A program made the translations under genes and the position numbers. Shown here piece after piece: positions 1-64,000 of a DNA stretch of 64,000 nt. The stretch spans positions 60,571,387 through 60,635,386 of the forward strand of contig JASCQW010000027.1 of NCBI GenBank assembly GCA_030264375.1. The letters run 5' to 3'. The notes below the pieces were generated by a model that saw nothing but the letters and a program-made list of their open reading frames with translations, did no database searches and was not told where the DNA came from. How positions within the stretch are numbered: position 1 is the first letter of the stretch; the number at the start of each line of letters is the position of its first letter. Source of the stretch: Carcharhinus longimanus. Taxonomy: Eukaryota.

Positions 1-120
1 CCTCTCTGTCTCTCTCTCTGTCTCTCTCTCACTCTTTCAGGCCCCTCTCCCTCTCCGCCCGCACCCCCCCCATCTCTCTCTCTCCGCCCGCACCCCCCCC
101 CCCCATCTCTCTCTCTGTCC
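1..120 (+). repeat. CT/C-rich simple repeat
   Basis: (CT)n and C-runs. Confidence 0.9.
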
Positions 121-144
121 CTTTCTCCTTAAACATTGGCCCAC

Positions 145-320
145 TAGAATACTGCAGTGCAGAAAGAGGCCACTCAGCCCATTGAATCTGCACCGACTAC
201 AGTCTCTTCCAGCCTCTACCCTGCAACCCCATGTTACGTACCCCGCAAATCTCCATGACACTCAGGGGCAATTTATCATGGCCAATCAACGTAACCAGCA
301 CGTGTTTCCAGCTGTGGGAA
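145..320 (-). mobile_element. HE1-like SINE, 3' part
   Basis: gtgcagaaagaggccactcagcccattgaatctgcaccg...ggggcaatttatcatggccaatc, matching the other SINE copies in the window. Confidence 0.7.
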
Positions 321-3300
321 GTGTGCTGGTGTGAATGTGCTGCTTATGTTCTCAGTGTTGTTGGATTGGTGTGTAATGTAGGTCAGTCAGCACAGGTCAG
401 TGACAGCGTGACAAGGAGGGGGCTCAGATCCCAGGGTGGGAGCGGAATGTGTGTGTGTTAGTCTTGAGAATTCTGTGACCATTCTTTAAATTGCCATTCT
501 TTTTCAGACCACATCCATACCTTAGATTTTGTTGTGAATTATTGTATATATCAGGCTTGCATAGCAAGCATAACTTCCCAGGGCCCTGCACCAATGGCAG
601 AATATCAAATACTGCAAGTGATCTACTGATGATGTAGAGCTTCAGAAAATTCTGCCCATTTTGTGAGTAAGCTGTTCAAAGCCTTGGTGACAGGACGTGG
701 TGAATACTAACAATATTGTATGTCTGTAGATTCTAAGGCTTGTTAATGGGATTTTTACTGTGATGTTTGTGTGAAGGGCCAAGAATCATTAAAAAAATAA
801 AGAGCAACATCGATCTTAAAGTAAACAAAAGCAATTGAGCTGAATCAAGAAGTAGTTCAATTCTATTTTTTTTAATACTCCATAGATTTTTGCAAGAAAG
901 GAAACTTAAAGAAGTTGAGGGGGTTTGTGGTTGGGTTGGTAGAGCGTTCCATAATTTTTGAGTGAATGACCAAACATCAGCTAAATTTGACAATGATGAA
1001 ATGAGGCAATTTCGACACAACACAGGAAGGAATAAGAGCGTTTGGCTGGCGAGGGTGTGTGTGTGTGTGTATGCATACACATATAAAATCAAATATTCTT
1101 GTAAATTATTATTGTATTTGAGCTTAACAATAATTTCTCAGGCAGTGAAAATATGTCCCATGCTCTTGATTATCTGATGTCCCTTAAAATTATTCTAGCC
1201 AGCCTTATGTTGATGGTTACTGATTAAAAGTCTTGTAGGAAGGAATATAAATTCTCAATCGACTGTAAATAGAAAAGATAATTATAATGTTTATGTAATG
1301 CAATATGTGCCTCATTTCAGTGAAGTAGGTGTGCAAACACGCCAACAGGGTTATCATTAAAGTGTAATTTTAAATACACAATTGTAAGGGCTTTCAGTCT
1401 TGTTGTAGTAACGAATGGAGCAATAGGCACTGGAGGGCAAAACACTTCTCTTTGCCTCTGCAATGGGAGGATTTTGGGAAACCTCAAATGCCCATATTTA
1501 ACTATGCCAATTTTTAAAAATAATGCTATGTAAGTGCTTGTGTCCTATTTATTTTGGCTACATGCCAAATGTTGCATTTTTTTATATCTCAAACATTTTT
1601 AAAAAAATTACTGAGGGCGACGAGACAGAACAATGTCATGAAATTTAATGCAGATCTTAAAGTAAACAATGTGAATTATTTTGTAATCTGTTACAAAAAC
1701 AGAATATGCTGAAAAATCTCAGCAGGTCTGGCAGCATCTATGGGGAGAGAATAGAGCCAGCAATTTGAGTCTAGATGTTATTCATAGGAAGAAAAAATAG
1801 ACAACACGTGTAGGTCATGAATGATGTTAAAAGACTCTTCGGCTCAACTTTAAAATGTCTTACGAATACAAAATAGCAATTAAGCTAATATCCAAATGAT
1901 GGAATATGACTTAGAGAAAATAACTTTATAGTACTTTAATCAGAACACATGCTGTACGATTTGTGCTTCATTTTTCATTTTAAACTCGGGAAATGTGAAT
2001 CAGACCATTTCTTGATTTTGGAAAACTCAACCCATTGTTTTTGCCCACATCCACCATGTTTTCATCTCTGGGCAATGTAGAGCTTGGATTTCCCAACTCC
2101 TGAGGCATTGTCTAAGGAGTGCAGGTGTTGAGTCAGGCTCACCTCAGTTTGCTTGGACATTGGCCCAGCTTTCCACATCGTTCTTATCCCACCTTGTACT
2201 CCATGCCCCTTATACTTCCAATGTACCTGTGGCTCACCATGACCATATGTGTTCTCTATATCCACTCATCCTGTATACAATATGTACAGTCCTCAGCAGC
2301 CATGTAACAATAAGGTAAGTCTATGAAATGGGCATGAGAAAAGGTAAACTTTTAACAATTTAATAGAGCTGTCACTTGAAAACACAACAGTTCATTCTGG
2401 GGGGAAAAAAAACTCCAAACCCATTCAGAAAATACTTAAATCCTCTCACGTAGTTGTTTAATTGTAACAACAAATAAAACCATCTATTCCATAACCACAT
2501 TAAAGACAGATGCTTCTTTTAATAATTCTTAAAACTGTCAATCAGAATACTTAAACAACTCATTGTTGATGCTCTGACAAAGAGTCATCCAAACAATAGC
2601 TCAGTTTTCTCTCCACAGATCTGCTGAGATTTTCCAGCATTTTCTGTTTTTTGTCTGTTGAGATAAGTGGTTCATAAGCTTTTGAAATTCAACCAAGCAT
2701 TCATATTTGGCTCTGCTTTCATACAAACCATTACTGCTTCAGACAGTGAAGCCTTTTGAAAAACGGATAGCTATGTTTTTTTCTAAGCTATACCCTATAT
2801 CGTGTCGATCAAAGCAGTCCACGAGCAGATTGTTTGTTCTTTTTCTTACCTGAATAAAAGCTGCAGGCTTTTTTCAGATTTGAAGTACTTTAGATATTTA
2901 AATAATTTCAAATCATGACAAAGTTTTTAAAGCACTGTTTTCTTCAGTTGTGAATCCGTAATAACACACTCTGAATGGAAAAAGTACTCTAATGCATCTC
3001 AACACTTAGACAACGCTGAAATGTAATGAAATGTTTACAGGACCAAGCCTTATGATCAATCATAAAAATGCATCTAATGTATAATACAGTATCTAATAAA
3101 GACATTTAAAGTTCTTAAAACATTTTACACTCACTCATCAGAATGTTCTGACTCCTTGGTGGACTTGCCCCAAGCTTTCCAAACTTTCAAATAAGTTTGC
3201 TTTCCAAAACCTGTAAGAATTGACCAAAATAATTGGGGGGAGGGGAAGAGAGACGAGAAAAGCGCGTTTCTTATAAGGCTATCAAGGGTAACCCTGACTT

Positions 3301-5208
3301 CAGAGGATGTGCATGTGGAATTATAACCTGACTCTAACTTGATCTGTTCCTGCCTATGGGCAGATTGTGTGAGTCCATATATATGTGAAAAATGTGAAGT
3401 GTTCAATTGTCCAGTTCTCGTTGCCCAAAACATTCAAGTGCAGGAAGATGTGCAAAGAAGCACCAAAAGGCTGATAAATGATGGGCAAAATTTTAAGGAT
3501 CATTGGTTATCCTGCTGCACCATCTGAGAGTCAATAGGGAATAAATTTTGCAGCCATTTAATGCCCCAAGGGTAGGTTATCAGCTTTGTCATCCCAGCAG
3601 CATCATTGGGAACTGTGGCCACTGCTGTGACTCCAAGCAGTCTCCAGATTAGCCCCTGGGCCAAGTTGGAGGTAAGTGGGTTTCATGGAGAGTGGCCGGA
3701 TGGCAAAGTTGAATGAAGAGAGGGCACCCAGAGATCAGCCCATTGAGGGAAAGGGGGTCTGGAGTGTGCCCAATAAAGAAAGGGGGCTGGTTATATTGGT
3801 GCTACCCTCTTTTCCCACCAAAGGCCCAAGCAGGGAGATCTGCCGGCTTCCCCTGTCTCTGACTTCCACCTGTCTCAAAGTTGAGGCCAGGATGGAGAAC
3901 AACTCTTAATTGGCCATTTAAGGGTCCTGATGGAGGCAAGGGCAGTTGGGCTACTCCAGGTCTCTCCCGAAAAGCTGAGGACAGGTTCAGGGAGTTGGCA
4001 AACCTGCAGTGGGGGCTGTAGAACTCTGCTATATGAGAGGAGACTAGAGAAACCTGGACTTTATAGTTTGGGTAGAAAATAACTAAAAGATCATCTTAGT
4101 GATATATGTAAATTTAACCATGATTGTTACTCCTAACTGCCATAACAGAACAAATGTTTCAGGTTCTGAAGAAGATGGATTTTTTTGAATCGATATTAAG
4201 AAATTCTTGTTCATGAAAAAGTGGTCAACGTGTGGAATAAGCTGCTTGGTAAAATAATGAAAGCAAAAATCCTGGAATCGTTTGAAGTAATGAAAAGCTA
4301 CATTGCTGTTTTGCTGGAGGAGTTCTTTAGATAGGTTAAACGGCCTTGCATGTCCCCAGTGATGTTGTGATAAATCCCACAGAATGTGAACTGTGCTTCA
4401 GAGTATCTTTTTTAAAACTATTTTGTAAAGAAATAACCTGCAAATCTGTTATGGGTTAAATCGAATTTGGCGACTTTGAAGGAATGAACGCAAAGGCCTT
4501 TTTTATTTTGTTTACCAGACTCCAAATAGCAAGCTAATAAATGCCACAAATCCAAAGTAAATATTTTACAGAACAACTTTGTATTTTGCGCTGCCAGGTG
4601 GTGACTTCTGTACATTAACTGGTAGCAAGGTGGGATTTTCCAGCCCCACCCACCGCCAGGATTGTCTAATCCCGCTGAAAGTCAAAAGACCTTTGGCTGG
4701 CCTGCCACATCTCTCATGGTAGATACCACAATGGCAGAGCCAGAAAATTCTGGCCACAGAGAAAGTGACCTGAACCATTTCTAGTTTTACAGTGGAAGTA
4801 TCTTAGATGGAGGAGAACAGTAATAAAATTCTCTTCCTATATTTTTATTGCATTGATTTTTTTCACATTTTTTCCACATTTTAGATTATGTATCTCACTC
4901 CTCAAAGTATAACAATAATCAAAGAATATTTTGTGTATTCCATTCACGGTGTAGTAAAAATAATATTGTAATTCACTATAAGAAGTTAGTTTCCAAATAT
5001 ATTGCTTTTTACTTTTTGTTGCTTCTCCTTCATTCTCTAGTTATTAATTCACTAATAGCACTGTGTAGGTTTAAATAGTGACAAAACAAGCATTTTTGTC
5101 ATGGAACTTTATGAACAATCAGAGCTATTGGTTCCAAGAATAAGTTCCATAACTTTATTAGTGAACAGTTATTTTTTGCTAATGCAATTTTCTTTTCTTT
5201 TTTGATAG

Positions 5209-5268
5209 GCTTGTTTATCTTTCCTATCTATTACATTTGTAAGAAGCAGAGGAAAAGATCACAGACTG
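5209..5268 (+). CDS. Candidate orphan exon (G-LFIFPIYYICKKQRKRSQT): hydrophobic stretch then basic cluster
   Basis: Strong polypyrimidine tract + tag acceptor; donor TG|GTATGT; symmetric phase 1, 60 nt; no partner exons identified. Confidence 0.3.
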
Positions 5269-6010
5269 GTATGTTTACGTGAAAAAAGAAAAGCGCCTTG
5301 TTTACATTGATAACAACGGATGTGTCAAGGTCCTCTCAAAGCTCTGCAGTGAGAAGCAATAGCACGTAACTAGCATCAAGATACTGAACAACCGTGAAAC
5401 TGGGAATGATGCTACAAAGTATTTCTTGGCCATATTACTACACCATTCCCAGAATAACTTCCAAAGAGTTGGCTTTAAGCACTGTGATGTACAACTCAAG
5501 AAAGAAAAAAAACTGATCTGGGGTAAAGATAACACTGCTGGAGATAGGGCTGTTTTTCCATTTTGCACATGTTAGCAGTACTAAGCTATAATCATGGATG
5601 ATGGGGACCTCTGGCAATGTTTGCACTCCTTGCATTGTCCTAATACTGTCTTAAAACCTCAATTACAGAAGCAAACTTTTCTCTGCACTATGAGATATTC
5701 CTGTTCCCTTCTCAATGAAGATTCTCATCTCAAGGGATATTTCTGTGCTATACATGTCACTTCATTAAGATTATATCTAATTGGAAATTTTATTCACAAC
5801 TTTTCTGGCAATTAATATCTGCAGAGGTGGCGATTGTAATTCAGCTCAGACTGGGGTATTTCACACTAATTCCCAAGTTGACTTTGCCACTTAACAAAAG
5901 TAACCAGACCTGATCTTTAACATTTTGGGATCACAGTCAAAGCAAGAGTTTGCATTTTAGCCAAAATAATGCATAGCATAGATTTTGTCTTCAACGAGTT
6001 CTGCCCATGT

Positions 6011-6016
6011 TTTATT
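6011..6016 (-). terminator. Candidate polyadenylation signal AATAAA for gene B
   Basis: tttatt on + strand, ~200 nt past the gene B stop. Confidence 0.4.
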
Positions 6017-6216
6017 TCAAAAGTGGAAAATTTGGAATCTGATCAAAACTAATGGGTTGCTGAAGTGTGAACATGCATAACAAATTCAGATAATGCACAA
6101 AGAAACTTTTTTTTTCTTGTTCGTTGCCAATTTGGATGACTGATGTCAACAAATTTTAAAGGGATAAGTGTCCTTTTCATGGGGCACTAAGAAAGTGGAA
6201 GTTCTATAAACACACA

Positions 6217-6447
6217 TTAAAGAAAATTAAAATTTGGTCTTGGGTTCTGACAATTCATTAAGACCCTCTCGTGCACGTCAGTCATGAAGGTCTCAAGTGT
6301 GCCGTTGGACATGATGTGTGCTCCCTCTTCAGCGACACCTGAGTGGGGAGGCAGATATTCAGGCTGAGCAACACCTTCAACTGTACACTGCCTGGATCTG
6401 TGGATGGCCATCTTGGATCTTGCAACAGCAATCTTTTTAATTTGCAT
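6217..6447 (-). CDS. Gene B terminal coding exon (MQIKKIAVARSKMAIHRSRQC...GVAEEGAHIMSNGTLETFMTDVHERVLMNCQNPRPNFNFL*)
   Basis: Acceptor ggtttag directly before the frame, phase 0; TAA stop; AATAAA ~200 nt downstream. Confidence 0.68.
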   Translation of the reverse strand: MQIKKIAVARSKMAIHRSRQCTVEGVAQPEYLPPHSGVAEEGAHIMSNGTLETFMTDVHERVLMNCQNPRPNFNFL

Positions 6448-9271
6448 CTAAACCAGCACCAGTTCAAATGACAAGCAAGGATCTTCCCACTGAGCTTCAC
6501 TGTTGATTTCTAATTGTGATTAAATGCAAGAATAATGGAATTCAAGGATATCCCAAGATCAGATCTGGCAATCACATTTCACTTGCGTGAATTCGACTTA
6601 ATAACATCAAATAATGCCATCTTAAAGTAACTTCTAGTGCCTTATTAGGATTGTTTTGTGAGAGGAGAGCCTTTCAGCTGCTAATAGCCATGCTATAGAT
6701 AAGATATGGTTCAATGCATTGCAGTGATATACAATAGGCCACTTGAAAGTGTAAGCATAGTTTAAAGAAAAACAATCTGAACGTTGACTAGTATTGCAGA
6801 GAGCTGCAATTAGTTGTGTGGGACAGTTTTGTGGTTTTGCTGGAAATGTTTCTTCATAGCGGGTAATTTTACATGATCACAAACACATTGATCATTCAAT
6901 ATCTTCATTTATTGCTTGAAGAATTGAATTTCCATATACTGCTCCATTAGATCTTGCAAAAATGTAGATGAAAAACCATAAATAGCCCATTTGTTATTGA
7001 CCTTTAATCCTGGAATATATCCCACTCAATAATACTCAAGATTCCCAATAGTATCACATTGATTTTTCTTGTGATTAATTATAATCCTGCAATATCCATA
7101 TTAATAGATATCCCTTCAACACAAAAATGTGTTGTTTCCTGCCATATTGTGTTCTATCTGCAATTTTTTAAAACTTGGCAAACCAATCTTTTTAATCGGA
7201 CCAGAATACTTTGAATGTAGTTTCTCCTGTACACTTCTCACTTGATCACATAAATTTATCATCAGCAAATTCATTATTAGAAGAAACACTGTTCTGCAAA
7301 TCATTTATTTGTAATACCCTTAATGGCAGGGAAAGAAAACAAACCGCTGCAGAGTTCCATTCCTCTCAGAAGCCAAGATATATATTTTTTAATTTTAACA
7401 AGTACTTGCTTTCAATTACCAAACTAGTTTTGACTCTACTATCCAATATGCCAGTAATGCCCTGAACCTTGACCTTTTAAAAGCTCCACTTGCATGACCT
7501 TTTTGTTTGAAAATCTAAATAGTCCTCATTATTTCAGTTAATCCCTCTAAAAGCTAACAATGCTTCTGAATCCATGCTGATTATTATTTATGATCTTTGA
7601 CAATATCCCATTGAATACTTCTAAACTTTTCCCACCAATGTAATTAGGCTTTAATTTCTAGGTGTTCAATTTAGTCATTTACTTTGAATATCAGGGTAAA
7701 ATAACCAATCTCTGTGTTGTATTAATCTCAGCACTGTCAAAACCCAATTTTCGATCCAGATGCAGATCCAGAATTATGCTGATTCAAAAACAAAACTTAA
7801 GTATTTTGTCTTTATGTTGCACCAAAGCAAAACCATTAACTATCATTAGCAATTTTCCTTTTAAATCAATTTAAAAGCCTTGATGTGTTCCTTTTCATTT
7901 AATTGTGCCAAAAATATGTGCTTAAGAAATAAACAATTTCTAAGTTTTATTGGATCTTTATCAGGATTCTCTTAGATTTGCAACAATTAATTTCCTCAAT
8001 CAAAAAGCTGGTGCTATATGCATAAATGTAAACACTTTTAATTAATATAGATTTTTAGCAAACTTTTGATATTTACTTTTATTTTGTTCCATGAAATGAG
8101 GTTGGTGCTAACAGGCCAGTCTGCGCTGTCATCCTCCATATTTTTATTCTCTGTTCTTGCGCACACAAAATAAAAACAGAAGAATATTAAAATCCATTGC
8201 TCAATCACAGATAGTAAATGATTTTTGTCAAGGCATGTTACCCTTTATAATAATTTAATTCCTCAAGAGGTTTGAACGATCATCAGCTGTCCATAAGGGT
8301 GATTTTCACAAATTTGAAATTGGAGTAAATTTTCACCTTCACTGCTCAGGTGATGATTTAATGAGCTAAATTCCTGCCTGATTTCCGATCAATGGAATGA
8401 AAATTGGGTGACTTCGTAAAATGCCGTCAAAATTCCACCCTTTTACTGAGCATGAAAATTTGGCCAAGTGAAATGTTGGACAATAGGGCAAACCATTTTC
8501 TTTGATCTTTCACCATTCAAGATTGTTTGTCTCTCGTTCTTGTACCACTCAGCATATCCTCCTTATTTTTGTACCTAAGGTGATTTCATCTATACCTGTT
8601 TGTGAAGTTACTCCTCTTTGCTGATCTATTACCCACTGTTGCTCTTCCTTAGATTTGTTTCCTTTAATCTGAAACTTCCTCAGATGGCAATCTTGAAATA
8701 ATTTCTGAATCCAATATCATCAACCAAGAACTTGCACAGGATCGGCCACGTTAATGCTTTATTCAGAATGAGTTACTGATTGGGCAGGTATGGGGAGCCC
8801 AACCACTCTTGGAGAATGATCTCCCCTGCTTTCAAATTATTAAAGATTTTTCACCTACATCTTTAGATAACTTACTATGTTTAGCCACTTGCAGGCAAAG
8901 TGGTTGGCTAGAAATGGCAGCCATGACACGAATGTGGGAAATTTCTCAGGGGTTCTCCTGATTTATTGACCACCATAATTTGGACAGAAAGGGTCAGTGG
9001 AAATCTCACCCGTAAACAGTGTTTGTACCAAAATTATGCAGCCAGTTATGAACTTCCGAGCAAATTCTCAGTGAAATTCTTTAGTTGCGATTACTTCTAA
9101 TCCTAATCTTTCAAACTCTGACTTTTCTTTTTGTCTGTGAAAGTGTGGCATGTTGGAAGATATCTTGGACTGTGGAAGAAAAAATGTAAAAACTTAAAGA
9201 CATTGATAGCTTGAGCAGTCAACTGGGTGTTATATCTATGGAGGAACTAATTTAGCAAAACCACAACCCAC

Positions 9272-9421
9272 GGTAACGTTTTGTACAGCACTTTCTCTTT
9301 CAATCAGTACCATTCTGTTCAAATCACTTTTTGTTCGTTCCATTTCTACTTTTGTCTCTGTAACAAGATTTTTGATTTGTCTTAAGTGGTTATTAGGGTT
9401 ATTGCATAGTAAACTTGGTAA
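9272..9421 (-). CDS. Gene B coding exon 5 (LPSLLCNNPNNHLRQIKNLVTETKVEMERTKSDLNRMVLIERESAVQNVT)
   Basis: Open helical frame; acceptor gtccag (alternative at 9434); donor ACC|GTGGGT, phase 0. Confidence 0.62.
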
Positions 9422-9724
9422 CTGGACAGACATGCTGGTTTTATTATTTAAGTGATTTTAATGTAGGTAACATTTTTCAAATAGCTGAAGTAGAATGAAT
9501 GATGTATGGTGCCCATAAAAAGATAGTTTCTGTTTGTAAGTATTAATGGATAATTCATCACCAAAACGTGTGCCTTTTTATTTGATGTGGCCTCATTAAA
9601 ATCTTTCTTTTTGCTAATAAAATGACTTAACTTGCGGATACAGCTACACGGCGATGTTCCATAATGCAAATCTATAAAGATACTCATTTTTTAATGCCAA
9701 ATTAAATTCCTTTTTTCCCCATAC

Positions 9725-9846
9725 CCACCCTCCTCTTCTGCCACAGGAAAGAGCAGGGGAAAAGTTGAATCTCAAGGTACTTTGCACTTGTGGTAAATGT
9801 TTATTGACTGATCTTCTGCCAATTGTATGATCCTGCAGGTCAGGGT
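9725..9846 (-). CDS. Gene B coding exon 4 (PDLQDHTIGRRSVNKHLPQVQSTLRFNFSPALSCGRRGGW)
   Basis: Acceptor attttctttag, phase 1; donor TGG|GTATGG (alternative GG|GTGGGT at 9729). Confidence 0.65.
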
Positions 9847-11220
9847 CTAAAGAAAATTCAGCAGTTTCACTTTTACAATATAATTCCTCTATGGATTGTG
9901 CTGACAAAGTATGTTTAAGCTTGTAAACTTTAATTTTATGTTTAATTTTTAAACAGATGTAGTTGTTAATCCAATGGTTGCAGTTTACAGCATCCCCCAC
10001 ATCCATGTTTGAAGGCAGGGGGGTTTGTAAAATGCAGCACGTGGCCTGCCCATCATGTCCCAGCCAACACTGATCTGTCTCCCATTTTACAACGAACAAT
10101 GGAGGTGTCAGAGGGCCAGTTCACCCTTGTGCCAATTGAACCCCAGGTTAATGGCTTCTTAAGTACCTCATCCCACCTTTGCCACTATTTTACTCCCGCA
10201 GAGTAAAGTTGGGTAACCCAACATCTTTTATTGAGTAGGTTGATGTATGGCAGGGGAGGAAGGAGGCGAGTGTTGGTGGCAATACCCTTTGGCAGTCGCC
10301 TGTTCCCAACAGAGGCACCCCTCCCTCACTGAAGATCATACACCCCTTTTAACCTTCCATCCGAGCTTCTCAAACCCAGCCCTCCTTGTACCTCCCTCCC
10401 CGCCACTGGTGTCTGCCCTGCCGATACTCTGACCAAACTTGAAGTCTGGGTCCCTAATCTCCTCACTCCTCAAACTTGGTGCTGCTGGGGCTATAGGACC
10501 GCCAGCCAATCAAACTGGCCAACAACTCTCTAATTCAGAACTTCCTCCTCAGATGTGGGTAGAAATCTCACCATGAGCCAACTAATATCCCTCCAAGTGT
10601 TTTTTGGTGGGTGTGCTCCCAATCGACTTTCTAATTGACCAGGCTGAGGATTGCAGTGCCCCGCAAAACCCAGCCCAATGATGCTTAACTGAATCAGGTT
10701 AGTAAGAAGTTACAATAGTTAACACATCCTATGTAAATGTATCTGATTAATGACACATCTGCATTCAATTAATAGAGATAAGTTTGGTTAGTTCAAGTGA
10801 CTTGTGACTAAAACACAAGCAACTACCAGTACTACTTCTGAGAGCTTTTTGTGCAAAAACAATAGCAGAAATAATGTGACTAAGTATATCAAATGTATTA
10901 TTCTAAAGAAAAATAAACAGAATTACATTGTGTCACGTTTTTAATTTTAAGTCAATAATTGTCTTTTCTCCTTTTATTTTGATTTATTGGAACTTTAATT
11001 GACAAAATGTAAATTTAGTGGCCTGTAACGACCTGAGAATGGCAATCTCTGTCAAACTGCCACTGAGAATGATCTTCCCCTTGGTGANNNNNNNNNNNNN
11101 NNNNNNNNNNNNNNNNNNNNNNNNNNNNNNNNNNNNNNNNNNNNNNNNNNNNNNNNNNNNNNNNNNNNNNNNNNNNNNNNNNNNNNNGAAATTGCGCAAT
11201 TCCTGTCTCCCCATCCTCCC

Positions 11221-12060
11221 TCACTCCGTTTGGGTGAGATGGGAGAAGTGACAGATGAAGCAATGAGGGTGCAGAGAGGCTAGGAGACACAGTACATTAC
11301 TGGCACTTCCGAAGATAGCTACTGGATCATATTTGAATATCCAGCCACTGACGGATTTGTTGATACAACATAGTTGGGATACTCCAGCACATTCCTCCCT
11401 AACTCTCTCAAAATCTTCTTTCAGGAGCTCATCTCTTTTCCTACCTTTGTCATTGGTGCCAATATGAAATACAACCTCTTGACTGTTCACTCTCTCTGCC
11501 CCCCCCCAAAAAAAAAGCGTGCCCTGCAGCCACTTTCTACACTCTTCACCTGGCATCATAAAGACAACATACCTTCCTGAAGCCAGGAATTGCCTGATTG
11601 CTCCCCTAACTAGGGAATCCCCAACCACTGTAGCATTTCCACTCTTACTACTTCCCTCCTGTGCAGCAGGCCTCCCTGTGATGGTACAAACCTAGCTCTT
11701 GTTACAGTCCTCTAGCCTTCTCACTCACCAGTATCCAAAATGGAAATGTTGTTAAGAGAGCAAGATAACCTCGGGGGATTCCTGCACTACCTGGCTGTTT
11801 CGCTTAGATACTCTGGCAGTCATCTATTTCCCTCTCTGCCTGTGTAATTTTGCCTGTATAATTCTATCTGTGGTCTGAACATCTCTTCAAATGTGCTATC
11901 CATGTAATTCTCAGCCTTGTGGATGCAGCATAGTAAGCGTAGCTGCCACTTGACGTTCCGCAAACGGAAACTCAAGTTTCTATGCCTGGTGATATTTCCT
12001 GCTGACGCAGTCATTCGAAGGCACTTTATGCCTGCATAGCATCCCACATCCTGCAAGATG
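11221..12060 (-). mobile_element. Degenerate CR1 LINE ORF1 (SGNH esterase-like) region
   Basis: VGDSLVRG...VVFHIGTND motifs in the ORF track. Confidence 0.75.
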
Positions 12061-12339
12061 CATATTCCACATGGCTAAGTTGCATTGACATATCTTTAAA
12101 TACTGATAGTAAAGTGTTTACTACAGTATGGTACATAATATCTCATCCATCACTCTCCAATCATCTTCCCTGTGCTGAGTGTGGAATGGTCTATATTTAA
12201 CAACCAGTCAACTTATGGGACTCCTGTGATATTTAGATTTTAGCTGTAAACAGTGGCTCTCTCCAAATTCCTGCTGCTTTATGGGTGTGCTCCCTCCCGT
12301 CTCCTCCCCTGCCCCTGACTCCAATCTCTCTATCGGCTT

Positions 12340-13540
12340 TTTGGTATAGAAAATGACCATTCACCCTGTTGTCTATGTCAGCTCTCTGCAAGAGCAACAC
12401 AGCCATTTCTGCTTCCCCACCCTTTCACCATAGCATTTTTTTTTGTTTTCAAGTGATTATCCAATTCTGTTTGAAAGCCACAATTAAATCAAGCAGCGCG
12501 TTTCAGAGCTGAACAACTCGAGTCTTTTTTTTAAAAAAAGCCATTGCTTCTTTTGCCAATTACCTTTGTGACCTTTGGTTCTTGACCCTTCTGCTAATGG
12601 GAACTGTTGCTCCCTATCTGCTCTGTCTAAATGCCTTATGTTTTTGAACACTTCTATAACAACTGGAGCAGGAGTAGACAAATTAGCCCCTTGAGTCTAC
12701 TCTGCCATCTTTATACAATCTTAGCCTCAACTCCACTTTCCTAATCATTCATCATAGCCCTTCAAATCCTTACTAAATAAAAATCTGTCCACCTATTCTT
12801 TAAATGTCCTGGCGTTCACCACGCTCTGGGATAGTGAATTCCAGAGACTAATGACCCTTCAAAAGGAGTAATTTCTCCTCATCTCTGTTTTAAATCTGCC
12901 ATCCATTATCCTTGACTTAGGTTGCTCTATAAGAGGAAACATTCTCTCCATGTCAACATTCAATCTCCCTTATAAACCTCAGTTAGATCTCCAAACCTCT
13001 CAACGTTATTTTGGAAGAAGCTGATATTGTTTTCCACAACCTATCCACATAACTGAAGTCCTGCATCACTGGAGCCATTCCGGTTAATCTATTGGGCACC
13101 TACTCTAATGCCTTCATGTTCTTCCTAAAGTGTAGTGTTCAGAATTAGATCCAATACCTTAACTGAGGCCAAACCAGTGTTTTACAAAGGATTGCCATAG
13201 CTTCTTTGTTTGTGTACTCTATATCTGTGTTTATAAAGTCAAGAATCTAGTCATCTTTATTAGCCACTTTCTCAGCCTGCAGTGCTTTTTTTCAACAATT
13301 TACGTACTTGCATCACCAGATCCTCTGCATCTGGACCATCTTTAGAATTGTACTTTTTATTTCATATCAATACTCCTCATTCTTGCTACAAAAAATGAAT
13401 TGCTCCTGTTGCATTAAATTTTAATCTGCCACTTCTCTGCTATTCCACCAGCTTGGCTATATTCTTTTGAAATTTATCACTAGCCTTCTCACAGTTCACA
13501 ATAATTCTAAGTTTTGTGTAATCTGCTAATTTTGACATAA
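12340..13540 (-). mobile_element. Degenerate CR1 LINE RT/3' end fragments (nested)
   Basis: SKLADYTKL (FADDTKL-like); LDRADREQQFPLAEGSRTKGH C-terminal motif; ggagcaggagtag tail. Confidence 0.7.
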
Positions 13541-13679
13541 GTAGTTGGCCAGTACTGCAAATGGCACTCCAGATGAAGTCTGGCCAATGTATTATGCAGC
13601 TATGTTGTAACCACTTTTGATTTATACATTTTCTGTAAAGGCAAACCCATTTCTTGTTTGCTTCTCTTTCATATATTAC

Positions 13680-13782
13680 CTCTAAAAGCTTGTTTCTTGG
13701 ATGCAGAATCTTGAAAATCTCTGACTCGTGTTTCGTATGAGTACAGGTTCCCTGCTGGATGCACAGGAACACTGGAGCTTCC
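13680..13782 (-). CDS. Gene B coding exon 3 (GSSSVPVHPAGNLYSYETRVRDFQDSASKKQAFR-D)
   Basis: Donor GAG|GTAATA, phase 1, fits exon 4; acceptor (ttataag) is weak, so the 5' boundary is uncertain. Confidence 0.55.
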
Positions 13783-14592
13783 CTTATAATCTCAAACATT
13801 GTCCACTAACAGTAGATTCATATTTTCAAACTATTTCTTGGAATGACAAATAAGGTTAATTGCAAAATGGATTTGAAACTAATGTAAGCATTGAGCTTGC
13901 AAATAAATCTCATTATGGAAAGAACTGATATAAACAATCCATTATGTATGAAATCATTATAGATCAATTACCTGTATTTTTAGTGATTATGCTGACAATT
14001 TTCTCCTAATAGCTTTCCTCCTTTTAAGACTGAAAGATAATTTAATTGAACCCAGCATGATTCATAATTGAAGCTATTTCCTTCCATTATTAAAATTTAT
14101 TTGTCAAGCCTGTATTGATCACACAATGAAAAGATTAATATTTTACTATTTTAATGAGAATCAGCAGTTTTGAAATGTATAACCAATGTCAGCCTTTTAT
14201 CAAATGTCTATGTAATATGCAGGTTAACTTTTAGTCCACACATGCCCAATAGCAATGCACAACTACATTAGCAAAGCTGTATCAAAGATTAAGTATCCAA
14301 TAGTTCTGAGAATTCAAAACATTTAACTCAAGATATTATTGCTATTGAATGTGGAAATCAGAAGTAAAAACAATAAGTTATTAAAAAAATCAAAGTATGT
14401 TCAAAAAATGGTTCATATTCCAGCTCAAGGAAATGTTGATTTTTTTAATATATGTTTATGTATAACTAACATGTCTGTTCAGGACAAGATTTGGGATTAG
14501 CGCAAAATGAGTGACAGCTATCGAACACTTTTTTTTTACATCTTTCTAGTTCCATTTGGCTGCCTGTGATACTGAATTCCAACTAATGTAAT

Positions 14593-14872
14593 CATAGAAT
14601 AGAATCCCGACAGTGCAGAAGGAGGCTATTTGGCCCATCGAGTCCACACCAAACACAATCCCACCCAGATCCTATTCCCACAACCCCTCATATTTACCCT
14701 GCTAAAGCCCCTGACACTAGAGTTAATTTAGCACAGCAGTCAACCTAACCCGTACGTCTTTGGGCTGCAGAAAGAAACCAGAGCACCCAGAGGAAACCCA
14801 CACAGTGACCCAAGGCTGGCATTGAACAAAATCCTTGGCGCTGTGAAGCAACAGTGCTAACCACTGTGCCGC
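14593..14872 (-). mobile_element. HE1-like tRNA-derived SINE
   Basis: Head GGCACAGTGGTTAGCACTG on - strand; CR1-like tail. Confidence 0.85.
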
Positions 14873-15487
14873 ATGATTTGTGCTGCTGCCCAAGTCGCAT
14901 TTCTTCTTCGTGAATCCTTTTTAAGTGCATGTCTGTGTAAGGGCTTAAGACTCAGTGCTTCAATGTATCAATGAATTTGATTTGAAACTTGATGGTTAGA
15001 TTTGCTGATGATCTAAAACTGGAAGATGGAGAGGCAATTGCAAGACTACAGAATGAGAAAAAAATGTTTAGGCTACTGTCAAAATTAGAATCGCGTGACC
15101 TGTCCCTAATATGGGAACGATTGTGTATGAAAAATATACCAAGTTCATATAACATGAACAGGCTCACAGCTTGTGGTGGTTGTGGCTCGGCCAGCAAATA
15201 GAACAAAGGCTTCTTCAACTTCCGTGTTTATAAATTGACTAGTTTATTTTTTTTAACCCCCATCAGACTCGCAGAGTGCAATGAAATTAACCAAAAGAAA
15301 AGGAAGTGTTACTGACACTTTACAAAAATGCTTTGTCATTTGAAGGCTTTAGAGAATGTAATAAGGGACATGTGCGATGGTAAACATGTGGAGAAAGTTA
15401 ATCCAAGATACTACAAATTGTACTGAGCCTGGAAAGTTCAAATTGGAAGTGTCACCCAGGCTGTGATGGGCTCAAATTCTGACTTGC

Positions 15488-15657
15488 CTTCCAAACTCGT
15501 TGCGCAATTATGCTGGGAAGTCTAGGATTTCCCGGGGTGGGGGAATAAGATTGACTTTGATAAAAGTCTTCCTCATCCCTAAATAGCCCGTACTGTAGGA
15601 AAGCATGTGTATTACTACGAAAACATGAACCTTGTCGGCGACACTGGTCGTGGGGAC
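15488..15657 (-). CDS. Gene B coding exon 2 (PHDQCRRQGSCFRSNTHAFLQYGLFRDEEDFYQSQSYSPTPGNPRLPSIIAQRVWK)
   Basis: Acceptor tttatttcag; 170 nt fully open in the phase-1 frame; GC donor AAG|GCAAGT. Confidence 0.75.
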
Positions 15658-15799
15658 CTGAAATAAATGGTTAACGCTTTCAACAAAGGAAAGGGAAAAC
15701 ATGACATTCTTTAAAATGATAATGATGCAATTAGAAAATATGGAAAAGCATATAAAATTAAAAGAATGAAGATTGGGAGTTTTATTTGAGCCCCAGCGC

Positions 15800-16200
15800 T
15801 TTGCATATTATCTAAAATCTTGTAGCTTGCGAGGCCCTTTCGGCAACACCAGAGCTAACGAAGCTATTCTAAGAAAAAAACAGGGAAATCGTTTAATAAA
15901 AACAGACGAGATACAGGACTAGGAGACCGCATTTTCTCCCAGTTACGTAGCGTCTCAGTCGCACAAGAAACTGCACTATGAAGGAACGGGTGTGATAGCA
16001 TCAGTTCCTGGGTCAGACGGATGTTTGGTTTCGTCCTGGTAACGGAGCGCTGAGAAAACTGGAAGTCGAGGACAAGTGCTGAACCTGCGGGTTTGTATTG
16101 CCGCTTTATTTTTTAAAAAATATAATGCGAAGGAGTGATTGATACATTCATTGTAACAACCGGAGGGACTCAAGTGCGGCGATTCAATGGGAGGCTTTTA
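15800..16200. promoter_or_regulatory. Putative bidirectional promoter with RFX X-box-like/MYB-like site (GTCCTGGTAACGG, 16033-16045) and a GGAAGT ETS-like motif
   Basis: Local CpG enrichment relative to the flanks; lies just upstream of the gene B ATG and upstream of gene A; possible gene A 5'UTR donor CGG|GTTTGT at 16091. Confidence 0.55.
15947..16001 (-). CDS. Gene B coding exon 1 (MLSHPFLHSAVSCATETL-R)
   Basis: ATG in CpG-enriched region; donor AC|GTAACT, phase 1, matching exon 2. Confidence 0.65.
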
Positions 16201-16929
16201 TCTGTTCTTGCAGATCAGCTTTTAATAAAACTGCAATCCTTTATGTTTTATCACTAATTAAAACAGAGTTGGTTCCACTGTTGATTTATTGGTTTAAGAT
16301 TAATCGTTCTTATTTAAATATTTCAGAAGATCAGTACCGTAGCGTTTCTGCCCGAGTTACTATGAGGATCACCTTGTCAACCGGCCCAACAGTGTCAAGT
16401 AAAATACTGACAATCCAAAACAACAGTTTCAAAACTTGCGGATAAGACTAAATTGGAGGAGGATTGACAGAATAGGGAAGACGCCAATAAGCGTGCAGAA
16501 TAGCATGTAAATGGGAAACGAACTTCATGTTGGAAAGTGTGAGGTGGAACATAAACACCAGTCTGGCCCAATTAGCCGAATTGCATGTTTAAGTGCTGGA
16601 TATCCTGAATATGCATACCTGATGTAATAATTAGTGGTGAAATCACCAGTGGAGCTCTGTATTGTGGTAGTATTACAGTGAGTTATTGTGAACTCACTTC
16701 ACGTGCAGAGGATTTGGGGAAACATGCCACAATCTACTTCACATACGGAACACCCTTGCTTAGAGTAGATAGCAAGAAAAATGGTCACAGCACTTAAGCA
16801 GTTAAATGCTCCTGGAATTGGCAAACATATTCACTTTAACAAAAACTTGTTGCAGTCAAATGAAGAGAGAGAAAAGAAAGAATCCATTTGAACCTTTCTC
16901 AGCTGATCATAACAAAGGGAAGTGGTTAG

Positions 16930-17500
16930 CCAAATAGTATAAAGTTTTTGAGTTGTAACAGTGGATAAGGGAAAATCATGGATGTGATGTATTTGAAAAG
17001 CTTTCAATCAATAAGGTGCCACACAGCAGGTTATTGCATTGCAATGTTAATGGAATTATTGGGTAATATATTGGTATCAGTAGAGGATTGGTTGATGGGC
17101 AGGAAACAGTAAGAATAAACAGATCAGTTTCTGGTTGGCTGGCTGTAACAAGTGAGATACCTCAAAATTAGTGCTTGGGTCTCAGCTATTTACAATCTAT
17201 ATCAATGATTTAGATAAGAGGATTGTGAAATGTATGCAAATTTGTTGATGATACCATGTTAGGAGGAATGTAAGCTGTAAAGTGGACAAAATGCTGCAAA
17301 AAGATAGACAGATTAAATGGAGGAACAAAAATGTGGCAGATGGAATATAATGAGGAAGGTGAAGCTATTCAATTTGATAGGGGGAAAAATGGTGAGCAGT
17401 AATTGTTGAATGTTGAGAGACTGGCAAACGGTAGTATTCAGAGGAATTTAAGTGAACTTGTACATGAATCATGGAAAGTTAACATGCAGGCATAACAAAC
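16930..17500 (+). mobile_element. Degenerate CR1 LINE reverse transcriptase fragment
   Basis: Remnants KVPHSRL, LFTIYINDLD, KFVDDT with frameshifts. Confidence 0.8.
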
Positions 17501-19204
17501 AATTCCATTGGATATGTGGTACAGTGACAGAACATTCAACACAACCAGTCCATATCAGAGTTTATGCTCCTCTCAAGCCTTCTTGCGTCCTTCTTCATCT
17601 AAATGTTTCAGTGTAACCATCTTATTCCCTTCTCCCTCTGCACTTGCCAGCTTATGGTGTCTAAGTTAAACAATTCCTTGTGGTAGGTAATTCCACATTC
17701 TCACCATATTTTGACTAAAGAAGTTTGTTCTTAATTCCCTGCTGGAAATTTTGATGAGAATTTTATACTGTTGGCCTCTAGTTATGCTCTTCCCCAGAAG
17801 AGGTGTTTAAAAACTTTACTGATGTTAGATGTGAAGTATCCCAAACCTAGAAGGTAACTTGGAATGGTGGTCCTTAAATGTGTATTTTGCAATTTGGTAC
17901 AATGTGAGGAAAGATCTGCAAGCCAGTGAGTAAAGGTTTAGTCTTGTTATAATCATTCAAAGAAAAGAATGTTTATTAAACTGTAAAACATGCAACAAGT
18001 AAGGCCACAAAATACAGTTAACTATAGTAATGGCTACATACACATTTACATTGAATGAACCCCATTCAAATTCTATCCACATTCTTAAACTCCAAGATCA
18101 TCCCTTTACATAAAACAACACCTCATAAAGTTTAACTTTGAGCCAAATCCAGCAAATAGTTACCACATACAGCTGGGTGAGAGTATGATCTTTGTTGTTC
18201 ACCAGCTGTGCTTCTCTCTGCAGTTCCAAATTAATGCCACCACTGATGTCTTGTTTATCCCTTTTGATCTTATCCTATTCAAACAACCCACCTCAAAAAT
18301 CATACTTTATAGTATGTAAGAGTGACATATATTCTTATGTCTCCACTTTGAATGCCTATCTATATGTAATTTTACCATCGTTGATTCTGTATTCTTTTGC
18401 TCTCCATTTCACTTAAGTAAAAATATTCACCTTGCTGTGGAGCTAATTTGCACATCAAAACATCCTTCAGACCAGCTGAACCTCAATCAATTCTCTTTTC
18501 ATTTATATCCTTCTCAAAATAAGGCCTGATCTTTGGTTTACTTTCTTTTAGTAGCCATTCTAACCTGTGGTGCAATTTTTAGTGATAAATATCATACTTG
18601 GAGTTCCTCTACCCCACCTAGACTTGCACCTTTAAAGTAATCCTTTCCTACAAATTGTACTACGTCACATTTATCATTATTGAACTCCATTAACCATTTA
18701 CCAATGATTTGCCCATTCTGCAAGTTTATTCATGTCCTCCTGTAATTTATTGAGGTTCTTCTCAGTATTGATTCCCCCACCCACCACAGCCAATTTGGCA
18801 CCTGTTCTAGAAAGGAGGCCAGTGATGGAAGAACCCCTTCTCTCTTCCCCATCCACCTTTCCCACCCAAGATGTGAGATGGGTGATCTGCCATGCTTTCT
18901 CTTGTCCCTGAGCTCCGACCAGCAGAAATATTGGAGCATGCATCAAGAGACCTTTAAGGACCTCAACTGGGATGAGGGTGGGTGGAATGCCTCAGGCCTC
19001 ATCTACCGCCACCCCATCCCACCCCTCTTAAAATTGCAGGCACATTAGGGTCAGGTGGAAAGATGAGGGGATTTTACAGGCATGCCTCCTTCCCTCTACC
19101 TGCAAACCTGCAGAGGGCTGTAAAATTCTGTCACTAGTTTTATCTTTGTTCCCTAGGCACTTCTCTGTCCATTTCAGGGATTGAGTAAAACTAGTTCAGT
19201 ATCT

Positions 19205-19552
19205 TCATAGAATCCTCCAATGCAGAAGGAGGCCATTCAGCCCATTGAGTCTGCACCAACCACAATCCCACCTAGTCCCTATCCCCATAACCCCATGCAT
19301 TTACCCTAGCTAGTTCCCCCTGACATTAAGGGACAATTTAGCATGGCCAATCCACCTAACCCGCACATCCTTGGACTGTGGGAGGAAACTGAAGCACCCA
19401 GAAGAAACCCACACAGACATAGGGAGAATGTGTAAACTCCACACAGACACTGACCCGAGCTGGGAATCGAACCCGGATCTCTGGTGCTGTGTGGCAACAG
19501 TGCTAACCACTATGCCACCGTGGGCAGCACGGTGGCACAGTGGTTAGCACTG
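19205..19552 (-). mobile_element. HE1-like SINE with inverted head duplication
   Basis: A-box/B-box head (GGTTCGATTCCC on - strand), body and tail; palindromic junction at 19498-19552. Confidence 0.88.
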
Positions 19553-19868
19553 ATTGAAGGTACCCAAAGGCATTGTTGTTATATGAGGTGCTGTTCAAAA
19601 TCAGACGTTAATGGCTGCTCTTCCTCTTTGGAGTAGTTATTGCCCAGCACTTTCAGTATCATGAGTTTTACCTGCCATTTGTCAGTTCAAAGATGAAAAT
19701 TATTCAAGTGTTGGTAGAAGCAGCTATGAGCAATTCATTATTATTGAAAGAGTTGTGAATAGAGCTAACACTGTGTAATTGTGGCTAAACAGTCCTATTT
19801 CTAACTTGTCTTTTGTTGCTGTTCTGCTTTCTTAGGCTCAGCTGAAAAGGAGCTAACTGCTACTCAAC

Positions 19869-19894
19869 ATGAGCACTTTTCCCAAAGAGTTCCA
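19869..19894 (+). CDS. Gene A coding exon 1 (MSTFPKEF-H); whole exon 19836-19894 includes 5'UTR
   Basis: Pyrimidine-rich acceptor ...tgctttcttag at 19835; in-frame upstream TAA; AAC-ATG context; donor CA|GTAAGA; phase 2 matches next exon. Confidence 0.7.
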
Positions 19895-21068
19895 GTAAGA
19901 TTACAAAAAAATAAAGCCTGCTGTTTTGCTAAGTGCTTTTTGAAACCTTGTAATAGGGGTGCTCAGTGACTACCTTTTGTGAGACAGACTAGATAACTCA
20001 TCATGGACAGTATTGCAAAAGTGTGAGTCACAACTTTAAGTGCAACATTAATCCATATAGGAATCAATATTAAAACTCTTGTTAGGTCCTGTAAGAACTT
20101 TATCAGATTAAAATGTTATACCATCTAAGTGGAAATATTTTACGTTGCTAAATTCCAACATTGATAAATGAAGTCACTTTTAAAATTAAGTAAGATTAAA
20201 AATATAAAAGAAAAATGTAACTTCCTACTTAGAGTACCTCCAGCTTGCTATGGATCCTGCTTCTCAAACCTCCTCTTCTCCTAGTGGCTACAGATTCTAT
20301 CCCTCCAACTGTAGCCTACCCCTCCTCTCCAACCTCAGCACTGCAGCCTCTTCCTGACCCACCCTCTGCTGATTCTCCCACACCCTGACTTACTCTTTCT
20401 TATTTCCCTTTCCTGTGCCTGCATTCCCATTTGAAGATCCAGATCTGATCCAAAGCCAGAGCTCCGATGTTGTGGAAGTGCCAGTCTCAGTGGTGCAAAA
20501 ATGCCGTGCTGGGGCTCCTACAATCATGTTTTTTTTTAATGCTGCTTCAAATGGGAATACAGACCCAAAAGAGGGATGTAATGAAAGAGGGAGTCAGGGA
20601 GTGGGAGGTTTGGCCATTGGGTGAATCGGGGAGGCTGCAGCTCTGAGGTCAGAAAGGAGGAAGGCCACAACTCGGAGTGAGGAAGGGAGAGCTCACAACT
20701 CTGGGAGGGGGAAGGAGAAAGGCCACAAGTCGGGGAGTGGAAGCCACAACCTGAAGGTCAGAGCGGGGTGAAATTGCTCCAAAATGGCACCAATTGGATC
20801 TCATGGAAAGCAACGTTAAAGTCAACCTTGCGTCACTCAGCGACATTACAGGTAATGTATCAATGTTAAAACAAACAACTTAAAAATCAGGCAATGTTAA
20901 GTAAGGACTTACTCTACAGGCTGGCTTATTTGCATTTATTGTATTTTGAGGGTGAAATAGAGTATTGAAACTGCTATTCTTTCTTTCTCAAAATGATACT
21001 GTCTGTTTTCCGTAGAATGTGTTAGCATAATTCTGTTGTTACACAAGTTCCTTCCTTTCCTCCTGTAG

Positions 21069-21161
21069 TTCAGCTGGAAACCATTTGGCTCGTGTTGAAA
21101 CAGAGTTTATAAAAAATCTCCAGCAACAGATCTATTATCTGGAACTTGAAGCCAACTTTCT
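21069..21161 (+). CDS. Gene A coding exon 2 (SAGNHLARVETEFIKNLQQQIYYLELEANF-L)
   Basis: Polypyrimidine acceptor ttcctcctgtag; open frame with amphipathic helical pattern; ends at U12 donor ATATCCTTT. Confidence 0.9.
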
Positions 21162-21768
21162 ATATCCTTTCTATACCAAGATTGTTCAGTCATTATGCAC
21201 TTATACAAAAGTAATCTTGTGGCATGCACATTTACTTATAGATTGGAAAGTGCCTCAGTAGCTTTAGCTCATGTCCCTGACTTGACTCTCCTCCAAACTG
21301 CTTTTATTATGCAAACTTCAGACGATTTTTGACCATAGCCATTGAATGATTAGATTTAGGGAATGATAGGTGAGACTTGACAAGCCAGTCCTGATGGTAG
21401 AAGGACACTCTAATCATCTAAGCATGCCTGGCATTGCCAGTGTTAGTATACATCAATAACCTGGCTGTATTTAGTGTGAGCCTGTCACCATCAGGCTTTC
21501 ATGTGCCATTTTGGATAAACTAAAGAAATTCAGCTGGTGAAATATTGAGAGCTGGACAGCACTGGTCTCTGAACAAGCACAAAATTGTAAAATACCACAC
21601 AACTTGGACACAGTTCATGGTCAGGGCATGGCCATATTCATTGTAAGTTGCCTCCCTGTTTGATAATTGAGTGACTGGGAATATTTTATCTAATATCAGA
21701 AATCTCTCAATGGTGCGCTCAAGTTTTTAGTAATTTTTTTTGTTCTTAATATCTTAACCAAAATATAC
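21162..21768 (+). other. U12-type (minor spliceosome) AT-AC intron, 607 nt
   Basis: 5' ATATCCTTT; branch point TCTTAAC at 21752-21758; 3' end TAC at 21768; removal joins CT+T (Leu) and keeps the reading frame. Confidence 0.92.
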
Positions 21769-21847
21769 TCGTGATCAAACAAAAAAATCCATCATGCTTC
21801 AACCAAAAGTGGAATTGGAAGCAGAGAGAATGTCACAGAAACTACAG
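21769..21847 (+). CDS. Gene A coding exon 3 (RDQTKKSIMLQPKVELEAERMSQKLQ)
   Basis: Follows AC acceptor; 79 nt; donor CAG|GTAACA, phase 0. Confidence 0.9.
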
Positions 21848-22749
21848 GTAACAATTAACTTTTTTTATAGAAAGTAATCAAATTATTTCAATTGCTGCTG
21901 CTTAACCCAAATTCAAATGTGGCCATATAAGAGGTGTCTGGAGAGAAGAGGGTAAAACTGACCTCTACTTTGATAGAAATATGTCAGGCCAGACACCCAT
22001 CTCCCACCCCATCCCAACTCTGGGCCTCATAAATGGCTCAATAAGTTTATCTACACAGGCAAAGACATGCTAAATTTGATCCAGTTTCTGTGCTAAATTG
22101 GCTGGATGCTATAGGGGTGCTATAATTAGCCCAGCAAAGAACTATTATCCCTTTTTCAAAGTACTGAGATATTTACTGTCACTGGGTCAAAATCCTGCTT
22201 TTCCCTTCCTAACAGCATTGTGAACCTACCTACACCTTAGGGTCTGCAGGCTTTTGAAATAGAAACACAAAGCAGGAGTAGGCTAGCTGTATGCTCCACC
22301 ATTCATCTTGATCAAGGCTGATCATCGAACTCAATATCCAGCACCCCCCTTCCCCCACCATATCCCTTTAGCCTCAAGAGTTATATCTAATTTCTTCTTG
22401 AAATTAGACAATGTCTTGGCCTCAAGCCTGCCATAACTCTTGGCAAAATGAGCTGGAAAGGTTGAAAGTCAGTTCCAAACTCATAAATTGCCAGATTCCA
22501 CCTCTAAAGATGCCAGTGGTGCAGTAGGGGGCAGTGTTGATGATAGCAATTCAAATATCAGGAGTTCCTCAGCAGCTTACTGAATGAAAATAATGCCTCC
22601 ATCTGTGGTTCCGGACAGGAATCATGACCCCCCTTACCAAAATAAATAAAGGATTGTTTCCCATAACCTAGAGCTACATTGCACAAGGCTGCCAGGAGTG
22701 CACATAACTTAGCATGGTTTTATAAATTGCAAACTCTCACATAACAGAG

Positions 22750-23270
22750 AGCATGGAGTTCAAGGAAAAAGTACCCTTCTCATCTACAACTGCCCTTCTA
22801 AGCAACACCTTCACTTTCCAGAATGCAGAAAAGTTGTATGAGCCTCCAAATTATGCAGCTAGGAATGAACCTGCAATGCGTGTCAACAGATGCCTTGCAC
22901 AAGCACACTTTTCATTGAGGATGAGACATCGCTGATGTCGGTACTCAACTGAGAAGGGATGCACACTGTGCTGATGGGATTCACACAACATCGGCCAGAC
23001 ACACATGATGCAAAATCTGCAATAAGTGAGTGGAAGGAACATAGTGTGACATCTGATCGAGCACCAATAGAACTCGGCGTACAGCGGAGTCATACACAAG
23101 AGGAGATGTGAATTGGATAAAGTTCTATTTACACTGGTGAGTGCATATGCATGTGGTGAATATGGCACCACCACTGTGCTCCTAATATTTCTTAATGTTC
23201 CTAACCCTACCACTAATGCCTTGGTGCATCCACAACAATGAACAATTAAGGGTCAATTTGGCTTCTAATC
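22750..23270 (+). mobile_element. Possible degenerate Penelope-like GIY-YIG endonuclease fragment
   Basis: C...IGQT...ISE-like remnants; heavily decayed. Confidence 0.35.
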
Positions 23271-23392
23271 AAGCCAATTTACCCTGATAATACATTGCCC
23301 ATGGCATTAAAGGTTTGGCTAGGGCAGCAAGGGAGGAGTGGGAAGCTGGATTCTTTTTACCTCAAATGCTTGAAGTGTGGGAAGGAAGGAAG

Positions 23393-23760
23393 GACTTATA
23401 AAATTCTAACAGGGTTAGACAGGGTAGATTCAGAAAGAATGTTCCCAATGGTGGGGAAGTCCAGAACTCGGGGTCATAGTTTGAGGATAAGAGGTAAAAC
23501 TTTTTAGAATTGAGGTGAGGAGAAATTTCTTCACCCAGATGGTGGTGAATGTGTGGAATTCACTATCACAGAATGTAGTTGAGGGCCAAAACATTGTCTG
23601 ATTTCAAGAAGAAGTTAGACGTAGATCTTGGGCTAAAGGGATCAAGGGATATGGGAGGAAAGAGAGGATTGGGATATTGAATTTGATGATTAACCACGAT
23701 CAAGATGAATGGTGGAGCAGGGTTGAAGGGCCGAATGGCCTACTCCTCCTAGTTTCTATG
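23393..23760 (+). mobile_element. CR1 LINE 3' end
   Basis: TYKILTGLDRVDSERMFPMVGKSRTRGHSL; tail ggccgaatggcctactcct...ttctatg. Confidence 0.9.
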
Positions 23761-24354
23761 ACTCTTCGGGGCTGCCCTTTGCCAGTCATGGGATTCCTCC
23801 ACCAACCCCATTACCCAGGTTGAAACCCTCCTTCCTACAACCTCCCCCAACTGCCTCACTGTCCCACTCCCTAACCTGCACAAACCCTCCCAGCCCGAGA
23901 CCCCAGACCTCCTCCGAGGACACGGGGCTTTGGGGTCCTTACTTCTCTTGTAGTTCCAATAGCGGCCATTAACACTCCTTGGTGCTGCTGGGACTGATGG
24001 TGTTGCAGGTCAATCACAATGAGGGGCGGGAGTTCCACTCGGTCTTCACCAGTCCGTGACGCTTTAGGGCTGTGATGCGTGTTGGCTCCATGCCAACATT
24101 GTTTCCTGTGGCGGCATGTCATCTGCCCCCAACTGCCTTCTCCCCCCATATTATTCACACCTGTATCTTTAAAATAGTTCAAAAGCTGTGAAGTATTTTA
24201 AAGGTATAGGGATTGGGATTGTGAAATGAGCTTTTGTAAATACAAATTAGTAAAGGCTGTTGATGCAAACATTGGGGAAAAGTACAAAAGTGTTTCATTG
24301 GTCAGCACAGTTCTTTTCCTCAAGGCTTTAATCAATATGTTTGTCATTGCGCAG

Positions 24355-24469
24355 GAGATGCGATCTCAAGTTGATGGTCTACACTTAGAACTGAAAAGAA
24401 AAGAAGCCCATTTAAACATGTTGCAGACTGAAAAAGAGAGGCTTGGCAAACAACTTAATCTCTCAGTTG
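24355..24469 (+). CDS. Gene A coding exon 4 (EMRSQVDGLHLELKRKEAHLNMLQTEKERLGKQLNLSV)
   Basis: Acceptor gcgcag, phase 0; coiled-coil sequence; ends at non-canonical donor TG|GCAAGT, phase 1. Confidence 0.85.
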
Positions 24470-24999
24470 GCAAGTTCTGTGATTGGCACGTAGTGCACGA
24501 ACTGAAATTTATTTTTCATATAAATATTCTATGTATAACTTGTTATTAACATGCAGTTTCGTATTTTTGCTTTATGAAAGTTGATTCGTTTACAATACCA
24601 ACAAGTTGGTATTTATATAGTGCCTTTAATTGAGATTCATCACAAGATGGTTCATAGAGCGTTATAAAGCAAAATCTAACTCTGATCACATAAGGAGGAG
24701 TGGATATTAAGCACTAATGAAGCAAGTTCTAAGAACAATGAAGGAGGAGTCCAGGGGCCAGGAGGAATGATAGCACAGGGAGATATGAAGCACAGTAGCA
24801 GAGGAGTCCTAAGATGAACAGAAGCAGCTGCTGAGCAAAAGTAGAATGAGATATTAAGTGTGGCAGTGGAGCAGGCATGAAATCATGAGGAACAGGAGTT
24901 GAAAGCAACTCAAATATTAGAATAAATTGGAGGGATGACATTCGAATCTGTATCGAGAAGAAGGAGAGGCAGAACCTGAGGAAAGAAAAATCGTGATCA

Positions 25000-27590
25000 A
25001 GTTTAAGTATTGAAGTAAGAATGGAAGATAAAAATCTGGAGTAATCAAACCAGACTTAACTAAGGTTTTATATTTCTGGAGATTTAGACAATAGTTGAAA
25101 ACCCTGAGGTATCGCAGACCATCTCAGACCTGTCAAATGTGCATCCTATTCCACATGAGAACTCCAGGATGCTTATTGTATCTGGGACAACTACATCTGC
25201 AGATGGTGTCATCAGATGGAGGATCCTGGGCTCCACATTTTGAAGCCTGAGCATTAGTAGACATCACTGTGGTACATCAGCAAGGCCACATGGATAGAAT
25301 TTTTCTGAAGGTGGTTACCCAGCGGCTTAAGAGTGCACAGAGCGAGAATGTACAACTACTAGATAGACAAGGAGGACTGAACAGATCATGCAAGGATCCT
25401 TTGACTGCATCTTGCTGTCCAACAAATATTCAGTTCTGAATAATTTGAAAGTGATGGTTCCCCCTGGGGAAAACATCCAAAGCCAAGTCCAAAAATGATT
25501 TTGCAGCAGAATAGGAAGAAGGATAGAAACATTGTTGTGATAGAGGATTCTACACTGAGAGGAGCAGACAAGTATATCTGCACTTAGAGACCTGATTCCA
25601 GATTAGTATGTTTTCTTCTTGGTGTCAGGATCAAGGTAATCACTGATTTGTATAAGGTCACTTGAGGGGATTGAATGATCAGCCAGAGGTAATGGTCAGT
25701 AAGATGAGATGGAAAGAGGGATTAACTCCTGCACAATGATTATTAGCAAGCTGAAACATAAATTAAAAAGCAGGAACTCAACTGTAGCAATTTCTGGATT
25801 AGTCCAGACGCCACGTGCCAGCACGTACAGAAACATGAGAATAGTGCAAATGAAAGGGTGGTTGGTGAAATGGGCCAGGGAAGAACTGTTATCCCATGTG
25901 AATATGTTTGCTGTTGTTGGGAAGGATTTAAACTCGCATGGCAGAGGGATGAGAATGAGTATGGATTCAGAACAGGGAAGCAAAGCTGAAGATAATAGTT
26001 CAGAAATTCAGTAAGGGAGTATTGAAGGCAGAGGAAATCAAGGTTGAAGATTAGACAAGGTGATGAATGGCATCTACTTCAGTGCAACAGGCTGTATATA
26101 ATACAGTCCTGTCAGTGAGTTTGAAGGCAGCGAGAAGGCTTGTTAAATCCGGTAGGTAGCCTCACCACTGCTTGCCCACCCATCCCTGCCCTCATTGCAG
26201 TTATATAAGCAGTATGTGGTATTGTGTTGCCCATCTGCCAGTGAGCCAACTGAGGCCCATTTAATGGCCACAATGGCCTTATCCGACCACCTCCGGGGAA
26301 AGCTCCATACCAGTGCCCAACCCAGCATGTTTTCCTGTGTGGGCTGCTGGTGGGCCCTTCAATATTGGCCTCTTGCACTAAAGCAGAGGACCCCTCCTAA
26401 GGAATTACCTCACCAGAGTTTGCCCTCTCCCCACTGGCCTCTAAAATTCTCAACTCCTGACCTCCTCACCAGCAACTGCCAAATTTGGCACCCAAAGAAA
26501 TACCGAAACATTGGTCCAAATCCAGATCCAATGATGCATACTTCTATATTGGAGAATGTTGGAGAACTATTGGCCTCTGGCCAACAGCTCTCTGAGGTGA
26601 AACTTCCTGTTCCTGGAAATTTGTGAAAATTTTGTCTTCATCCTATTAATGGCCAATTGGTCATTAAATAGCTATGCAGCAGCTGGTGTTCCTTTCATGT
26701 GTTTGCAGGAAACCTGGAGCTTCATATAATTCAGCTCAAGGCTGAATAAGGCAGAGGAACTAAAGGCACAGATAGACAGACAGAAGAATGATCTTATAGC
26801 TGTAACTGAAACATGGCACAAAGAAGGTCAGGAAGGGCAGCTCAACATTCCTGTTTTCAGGGTTTAAATAAGAAAATCACAAAAACAATTTGCAATAATA
26901 TAGCACTGTTAATGTATTAAAATGTCCAAAGGCACTTCACAGGAACATTATAAAGTAACATTTGACATTGAGCCAGATAAGGCAATATTAGAACATTTAG
27001 CCAGAAACTTGACCGAAGAGGTAGGATTAGGGAGCCTCTTAGAAGAGAAGTAGAGAAACAAAGAGTTTTAGGGAGAGAATTTCAGAATTTGGGGCCTAGC
27101 TGAAGGCAATATCACCAAATGGTGGAACAATTAAAATTGCAGATTCTCCAGAATTAGATGAGCGCAGATACCTTGATAGGTTGTGAGTCTGGAGGAGCTC
27201 ACAACTGTGAAGAGGGATGACATGCTAGAAAGTTTATCAAATGGGCCGTATGAGTTGATATGAGGAACACAAAAGAGACAAGCATGGTGCTGGGAGAATA
27301 CAGAAGTCAGCAAATAGAAAAACAAATACATTCTGAGAAGTGCAAAAACTATAGGGCATAATAATGGTCGGGGATTTCAACTACCCAAATATTAACTGGG
27401 ATAAAATCAATGAAAGCTGTAGAGGGCAGAATTCTTGAAATACATTTGGGAGAAGATTTTTTAACCAGTATTTAGGAAATCCAACAAGGTTTAACTTTAG
27501 TGAATTAAAGGGTGGAAGGAATTTTCATGGGCAATCATTTTGGTGGTAACAATAATAATTCAGTTAAGCACATAGAGAAGAATAAAAGTT
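25000..27590 (+). mobile_element. Old CR1 LINE: ORF1 esterase and ORF2 endonuclease remnants (interrupted)
   Basis: VVIEDSTLRGAD (~25534), DLIAVTETW (~26790), IMVGDFNYPNINW (~27361). Confidence 0.75.
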
Positions 27591-27719
27591 CTAAAATAAA
27601 AACAAAGTGCTGGAAAAACTCAACAAGTCTGGTGGCATTTGTGAAGAAAGAAGTCTAATATGACTCCTCCACAGAAATGTTTATCCAGCATTTCCGGTTT
27701 TAATTTCAAATTTTTGAAT

Positions 27720-27893
27720 TAATTTATGGGACAAGAACATTGTTGGTCAGGCCAGCATTTATAGCCCGTCCCTCACTACCCTCCATTTCAGAGGGTATTT
27801 GAGAGTCAACCACATTACTGTGGATCTGGAGTTACATGTAAGCCAGACCAGGTAAGGATAACAGATTTCCTTCCTTAAAAGATATTAGCGAAA
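27720..27893 (-). mobile_element. Left half of a split tRNA-headed SINE
   Basis: Aligns with the reverse complement of the intact copy at ~62575-62800. Confidence 0.7.
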
Positions 27894-28004
27894 CATAGAA
27901 CATAGAACATTACAGCGCAGAACAGGCCCTTTGGCCCACGATGTTGCGCCGACCAGTTAAAAAACAATGACCCTCTAACCTAAACCAATCCCTTTTCATC
28001 CATA
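27894..28004 (-). mobile_element. Young CR1-type LINE 3' end, copy A, with (CATAGAA)n tail
   Basis: Tail repeats; 67/68 nt identical to 39354-39421. Confidence 0.85.
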
Positions 28005-29529
28005 TTAGAAAAAGGTACAAGGCTTGAACATAATCCTTTTATTGCAGAGAAAGGTCCCAGCAAATGAATTTATATCACTTCCAACAAGGCTGGATGAACC
28101 ATGTTACAAGCTCAAATAATTATCTTACATTGCTTGTTAGTGTAACTTTTTGGCCCACTTAGGATTGTTCAGCAAGTGCTGCCCAATTGCAGAATCATGT
28201 AATGTTTGGTTTTGAGTTTTGCAAATGCAGGCTGGTTTAGTATGGCCTGTGCTCTGCCTATTACAAACAGCTGAGGGAAAACACTGTTTCCTTCAATCAA
28301 CCTATTGTTGGGACATATGGCTGGCATATCTGGCACCGCATCAGCACTGACCTGGCATTGCTTCAGAAAATGACTCCGTTTAGCAATATCGACCACTCTT
28401 TATTCTAAATTCATACATAGACAGATACATTCTATTTCTTCCTGCTGAAATATCATTGGCCACATCGGCTCTGTTCTTGCCTCTTACATCTGTCTAATCG
28501 TTTTACAAGGCAACAAGCAGGGCACGGCGGCCTGACAATGACCACAGCGGACAGTCTGGGAGCCGGGGCAACCCTGCCACTGCCATCAGGAACTATGGCT
28601 GCAAATTTCCATCCTGTCCAAAGTCAATGTATGTTCAGCTGGTCTGTCAAATTTTTAACCCCCCTCTCAATATTTTCTACTGTGGGTGGGATGGGAGAAT
28701 CCCAGCCTTTGGTTGTGAGGAAAGGTTTTCATGTTAACTAGTTTTCCTGCAGTAGTGAAGACTGAGCAGAGATAGTGGGGATTTTTAATGTTGCAAAAAT
28801 GTTTGGAAACACTGAATAGGCAAATAATATTTATATATTTTGGTGGGAATCAGTTGCAAGCCATGCGTTTACAATGGCCATTAAGAAAATGAGGAGAAAA
28901 GTGAGGACAAATTTATTTCCAGAGAGTATCGATGGAACATTTAATGTTCACAGAACCATGGGGCAAAGAAGGGGGTTATTATGCCTGTGCTGGAATTTTG
29001 AAAGAACAATTCAGTTAGTTCCATTATCTTAATTTCTTCCCCAGTGAGCAAAAGGCAAAGTTGCCATCGTCCCAGCTGACTATAGCCTACTTTCCCCTTT
29101 GAGTGGAAGAGTTGACTGATGGTGATTTATTCTGAGGGTCACCACACCTCAGGTGAGGCCATAAAGAGGGTAAAATGGATCAACACTTGAAGCAAAGCAG
29201 GTACCATGTTCAGGAGTGAGAGCAGGGCATGTGTTTAAGTTTAGCTTAACAAAGAGCTGGCACATAAGGAGAAGCAGACTTCTTTTATGCTGCAGACATC
29301 TATATGGTGCAAACATCAAACCATTATTGAGCAAGGAATGGAAAAAGCTTTCCTGAGCCTGGCTCGATATGGAAAATGTAAATGCACAATATATTGCACT
29401 CTTGCAGCTGAACCAAATATATACAATTTCAAATCATTTTTTAAGAAATCAGTAAAGCAATTTGGCATCAATAGTGTGAGCACTTAGAAAAGGTCATACT
29501 GCTTGACATCCGATGAAGCAGAACTACAG

Positions 29530-31810
29530 CTGGCTCTTTATACTTTAGTGGAGTGAAAGGCAGAGTTAACATTTCAAACCCAATCTTACTCCTCACTGGA
29601 ACATCGAAATTCTGAAGAAAATTCATATTGAACTCTGTTTCTCACTCTACAGAGATACAAGATCAGCTGTGTTTTACCAGCAATTTTTGTTTTTATTCCC
29701 GATTTCCAGCATCCACAGTATCTCGCTTTTAACTTTATGCTTTGAATTGTTTTAAAGCTTCTCAGTGGCCTTGCTGCCCTCTTTTTCCATCCTTACTGCT
29801 TGAAGAGAGACACCTGTCTGTCCACCTCACAGTCCTCCAACTCAAAAGAGCCCGCTTCTACCTCCTTCCCAAAATCCACTAACAGGACTGTCTTGGCAGG
29901 CTCATCATCTCAGCCTGTTCCTGCTCAACTGAACTTATCTCTTCTAGTCTCTCCCCACCTATGTCTAAGACTTGTCCGATGCTCACAGTCATAGCAACAA
30001 TTTCCAGTTTCTTGTCCCTAATTGCTTCCTCTTTACTATGGACATCCATACCCTCTAAACCTCCACCCCCACCAGGATGGTCTGAGGGCACTTTGCTTCT
30101 TCCTAGAATGCAGGCCTGAAATTCCCCACCTAACACCACCCTCCTCTAACTGGGAACACTTGTTTTCTCACTGAAAACAATTCTCCTTTAATTTCACTCA
30201 CTTCTTCCAAATAAAATATGTTATCATGGGTAGCTGCATGGATCCCAGTTATGCCTGTCTTTTTGTGGAGAATGTGGAACATTCACCCGGAACTGGAGAA
30301 CTTCAGCAACTTGGTTTTGAATTTCCCTCAACTTCACACGATCCATCTCTGACACTTCCCTTCCCGTCTTTGATTTCCTTTTCACTATTTCTGGGGAAAA
30401 AAGCTGTTTACTAATTTTAATTATAAGCTCAATGGCTCCAACAGCTTACCTCAACTATTCATATGCTGTTTCATGTAAGGACTCTATTCCATTTGCCCAG
30501 TTTCTCCATCTCCATTGCAACCATTCTGATGACACAACAGTGCTGCAGATGTCTTTCACTTAACTCAACTGAGGATTCCACTGCCCTCCACCACCACCAC
30601 CACCACCACGACAGCTGCACTGTGGTCGATAGAGTCCTCAACCACACATGCCCGAGCCATTTTTTGTACTTTTGCCCTTACCCCTGCCCCTCCTTCCCAG
30701 GACCACAACTGGGTCACTTTTCTCTTCACTTTCTATCCCACCAGCCTTCACATTCGAAGGATCTCCTCTGCCATTTCTGTTCCCTCCAGCCAACACCAAA
30801 CACATCTTCCCACCGCCTCCCCTGGCAGAATTCTGAAGATTATTCCTTCCTTAACAATCCGGTGTATCCCTCAATCGCCCTCAGCACCTCGCCCCTTTCT
30901 CATTCCATTTTCTAATACAATTGCAGTAGGTATTACCTGCCCTTTTACCTTTCACTCCTCACCATCCAAAGCCCCAAACATTCCTTCCACATGAAGCAGT
31001 GATTTACTTGAATTTCTTTCAATCAAATCTGCTGAATTTGCTGTTCAAATTGAAGTCTCTGGTACCTCAGAGAGACCAAACACAGATTTGATGAGCACTT
31101 TGCTGAACACTCCACTCAGTGTTCCTGCTTCCACCCCTGGGACACACAGATACGATGGTGTCATTTAAGGGGCAACTAGACAAATAATGAATGGAATGAT
31201 ACGACTCCGTAAGTGCATACAGTTTTAGTTCAGAGGGGCACCATGATCAGCGCAGGCTTGGAGGGCCAAAGGAGTTGTTCCTGTAATCCATTCTTTGTTC
31301 TTTGAGGTGTCCTCAGCATACCCTCTAATTCTATATTTTACTCTTGTTCAATGCTTTCAAATTATACTCTAAATCTTTCAAAATCTCTAATAATGCTGCA
31401 CTGTATTCTGCACCCTCTGCTTTCCTCCTCCGCTATGGACCCTATGAACAGTATGCTTTGTCTGTTTGGCGTGCAAGCAGCAATACTTGTCATTGTATCC
31501 CAACATACATGACAATAATAAATCAAATCAAATCAAAATTTCATCTCTCCCTTTTCCCTAACCCAGACCTTCCTTTTTGTTCTCCCTCCACCTCCCCCAT
31601 GTCAACAGCACAAAACCTATCACATTTCCACCATCTGTGGAAGGAGGAGGAGCTGATGTCTTGAATCGAACATGATTCTTCGCTTCCAAAGCAGAGTCAT
31701 ACCTGACTCGAAACATCAACTCCATTCCTTTTTCTGTAGATGCTGAGATTTCCAGTACTTTGGTTTTTTCAAAATCTCAGACACCCATTATTGGCAGTAT
31801 TTTGCTTTCA
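29530..31810 (+). mobile_element. Degenerate Penelope-like element (RT + GIY-YIG remnants, terminal repeat pieces)
   Basis: MGSCMDPSYACLFVENVEHS (RT); YLRETKHRFDEHFAEH at ~31063 (GIY-YIG YIGET-like); ccagcatc..cagta terminal motif. Confidence 0.8.
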
Positions 31811-32559
31811 TTTCTCCGATCCGTTAGCTGTTCCGAAATTCTGCCTGCAGGCTGAAATCAGAGTCAGAGTCTGACTCTGACTCTGACTCTGGGGGGAGGA
31901 AGCGGCAAGCTGAGTGAGGTGAGTGGCCACTATAACCATAGCTTCTCACTCATACTGCACTCTCGAGTTAGTCTCAACACTAATCATGCGTTAGCACTCA
32001 CACTGCACATTGGAGTTAGTCTCAATGCTGTGTCAATTACAAAAATATGATATAACTGAGGGATGAAGCACTATAGCTGAGGAGAAACTATTTGAACTCG
32101 ACACTGAACATGCCAAGCAGAAAGAAGTTTATTCATTGCCCAGCAATGTATCAATTTGCTCCCTTCCAAAAATAAATCAATCAGAGTTGTACTTATTGGT
32201 AGGGTGGGGGCATGTAATTGCCTTGAATTTGGAACTAAAGTATGTTTTTAACATTTTATGAGCTGCATGACATGTTTTTCTTTTCCTCCTTGCCAAGAAA
32301 TTGCTCAGAGCATTTTATAAGTTTGGAGATTAACAATGTTTTGGATGGGGGAATCGTAAACTATCCACAATGTTTTTCTTAAAGAATTGGAATCTGTTAT
32401 ATTCAATGTGTACTCTCATTTCTATGACAATCGTCATCAAAACAAGCCTTTGACTGACTTTTAAGCAGGATGTTTTTAATGACAGAACTGTAAGGGAAAA
32501 ATAGAAAATGTGAGCCTCAAAATCTTTGTGGGTTAGTCTAAATCAACAACTGCATTAAT

Positions 32560-32727
32560 ATAGAAACATAGATGATAGGAGCAGGAGGAGGCCATTTGGC
32601 CCTTCAAGTCTGCTCCTCCATTCATTACAATCATAGCTGATCATCCAACTCAATAGCCTAATCCTACTTTCTCGCCATAACATTTGATCCCATTCACCCC
32701 AAGTGCCATATCCAGTCACCTCTTGAA
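32560..32727 (-). mobile_element. CR1 LINE 3' end
   Basis: atagaaacatag tail + ggagcaggaggaggccatttggccc. Confidence 0.8.
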
Positions 32728-32827
32728 TACTAGTGTTAAGTAGTAACTTAGACATTAAGGAAGATTCCTCCTAATCCTTCTACATGCGCACCTTTACCTG
32801 GGCAAGTAAGCCTATTTCTGCATAAAA

Positions 32828-33126
32828 TCATAGAATCACTACAGTACAGAAGGAGGCCATTAGGCCCATTGAGCCTACATCGACAACAATCCTACCCAGC
32901 CTATCCCGGTAACCTGTGTTTACCCCATTAATCTCCCTGACACTAGCAGTTTTGCTTGGCCAATCCACCTAACCCGCAAATTTTTTGACTGTGGGAGGAA
33001 ACCAGAGCACCCAGAGGAAACCCACACAGACATGGGGAGAATGTGCAAACTCCACACAGGCAGTGACCCAAGGCTGGAATTGAACACGGGTCCCTTGAGG
33101 CAGCAGTGCTAACCACTGTGCTGCCA
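32828..33126 (-). mobile_element. HE1-like SINE
   Basis: Head/body/tail match the other copies. Confidence 0.88.
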
Positions 33127-33641
33127 TATCACTTGCATAATTACATTTCACATATAAAATCCTAACCTTTTAATCTAGAAAGGAAACATTTGATACAAAC
33201 ACTGGCTGAACTTAAAGGTAGCCAGTGAAATTGCAGAATATTTATCCATTCCCATTTCTCTTCTTGCTATTGCCATTTGTACTCTACATGTCTCGCTCAT
33301 TTTCTCTATTGACTCCTCTCCCAATCCAAGCATCATTTTCTAGAGGGTGTTTAATGATTTCATTCTATAGATTTTTTAAAATCTGAAATGCAGATGGAGG
33401 GTCATATTCATTAATATAGAATACCAAAGCCGAATTGAGTAGGAAAGAGCCTAAGGTAAATAATCCCCCTTGGATCGAAACCAGTTACCACGCAGCCATT
33501 CAGTGTGAAAAAAAAATTCAAGTAATGATACTCTGCAAAGAGACCCAAGCTTGAATCCTAGAGTGAACTGACAACTGATCTCTTCAGAGAAGATCACATC
33601 ACAGAATCCCTACACTACAGAAAAAGGCCATTCTGCCCAAT

Positions 33642-34441
33642 GGGCCCTATTTTACCATTTTGATTCGAAGTGCTGGGCGGACTTGAAACTAAGAGTGTTT
33701 CAGGCCCGACTTTTAGACCCGTTCTCAGGCGCCCCCATAAGCCTTCTGCCTGGAAAAATATCAGCGATTCCAAATCGAGCGGCAAAGGCCCATGGGCAGG
33801 GTTTAACATGCCCAAAACTCTACACCTCCAACTGCGCATGCACAGAAAAAACGTGATAGAATGTAGCTTCCCTCCCAGGCTGGATAATGCCTCCTCAAAC
33901 CCCACAGACATTGCCCCATCTCCACAATATTACTGACCCCACAATATTATCCTCCCACCCCCCCATCATCCAGACCTATCACGGCCCCTCCCCGATCTCA
34001 GGCAGAGTGACAGCGGACCTCCCTTCCTCCCCCACTGATCTCAGGCAAAGTGGCAGCCCCCTTCCCTCCCCCCAACTGATCTCAAGCAGAGAACCGTCGA
34101 ATGCTCGGCACCCACCTCCTCACTAACTGGAGCGTCCAAATCGGACTTTTATGGAGCATGTCGGTTTCGCACTGATTTTGGATGGATGAAGGCGTTGGTA
34201 AAGGGGGAGGTGCCGGTAAAGTTGGGTATGCCACCCACTGAGTCAATTTAAATGCATGCAAATGCCTTTAAATGGCCGTTGCACCCATTTCAGGCACTTT
34301 CCCGATCGCAGACATTTTCAGGTCTTGGTAAATGGGGAACCAGCATGGAGGTGGGCACGGTTCGCGCTATACACCTCAAGCCTGACTTTATCAAACTTTC
34401 ATTCCCGAAAACAGGTGCAATGCGATGGTAAAATCGGGCCC
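33642..34441. mobile_element. Non-autonomous DNA transposon (MITE, PIF/Harbinger-like termini) inserted into a SINE
   Basis: 17-bp TIRs GGGCCC(T/G)ATTTTACCAT, 16/17 match; SINE sequence resumes on both sides. Confidence 0.8.
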
Positions 34442-34710
34442 ATCGAGTCTGCACTGACCACAATCCCACCCAAGGCCTATTCCCATAACTCTCATTTACC
34501 CTACTAACCCCTGACACTGGGGTTAATTTAACATGGCCAATCAACTTAACTTGCATATCTTTGGAGTGTGGGAGGAAACCAGAGCACCCAGAGCAAACCC
34601 ACACTGACACGGGGAGAACATGCAGACCCCACACGGTGACGGAAGGCTGGAATTGAACCCAGGTCCCTGGTGCTGTGAGGCAGCAGTGCAAACCATTGCA
34701 CCACCGTGCC
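34442..34710 (-). mobile_element. HE1-like SINE (tail remnant at ~33600-33641)
   Basis: Head GGCACGGTGGTGCAATGGTT, B-box GGGTTCAATTCC on - strand. Confidence 0.85.
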
Positions 34711-35706
34711 AACCTAACTTCTTTCCAAAGTCAGTGTCGTCAGTATTGATCAGGTGTAGCCACTCGCAAATGCACATTGCATGGGAATAACAGAAAAGAT
34801 AGACAAAGGTTCCTAACTCAGTCAACGCTTCAGAGAACCCAACACTAGCTCCGTGCAGAGCTCCACAGATATCCACAGCATACCACAGCCACAATCCATG
34901 AACTCACCTGCTAAGGAGAGGCAAGTTACCAAACTGAAGCTGCAAGCTAACAGTTCACGTTGTGGTCATCACACAGCCTATCACGTTTCTCATTAGCCCA
35001 TGACAAAATCGAAAGCAACTGAGTGAGCGGGTGAGAGAGAGAGAGGAGAGGAGAATGTGAGAAATAAAAAACGAGAAAAGACATGGAAATGGGAGGAAAA
35101 ACGCATACAGCAGCAGACAGATGGGGAAGCACAGCAGACAGGGAAAAGGGCAGGAAAGTGAAAGCACAACAGAAACAACTGAAGCTTTAGTATTGACTGT
35201 GGTGTAAAAAAATTCTCTGCCTAAAAATGAACTTAGAGGGTCTTTCTAGAAGCCTTGGCAGAGAACAGTGTGCTCTTTGGTTTGCTTCTACATGCCATGT
35301 TTTTCCAAGCTATCAAAAAAATGTAATTCAACAAGTGAAGAAACCACTTCCAAAAGCAGACACACTCTGCAGCTTTGGAAACATAAATACTTACCTGCAT
35401 TCATTAAATCATGTGTCACCTGTGAAATGCTGCGTCTGAAATAACAGTTGAATGTACAGAGCCACAAGAGAGGTCTTTATTTGCAGTGTTTGCCAACTAA
35501 AACTTGGACTAAGAAACTGAAATCTTTATTTGCACGAAGGTTAAAATTATTTAATTATATGTTCGTTGTCTGATATTCAAGCTACAATTAACCAAGGTGA
35601 CCAAATTACATTCTGCCAGAATTAAACCATGCTAAGTGCATAAGCATTACACACCCTATACTGTATTTGAGCTTAATGTATCTCACTTGATCTTGGGCAT
35701 CTTAAA

Positions 35707-36047
35707 ATGAATGTTTCTGAATCATGGGTGAGTCCAAAGCTAGGGGCCATAGTTTGAGGATAAGGGGTAAACTTTTAGGACTAGGGTGAGAAAAAATTTC
35801 CTCATTCAGAGAGTGGCGAATCTGTGGAATTCACTACCACAGAAAGTAGCTAAGGCCAAAACATTGTGTGATTTCAGAAGAAATTAGATATAGCTTTTGG
35901 GCTAAAGAGATCAAGAGATATGGAGGGGAAGAGGGGGTTCAGGACATTGAATTTGATGACCAGTTTTGATCATAATGGATGGTGGAGAAGGCTTGAAGGG
36001 CTGAATGATCTACTCTATTTTCCCTGCTTCTATTTCCTATGCTTCTA
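35707..36047 (+). mobile_element. CR1 LINE 3' end
   Basis: Similar to 23393-23760. Confidence 0.85.
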
Positions 36048-39000
36048 TCTTTTGCAATGTAACATAGAAATAAATATGGAAAGGACATAGGGGAAAATGG
36101 GGAAAACTGTGTTTTCTGAAATTAGATGTCTGAAGCTGATGGGTTGGGTTAAGACGGAGAACACAACACCATCAAAAGGAAACTAAACAGTCAAGGTGCT
36201 GGAAGATCACTATATGATGGCCTGAGGCATTTTATTGTGATTTTAGTTCAGCAGATCTCACCCTTTCTCTGTGTTGTTTTGCCGACTTCTAGGTATCAAA
36301 ATGAGTTCGCTACAAGATTTTGTGAAAGAGAATCATACATGCCAATAAAGCTCATCACCACTGATCAGGCACATTAGCAAAAACCATCAAGTGTGCTAAA
36401 TCAGGTGAAGGAAAGGTTTTAATAGGCCACAGTCCTTAGCTTTACAGAGAAAACAAAGCACGTACATTCAAGTGTCACCTGAATGGTCCTTGCACGCATG
36501 GGCAATCTCATGCCGTGACAAGGGTGCTAGCATGCACTGACAGGAAGGAATGCTTTGTCACACAGCACTGCATGAGAGGAATCAGGGGCCGGATTAAGAC
36601 ATAAAAACTGTGCCAAAACAATTCAAAGGGATTATCTTTTGTAATACAAGAAAACTGAAATGAATTAACCCTTTTGGCATCTAGGCCTTTAAAATAAGCT
36701 TCATACAGTTTCTGCAAACAAGGTCACCTCAGAGAAAAGATTAATGGCCTGAATATTGAAGGAAGTGTTGATAATAAAAGTATGACTTTTTTCCTAAACA
36801 CATTATGGCATAGGCTCATCTTTAGGGTTAAAGACTACAACTCAGTGTATAAAATATCTCATGTTAAAACAAACCACAAGAAAGTTTTATGCTCTGGATA
36901 GGAATAAGATTTTTGAATTAAATTTATTATCTCCAAAGAATATTAAAATTGGTGCAAATTGCGATGGAAAAGTGACATTTTTATAGAGGTAGAGTTTGAC
37001 TATATTAAATAAAAATGCAATTTTAAGTGTGTAACCTTATTGCCAAATCAGACAAATGGGCTGAACTTCTCTGGTTGCTCAAGCCGGTGGGATTCTCTGG
37101 TCCTGCTGGCAGCAAACTCCTGCCCGTGAGTTTCCCGCCGGTGTGGGGTAACATCAATGGGAATTCCCATTGACAGCAGCGGAACCAAAAAATCCCACAG
37201 CTAGCAAACAACGTGCCACCTCTCACCAGCGGGAAACATGTAGCTGAAGAGCAGAGAATGTCACCTCTGATTTTTGTTAAAGCCCTGTTCATTTTTCTGG
37301 AATTCAAGAAGTGTAGAATATTTTCAGTGATAGATTACATCCTTACTTTAAATGGCCCAGATATATGCTAGCTTTTGTATCAATACAATGGTGAGGGCGT
37401 TAAATCACTAATGAGGAAAGTCAAAATTGGTTCAGTGGTGTGACCTTGAGGAGATGGTCTAACTGCTGCATTGTATGCAGAGTGACAGAAAAACAAAACA
37501 AATTTTGGAAAGGTTAGGGTCCTTGCCAGTCTTAATTATGAAATTGCATTTGGATCCCTGCATGCACATCCATGCTTACTGCTTTGAACAGGCATTTGCC
37601 TTTAAAACAACATTGTCAGTATTACTTCCACCCAAAGCAGTAACCAGTCATCTGAATCAGAACTATATCAGAAGCATTAATCTATTTTTGCTGCAGTCAT
37701 ACTTTTTCTTGTTGTCCATTAGTAAAGATGGCAGTGGTGTGAATGTTGTCCTTGTTGGATATTTCTTCCCTGATTAGACTACTACACAAACAGAGCTCAC
37801 TCATCGCAACGTATTGCAGAGGATAAATCCACAAGAGCTAGGAAATGCATTTCCGGCTGTCTGGCAATTCAAGCAAATCATCACTCAGTAAGGACTTCTT
37901 CCAAAGGCCAAATATCTGTGGTATTGCTAGAAATTTTATCCAAAGGGCTGTTCTTTCTAATATACATACATACCAGGCCACACTAATTCATATTTGTATA
38001 TGTGTGAATAATTGTGTTGGTGCATTCGCAAGAGACACAGTTAAGCAAACTGATGTCTTTAACGTATTTAAAGCCATTAAGCTTAAGTCCTAAAGCATCC
38101 TACTGCAAAATATCTGGCCTTCCAATGGTTTCCCTTGAAGAATGACTAATCTTCTGGCCAAAAATGAACTCAAAATCCTCCACTTTCCAAATATTTGTGA
38201 TTCACAGTAGGCAAAGCCAATTAGAGGGGCTTGCTACGGGAGATAGTGTTACAACAATCCCAAATTTTATTGCGATTCCCATGACTACAATTGTGATGAG
38301 GTTATCATGGCAGGTCTTTCTTGCATAATGGGTACTTCTACACAACGTATTTCAGAGAATGGTAGCAGAAGCATCAGAAATGTCAGGTAGTCAGGAATTC
38401 TATTAGAGACCAGTGTGTACCATCGATCTGTCTGTGGTACACACAATATGTTACTCACTGTTACCACTAACATTTCTGATCCATCTAGTGTAAATGTTTC
38501 CCATTGGCAATTACTTACTTCTAAACAGCTGTCCAAACATGACAAAATATCCCAACTAAAATAGCATGAACAAGATTACGAGAGTACAAAAAGTCTAATG
38601 TATGAAAAGAGAACATTAAGCAAAAAGGATTTGTGATGGTTCCGATGCCAGGTTTGAGTTCCAACTGAATAAAGCATGTTTTTGAAGGGACAGTAACCCA
38701 ATCCATTTCAGAGAGCTTGCGGAGAGAAAGTAATAATGAAAGCTACCAGTTGCTTCCTGTCAGTTAGTGGCCAGTTCTACTTTAAGGACAGAGATTAACC
38801 TTTCAAAATGCCAGTGAAGCATTCCAGTCACGTTAACCAGCAGAGGATGGGTTCATTGAGAAAGCCCAGCATTTAGAGAGTTAGTTCATGGAGTCAAAGA
38901 CCTGGCTACTATGTCAGATCACATCGTGAATAGACTTTAATGGGTTATTTTTGTTTCAACTGAATGGTGATATGACTGAGATGAATCAACACTGATTCAA

Positions 39001-39353
39001 AGGAAATCAAGGGCAGAATTTTACTATCCCACATGGATGGGTTTGCCCGTGGGAGGGGCCTATAAAATTATGGTCAATTAATGGTCGCTTTCTGTTCTGG
39101 CTGCAAGGTGGTGCTCTGAGACAGGAGGGTGTCACACACGCATGCTCACACAAATACATACACACATGTACACATGCACAATAAGCATGTGTCCTGTCTT
39201 TTCTGGCATAAGCTTTCTCTCCCTTGAGATAAAGTCTCGTAGTGCTATCTTCTNNNNNNNNNNNNNNNNNNNNNNNNNNNNNNNNNNNNNNNNNNNNNNN
39301 NNNNNNNNNNNNNNNNNNNNNNNNNNNNNNNNNNNNNNNNNNNNNNNNNNNNN

Positions 39354-39452
39354 CACGATGTTGCGCCGACCAGTTAAAAAACAATGACCCTCTAACCTAA
39401 ACCAATCCCTTTCCATCCATAAACCTATCCTTGATAGGTTTATGGATGGAAA
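39354..39452 (-). mobile_element. Young LINE 3' end, copy B, with fold-back hairpin at its truncation point
   Basis: Near-identical to 27937-28004; perfect 20-bp inverted repeat at 39410-39452. Confidence 0.85.
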
Positions 39453-39453
39453 C

Positions 39454-39632
39454 ATGGTGGGTTTTTATGACAATTGACAATGGTTTCATGGTCTTCATTA
39501 GACTTTTAATTCTGGATTTTTATTGAATCCCATTTTCACTATCTGCCATCACAGGATTTGAACCCGGATCCCCAGATCTTGCCCTGGATCTTTTGATTAC
39601 TAGTCCATTGACAATACCACAATGCCACAGCC
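39454..39632 (-). mobile_element. Right half (head) of the split SINE
   Basis: B-box GGGTTCAAATCC on - strand; continues the element broken at 27893. Confidence 0.72.
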
Positions 39633-39659
39633 TCCAGCATCCAAAGTATTTTTACTGTC

Positions 39660-40630
39660 AAATTTACTAAACTGAATTGTGATTTGGTAAAATTAGACTG
39701 GAAACAGCTAGTTGAGAGTAAATCAGTGTCAGAGCAACAGGGAGGATATCATCAAGTGGGTAAAGAGGGTTAAGAACCTTTAGGTTCTCACACTTGGGGT
39801 CTGAAACATTGCTGCAACTCCAATATCAAAGAGCACACAGGGTAGGAAATGGCAAAAATAAAGAAAGCTTAGGTCAGGGACTGAGAGCTCAACACTCAAG
39901 AAATCCAGAAGGATGATAGACATAGTGGTTAGCACTGCTGCCTCACAGCACCAGGGATCCAGGTTTGATTTCCAGCTTGGCTCACTGTTTGTGTGGAGTT
40001 TGCACGTTCTACCTATGTCTGCTGAGTTTTCTCTGGCTGCTCTGGTTTCCTCCCATAGTTTGAAAGATGTGCTGGTCAGGTGCATTGGCCTGAACAGGTG
40101 CTGGAGGATGGCAACTGGGGGAATTTCATTAGTAAACTCACTGCAGTGTGAATGTAAGCCTTACTTGTGACTAATAAATAAACTTAAAGTGCAGTGGTAA
40201 AATTAAAAATGGAATTGGAAAAACAAAGGGAGGGCAGGAAAAATATTGACAAATAAAATTAAGAAAACCAAAAAGGTAAGCAGTTTGTGGAGGCAGATAA
40301 ATGACTCCTAATGAATACTTCTTCCCCTCTTCAGAAAAGAGGAGGACAGTTTAGATGTTGCATTTAAGGAGGAGAGTGAAACATTGGGTAAAATAAATAT
40401 AGTGAGATAGAAAATATTAAGGGTTTTTTGAAAATCAGTAAAATCAGGAGGCCATGGTGAAATGTACCGCAGTTTGCTAAGAGAAGCAATGAAGGAAATA
40501 GTGGAGGATCTGACCATTATTTTCCAATTCTCCCTGCCTATAGGCATGGTGCTTGAGGACTGAAGAACTACTGAAGTTGTATTGTTTTTAAAAAGGGAGA
40601 AAGGGATAGACTGAAGCCAATCAGCTTAAC
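39660..40630 (+). mobile_element. Continuation of old CR1 ORF2 (interrupted by a SINE at 39922-40185)
   Basis: LLREAMKEIVEDLTIIFQFSL...VLED motif. Confidence 0.7.
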
Positions 40631-42908
40631 TGCTGTGCTGATCAGCCATTATCTTATAAAAGTACAGTGTAGGTTCCAGAGGCTGAATGCTCTACTCCTG
40701 ATCCTTGTTCATATGTTCCAGTGACAGTGGTGTGAAGTCAACTTAGGTGAGTGCTGTGTTGCATGTGGTCTAAAGCCCTCAGCTTTCTGGAGTGACTGTG
40801 GTGCCTCTCTTTAAGACAGTACAACAGAAGAGGATCACCTAACTTGAAGGACCATTGGGACCTGGGAGTGAGTGATCACCCCAGAGGGTGGAGTAATGTC
40901 TTGGGCAGATTGCATTTGGAAGCCACGTTATAAGCATGCAAAGACTGGAATAGCTGGGAAGACTACTCTCAAATAGCTGCTTCCAGTCTATTTCTACCAA
41001 ATCACAATTCCGCTTGGTAAATTTGATAATAAAAGCAAAGTACAATGGATGCTGGAGGCAGTGGCACAGTGGTATTGTCAATGGACCAGCAATCCAAAGA
41101 TCCAAGGGATGATCTGGAGACTTTGATTCAGATCCTGCCATGGCAGATAGTGAAAATTGAATTCAATAAAAATCTGGAATTAAAAGGCTGCCTAAGGCTC
41201 CAAACCCCTGTACCAAGTTTCTCTTTATTAATAAATATCTTCTTGTTTTTAACAAACCTGAAATCTCTTGACAATGACACAAGTGCCACTACATGACATA
41301 TTAGTGACTAGCTGGATCAATTGGATGGCACAGTCTATCTGTGAGTACCTGATTTAATTGCAGTTTTGGAAAAGAGGGATACCTGCCCGAGTGCCTGTTC
41401 TAGGTGAATAGAGTTGCTCAGAGTAATGCCAGATCAGGTAGGGGCAGATGAAGTAATGAACCCAGTGTAGCCAGCGAGTCCAGAGGTTTGAAAAGAAATA
41501 GAAACTAACATGGAGAGAGTAGCCTTCAGGAACAAGAGAAGTCAAACTTGAGATAAAGATAAAGAACAGGAGTGTTTGAAGTAAAAAGAAGATATATCCA
41601 ACTAGAAAGGAGCTGTAGTCCAGATTTAAAAAGAAAAAGCCTTAAACTTCTTGATAATAGCAGACACTTTTCAACACCAATGGCCCATAATACTCTCCAT
41701 TACCAGTGACTATGTACGTGAAGACTCCAGTGCATTGTTGCTGCACATCAATCTGAAAACTGCTTCCTCCAGCCCTGCAGCCCCTGGTTCTCTGCCTTTC
41801 TCAAATGATTTGCTTTCTCTTCTGTAAGAAGAGTTACAAGTGTGCAAAATGGAATATTTGAGAGGTTGGAAGGACAATAATTGCAGAGGATGACTTTGAG
41901 GGATGGGTATGAGATTGCAATAAAATTAGGGTGAGTATAAGTGCTGGCTGTTCAGATTGAGATATGTTGGAGAGAGGAATGGGGTGGGTCTGCGAGATAC
42001 ATACATCTTAGGAGTGCTCTGCAAAAGAAGGCTGAGAAAATCTGAGTAAGGGAGTTGGTGTTTGAATATAGTATATCATTTATCCTGATGAGATAATTGA
42101 ACCTCTTTGTATCTGAGTAAGGGACTACACTCCTTCTCACCTCAGCCACTTCTAGCCACTCCTGTTTAGCTTCAGAGGCAGTGCTCTTTCTCTTTTCACT
42201 CAAAAAAAATTCTAGTCCCTGGGAGCTGACAACATGTTCTCGAGGAATGCTGCTGAAATCGCTCAAGGGTCTGTCTCTGTTAGCAATTGTAGGATGTATG
42301 TATTCTGTCCCTACACCAGAGCCCCTTTAAATTCTAAAGCTTCAACAATCAAGTGCAGGTTTTAATCATACTCCAGCCCACCCACTCCAATTTGTCAGGC
42401 AACCCAGGACCAGGATGCTAATACCCTCGTTCAGTTAAAGCACTGTGGAACACATACTCCATGAGCTTTTGGGTTCCTGACCTACTGCTAACGTCACCCA
42501 GCACATCCAAATATTAAAACTCAGCCCAGTAGCTTCAGTCTTTCAAAGTCTGGATGGAGGAAATTTCTGTTAAACCAAAACTGAATTTCAAAAAAACACT
42601 GAAAAATCTGTTCGTGGAGGCATCAGAGGTGATTGTGAGATAGAGCCGGGTAAAGCACCTTGGAATGTTAAAGGCGCTATTTAAATGCATGTTATTATTG
42701 TGCTGAATCAGGATGGAGAATAATTTTCATCAGGTTACCGCGTACTTTGGACTGCAATTTACGATGCATGACAGACCTGCCTGCCCTTTATTACCAGAAG
42801 TGATTTACAAAGATGTATTAAAATGGTTTTAATTTTATTTCAGAAAGTTCTCATATGAATCTGTGCCCTCGGCAGTATTTCAGGATATAATTTATTTACA
42901 AACTGCAG

Positions 42909-43093
42909 ATTCACATTTGAAGGAAAAGCAGTCACTCGTGGAAGAGATAATGCAGCTCAAGAGGATGAAGGAGATCACAGATACAGGGTTCTCATACAAA
43001 GAAATGGAATTACTGCAGAGCAAGCAGGAACTGGAACGACAGCTCAGTAAACGAAAGAATAATGAGCATAAAGTTACAATTATAAAACAACAG
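42909..43093 (+). CDS. Gene A coding exon 5 (D-SHLKEKQSLVEEIMQLKRMKE...TIIKQQ)
   Basis: Acceptor ctgcag, phase 1 (G+AT=Asp); donor CAG|GTAAAT; coiled coil. Confidence 0.88.
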
Positions 43094-43946
43094 GTAAATT
43101 CAGTATATCCATCAGTTGTCTGTGTTTAATAAGTCATTGATGGTTCAAATTAAGTGACTTGGCATTTGAGTACAGCTGAAAGTTCCTCTATATGGACAAA
43201 CAGTATGCCTGCCTGTTTCCCCAGTGGACTGCTTAAGAAAACAAATCAGTATTTCTACACCTATTCTGGGATCCTATTGCAATTCTGAGGCTAGCATAAC
43301 CAATGACCCTTAAAGACCTTCAAAGCAGGTCTAGAAATATTTTACTTTTAAATGTATGGAGCCACTTCTGTTCCTCCTGTCCCCACGAGAACACTCTGGC
43401 CCCTAGCCTGATCATTTGAAGGAACCCTGAGATCAGTATTTCCAATACCAACTTGAACCCAGGCAGACCTGTCAATCATATTCATAGGAATCAGCCCAAC
43501 TCAATCTGCTGACAGGGTGCCCGTTTGGTACCTGCAGAACTCATTCATATCTTTCAGCATTGTGGTTGAACAGGCAGTGTGGCTGAAATAAAATAGATTT
43601 TCATTATGAAGAAAATACAGTAATAGTACAGTTGATGATTTTAGGCAGAACCTTAAAACAATAAACATTTAATGACAGGAGAACTGACTAGAGTTACAAA
43701 ACATTCCAAAAGAGAATGTGGAGAAGCAGCTGATTCACAGGGGGTAAACTGGCATTGAATGGGGCCCATTCCCTGACTTCCCCCATCTCTCAAGACAGCC
43801 AGACTCCAACTCCCAAATATTACCAGCAATCCATTGATACTTGGGGTAGGAATAGAAACTTTGAGTAGATGGAAACTCTTCTGAGGTATAAACACCAGCC
43901 TACACCAGTTGGGTCCAGCAGCCTATGTCAGTGTTGTCTGGAGGAT

Positions 43947-44265
43947 CATAGAAACCCTATAATGCAGGAGGAGGCCATTCAGCCCATTTAGTCTGCACCA
44001 ACAACAATCCAGTCTAGGTCTTATCCCCATAACTCCAAATATTTACCCCTCCAATCCTTCTAATGTACGCATCCTGGGACATCAATGAGAAATTTAGTAT
44101 GGTCAATGCACCTAACCCTCACATCTTTGGATTGTGTGAGGAAACCGGAGCATCCGGAGGAAACCCAGGGAGAATGTGCAAACTCCACTCAGACAGTGAC
44201 CCAAGCAGGAATCGAACCCAGGTCCTTGGAGCTATGTGACAGCAATGCTAACCACAGTGCTGCCC
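43947..44265 (-). mobile_element. HE1-like SINE
   Basis: Head/B-box GGGTTCGATTCC on - strand and tail. Confidence 0.85.
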
Positions 44266-44704
44266 CTAATTCTTGTAATTCTATGTAACCCCAAGATGTC
44301 TGTCTCCAATGTTTCCAGATCAAAAATTTATCCCAGTGATCTCAGATTCTAGTAACATTTCAAATGTACTTGCACCCCTTCTCTAAAGCTCCTGGACCCC
44401 AAGAGTCTCCTCAAGAATTGCTTCATTCTTTGATTACTGGCAGTTCCTGATTTCTCCATCCCCATACACCTAGATTTTAAGGCCACTCCTAAAGTTAATA
44501 AATCAGTGTTTTTCTGCATACTAACTGGCGCAACTTGGCATATGGTCATATAAAGGTTGCACCTCATTCTAAGCAATCTGATTGGGTGTTAATTTATAAG
44601 TTAAACAATAACATTCGAATTTTAGTAAAAATGGTTTTAAATGAATGCTGAAAACTTGATTTAGTTTGGAAATTGAAACCATGCTAACTTTTTTTTAAAT
44701 TAAC

Positions 44705-45105
44705 TTATGGGAATGTGGGTGTCACTAGCTAGGCCAGCTTTTATTGCCCATCCCTAATTGTCCTTGAAAATATGGCGGTAAGCTGCCTTCTTGAACTGCT
44801 GCAATCAATATGATGTAGATGCATCCAGAGTGCTGACAGGGAGGGAAGTTGAACATTGACTCAGTGACAGAACATTGATACATTTCCAAGTCAGAATGGG
44901 AAGTGACTTGAAGTAGTGGTGGTGCTCCCATGTGTCTGTTGCCCTTGTCCATCTCAGTGGTAGCAGTCGTGGATTTGCAAGGGTGAATTCCTGTACTGCA
45001 TCTTGTAGATTGTACACACTGTTCTTTGGTGGCTGAGGGAGTAAATGTTTGTGAAATGGGTGCCAATCAAATGGACTGCTTTGTCCTGGATGGTGTTGAA
45101 CTTCA
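44705..45105 (-). mobile_element. LINE 3' fragment
   Basis: IQDKAVHLIG...HQRTVCTIYKM remnants; ggccagc..ttattgcccatccctaattg tail. Confidence 0.6.
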
Positions 45106-45133
45106 ATGTTATTTGTTTAAATTTTGTTTTCAG

Positions 45134-45288
45134 ATTGAACAGAGGGCAGAACAAGAGAAGATGCTTGAGACAGNNNNNNNNNNNAAGAATTTGGAGCTTC
45201 TAAAAGTCCAGTCAGCTCTCCATGAAATGGAGGAAAAGTACTATTCCAAGACAGCTACCATGCAGGATAAAATTGCACGTAATTTCAG
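45134..45288 (+). CDS. Gene A coding exon 6 (IEQRAEQEKMLET..KNLELLKVQSALHEMEEKYY...IARNF-R); contains an 11-N gap
   Basis: Acceptor ttttgttttcag, phase 0; donor AG|GTAGCA, phase 2; frame preserved across the Ns. Confidence 0.85.
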
Positions 45289-47035
45289 GTAGCAGTCTGC
45301 TAGGGAACAGGAAAGAGATAACACTATAAATTAACCAATTAAAGATGAAGAGTTCAAAAATAATTCTTGCTTTTATTACCATGCTAATAATTTTCATTGA
45401 TGCTGACAAATCATTGTACTAGTAATGAATACTAACTTAATCACCACCTTAAGATCTTTTTGTGATGGAGAAAAGGACTTTTGGTGCAAGAGGTTTATTC
45501 ATACACAATAACACTCCTAGGATGAACTAGTTTGCATTAGGAGCACATAGAGGACCTAATTTCTGCCACAAATATAACCATTAAGTCCCATTATAATATT
45601 CCCTTGTCACATAGACTTTCATCCATCAATGTGTAGGCAATGCCGGACCTTTAAGAAAAACAAATCCAATAGCAGCTTAGACTTGCTGCTCCTCACTTAT
45701 GCTGTGCTTTACTAGGTGCCTCCCTCCCTTCCTCCTTCTGATTTCTTGCGCTATACCTGTGCTGTCCTCTGTATGGTCATGTGATGTCCCAATATCCTAT
45801 ACATTCCTGGTGACAGACACATCATCTGGGAAGGCCCCTACACAGAGAGAAAGGAGTTTCTTGTGGAGACTCGAGCTTTGTATACATTTTTATTAGTTGG
45901 GTGGTGAAAGCTTGTAATCTAGAATGATAAGGCAGATCCTATCAAGCATGTGTAATCTCTCCACCAGACTACCAGCTAGATGGTGAAGATGAAAACTTTC
46001 TTGCATATTAGGGACAATTCACTGAGTGCCTCCATGTTGCTGCTGAATAATTGTACCTGTATGTTAATAAACCATTTGAATGTGTTTTGAGGAGCAAGCC
46101 AGAAGAAATTTAAAAGACCCTGGAAATATATCTAACAGGAATCAAATCCTTCAGGAGAAAAATGAAAAATCTGAAAAATAATTTTTAAAAATAAAAGAAA
46201 TGGCAGCCATCTGTATTGTCTAAGTGGGGAATTCCTGTAATAGAATAAATCACCTAGTACCCAGTTATACCTAGGTCTTGTATTTCACACACCTTAGGAC
46301 TTTTCCTTAAACAACTGAAGATGATTATGGAAAATGAACCATAAAATAGTGAGGAGGAGTGAAAAACTAAGCAAAGTTGATAATGTATTCGAGTTAATGT
46401 ATACAGGAGGTCATGTAGGTGAATTAAGTATTGGACATAAATTAACAGCTTGTTTTCTCAATTCTCTGTCTGAAGGAAGGTTTGAGCCACATCACCATGG
46501 CCACCTCCAAAGTTAGAGCACAGAGGTAGATCCCAAATCCATCCCAAATTAAATCCTGTGCTATTGGCATCAATCTGATCCAGACTAGCCACTCAGCCAA
46601 CTAAACCAACCTGTCCCCTGCTGTTGGGGCAATGTGTGTTTTTACACGCATCTTATGGTCCAGACCTATATATAGATAGTGATAGTGATGGCAGGAGCTC
46701 TAACTTCCTTTCCATCACATGACTGACCAGAAATTGCTCCTGGTCTTCTCAACTACTATATATTGGAAGGATTTACAAATTTAATACTCAACCTGTTTGA
46801 CCATGATATAAGTGCACCTTCTTTGGCCTTCAAGTCCTGGAGTAGTTCTTGAACATGGAGCTTATGGCTCAGAGAGGGGGACTCTACCCATTGTATCACA
46901 AGACTGCCAACTTGTGTCTATATGGAGCATTATCAAACAATGATCCATACAAGTCAAATATTAGGACAGATGATCAAAAAGTTTATTCAAAAAGATGGTT
47001 TTTAGATATGTCTTAAAAGGAGAAACAACAACAAG

Positions 47036-47415
47036 GTAATGCATTTTGGAAAGTCTTATCCAGATAGGAAATGTACAGTAAATGGCAGAACCCTTACGAG
47101 TATTGATAGGCAAAGGGATTTGGGTGTACAGGTACACAGGTCACTGAAGGTGACAACGCAGGTGGAGAACGTAGTCAAGAAGGCATACAGTATGCTTGCC
47201 TTCATCGGCTGGGGCTTGAGTTTAAAAATTGGCAAGTTATTTTGCAGCCTTATAGAATCTTAGTTAGGCCTCACTTGGAATATAATGTTTAATTCTGGTC
47301 ACCACACTACCAAAAGGATGTGGGGGCTTTGGAGAGAGTACAGAAAAGATTTACCAGGATGTTGCCTGGTATGGAGGGCATTAGCTATGAGGAGAGGTTG
47401 CAGAAACTTGGTTTG
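47036..47415 (+). mobile_element. CR1 LINE RT C-terminal fragment next to a gap
   Basis: MHFGKS...RDLGVQVHRSLK...ALERVQKRFTRMLPGMEGISYEERLQKLGL. Confidence 0.9.
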
Positions 47416-49979
47416 NNNNNNNNNNNNNNNNNNNNNNNNNNNNNNNNNNNNNNNNNNNNNNNNNNNNNNNNNNNNNNNNNNNNNNNNNNNNNNNNNNNNN
47501 NNNNNNNNNNNNNNNNNNNNNNNNNNNNNNNNNNNNNNNNNNNNNNNNNNNNNNNNNNNNNNNNNNNNNNNNNNNNNNNNNNNNNNNNNNNNNNNNNNNN
47601 NNNNNNNNNNNNNNNNNNNNNNNNNNNNNNNNNNNNNNNNNNNNNNNNNNNNNNNNNNNNNNNNNNNNNNNNNNNNNNNNNNNNNNNNNNNNNNNNNNNN
47701 NNNNNNNNNNNNNNNNNNNNNNNNNNNNNNNNNNNNNNNNNNNNNNNNNNNNNNNNNNNNNNNNNNNNNNNNNNNNNNNNNNNNNNNNNNNNNNNNNNNN
47801 NNNNNNNNNNNNNNNNNNNNNNNNNNNNNNNNNNNNNNNNNNNNNNNNNNNNNNNNNNNNNNNNNNNNNNNNNNNNNNNNNNGAAGACACCGTTACAGGC
47901 GCCAATGATGGGGCAATTAAAATGTGGCATGCTCAAGAGGCAGAATTAAAGTATATCTAGGAAGAGTGTAGAGCTGGAGGAGATAACAGAAATAAGGAGG
48001 GGTGAGGCCAGAGGGATTTGAAAACAAGTGTGAGAATTTTGAAATTGTTGTTTAATTGAAAACCAATGTCGGTCAGTGAGCATAGTGATAATGGGTGATA
48101 GAATTCCAGGCTGTATATGGATTTCTTTTGATAGTTGGATTCTATTCCAATGAAAAATGGCTGCTAGAACAGGTGAAATAAGAAACTTATTTTCACATAG
48201 TTCAATTTTCTTTAACTAAGATAGAAGGAAAGAGGAAATTATATTAATCATACTTGGTCACTGACCATACATTTCAACTAAGATTCCTCGGATGGTAGAC
48301 TTTAATTTATATCTACTCAGATGACATAATTTGGTATGCCAATATGGAAGGCTTGTGATGGCTTTGACATCTGAGGGATTTTAAAACCTCAAACTAGTTT
48401 TTTAATACTTGAAGGAGCAAATGCTAAATATCTGTTAAGAAATGCTAACCAGTGTCTGAAGAGAAAAAGGTTCTTGGGCAAGTGCCAGAACTTTTTTTAC
48501 CAGGAAGCAAATAAGATGTAAGAGACTGATGTGTAACATTTTCCTGTGGGTAATTAGATTCCATTCAGATGAAATATATTATTGTAATAGCATTCAAAAG
48601 TATTATTACACAAAAAAATAGTTTATGGATTCACAGTAACTCTGGATTAAATGATGCATTATTCCTTGTAGGAAGATGTATTTGTTTGATGCATACAAAT
48701 TGAAATGTCACAATCTATAAATTAATGCATTACTGAATTATTCACAGTCAATGTAGCTAACAAAGAATATCACATGAATGGTTTAAGATTTAACATCTTT
48801 CAAGGAGGGAGTGTTTGCTTTCACTAAAAATAACAGTTCCATAGCACAGTAAATTTTCCCTTGTTGCATTTGAATGTCTATTATAGATCACTGCCAGCAT
48901 TTTTGTATCTTTGATGTGCTTAACTTACAAGCATGATTGCTCTGCACAAAATACTGTGCCTGTTAAATTGTACTTGTTTCATGTTCAAAAACACCAGTTG
49001 TACCTTTTTTAGTTTGAGGTCTTTATTCAACTGATATAAGATGTTTGCTGATAGAGAGGGAGAGTCCTTTATAGAAACATAGAAAATAGGTGCAGGAGTA
49101 GGCCATACAGCCCTTCAAGCCTACACCGCCATTCAATATGATCATGGTCGATCATGCATGTCAGTATCCCACTCTTGCTTTCTCTCCACACTCCTTGATA
49201 CCATTATGGCAGAGGTCCTGTGACTATAGCAAGCCATTACTATGTTACATGTATTAATGTTGCATTTCAAAATTCTAATATCCAACTTTTCAAAATGAAC
49301 AAAATAACACAAATATTCCCTATTCCTAAGAAAAAAAGACAAATTTGAATGCATGATCATGTGTAACTGAGAGTTACCCAATTTATCCACTATACACCCA
49401 TTCTCCATTCTCATGAATTAACAGCTGTTTGTTCTACTTGTCAGTCTCTGCACCTGCATTGCTTACATAGTCATTAAATCGTGCAAGTCTCTTAATAGTA
49501 TGCATGCACATTNNNNNNNNNNNNNNNNNNNNNNNNNNNNNNNNNNNNNNNNNNNNNNNNNNNNNNNNNNNNNNNNNNNNNNNNNNNNNNTTGTTGGGGA
49601 CCCATGAGCCTTGGGGATTGATGGTAGCTCTGTATTTGGTAAGCTGACGAGATCCCTTCTCCATGACAGGCCGACTTTGGTGAAGGATCAGCTTTCATTA
49701 CTTGTTCATATATGCCTGTGATTCCACTGGTATATTAGTGTTCACTTCCACTGCATAGGATCGATGTGGCAATTTCTCTCTGCATTTCTCAAGTTATCAT
49801 GTGGGCTGACTGTGTTGAGAACATTGAAGATTTTTATCCCAACTAGCTCTCCAATATTCAGCTCAGATCTTCGAGAAACCCTTGTCAAAATGAAATTTTT
49901 CCTCCTTAATATTTTCACTCACGCCTGTTACTACCTCAAGCAGTAACTGCACACCCTACGCAATGAACTTTCCTAATGG

Positions 49980-50395
49980 TTCACACTCCAGCAAAAAACT
50001 GAACAGAATATTTTGCTAAATAGCTCATAAGTCCAACAAATTGTTTCATTCCTTTCACATCTGTTGGTTATTACATCACTACTACAACTCTCGCCTTGTC
50101 AAGACCTGGGTCAAGACCTTTTGCAGTCAGTACAGGCATCTTCAATTACAATTCTTTCTTGATCAGCTTCAGATTTATTTGGCAAACTCTCTCCAGTAGT
50201 TGTATTAAATTCTGATCATGGTCAGCTAACGTTTCTTCCATTGTGTGTTCACGTCCATATACTAGGAGATCATCAACTATGGTTTCCACACCAGGAAGAT
50301 CACTGACAATCTCATGCTGTCTGCATTGATACTCTTCTGGAGCCGTGGAAGTGCCAAATAGCATGTGCAACCTTCTATATGTCCCAAGCATTCGC
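49980..50395 (-). mobile_element. Gypsy/Ty3 LTR retrotransposon RT remnant
   Basis: FGTSTAPEEYQ...LPGVETIVDDLLVYG motif. Confidence 0.8.
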
Positions 50396-50639
50396 GTGCT
50401 CCATGCTGCTAGGTCCTGGAAGGATCATGTGATCCACAAACGATTGCCCCCTTAAAGGGCCATGCTATCACATTTCTCCCCCTTTTAAGTTCCCTTACAA
50501 TCATACAAAAAAAATCTTACAACTACGTGCAGTCAAAACAGGATTTCCAAAAGGGGGGCACTNNNNNNNNNNNGTGAGTATATTATCAAATAAATAGGTT
50601 GGACTAAAACCTGGTGTTGTCAGACTTTTTACTGTATCA

Positions 50640-52140
50640 GAGTCTATGGCAGTGGTTGGTGGATTGACTGTTTCTGACGATGAGCCAGGACCAATTCCCT
50701 CTTCCTCTGCTTCCACTGACAGACGGGATTCTCCTTGGGAAGCACTAGGTTCTGTTTGTGCAGGCTTAGCTGCCTGCATACTTGGCTCTATCACTGGATC
50801 CAGCTGACTCTTGGTGGGGACCGCAGTTTCCCACCTTCTGATATAACCTATGTGCTTTCACCCTGTAGCTCAATGACATAAGATATTGGACCAGTGCTTA
50901 CAATAATCTTACTGGGTACCAAAGCTGGTTCCCCTACTCCGCCCCATCAAAGTTTCAGACAAAAACTAAGTCACTCATTTGAAATNNNNNNNNNNCCCCC
51001 AACACAACCCAATCCCACCCACCAAAAAGTTCTGAGCAAAATCCAAATTGTTCAGGTCAAATGACCTATCTCCCCTCAAGAAATTGTGATGCTCCTTCTA
51101 TGAGACTTGCTTAGCCTCCATCCTCTCTGTCAAATTTTGGAAAATGAGGTCAAGGTGGGTCCTAAGGCATTTACCTACCAACAATTTGGCTAGTGTAACC
51201 CCTGTGAATTATAGAATCCCTACGGTGCAGAAGGCGCCCATTTGGCCCGTCACGTCTGCACTGATCATAATCCCACCCAGGCTCTATTCCCATGTATCTA
51301 CACTAGCTATGGTAGTATGTGGAGTCATCTTTTATGAGAGCAAAAAATTGGAGGAGCAGTGGTCTGTTGGATTGCTCCCACCTCATCATTTTACAAGTGT
51401 GCACTGTTCTTTCTAACAACCTGTTGGAAATGGGGTGGTAGGGACCATTTATATGTATTAGATTCCATTAGTCTTGACAAACTGTCGAAATTCTTTAGCT
51501 GTGAAAGCGGTACTATTGTCAAAAATGATCACCTCTTGTATGCCATGTGTTGCACAAAATTTGTTGCTGCTTATCTGTGGTGGCTGATGAGGTCACTGAA
51601 CACACGATCCGAACTTTGAGCCATTCTGAGGGGGCATCCACTATGATTGAAAACATCATTCCCATAAAAGGGCCAACAAAGTCAATGTAAAGCCTTGTCC
51701 CGGGGGGTTGGATCACTCCCATGGGTGAAGGTTTGCTGTGGATGGAAGGGTCTTCTGCATTTGGAAATGCTCATAACAGCTGACCACACTTTATTTCCTT
51801 GTCAATTCCTGACCACCAAGTGTAGTTCCTGGCCAACATCTTCACTTCCGCCTGGCCACGATGTGCACTGTGCAGCTCCTGGAGGAATGGCTGTTGCCTA
51901 GGTACTATTTCTCAGCTCCCCCATAAAAGCACCCCGTCTTCACAGCTGATTTTGTCCCTTTGCTGCAAGTAGGACTTGACTTGTTTGGATTTGTCAAAAT
52001 GACAGCCAGTTAAAACCACTCTTTTAACCTTTGAGAAAACCACATCCCTCTGGATCCCTGTCTTGATGTGGGCCGATGAAATGGACAGCGTGTCCAGAAA
52101 ATTCAAAGCAAGGCCTTTCTCCTGTGGAATGTGCGATGTT
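50640..52140 (-). mobile_element. Gypsy/Ty3 integrase-region remnant (SINE fragment nested at ~51207-51310)
   Basis: DKISCEDGVLLWGS; RLYIDFVGPFMGMMFSIIVDAPSEWLKV. Confidence 0.8.
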
Positions 52141-52171
52141 AGTGTACCTTTAAGAAATGTATTTTTTAAAT

Positions 52172-52420
52172 CATAAGAACATAAGAAATAGGAGCAGGAG
52201 TAGGCCATCTAGCCCTTCGAGCCTNNNNNNNNNNNNNNNNNNNNNNNNNNNNNNNNNNNNNNNNNNNNNNNNNNNNNNNNNNNNNNNNNNNNNNNNNNNN
52301 NNNNNNNNNNNNNNNNNNNNNNNNTTAGCCGTTTTCCAATCTTCCGGCACTTCCCTGGAATCCAGCGACGTCTGGAAAATAACCACCAAGGCATCCACTA
52401 TTACCTCCGCCATTTCTTTC
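52172..52420 (-). mobile_element. Young CR1 LINE collapsed over a 100-N gap
   Basis: (CATAAGAA) tail; KEMAEVIVDALVVIFQTSLDSREVPEDWKTA. Confidence 0.9.
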
Positions 52421-52647
52421 ATGTTCTCTGCAATTGTAAGCAGACCTTTTCAGTTTTTCTCCTCATGTTTCCAGGCAGTCTGCTGGAAGTTGTTTTATTG
52501 CTAATTCAATGGTTTTGTTTATTTTTACTCTGGGATCTTTTATGACCTTAAGTTGTGAGGGGGAAGATTGACAGGTCAAAGTCAGGTGGTTCCTCACCAG
52601 GAAAAAAACTAACAATTCATTTCAGTGTAAACTTGGTATTCGTGACA

Positions 52648-52820
52648 CAAAAACAGAAAATGCTGGAAAATCTCAAAAGGTCTGACAGCATCTGATGAAG
52701 GGTCATTTAACTTGAAATGTTTACTCTATTCTCTCTCCACAGATGGTGCCAGACCTGCTGAGATTTTCCAGCATTTTCTGCTTTTGTTTCAGATTCCAGC
52801 ATCTGCAGTATTTTGCTTTC
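52648..52820. repeat. Palindromic repeat, probably Penelope inverted terminal remnants (related pieces at 1694-1775, 2570-2652, 27595-27710)
   Basis: aaaacagaaaatgctggaaaatctca...tgagattttccagcattttctgctttt inverted arms. Confidence 0.7.
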
Positions 52821-52916
52821 ATCTTGGTATTAGTGACTATTCTTATCAGAATATGTTTGATTATATATCATATGATCTATGCAATATAAAACATTGTAAT
52901 ATTCTTTTCACCCCAG

Positions 52917-53079
52917 AGATGAGATCCGTCAGCTTCACCAACAACTCCGTGAGAAAGAGGTGATGAGAGGGCAGGACCGCTTCCTCAGAAGCAAAATGGC
53001 AGATGATCGTGCTGCTTTGACCAAGGAGAATGCTGTGCTGCATTCACAGACCCTTGAGCTTAATAAGCAATTAGAAAGG
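52917..53079 (+). CDS. Gene A coding exon 7 (DEIRQLHQQLREKEVMRGQDRFLRSKMADDRAALTKENAVLHSQTLELNKQLER)
   Basis: Acceptor cttttcaccccag, phase 2; donor AGG|GTGTGT, phase 0. Confidence 0.88.
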
Positions 53080-54189
53080 GTGTGTGGAATTTCATCTTGT
53101 GTAATAATTCAATGTTTGGAACTCCAGGCTGAATTTTCTGGTAAGGTTCCCAAAAGGGTTAAGGAACAAGGAGGCCTTATGATGGCCTCCCAGTGATCAG
53201 GGCCAGTGCACTAGTCAGGTTTACAGCCCCTCCCCATCAGCCTGGCTTCCATTGCAGCAACATGCCACACGGTCTCCTCCCCCTCCACTATTGGTGATAT
53301 GGATGCTGATTTTATTTTGAAATTTAAAGTGTTGGAGTGAGGGTGCCTCCATCCTGGCATGCTCTCACTTTCCCAGAAAGGCACGCTGCTGCTTCTTCTG
53401 TGCTGAAGAGCCTCCTGTTTGCTCTCCAGCTTCGAGAGCACACTCACTGTCCTAAATTGAATAACGAATCCACCCTCTGACTAAGAATTGGCCAGTTTGA
53501 AGTAAACCACAGCCAGGTGACTATTTCTGAACTCAATTTGGCCAACTATCCCAAAGCCCATGGGTAAAACCCTGCTCTCAGTTGAGTAACTAGTCTCAAT
53601 TGGATTTGTTTAAAGTTAACCATGCATTAATTTTGAGTTTGGCTCCAAGTTACTGAATTTGAGGTGTCTTTGTGTACATAACAAATGAAAATTTGGTTTA
53701 GTAATATTTAGGCCAATAACCCTCCCATTGCTATTTATATGATCACATTACTCATAACTCTTCCTTCAACTCTGAAATGTGAGAAAATATTTTGAAATAG
53801 ATGTTTTATATAATTCCACATGTCCATAAATTACTATGAAATAGTGTATGTAACATTATCATTATCGTAGCACACAGGTGTCAAATTGATCAATATATTC
53901 AAATAATGTGGGTTCAGAAGTTCTAGGGTCAGATGATTTGGATACTGCCAAACACGATATGGACATGTATCCTGTCTGATAATCAATTACCATTCTGCAC
54001 AAAAGGGAGACTGAGAACTCATTGGGTGATGAATCATGGAGTATTTGCAGATTTAATAGGGAAAAGTTCCAACAGAATGGCAACTTTAAAAAACTCCATA
54101 TGACGGGTCAAAACTCCTTCAAAGCATGATGTGGAGGTGTTAGCCTTGACGTGACAAAAAACGCACATCCTTGGCATAGGTCCAATAAA

Positions 54190-54650
54190 TTAAGCTGCCT
54201 AACTTGTGCTTCTTCTTGAAGGTATCCAGATTCTTCTTCTGAATATTCTTTTCAGAGGAAGCTGGTCTAGCCCAAAAAGGTTTAGCAAAGATATTTCACA
54301 ATCCTTGCATTGACTATCCTTGCTCCAGCATTCGCTTGTTGAATGGCCCCTTTTGGCACACCTATGCGACATTTCTTGTTGTTTTAACCTCTTATGGGCA
54401 GTTCCCAACTTGTGGATCTTTGTTCCTTCACCAAATTATGTCTTTATCATCCTTCTTCTGAAAAACCAACCCTTGACCCCCACCCCCCCACCCTTGCAAC
54501 TTTCAACGCATCTCCCATTCCTTCCCTCTCCGAGCTTGAATGTGCTGTCGTTTCCCAAATTTCTGTCCATCTTTCCTAGAATTCCACGTTTGAAACGCTC
54601 CAAACAATTTTTCACCTTTGCTACAGCACTTAAATACCACTTGGCAAACT
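54190..54650 (-). mobile_element. LTR-retroelement gag remnant with zinc knuckle
   Basis: SHRCAKRGHSTSECWSKDSQCKDC, a degenerate CCHC knuckle. Confidence 0.55.
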
Positions 54651-54739
54651 CATAAAAGACATTCTACATTATAGTAACAAAGGTAAACTATCCTTTCTCA
54701 TTTTCACTTGACTGTACTCTTGTCTATTTAATTGGAGCC

Positions 54740-55735
54740 AGAGAATTGTCATCAATGGTTTCTCTTTCCATTCCTGCAGTTAGCTCTGGTGTCCGCCAAT
54801 CATTTTTCTTTGGCTCCTCCTATTTCTCATTTATATGCTGACCTTTGATGACATCGTCCAAGGACATATCTGTTTCAACATGTATACTGCCAACTCACAG
54901 CCCTACTTCACTATCCCTTCTCTCTCAATCCCTCTGGCAGTGCTAAATTGTCAGACTGCTTGTCTGAGATCCAGCAGTACATGAACAGAAATTTCCTCCA
55001 ATTACATATTGGGAAGAACGAAGCCATTGTTTTTTGTCCCTGCTACAAACTTAGGTGCCTAGCCACCGACTCCTTCTCTCACCATGACAACTGTCTGAGA
55101 ATGTTTGTAATCTCTGTGTTGTATTTGATCCTGAAATTAACTTTGTACTTCATATCTGTGACTTAAATAAGACTCTATTTCCACCTACTTAACATCACCC
55201 ATTTTCACTCACCTCCATTCTTCTGCTGAAATCCTCATTCATGCATCAGACTTAACTGTTCCATTGCTGGCTAGCCTCTCTCAATTTACCCTCATGCACA
55301 TGAGGTTACACTTACCTCTACTGCCCATATCCCTACTTGCATCAAATTCCATTCACCATGTGCTTGCAGACTTATATTGGCTTCAGTTAAACAATACCTT
55401 CATTTTAAAATTCACAAACTACTTAATGGTCTCATCCCTCACTGTCTATGCAATGTCCTCCAACCCTACAACTCTCTGAGATACCTGTACTGTCCTAATT
55501 TTTCAGCAGATTATTATTTCTTCCCCAGTGGTGGCTGTGCCTTCAGTTGCACAGACCCTAAACTTTGGAGTTTCCTGCCTAAACCTCTCCAGCTCTCTTG
55601 CTTTCTTCCTTTAATTTGCATTTAAAAGCCAACATCTGTGACCAAGCTTTTGATCATCTGCCCTAGTATCTCCTTATGTGGTTCAATGTCAAATTTTGCT
55701 TTATAATGCCTCTGTGAAGCATCTTGGGATGTTTA
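54740..55735 (+). mobile_element. L2 LINE RT/3' end remnant
   Basis: SGVRQS..LLFLIYML; MYTANSQPY (YADDTQLY-like); SDCLSEIQQYMNRNFLQLHIGKNE; tgtgaagcatcttgggatgtt tail. Confidence 0.8.
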
Positions 55736-55852
55736 GGAATACAGATCTCCATGTATTATAAATGTTGAGAAATAATAACATAATTCTGATTCTCCTGTTT
55801 CTGGTATTTTTGGTATTACTTGTTAATGTCATTCCTGGGGTATGTGTTGTAG

Positions 55853-56011
55853 GAGAGGATGCTAAAGGAAGAGACAGATTTTTGCCGAACTTCCAGTGCA
55901 GTTCAACTGATAACTGTAAAAGGCAAAGAAGAACAACTGCGGTATGAGGTTAAAAGGCATAAGGAGCTTCTGGAAATTGAGAAAAGAAAATTTAAAGAAC
56001 TGATGGAAAAG
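55853..56011 (+). CDS. Gene A coding exon 8 (ERMLKEETDFCRTSS...KFKELMEK)
   Basis: Acceptor tgttgtag, phase 0; donor AAG|GTAGTT; 53 codons of charged coiled coil. Confidence 0.87.
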
Positions 56012-57211
56012 GTAGTTGGAGTTACTGAAAAAATAATGCCGGCGAAATTGTAACTTGTTCTGCTGTCACATTTCTTTAAAAGAAACAATAAACATACTGG
56101 AAGCATTATATTGCTGCTTTATATTTGCTAAGGTGCCATCACTTGTTGATGTATTTTTGTTTCCCTGTGACTCCTTTCTCTTGATTTCTCCATTTTATGC
56201 TCCATATTTGGAAGAGGGCTGAGGGTATGTTTTCATGAATCTCAATGTGTAACTGGCTAGCAAATGTGTATCTGGGCTCCCCATAGGTAAACAATGTGTG
56301 TCCAATTTTCATCTTGCCTGTGATAAGATGCCTAACCTCCACATGGAAACTCACCATGTTTACTTAGCTAAGATCAGTAACTAAGTAGCTTAGATTTCCA
56401 GCTCCAGGAGCAGTGCCTGAGGAGATGCATTATGCCTGCCAGATTGATTGGAGGTAAGCCACAATCAGAATTTCATGGCTCACCTCATTAACATTAGGTT
56501 GCAAGCAAACAAGTCAAGCCTGTTCAACAATCTGAATGCATGAAGTGCAAGTAGCAAGGGATATCTAATAAATTTCAGGTGTAATTCAATGGATAGCAAT
56601 GCAAATCGCACCTTTATTTTAAATTACACAGACAATAGTTATAAAACTCCAGAGATCTCAATTACACTAGAAGCAGGTGATGTTGGGCCACATTGTGCAA
56701 AAACGTACATCAAATCATTACTTGACAGCAATGTGAGAATTGCATATGATTGCATGGGGACAGGACTATGCAAATGAACATGAGAGGATTTATTACAATA
56801 TAACAGAAGTGAAGCAAACCATCAGGGAATTTGTATATACCAATGTTTCAAACCAAATAGGCTGGTCTTACACTATAGTTATTGCTAGAATTTCCAGGAA
56901 ATTCTGAGTCGTAATATGCTCAGTGTAATTCTGATTATTCATCTGTTCCAGTAATCATTAATTCCACTCCAAAAATTGATTGAGAAACAGTAATCAAATG
57001 TGAGGAAGATAGCTAGCTTTTGCTTTTTAAGGCCATGTTGAGATGATTAATAAGGAACTCCTCAAACATTCTGTATCAGCACTTAAATTGAAAAATGAAT
57101 ATCTGAATGGATGACTTCATCATGTTGTGCATTTTGATTAGCAGTGTGTTAGGTAGAGTAAATCAGAACTTCCACAGCTCATTCTAACTATGTGTTGATA
57201 TTTTCCCTGAG

Positions 57212-57379
57212 ATTCTGCTCCTCGAACAAGGGAAGACCTCTGTTGAACTGAATGAGGCCACTGTGCGTAGTCGTATAGCTGAGACAGAAAGCAGATTTGC
57301 AAGTGGCGAAGAAGAGAACCTCCAGCTGCAAAGAGACAAAGCACTACTGGTTGACCTTATCACTGATTTACAGAATCAG
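57212..57379 (+). CDS. Gene A coding exon 9 (ILLLEQGKTSVELNEATVRSRIAETESRFASGEEENLQLQRDKALLVDLITDLQNQ); gene continues downstream
   Basis: Branch CTAAC ~57184, then ttttccctGAG acceptor; donor CAG|GTATCT; no stop codon reached. Confidence 0.82.
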
Positions 57380-57852
57380 GTATCTGATTCTTCACCTAAC
57401 TATTCACTGTCTGCAATAATCAAAAGCCTAATCAGCCATGCTTTACATTAAAGAAGCCAGTCAGATTGTAAAATAATTTTATAATTTTTATGCACTGAGA
57501 AGTGATATCAGAATTAACATTTAAAATGTAACCATGAAATATGCAGTTGCAGTCGCAGATTGCCTTTCAGAGAAATACAGAACACAAAACAGCGTTTGGC
57601 TATAGTGCTTGTGCCAATACCAGTTCTTCATCTGGAAATTATCTTCTTTATTTGTTCGTTCTTTGTACCTCTTGACTATCCAACTACTTATCTGATTCCC
57701 ATCTCGAATTATGTTAAAACTTTTGCTTCAGTTGTTACTTATTGTTAAGTTTTCCTTGTTCTAACAATGCACTTTTAACCAAACATCCTCTTTACCTTTC
57801 TATCGCCAAGGAAACTTTAAAATGTGTTTCCCCCAAAATCACCCATGAACAA

Positions 57853-57884
<32 letters not shown>
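57853..57884 (+). repeat. (TG)n microsatellite
   Basis: Direct. Confidence 0.95.
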
Positions 57885-57890
<6 letters not shown>

Positions 57891-58056
57891 TGCCCTGGAG
57901 TGAGAAACAAAATTTTAAATAACCTAGCAGCAAAGCCTCAATACTTAACAAAGAAAAGGTTTGTTTCTCTCATTGTATTGCTCTGGAAGTTACTTAAGAA
58001 AAGATAAAATTACTAACACATGCACACAAACAAGCATGAAGTTTAGTTACAAATAG

Positions 58057-58360
58057 GGACAGCACGGTGGCACAATGGTTAGCACTGCTGCCTCTCAGTG
58101 CCAGGGACCCAGGTTCAACTCTGGCCTCAGTTACTGTCTGTGTGGAGTTTGCACATTCTCCCTGTATCTGCGCAGGTTTCCTTCCATAGTTCAAAGATGT
58201 GCGGGTTAGGTTGATTGGCCATGCTAAATTGACCCTAATGTGAAGGGGACTAACAGGGCAAATGTGTGGAGTTACAGAAATTGGATGTGGATGGGATCGT
58301 GGTTGGTACATACTCAATGGGCCGAATGGCCTCTCTCTGTACTGCTGGGATTCTATTCTG
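58057..58360 (+). mobile_element. HE1-like SINE
   Basis: Head GCACGGTGGCACAATGGTTAGCACTG, B-box, tail. Confidence 0.88.
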
Positions 58361-59849
58361 TGATAAAACGACACTTATAAAAATTGGATCAGTTGCATCC
58401 ATTTTTCAGGGCAGGTTTTTGAAGTTGAGTTGTAATATTGTCGGAAGTGAAGATTTAGAAATTGCAGGATTGTCTCTGCATCTGCGATGGCTTTCACTGT
58501 CAAATTGCCAGACATAGTTTTGTAAATGAAATCAGGTAGAGAAGAGATAAGGGGGAGGAGGAGATGAGAGGAGTCTCTTTAGTTCCCGCAAAAAACTGCG
58601 GTGTGGCCTTTTTTTTAGACTGGTTTGGTGGCTGCACTTGTTGGTCCCTCATTTCTTGTGTTGAAGCTCTTGTCTGCTTCTGTAAAAACATCAGCTGAGT
58701 CATGGCTAACACCAGGTTAGGGATTTTAAACCACGAAGGCTCAGAACATTGTCAGCTCGACTTTCACCATTTACTTCCCTCCAAATTGTCTCATTTTGCA
58801 GTTTTTTTGCACTGAACTGCATTTGTCACTTACCCATTCCCTCAGCCAATTTGTCCATGCCCTTGACCTTAATTTGTTCTCATTGGTAAACATTATCATT
58901 TCTCTTGTGCCTATTTCAAAACCATTTATATAAATGGAAAGCCGAAGGTCCTAACAGAAATACCAATCAAAAAATAAATCAGTTTTTTTTTTGTTTGTAC
59001 CCGTATCATCCTTCACTCTCCCTCTATTGCCTTTAATAACATGTGCCTTAATTTTCTTAAATGTTTTACCTTATCAAGCCTTTCTGAAAATCTATATGTC
59101 AAATTGTTGTTTATTCTATTTCCCGTTTATTCTATTTCCTCAATTGTCTCTGATTTTTATCATAAAATTCAGTTGCACTATTCCAACATATTGTACTATT
59201 TATACTTGCCTGCTGATAATGCTATGTTTACGATTCTGTATTCATTATTACCATCTTGTATCATGGATTTGGGCTTGGGGGGGGGGTGGTATCTTCCAAG
59301 TACTTGCAGATGGTGGGAACCCTCATTCACCAACTGTACATATTAGATAATTTGCTGCAACATGCATGCAATTTTCCAAAATGAGCTGGTTGGTGGGTGA
59401 AATTCTCCCTCTGTTACTTGATCCATAAAATAGAAATTTACCATCAATTAAAATAAGACTAAATTTCCCATTTTTCTTCCCCATTTCTTTAAGAGGAATT
59501 TAACTTACTTATTTTATATGATTCCATATAGTAGTTTAAAAGATCTTTGGAAAATTATGCTAAGTCCTTATGCTGTCTCTTCCCCAATTTCAATTAATGT
59601 TCTGGAGTGCACACGGCCTAAACCTAATTATTCCACTTTTATTCCCATTAACTTTAAAATACAATTTTTCTTTGGAATTTGATCACCAATAATGACCCTT
59701 CGACTTCCACCTCAGATTTAGGATTCCAGTTATACTTTCCTCTGTATAAATTGTGGTAATATGTTTACTAAGTATTTCTGTTGTTAATGTCCCTCTTTAT
59801 CCCTTGTTGGATTATCTTTTTATTCAGTGCTAATAAAAGCCTTTTAATA

Positions 59850-60138
59850 AGAACATAAGAACATAAGAAATAGGAGCAGGAGTAGGCCATCTAGCCCTTC
59901 GAGCCTGCCCCGCCANNNNNNNNNNNNNNNNNNNNNNNNNNNNNNNNNNNNNNNNNNNNNNNNNNNNNNNNNNNNNNNNNNNNNNNNNNNNNNNNNNNNN
60001 NNNNNNNNNNNNNNNCCCATCAACCCGCGTCTTAAAAATATTTAGCGAGGCAGCCTCCACCACTTCAACGGGCAGAGAATTCCAGAGATTCAGCACCCTT
60101 TGAGTGAAGAAGTTCCTCCTCAACTCTGTTCTAAACTG
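59850..60138 (-). mobile_element. Young CR1 LINE 3' end over a 100-N gap
   Basis: Tail identical to 52172-52224; FRTELRRNFFTQRVLNLWNSLP. Confidence 0.9.
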
Positions 60139-62574
60139 CCCTCCCTTTCTCTTTACATTGACTGGCAACCTAGTCTAATTCGCCCTCTTACCATTGCTAA
60201 TTTCCCCTTTTTGTTTCCTTTCTATGTTAATTCATTTATGTTTATCACATGCCTCTTGTTTAATGTTTGCTCTAATCTTTCTTTGTGCATGGCCTTTCAT
60301 CTGCTCACTTTGTGTCTAGTTAAAATGCATTTGACCTCTGACTTATTTGTCCTACGTTTAAATATTTGTGAATGCAGCTCTGAAATTTGATTTGCCCTTT
60401 TTATGCAACCAATTAACCCATGCTAAATTCACTTTTGTCTCAGTTAATTAGTTGATTTCCAGTCCAACATGGTTACTTTTGATGAAAAATTCTGGAAATA
60501 CAACTCAAATTATATAAATCAGAACACACATTTAGCATGCATACATGCCAGATTTCATTCCAGTCTGTATTTTCACTGAGACTTGCAGTGACCTGTCACA
60601 ATCATTGTCCATGATGTCAAAGAGGCAAGAGATAGGGGAGGGATTTCTCACATTGGCAGTTTCACTTGTCCCACTGCCCCTCTGCCAACTGATTATAGAC
60701 CCTTGGAATACCTTTTGTTTAAGGTACCTAATGGGCCCAGGACCAACATGAGTTCTGGGCTAGAGTCGTGGTATGGAAGATGCTGAAAATGGGTCCTGAG
60801 TATTTTTTCTAATTACCTCTTTATGAAGATGGAGTGATAATCATTTTTGCTGGGGAGGTTGTCAGCTGTCTCCTGAGCAACCAGCTGGATACATTTTTCT
60901 TAACAGTTTCCTCTAATGGGCGCCCATATGCCATTAGAGCACATATGCACTGCTGAAGAAATACGAAGTGAAATAACTTGCCTTTACCCTGGAGATCCAG
61001 GTTAAGTCTGTCACGGGTGCCCACTCCACTGCACTAATGCAAACAACCGAGGTTTCTCTGTTATTTCCAATGAAAACTTAGTTAATTTATGGTTACTATT
61101 TCCTAACTGTTCTCTTGCTTTTAGTTCAATTACTTTTTCTGATCTATTATCCATAAATATTTTATACAGGGAGTGATAATGATCTGGAATGTTCTGCCTA
61201 ATAGGATGGTGGAGGCAAATTCAATTGTGGCTTTCAAAAGGGAATTGGGTATGCACCGGAACAGAAAACAAGCACGGTCTTGACATGTTGAATGCCTCCT
61301 GCGCTGTAACTGTTCTCTGATTCAATTTTATTCATGGGAGTAATTAAGGCTGATAACTGGATGCAGAAATAGAAACAGAGTGTAAAATGCATTCAAAAAA
61401 CTTTCTACTTTGGAATAGTCAATGTTCTGCATTGCATAGGAAATCCAGAATTTGGAATAATGCAATATGACTTCTAAATGCCTTAGAGTCAAACATTTCC
61501 AAAACATGACGCACAAATATTTTTGGTATAAAGTAATCAAGGTTGCTATTATTTAAAATTCCAATAATTAATAATGTGATATACACTTCAGGGAACAGTC
61601 TTCTGATAGCAACAAGTAGGTCAAGAGTTTTTGTTGCTTGATTGAGCAATTTAATTCACTTAGCAACAGTTATAAAGAAGATATAAGTAAAAAATCAATG
61701 CCAATTGAACCCACATTCGACATAAACAGAGTAGTCTATACTATTTCCTCTATTATGATTTGGAAGCTTCAAAGTGTCTGAAAGAACAGACAGATTAGGA
61801 AATTAAATATTTTTGTCCATAATAAATACAGCATTAATACTGCTTTCAATTGTCACCACCATAGCAGATACCTGCAGATGCAGCATCACAACTGTTAACA
61901 AAGCATTTTCAACACTTTAATTGAGAAATGGATCGAAGCTGGAAAAAGAAATATTCCTGCATCTAATAGCTGTTTAAGTGAAAGCCATTAAAATTTAAGA
62001 GATAGATTTACCATGGTGAGACAGCATCAGCAGTTAAGCGCAGACTGAACCTGTTTCATTTAAGGTTCTGTCTCTGCACAGGGGAGATTGAAAGTAAACT
62101 AAGATGGCTTCTGATAATTCAGACTTTGCACATTTTTCATCAAATAGATAGGGATGAGAAAGTAAAATTTAGTTCACCTTAATTTATTTTTCCATGCAGA
62201 AAAAAATCATAGCTTACCCAGCTTTCTAAACTTTGTGTTTGAATATCTGTGTCTATCCTGGAAACAGATGACATAGTGAAAGAAATGAACTTTTTCCCCA
62301 TATTTCACACCACAAAACAGCAAAAGCAAATTGCTAAACTGTTTCTGAATCTGGAAAACAAAAGTTTCAAAAAATTCTTTAAGTTTGATGCTCTTAAACT
62401 CACAAGAACTTCCTTGACCATGCAGCTGCTGCAATCCATTCTGGTATGGTATATGTACAAAATCTTCATGATCAGCCTTGTTTTCTGTGATGAGTTTCAT
62501 AGTTTGTAACACGGATATAAATGGTTTGATGCTTAGAAAATTGACAGATTCAGTAATTGCTAAGTAACTCGAAT

Positions 62575-62800
62575 GGTAGCATTGTTGTTAGTTAATGAAC
62601 TAATATTCTAGGCCCTGAACTAATGGTCCAGAGACATGAGTTCAAATTCCATAGCAGTCAGGAAATTTATATTCAACTAATTAAATAAATCTGGAATAAA
62701 AAGCTAGTAATGGTGATCATGAAACTACCAGATTGTCATTAAAAATCCAGCTGGTTCATTAATGCGAAGGAAATCTGCAACCCTACCCTGTCTGGTAGCC
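62575..62800 (+). mobile_element. tRNA-headed SINE of the family split at 27893/39454
   Basis: gagttcaaattcc B-box; ctggttcattaatg..aaggaaatctgc body. Confidence 0.65.
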
Positions 62801-62933
62801 ACTCTAATCAGGTGCCAACCTGCTGAAGCTACAGCACAGGACTGCATGCATACTAAGCAGCAGAAGCAGCACTCAATAAACAGAGCAAAATGATCCCACA
62901 ACCAATAGATCACCTCAAAGCTTGACAATCCTG

Positions 62934-63011
62934 CCATGATGTGGATGTGCCGGCGTTGGACTGGGGTAAACACAGTAAAAAGTCTGACAACACCAGGTTT
63001 AAGTCCAACCG
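62934..63011 (+). repeat. Young interspersed repeat terminus next to a gap (inverse copy at ~50592-50635)
   Basis: acagtaaaaagtctgacaacaccaggtttaagtccaac shared with the reverse complement at 50598-50635. Confidence 0.7.
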
Positions 63012-63339
63012 NNNNNNNNNNNNNNNNNNNNNNNNNNNNNNNNNNNNNNNNNNNNNNNNNNNNNNNNNNNNNNNNNNNNNNNNNNNNNNNNNNNNNNNNN
63101 NNNNNNNNNNNNNNNNNNNNNNNNNNNNNNNNNNNNNNNNNNNNNNNNNNNNNNNNNNNNNNNNNNNNNNNNNNNNNNNNNNNNNNNNNNNNNNNNNNNN
63201 NNNNNNNNNNNNNNNNNNNNNNNNNNNNNNNNNNNNNNNNNNNNNNNNNNNNNNNNNNNNNNNNNNNNNNNNNNNNNNNNNNNNNNNNNNNNNNNNNNNN
63301 NNNNNNNNNNNNNNNNNNNNNNNNNNNNNNNNNNNNNNN

Positions 63340-63520
63340 TTTCCTATAGTCAAAGACGTGTGGGTTAGGTGGATTGGCCATGATAAATTGCCCCTTAGTG
63401 TCAGGGGGATTAACAGGGTAAATACGTTTGGTTACACTGATAAGGCCTGGGTGGGATTGTTGTAAGTGCAGGCATGTGGGCCAAATGACCTCCCTCTGCA
63501 CGGTAGGATTTCTATGATTC
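63340..63520 (+). mobile_element. HE1-like SINE 3' half
   Basis: gggttaggtggattggccatg...ttctatgattct. Confidence 0.85.
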
Positions 63521-63524
63521 TAGT

Positions 63525-64000
63525 ATGCCTGACTCAGTTCAGCTCTTCCTGAGGTACCCAGCATCACAAATGCCAGCCAATTTTTGATTCATTCCAATTT
63601 ATATCAACAAATGGTTGAAGGCGAAAGCTATGGATCATGACAAGGTTCCAGTTGCAGTTCTCTGCTTCAGAACTAGCTGCACCCATTGCCTATCTATTCC
63701 AGTACAATTACAACACAGGTGCTTAACCAACAATGTGGAAAATTGCCCAGGTGTCTTTCTGACCATAAAACAAGACCACAGAACAAATATAATCCAGCCA
63801 ATTACAGCCCCATCAGTTTATTCTCATATGATTGGAGGCATCATCAACAGTCCAATAAACAGCTCCTACTCAGCAGTAATCTGCAACAAAAGAAAATCTA
63901 ACCATCTCTCCTTGATATTCAGTTGCATTACCATTGCTGAATCCCTCCCATCAACATCCCAGGGGTTATCATTGACCAGAAACTGGACCAGCCATATAAG
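63525..64000 (+). mobile_element. Degenerate LINE RT fragment
   Basis: NPANYSPISL motif and upstream GPD-like remnants. Confidence 0.65.

What the first reader, a model, noticed from the sequence alone, without database searches (positions are those of the whole stretch)
21162..21768. U12-type AT-AC intron in an unidentified coiled-coil gene
Seen: the intron starts ATATCCTTT, has TCTTAAC ending 10 nt before a terminal AC, and lacks a polypyrimidine tract between branch point and acceptor. Removing it gives an uninterrupted frame (…LELEANF-L-RDQTKK…). Established: these are the hallmarks of minor-spliceosome (U11/U12) introns. They make up well under 1% of vertebrate introns, AT-AC is the rarer subtype, and GT-AG-only gene finders misannotate them. 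Inference: an old intron position in a gene that may be missing from minor-intron catalogues.
Basis: partly seen in the sequence, partly recalled or inferred. Interest (0 to 1): 0.8.

Follow-up and report, generated by a model that had tools for sequence, protein, structure and literature searches.

The report
Ancient minor intron in shark gene
A shark gene for an unnamed rod-shaped protein carries a rare AT-AC intron of the minor-spliceosome kind, and traces in related proteins suggest the same intron sits at the same spot in a sponge, a coral, amphioxus and both vertebrate copies of the gene; the intron type is well known, but this gene and its history seem undescribed.

Summary
Confirmed. 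Bases 21162-21768 form a 607-nt, phase-2 intron. It has an ATATCCTTT donor, TCTTAAC with adenosines 11-12 nt before the end, and an AC acceptor. Removing it gives a 381-codon frame with no stop, gap-free and 86% identical to a catshark protein. No GT/GC-AG pair tested reproduces the conserved junction.

The host is an unnamed coiled-coil gene with two vertebrate paralogues and relatives in sponges and chytrids. No named mammal, bird or teleost was among 62 and 81 hits.

Misannotated relatives betray the intron. Seven of 185 exon-2 carriers run on as 'YP', the translated U12 donor (frogs, amphioxus, coral, sponge). Nine of 11 unjoined models have Thr before exon 3, the translated AC acceptor. 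A sponge isoform pair differs by exactly a 25-residue insert reading YPL...T. Other lineages appear to have lost the intron or switched to an AG end.

Not shown: junction reads for this species, dependence on the minor spliceosome, genomic DNA of orthologues, absence from introns.info. A new member of a known intron class, probably as old as animals.

The parts
21162..21768 (+). U12-type AT-AC intron, 607 nt, phase 2, second intron of the coding region
   Evidence: junction colinear with 8 of 8 shark/ray proteins
21162..21170 (+). U12-type 5' splice site ATATCCTTT
   Evidence: only ATATCCTTT on either strand
21752..21758 (+). Branch-point motif TCTTAAC; candidate branch adenosines 21756 and 21757 (-12, -11)
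   Evidence: optimum 11-13 nt in PMC3584512 passage
21743..21750 (+). Second branch-like TTCTTAAT just upstream, ending 18 nt before the intron end; use unknown
21767..21768 (+). AC 3' splice site, no pyrimidine tract between branch motif and AC
19836..19894 (+). First coding exon (ATG at 19869, MSTFPKEF); preceded by a pyrimidine-rich AG, so an untranslated exon probably lies upstream
   Evidence: tblastn 8 of 8 identical to P0002
21069..21161 (+). Coding exon 2 (93 nt); holds the most conserved motif of the family
21769..21847 (+). Coding exon 3 (79 nt)
24355..24469 (+). Coding exon 4; followed by a GC-AG intron (24470-42908, donor GCAAGT)
42909..43093 (+). Coding exon 5
45134..45288 (+). 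Coding exon 6 (holds an 11-base N run at 45174-45184)
52917..53079 (+). Coding exon 7
55853..56011 (+). Coding exon 8 (159 nt, phase 0 on both sides; missing in 3 of 8 shark/ray isoforms)
57212..57379 (+). Coding exon 9; the exon(s) for the last ~65 residues were not found in the window

Best explanation
This is a genuine U12-type (minor-spliceosome) AT-AC intron in an intact elasmobranch gene for an unnamed ~447-residue coiled-coil protein. SHOWN: termini, motifs, spacing and frame. FROM ESTABLISHED KNOWLEDGE: the U11/U12 di-snRNP reads the ATATCCTTT donor and the branch motif together, no pyrimidine tract or U2AF is needed, and U4atac/U6atac.U5 complete catalysis. One of the two adenosines branches and the AC 11-12 nt on is the acceptor. 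The flanking introns are ordinary GT-AG. INFERRED: if the intron is retained (607 nt, not a multiple of 3), a stop comes 32 codons in, so slow minor splicing would limit full-length mRNA. INFERRED from protein traces: the intron was in the animal ancestor with an AC end. It was kept in a sponge, a coral, amphioxus and both vertebrate paralogues, lost in several invertebrate lineages, and perhaps switched to an AG end in some lophotrochozoans.
For: Frame and colinearity: 381 codons, 0 stops, 0 gaps, 85.8% to P0006. Exact junction in 8 of 8 shark/ray proteins; no GT/GC-AG alternative. Criteria from PMC3584512 passages: 5'ss and branch define the class, no pyrimidine tract, 11-13 nt spacing. Phase-0 avoidance from PMC7367187 passages. 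Donor trace: 7 of 185 proteins with the exon-2 motif continue Y-P-[F/L/C], the reading of R|TAT CCT T.., against a YP frequency of 0.00029. Five are named: Rhinophrynus, Gastrophryne, Branchiostoma floridae, Desmophyllum pertusum, Oscarella lobularis. Acceptor trace: Thr (AC|N) precedes exon 3 in 9 of 11 unjoined models, background 5.2%, binomial 1.4e-10 (the models are related, so this overstates it). Four are from paralogue B (P0242, P0304, P0306, P0310). Oscarella X1 and X2 differ only by a 25-residue insert, YPL...FRT, at this position. The Gastrophryne model shows S-L-T (readable as TCC TTA AC) five residues before the Thr. A coral-cluster protein of 492 aa on a 1544-nt contig, probably a transcript, has the joined form. 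Tree: window sister to Scyliorhinus in clade A, 100/100.
Against: No RNA reads for this species and no genomic DNA of any orthologue could be reached, so conservation rests on back-reading of proteins. YP cannot tell an AT start from a GT start. The sponge AC end rests on one residue (5% by chance). The branch motif departs from the recalled consensus TTCCTTAAC at two positions. The donor motif alone is not above chance in 64 kb. 2 of 11 acceptor traces are Arg, not Thr. No intronIC or PWM score could be computed.
Confidence: 0.92

Rival explanations
1. An AT-AC intron spliced by the major (U2) spliceosome, like the rare U2-type AT-AC introns of SCN4A and SCN5A.
For: Such introns exist: 15 in human against 169 U12-type AT-AC (PMC1557818 table). 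A T-rich stretch lies upstream of the branch motif.
Against: That class is defined by a U2-type donor apart from the first base. Here +3 to +9 read ATCCTTT, a U12-like branch sits at the right distance, and 0 of the 7 other introns of the gene have one.
Confidence: 0.03
2. The junction is not used. The motifs are chance or a relic, and the shark transcript starts in exon 3 or uses cryptic GT-AG sites.
For: 39 of 140 named models do not join exons 2 and 3 cleanly. Several begin at methionines in exon 3, among them the Mustelus model P0070, 92% identical to the window. 18 frame-keeping GT/GC-AG pairs exist.
Against: Exon 2 holds the most conserved columns of the family from chytrids to sharks. 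All 18 alternatives delete or replace conserved residues. The truncations are what a finder blind to AT-AC would produce.
Confidence: 0.03
3. The intron is a real U12 intron in vertebrates, but the sponge, coral and amphioxus traces are coincidence or independent gains, so it is not animal-ancestral.
For: Many short unnamed invertebrate ORFs show exons 2 and 3 joined on genomic-looking contigs (34 of 188 rows), so absence is common outside vertebrates. Chytrid and nematode models show no trace.
Against: YP appears at the identical codon in three separate invertebrate phyla, with about 0.05 expected by chance among 185. Creating a U12 donor anew is regarded as improbable while loss and conversion are common (PMC3584512 passages). 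Tunicates are reported to have lost many minor introns (PMC10639083 passage).
Confidence: 0.1

Closest known systems
U12-type AT-AC spliceosomal introns (minor spliceosome; about 26% of human minor introns per PMC10639083, 169 in human per PMC1557818)
   Same: AT-AC ends, ATATCCTTT donor, CTTAAC branch 11-12 nt from the end, no pyrimidine tract after the branch, non-zero phase, GT-AG neighbours, deep positional conservation.
   Different: Nothing in mechanism. The branch motif is slightly off consensus and doubled. The host gene has no detected human orthologue, so human-anchored orthology analyses would not see it.
U2-type AT-AC introns (SCN4A, SCN5A)
   Same: Terminal dinucleotides only.
   Different: Those have a U2-type donor; this has the U12 donor and branch.
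Generic long coiled-coil proteins used as automatic names for the relatives (SYCP1-like, AKAP9-like, EEA1-like, myosin-like) and Atlas look-alikes (CCDC89, SCLT1, ODF2, ODF2L, CCDC171)
   Same: Almost wholly helical: predicted helices 15-252 and 287-434.
   Different: No Pfam family is shared by more than 4 of 33 members. Atlas hits share only 106-141 of 256 features and disagree with each other. PDB matches are unrelated coiled coils. The family appears to have no name.

Membership tests
U12-type intron | Conserved 5' splice site RTATCCTT(Y) | tested here: met
   ATATCCTTT at 21162, at the homology-fixed exon end; consensus recalled and matching examples in the PMC7367187 table
U12-type intron | Conserved branch motif (T)TCCTTRAC | tested here: met
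   TATCTTAAC; core CTTAAC intact, two upstream positions differ from the recalled consensus; absent from the last 45 nt of the 7 other introns
U12-type intron | Branch point about 11-13 nt from the 3' splice site | tested here: met
   adenosines at -12 and -11; optimum from PMC3584512 passage
U12-type intron | No distinct polypyrimidine tract before the 3' splice site | tested here: met
   4 of 10 pyrimidines after the branch motif; weakly discriminating, as two U2-type introns of the gene have 9 of 17 against 8 of 17 here
U12-type intron, AT-AC subtype | AT and AC termini at the junction that restores the protein | tested here: met
U12-type intron | Classifier score (intronIC or MIDB weight matrices) | not testable with these tools
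   no matrices or program on the script machine
U12-type intron | Excised in vivo by U11/U12/U4atac/U6atac.U5 | not testable with these tools
   needs RNA data and knock-down
U2-type AT-AC intron | U2-type donor apart from the first base | tested here: not met
   donor is ATATCCTTT; definition in PMC1557818 passage
Named coiled-coil families (SYCP1, AKAP9, EEA1, ODF2, SCLT1, CCDC89) | Shared Pfam domain or clear homology | tested here: not met
   0 families for P0002 and P0006; best family in 4 of 33 members; Atlas feature counts below the 170 guide
Ciliary or centriolar protein (works-like lead) | Localisation to basal body or axoneme; presence only in flagellated lineages | tested here: inconclusive
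   named relatives in three chytrids, sponges, cnidarians, lophotrochozoans, a nematode and deuterostomes; most distant hits unnamed; no match to solved axonemal chains at E<0.001; localisation untestable

The most novel reading that the evidence does not exclude
An AT-AC minor intron dating from the last common ancestor of sponges and other animals sits in an undescribed, probably ciliary or centriolar, coiled-coil family. The family was duplicated in early vertebrates (one copy next to TPD52L1, one next to TPD52, judged from fused gene models) and both copies were later lost in mammals, birds and teleosts. One orthologous position would then show retention, repeated loss and an AT-AC to GT-AG switch, in a gene that human-anchored analyses cannot see. 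It would be a new candidate link between minor splicing and cilia.
Probability: 0.35. Interest if true: 0.55.

Novelty: new member of a known kind. Interest (0 to 1): 0.4.

Why it matters
AT-AC U12 introns are a textbook class, about a hundred or more per vertebrate genome, so the intron alone would not surprise a specialist. Three things add value. First, it gives a likely sponge-to-shark conserved minor intron in a gene with no detected human orthologue, a class that human-anchored reconstructions leave out. Second, the intron explains why many models of this family are truncated or carry junk inserts, which may be one reason it is unnamed. Third, 'YP' and 'T' read-through traces let one track phase-2 minor introns, and even their 3' dinucleotide, from protein databases alone. 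If the protein is ciliary it joins the reported link between minor splicing and cilia (search listing and abstract openings only).

Tried and rejected
Donor motif enrichment in the window: not above chance. Rfam scan of the whole window: 0 matches at gathering scores, so no hosted snoRNA or snRNA. Folding of 21150-21780: no special structure, z = +1.16, 18 of 20 shuffles fold as well. Pfam: nothing for the family; 1 weak match below its cut-off among 129 upstream reading frames. The 47 downstream frames listed were not scanned. PDB with the 33-sequence profile: 57 matches at E up to 1, all generic coiled coils. ESM Atlas twice: discordant coiled-coil look-alikes. AlphaFold gave two long helices with pTM 0.30; I ran no fold search, since a bare helix would be uninformative. 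The C-terminal exon(s) were not found in the window with a shark profile. No TPD52-domain match in the window, so synteny rests only on fused models of relatives (P0061, P0063, P0311). An in-frame AC at 21779-21780 would delete four conserved residues and was rejected. Literature: six locus tags or accessions, 0 papers; sponge/Nematostella/U12, 2 papers listed, neither on this gene by title; TPD52 synteny, 8 listed, none on it by title; shark plus U12, 1 of the 12 listed held the intron terms and was not read; chytrid/centriole profile, 0 papers. Six genus names had 0 occurrences in the 79,853 characters of text held for the PMC10639083 supplement; species labels in its figures may not be held as text, so this says nothing on coverage. 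Three unnamed Logan rows (P0039, P0253, P0315) were left out of all counts. No collection on hand holds eukaryotic genomes, so orthologous intron DNA stayed unchecked; viral and metagenome contigs were closed.

Full report
Observation. The stated features are all present. Bases 21162-21768 (607 nt) begin ATATCCTTT and end AC. TCTTAAC lies at 21752-21758, followed by 10 nt with 4 pyrimidines, and its adenosines are 12 and 11 nt from the end. ATATCCTTT occurs once in the window on either strand. The looser RTATCCTTY occurs twice against 2.93 expected, so the motif alone proves nothing. The case rests on position: homologous proteins fix both exon ends independently. There the chance of the donor is about 3.7e-5, and of an AC with a branch motif at the right distance about 3.4e-4.

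Gene model. A 44-residue query around exon 2 found 8 shark and ray proteins among 12 candidates, all reading EANFL-R-x-Q at the junction. Aligning them to the window gave nine coding exons from 19869 to 57379. Joined, they give 381 codons with no stop (4 X from an N run), gap-free and 85.8% identical to the Scyliorhinus protein P0006. The AT-AC intron is the second coding intron, phase 2. The others are GT-AG except intron 4 (GC-AG). Of 25 slid placements, only AT-AC and a non-splice TA-CT pair give F-L-R. All 18 frame-keeping GT/GC-AG pairs nearby delete or replace conserved residues. The last ~65 residues were not found in the window. The source is an elasmobranch: in a 51-row tree the window is sister to Scyliorhinus (100/94).

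Intron class. By passages of PMC3584512, the U12 class is defined by its donor and branch sequences, lacks a pyrimidine tract and has an optimal branch distance of 11-13 nt; AT-AG and GT-AC mixes are disfavoured. All testable points are met. None of the other seven introns has a U12-like branch in its last 45 nt. U2-type AT-AC introns need a U2-type donor (PMC1557818 passages), which is not the case. Phase 2 fits the bias against phase 0 (PMC7367187 passages). The branch departs from the consensus I recall at two upstream positions, and a second CTTAAT lies just before it. Mechanism, from PMC8329584 passages: joint recognition by U11/U12, then U4atac/U6atac.U5; minor splicing is proposed to be slow and rate-limiting. 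Here retention would shift the frame and meet a stop 32 codons into the intron. That this regulates the gene is inference.

Host family. A profile of the shark proteins found 62 relatives among 8000 scored candidates. They span sharks and rays, turtles, squamates, amphibians, coelacanth, lungfish, echinoderms, a hemichordate and molluscs. A second search from a divergent frog protein found 81 among 5466 and revealed a second vertebrate paralogue in the same groups plus an alligator. The tree separates clade A (19 rows, 100/100, with the window) from clade B plus lamprey (15 rows, 97/91). Python models fuse A to a TPD52L1-like protein and a Xenopus model fuses B to TPD52, which suggests ohnologues; this is inference from names, not tested synteny. 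A full scan found 309 representatives at E up to 0.001, of which 150 were shown. Of 30 looked up, named ones include amphioxus, lamprey, corals, two sponges, Macrostomum, Plectus and three chytrids. No named mammal, bird or teleost appeared. That is not proof of loss: many representatives are unnamed, one (P0065) is an unplaced bony-vertebrate A protein, and two are only about 70% like turtle B. The protein is predicted as two long helices. It has no Pfam family, no true PDB relative and only discordant Atlas look-alikes. A ciliary or centriolar role is a lead from the chytrid-plus-animal distribution and the look-alikes, nothing more.

Age of the intron. No orthologous DNA was reachable, but a phase-2 intron leaves readable traces in faulty models. 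Reading through the donor gives L-Y-P, and reading through an AC acceptor gives Thr before exon 3 (an AG gives Arg or Ser). I sorted 314 proteins: 143 joined, 34 with exon 2 and a divergent continuation, 7 YP, 1 apart, 11 with exon 3 only, 118 with neither. So 7 of 185 exon-2 carriers continue YP, with about 0.05 expected. They are two frogs, Branchiostoma floridae, the coral Desmophyllum, the sponge Oscarella and two unnamed records. In all seven the third residue is F, L or C, as a donor ending TT would give. Among 11 unjoined models with a residue before exon 3, 9 have Thr: whale shark, a newt and two frogs in A, a ray, a skate, a frog and a snake in B, and the sponge. I set aside two models that start at exon 3, one weak match, one that was in fact joined, and four YP models that lack the exon-3 start. 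The Oscarella isoforms differ only by a 25-residue insert running from YPL to Thr, the look of a retained 75-nt intron. The Gastrophryne model shows donor, an S-L-T branch reading and Thr together.

Results against a simple picture. Two unnamed lophotrochozoan-like records have Arg before exon 3, one after F-L-N (readable as TTC CTT AAC). This suggests an AG-ended U12 form there. In 34 short unnamed frames among 188 joined rows (15 separate representatives), exons 2 and 3 are joined and then run into Val and unrelated sequence at the intron-3 position. One cluster lies on a 1-Mb contig. These look like genomes that lack the intron; the nearest named proteins are lophotrochozoan, tunicate or, weakly, cnidarian. 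Tunicate loss agrees with a passage of PMC10639083. Chytrid models show no trace either way. YP cannot separate AT from GT, and the sponge AC rests on one residue.

Annotation and catalogues. Exons 2 and 3 join cleanly in 101 of 140 named models, against 110, 130, 135, 135, 122 and 121 at the next six junctions. Isoforms count separately, 5' ends are often incomplete anyway, and many intron-3 failures are models that start inside exon 3. MIDB orthology blasts back to human (PMC11347168, section 9 read whole; passages), and the ancestral reconstructions of PMC10639083 include human in the alignments (passages). A gene without a human orthologue escapes those analyses. But introns.info covers 3107 annotated genomes, and correct shark models exist, so the intron may well be in its tables; I could not check. 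Five searches found no paper on the gene or the intron; subscription journals are mostly outside the library.

Verdict. A real U12-type AT-AC intron (0.92), working as such introns are known to work, and a new member of a known kind. The added interest lies in its probable animal-wide age (about 0.85 given the intron), the mixed history of retention, loss and subtype switch, and an unnamed host family that may be missing from mammals. Interest 0.4.

Noticed in passing
window 24470-42908: Intron 4 of the same gene is an 18.4-kb GC-AG intron (donor G|GCAAGT); the nearby GT at 24466 would break the frame. The gene thus has two non-GT introns.
   Followed up: partly
window 57209-57211: The acceptor of intron 8 reads GAG, which is rare; the frame and homology demand it. 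It could be a variant or an assembly error.
   Followed up: no
window 55853-56011: Exon 8 (53 codons, phase 0 on both sides) is absent in 3 of 8 shark/ray isoforms and in some reptile models. It covers the end of the low-confidence break (256-285) between the two predicted helices.
   Followed up: partly
window 15500-16500: CpG observed/expected rises to 0.93-0.95 against 0.06-0.2 nearby; a likely promoter about 3.5 kb before the first coding exon, which has its own acceptor at 19835.
   Followed up: partly
window 14986-15198 (+): A 71-codon open frame after an AG that reads like protein; no Pfam or PDB match. Unexplained.
   Followed up: partly
P0061, P0063, P0311: Gene models fuse paralogue A to TPD52L1 (python) and paralogue B to TPD52 (Xenopus), hinting that the two copies sit in paired duplicated regions.
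   Followed up: partly
window 47264-47400, 52171-52449, 59830-60174, 50146-50424: Frames that resemble (recalled, not searched) LINE reverse-transcriptase ends and a retrotransposon fragment, several beside N gaps.
   Followed up: no
window, 10 N runs: 1305 N bases, one run inside exon 6; the missing last exon(s) may lie in the gaps near 59916 or 63012, or beyond the window.
   Followed up: partly
P0128, P0234-P0236: The nematode Plectus sambesii has the exon-2 motif, although nematodes lack motile cilia (recalled); this weakens a strictly motile-cilium reading of the family.
   Followed up: no
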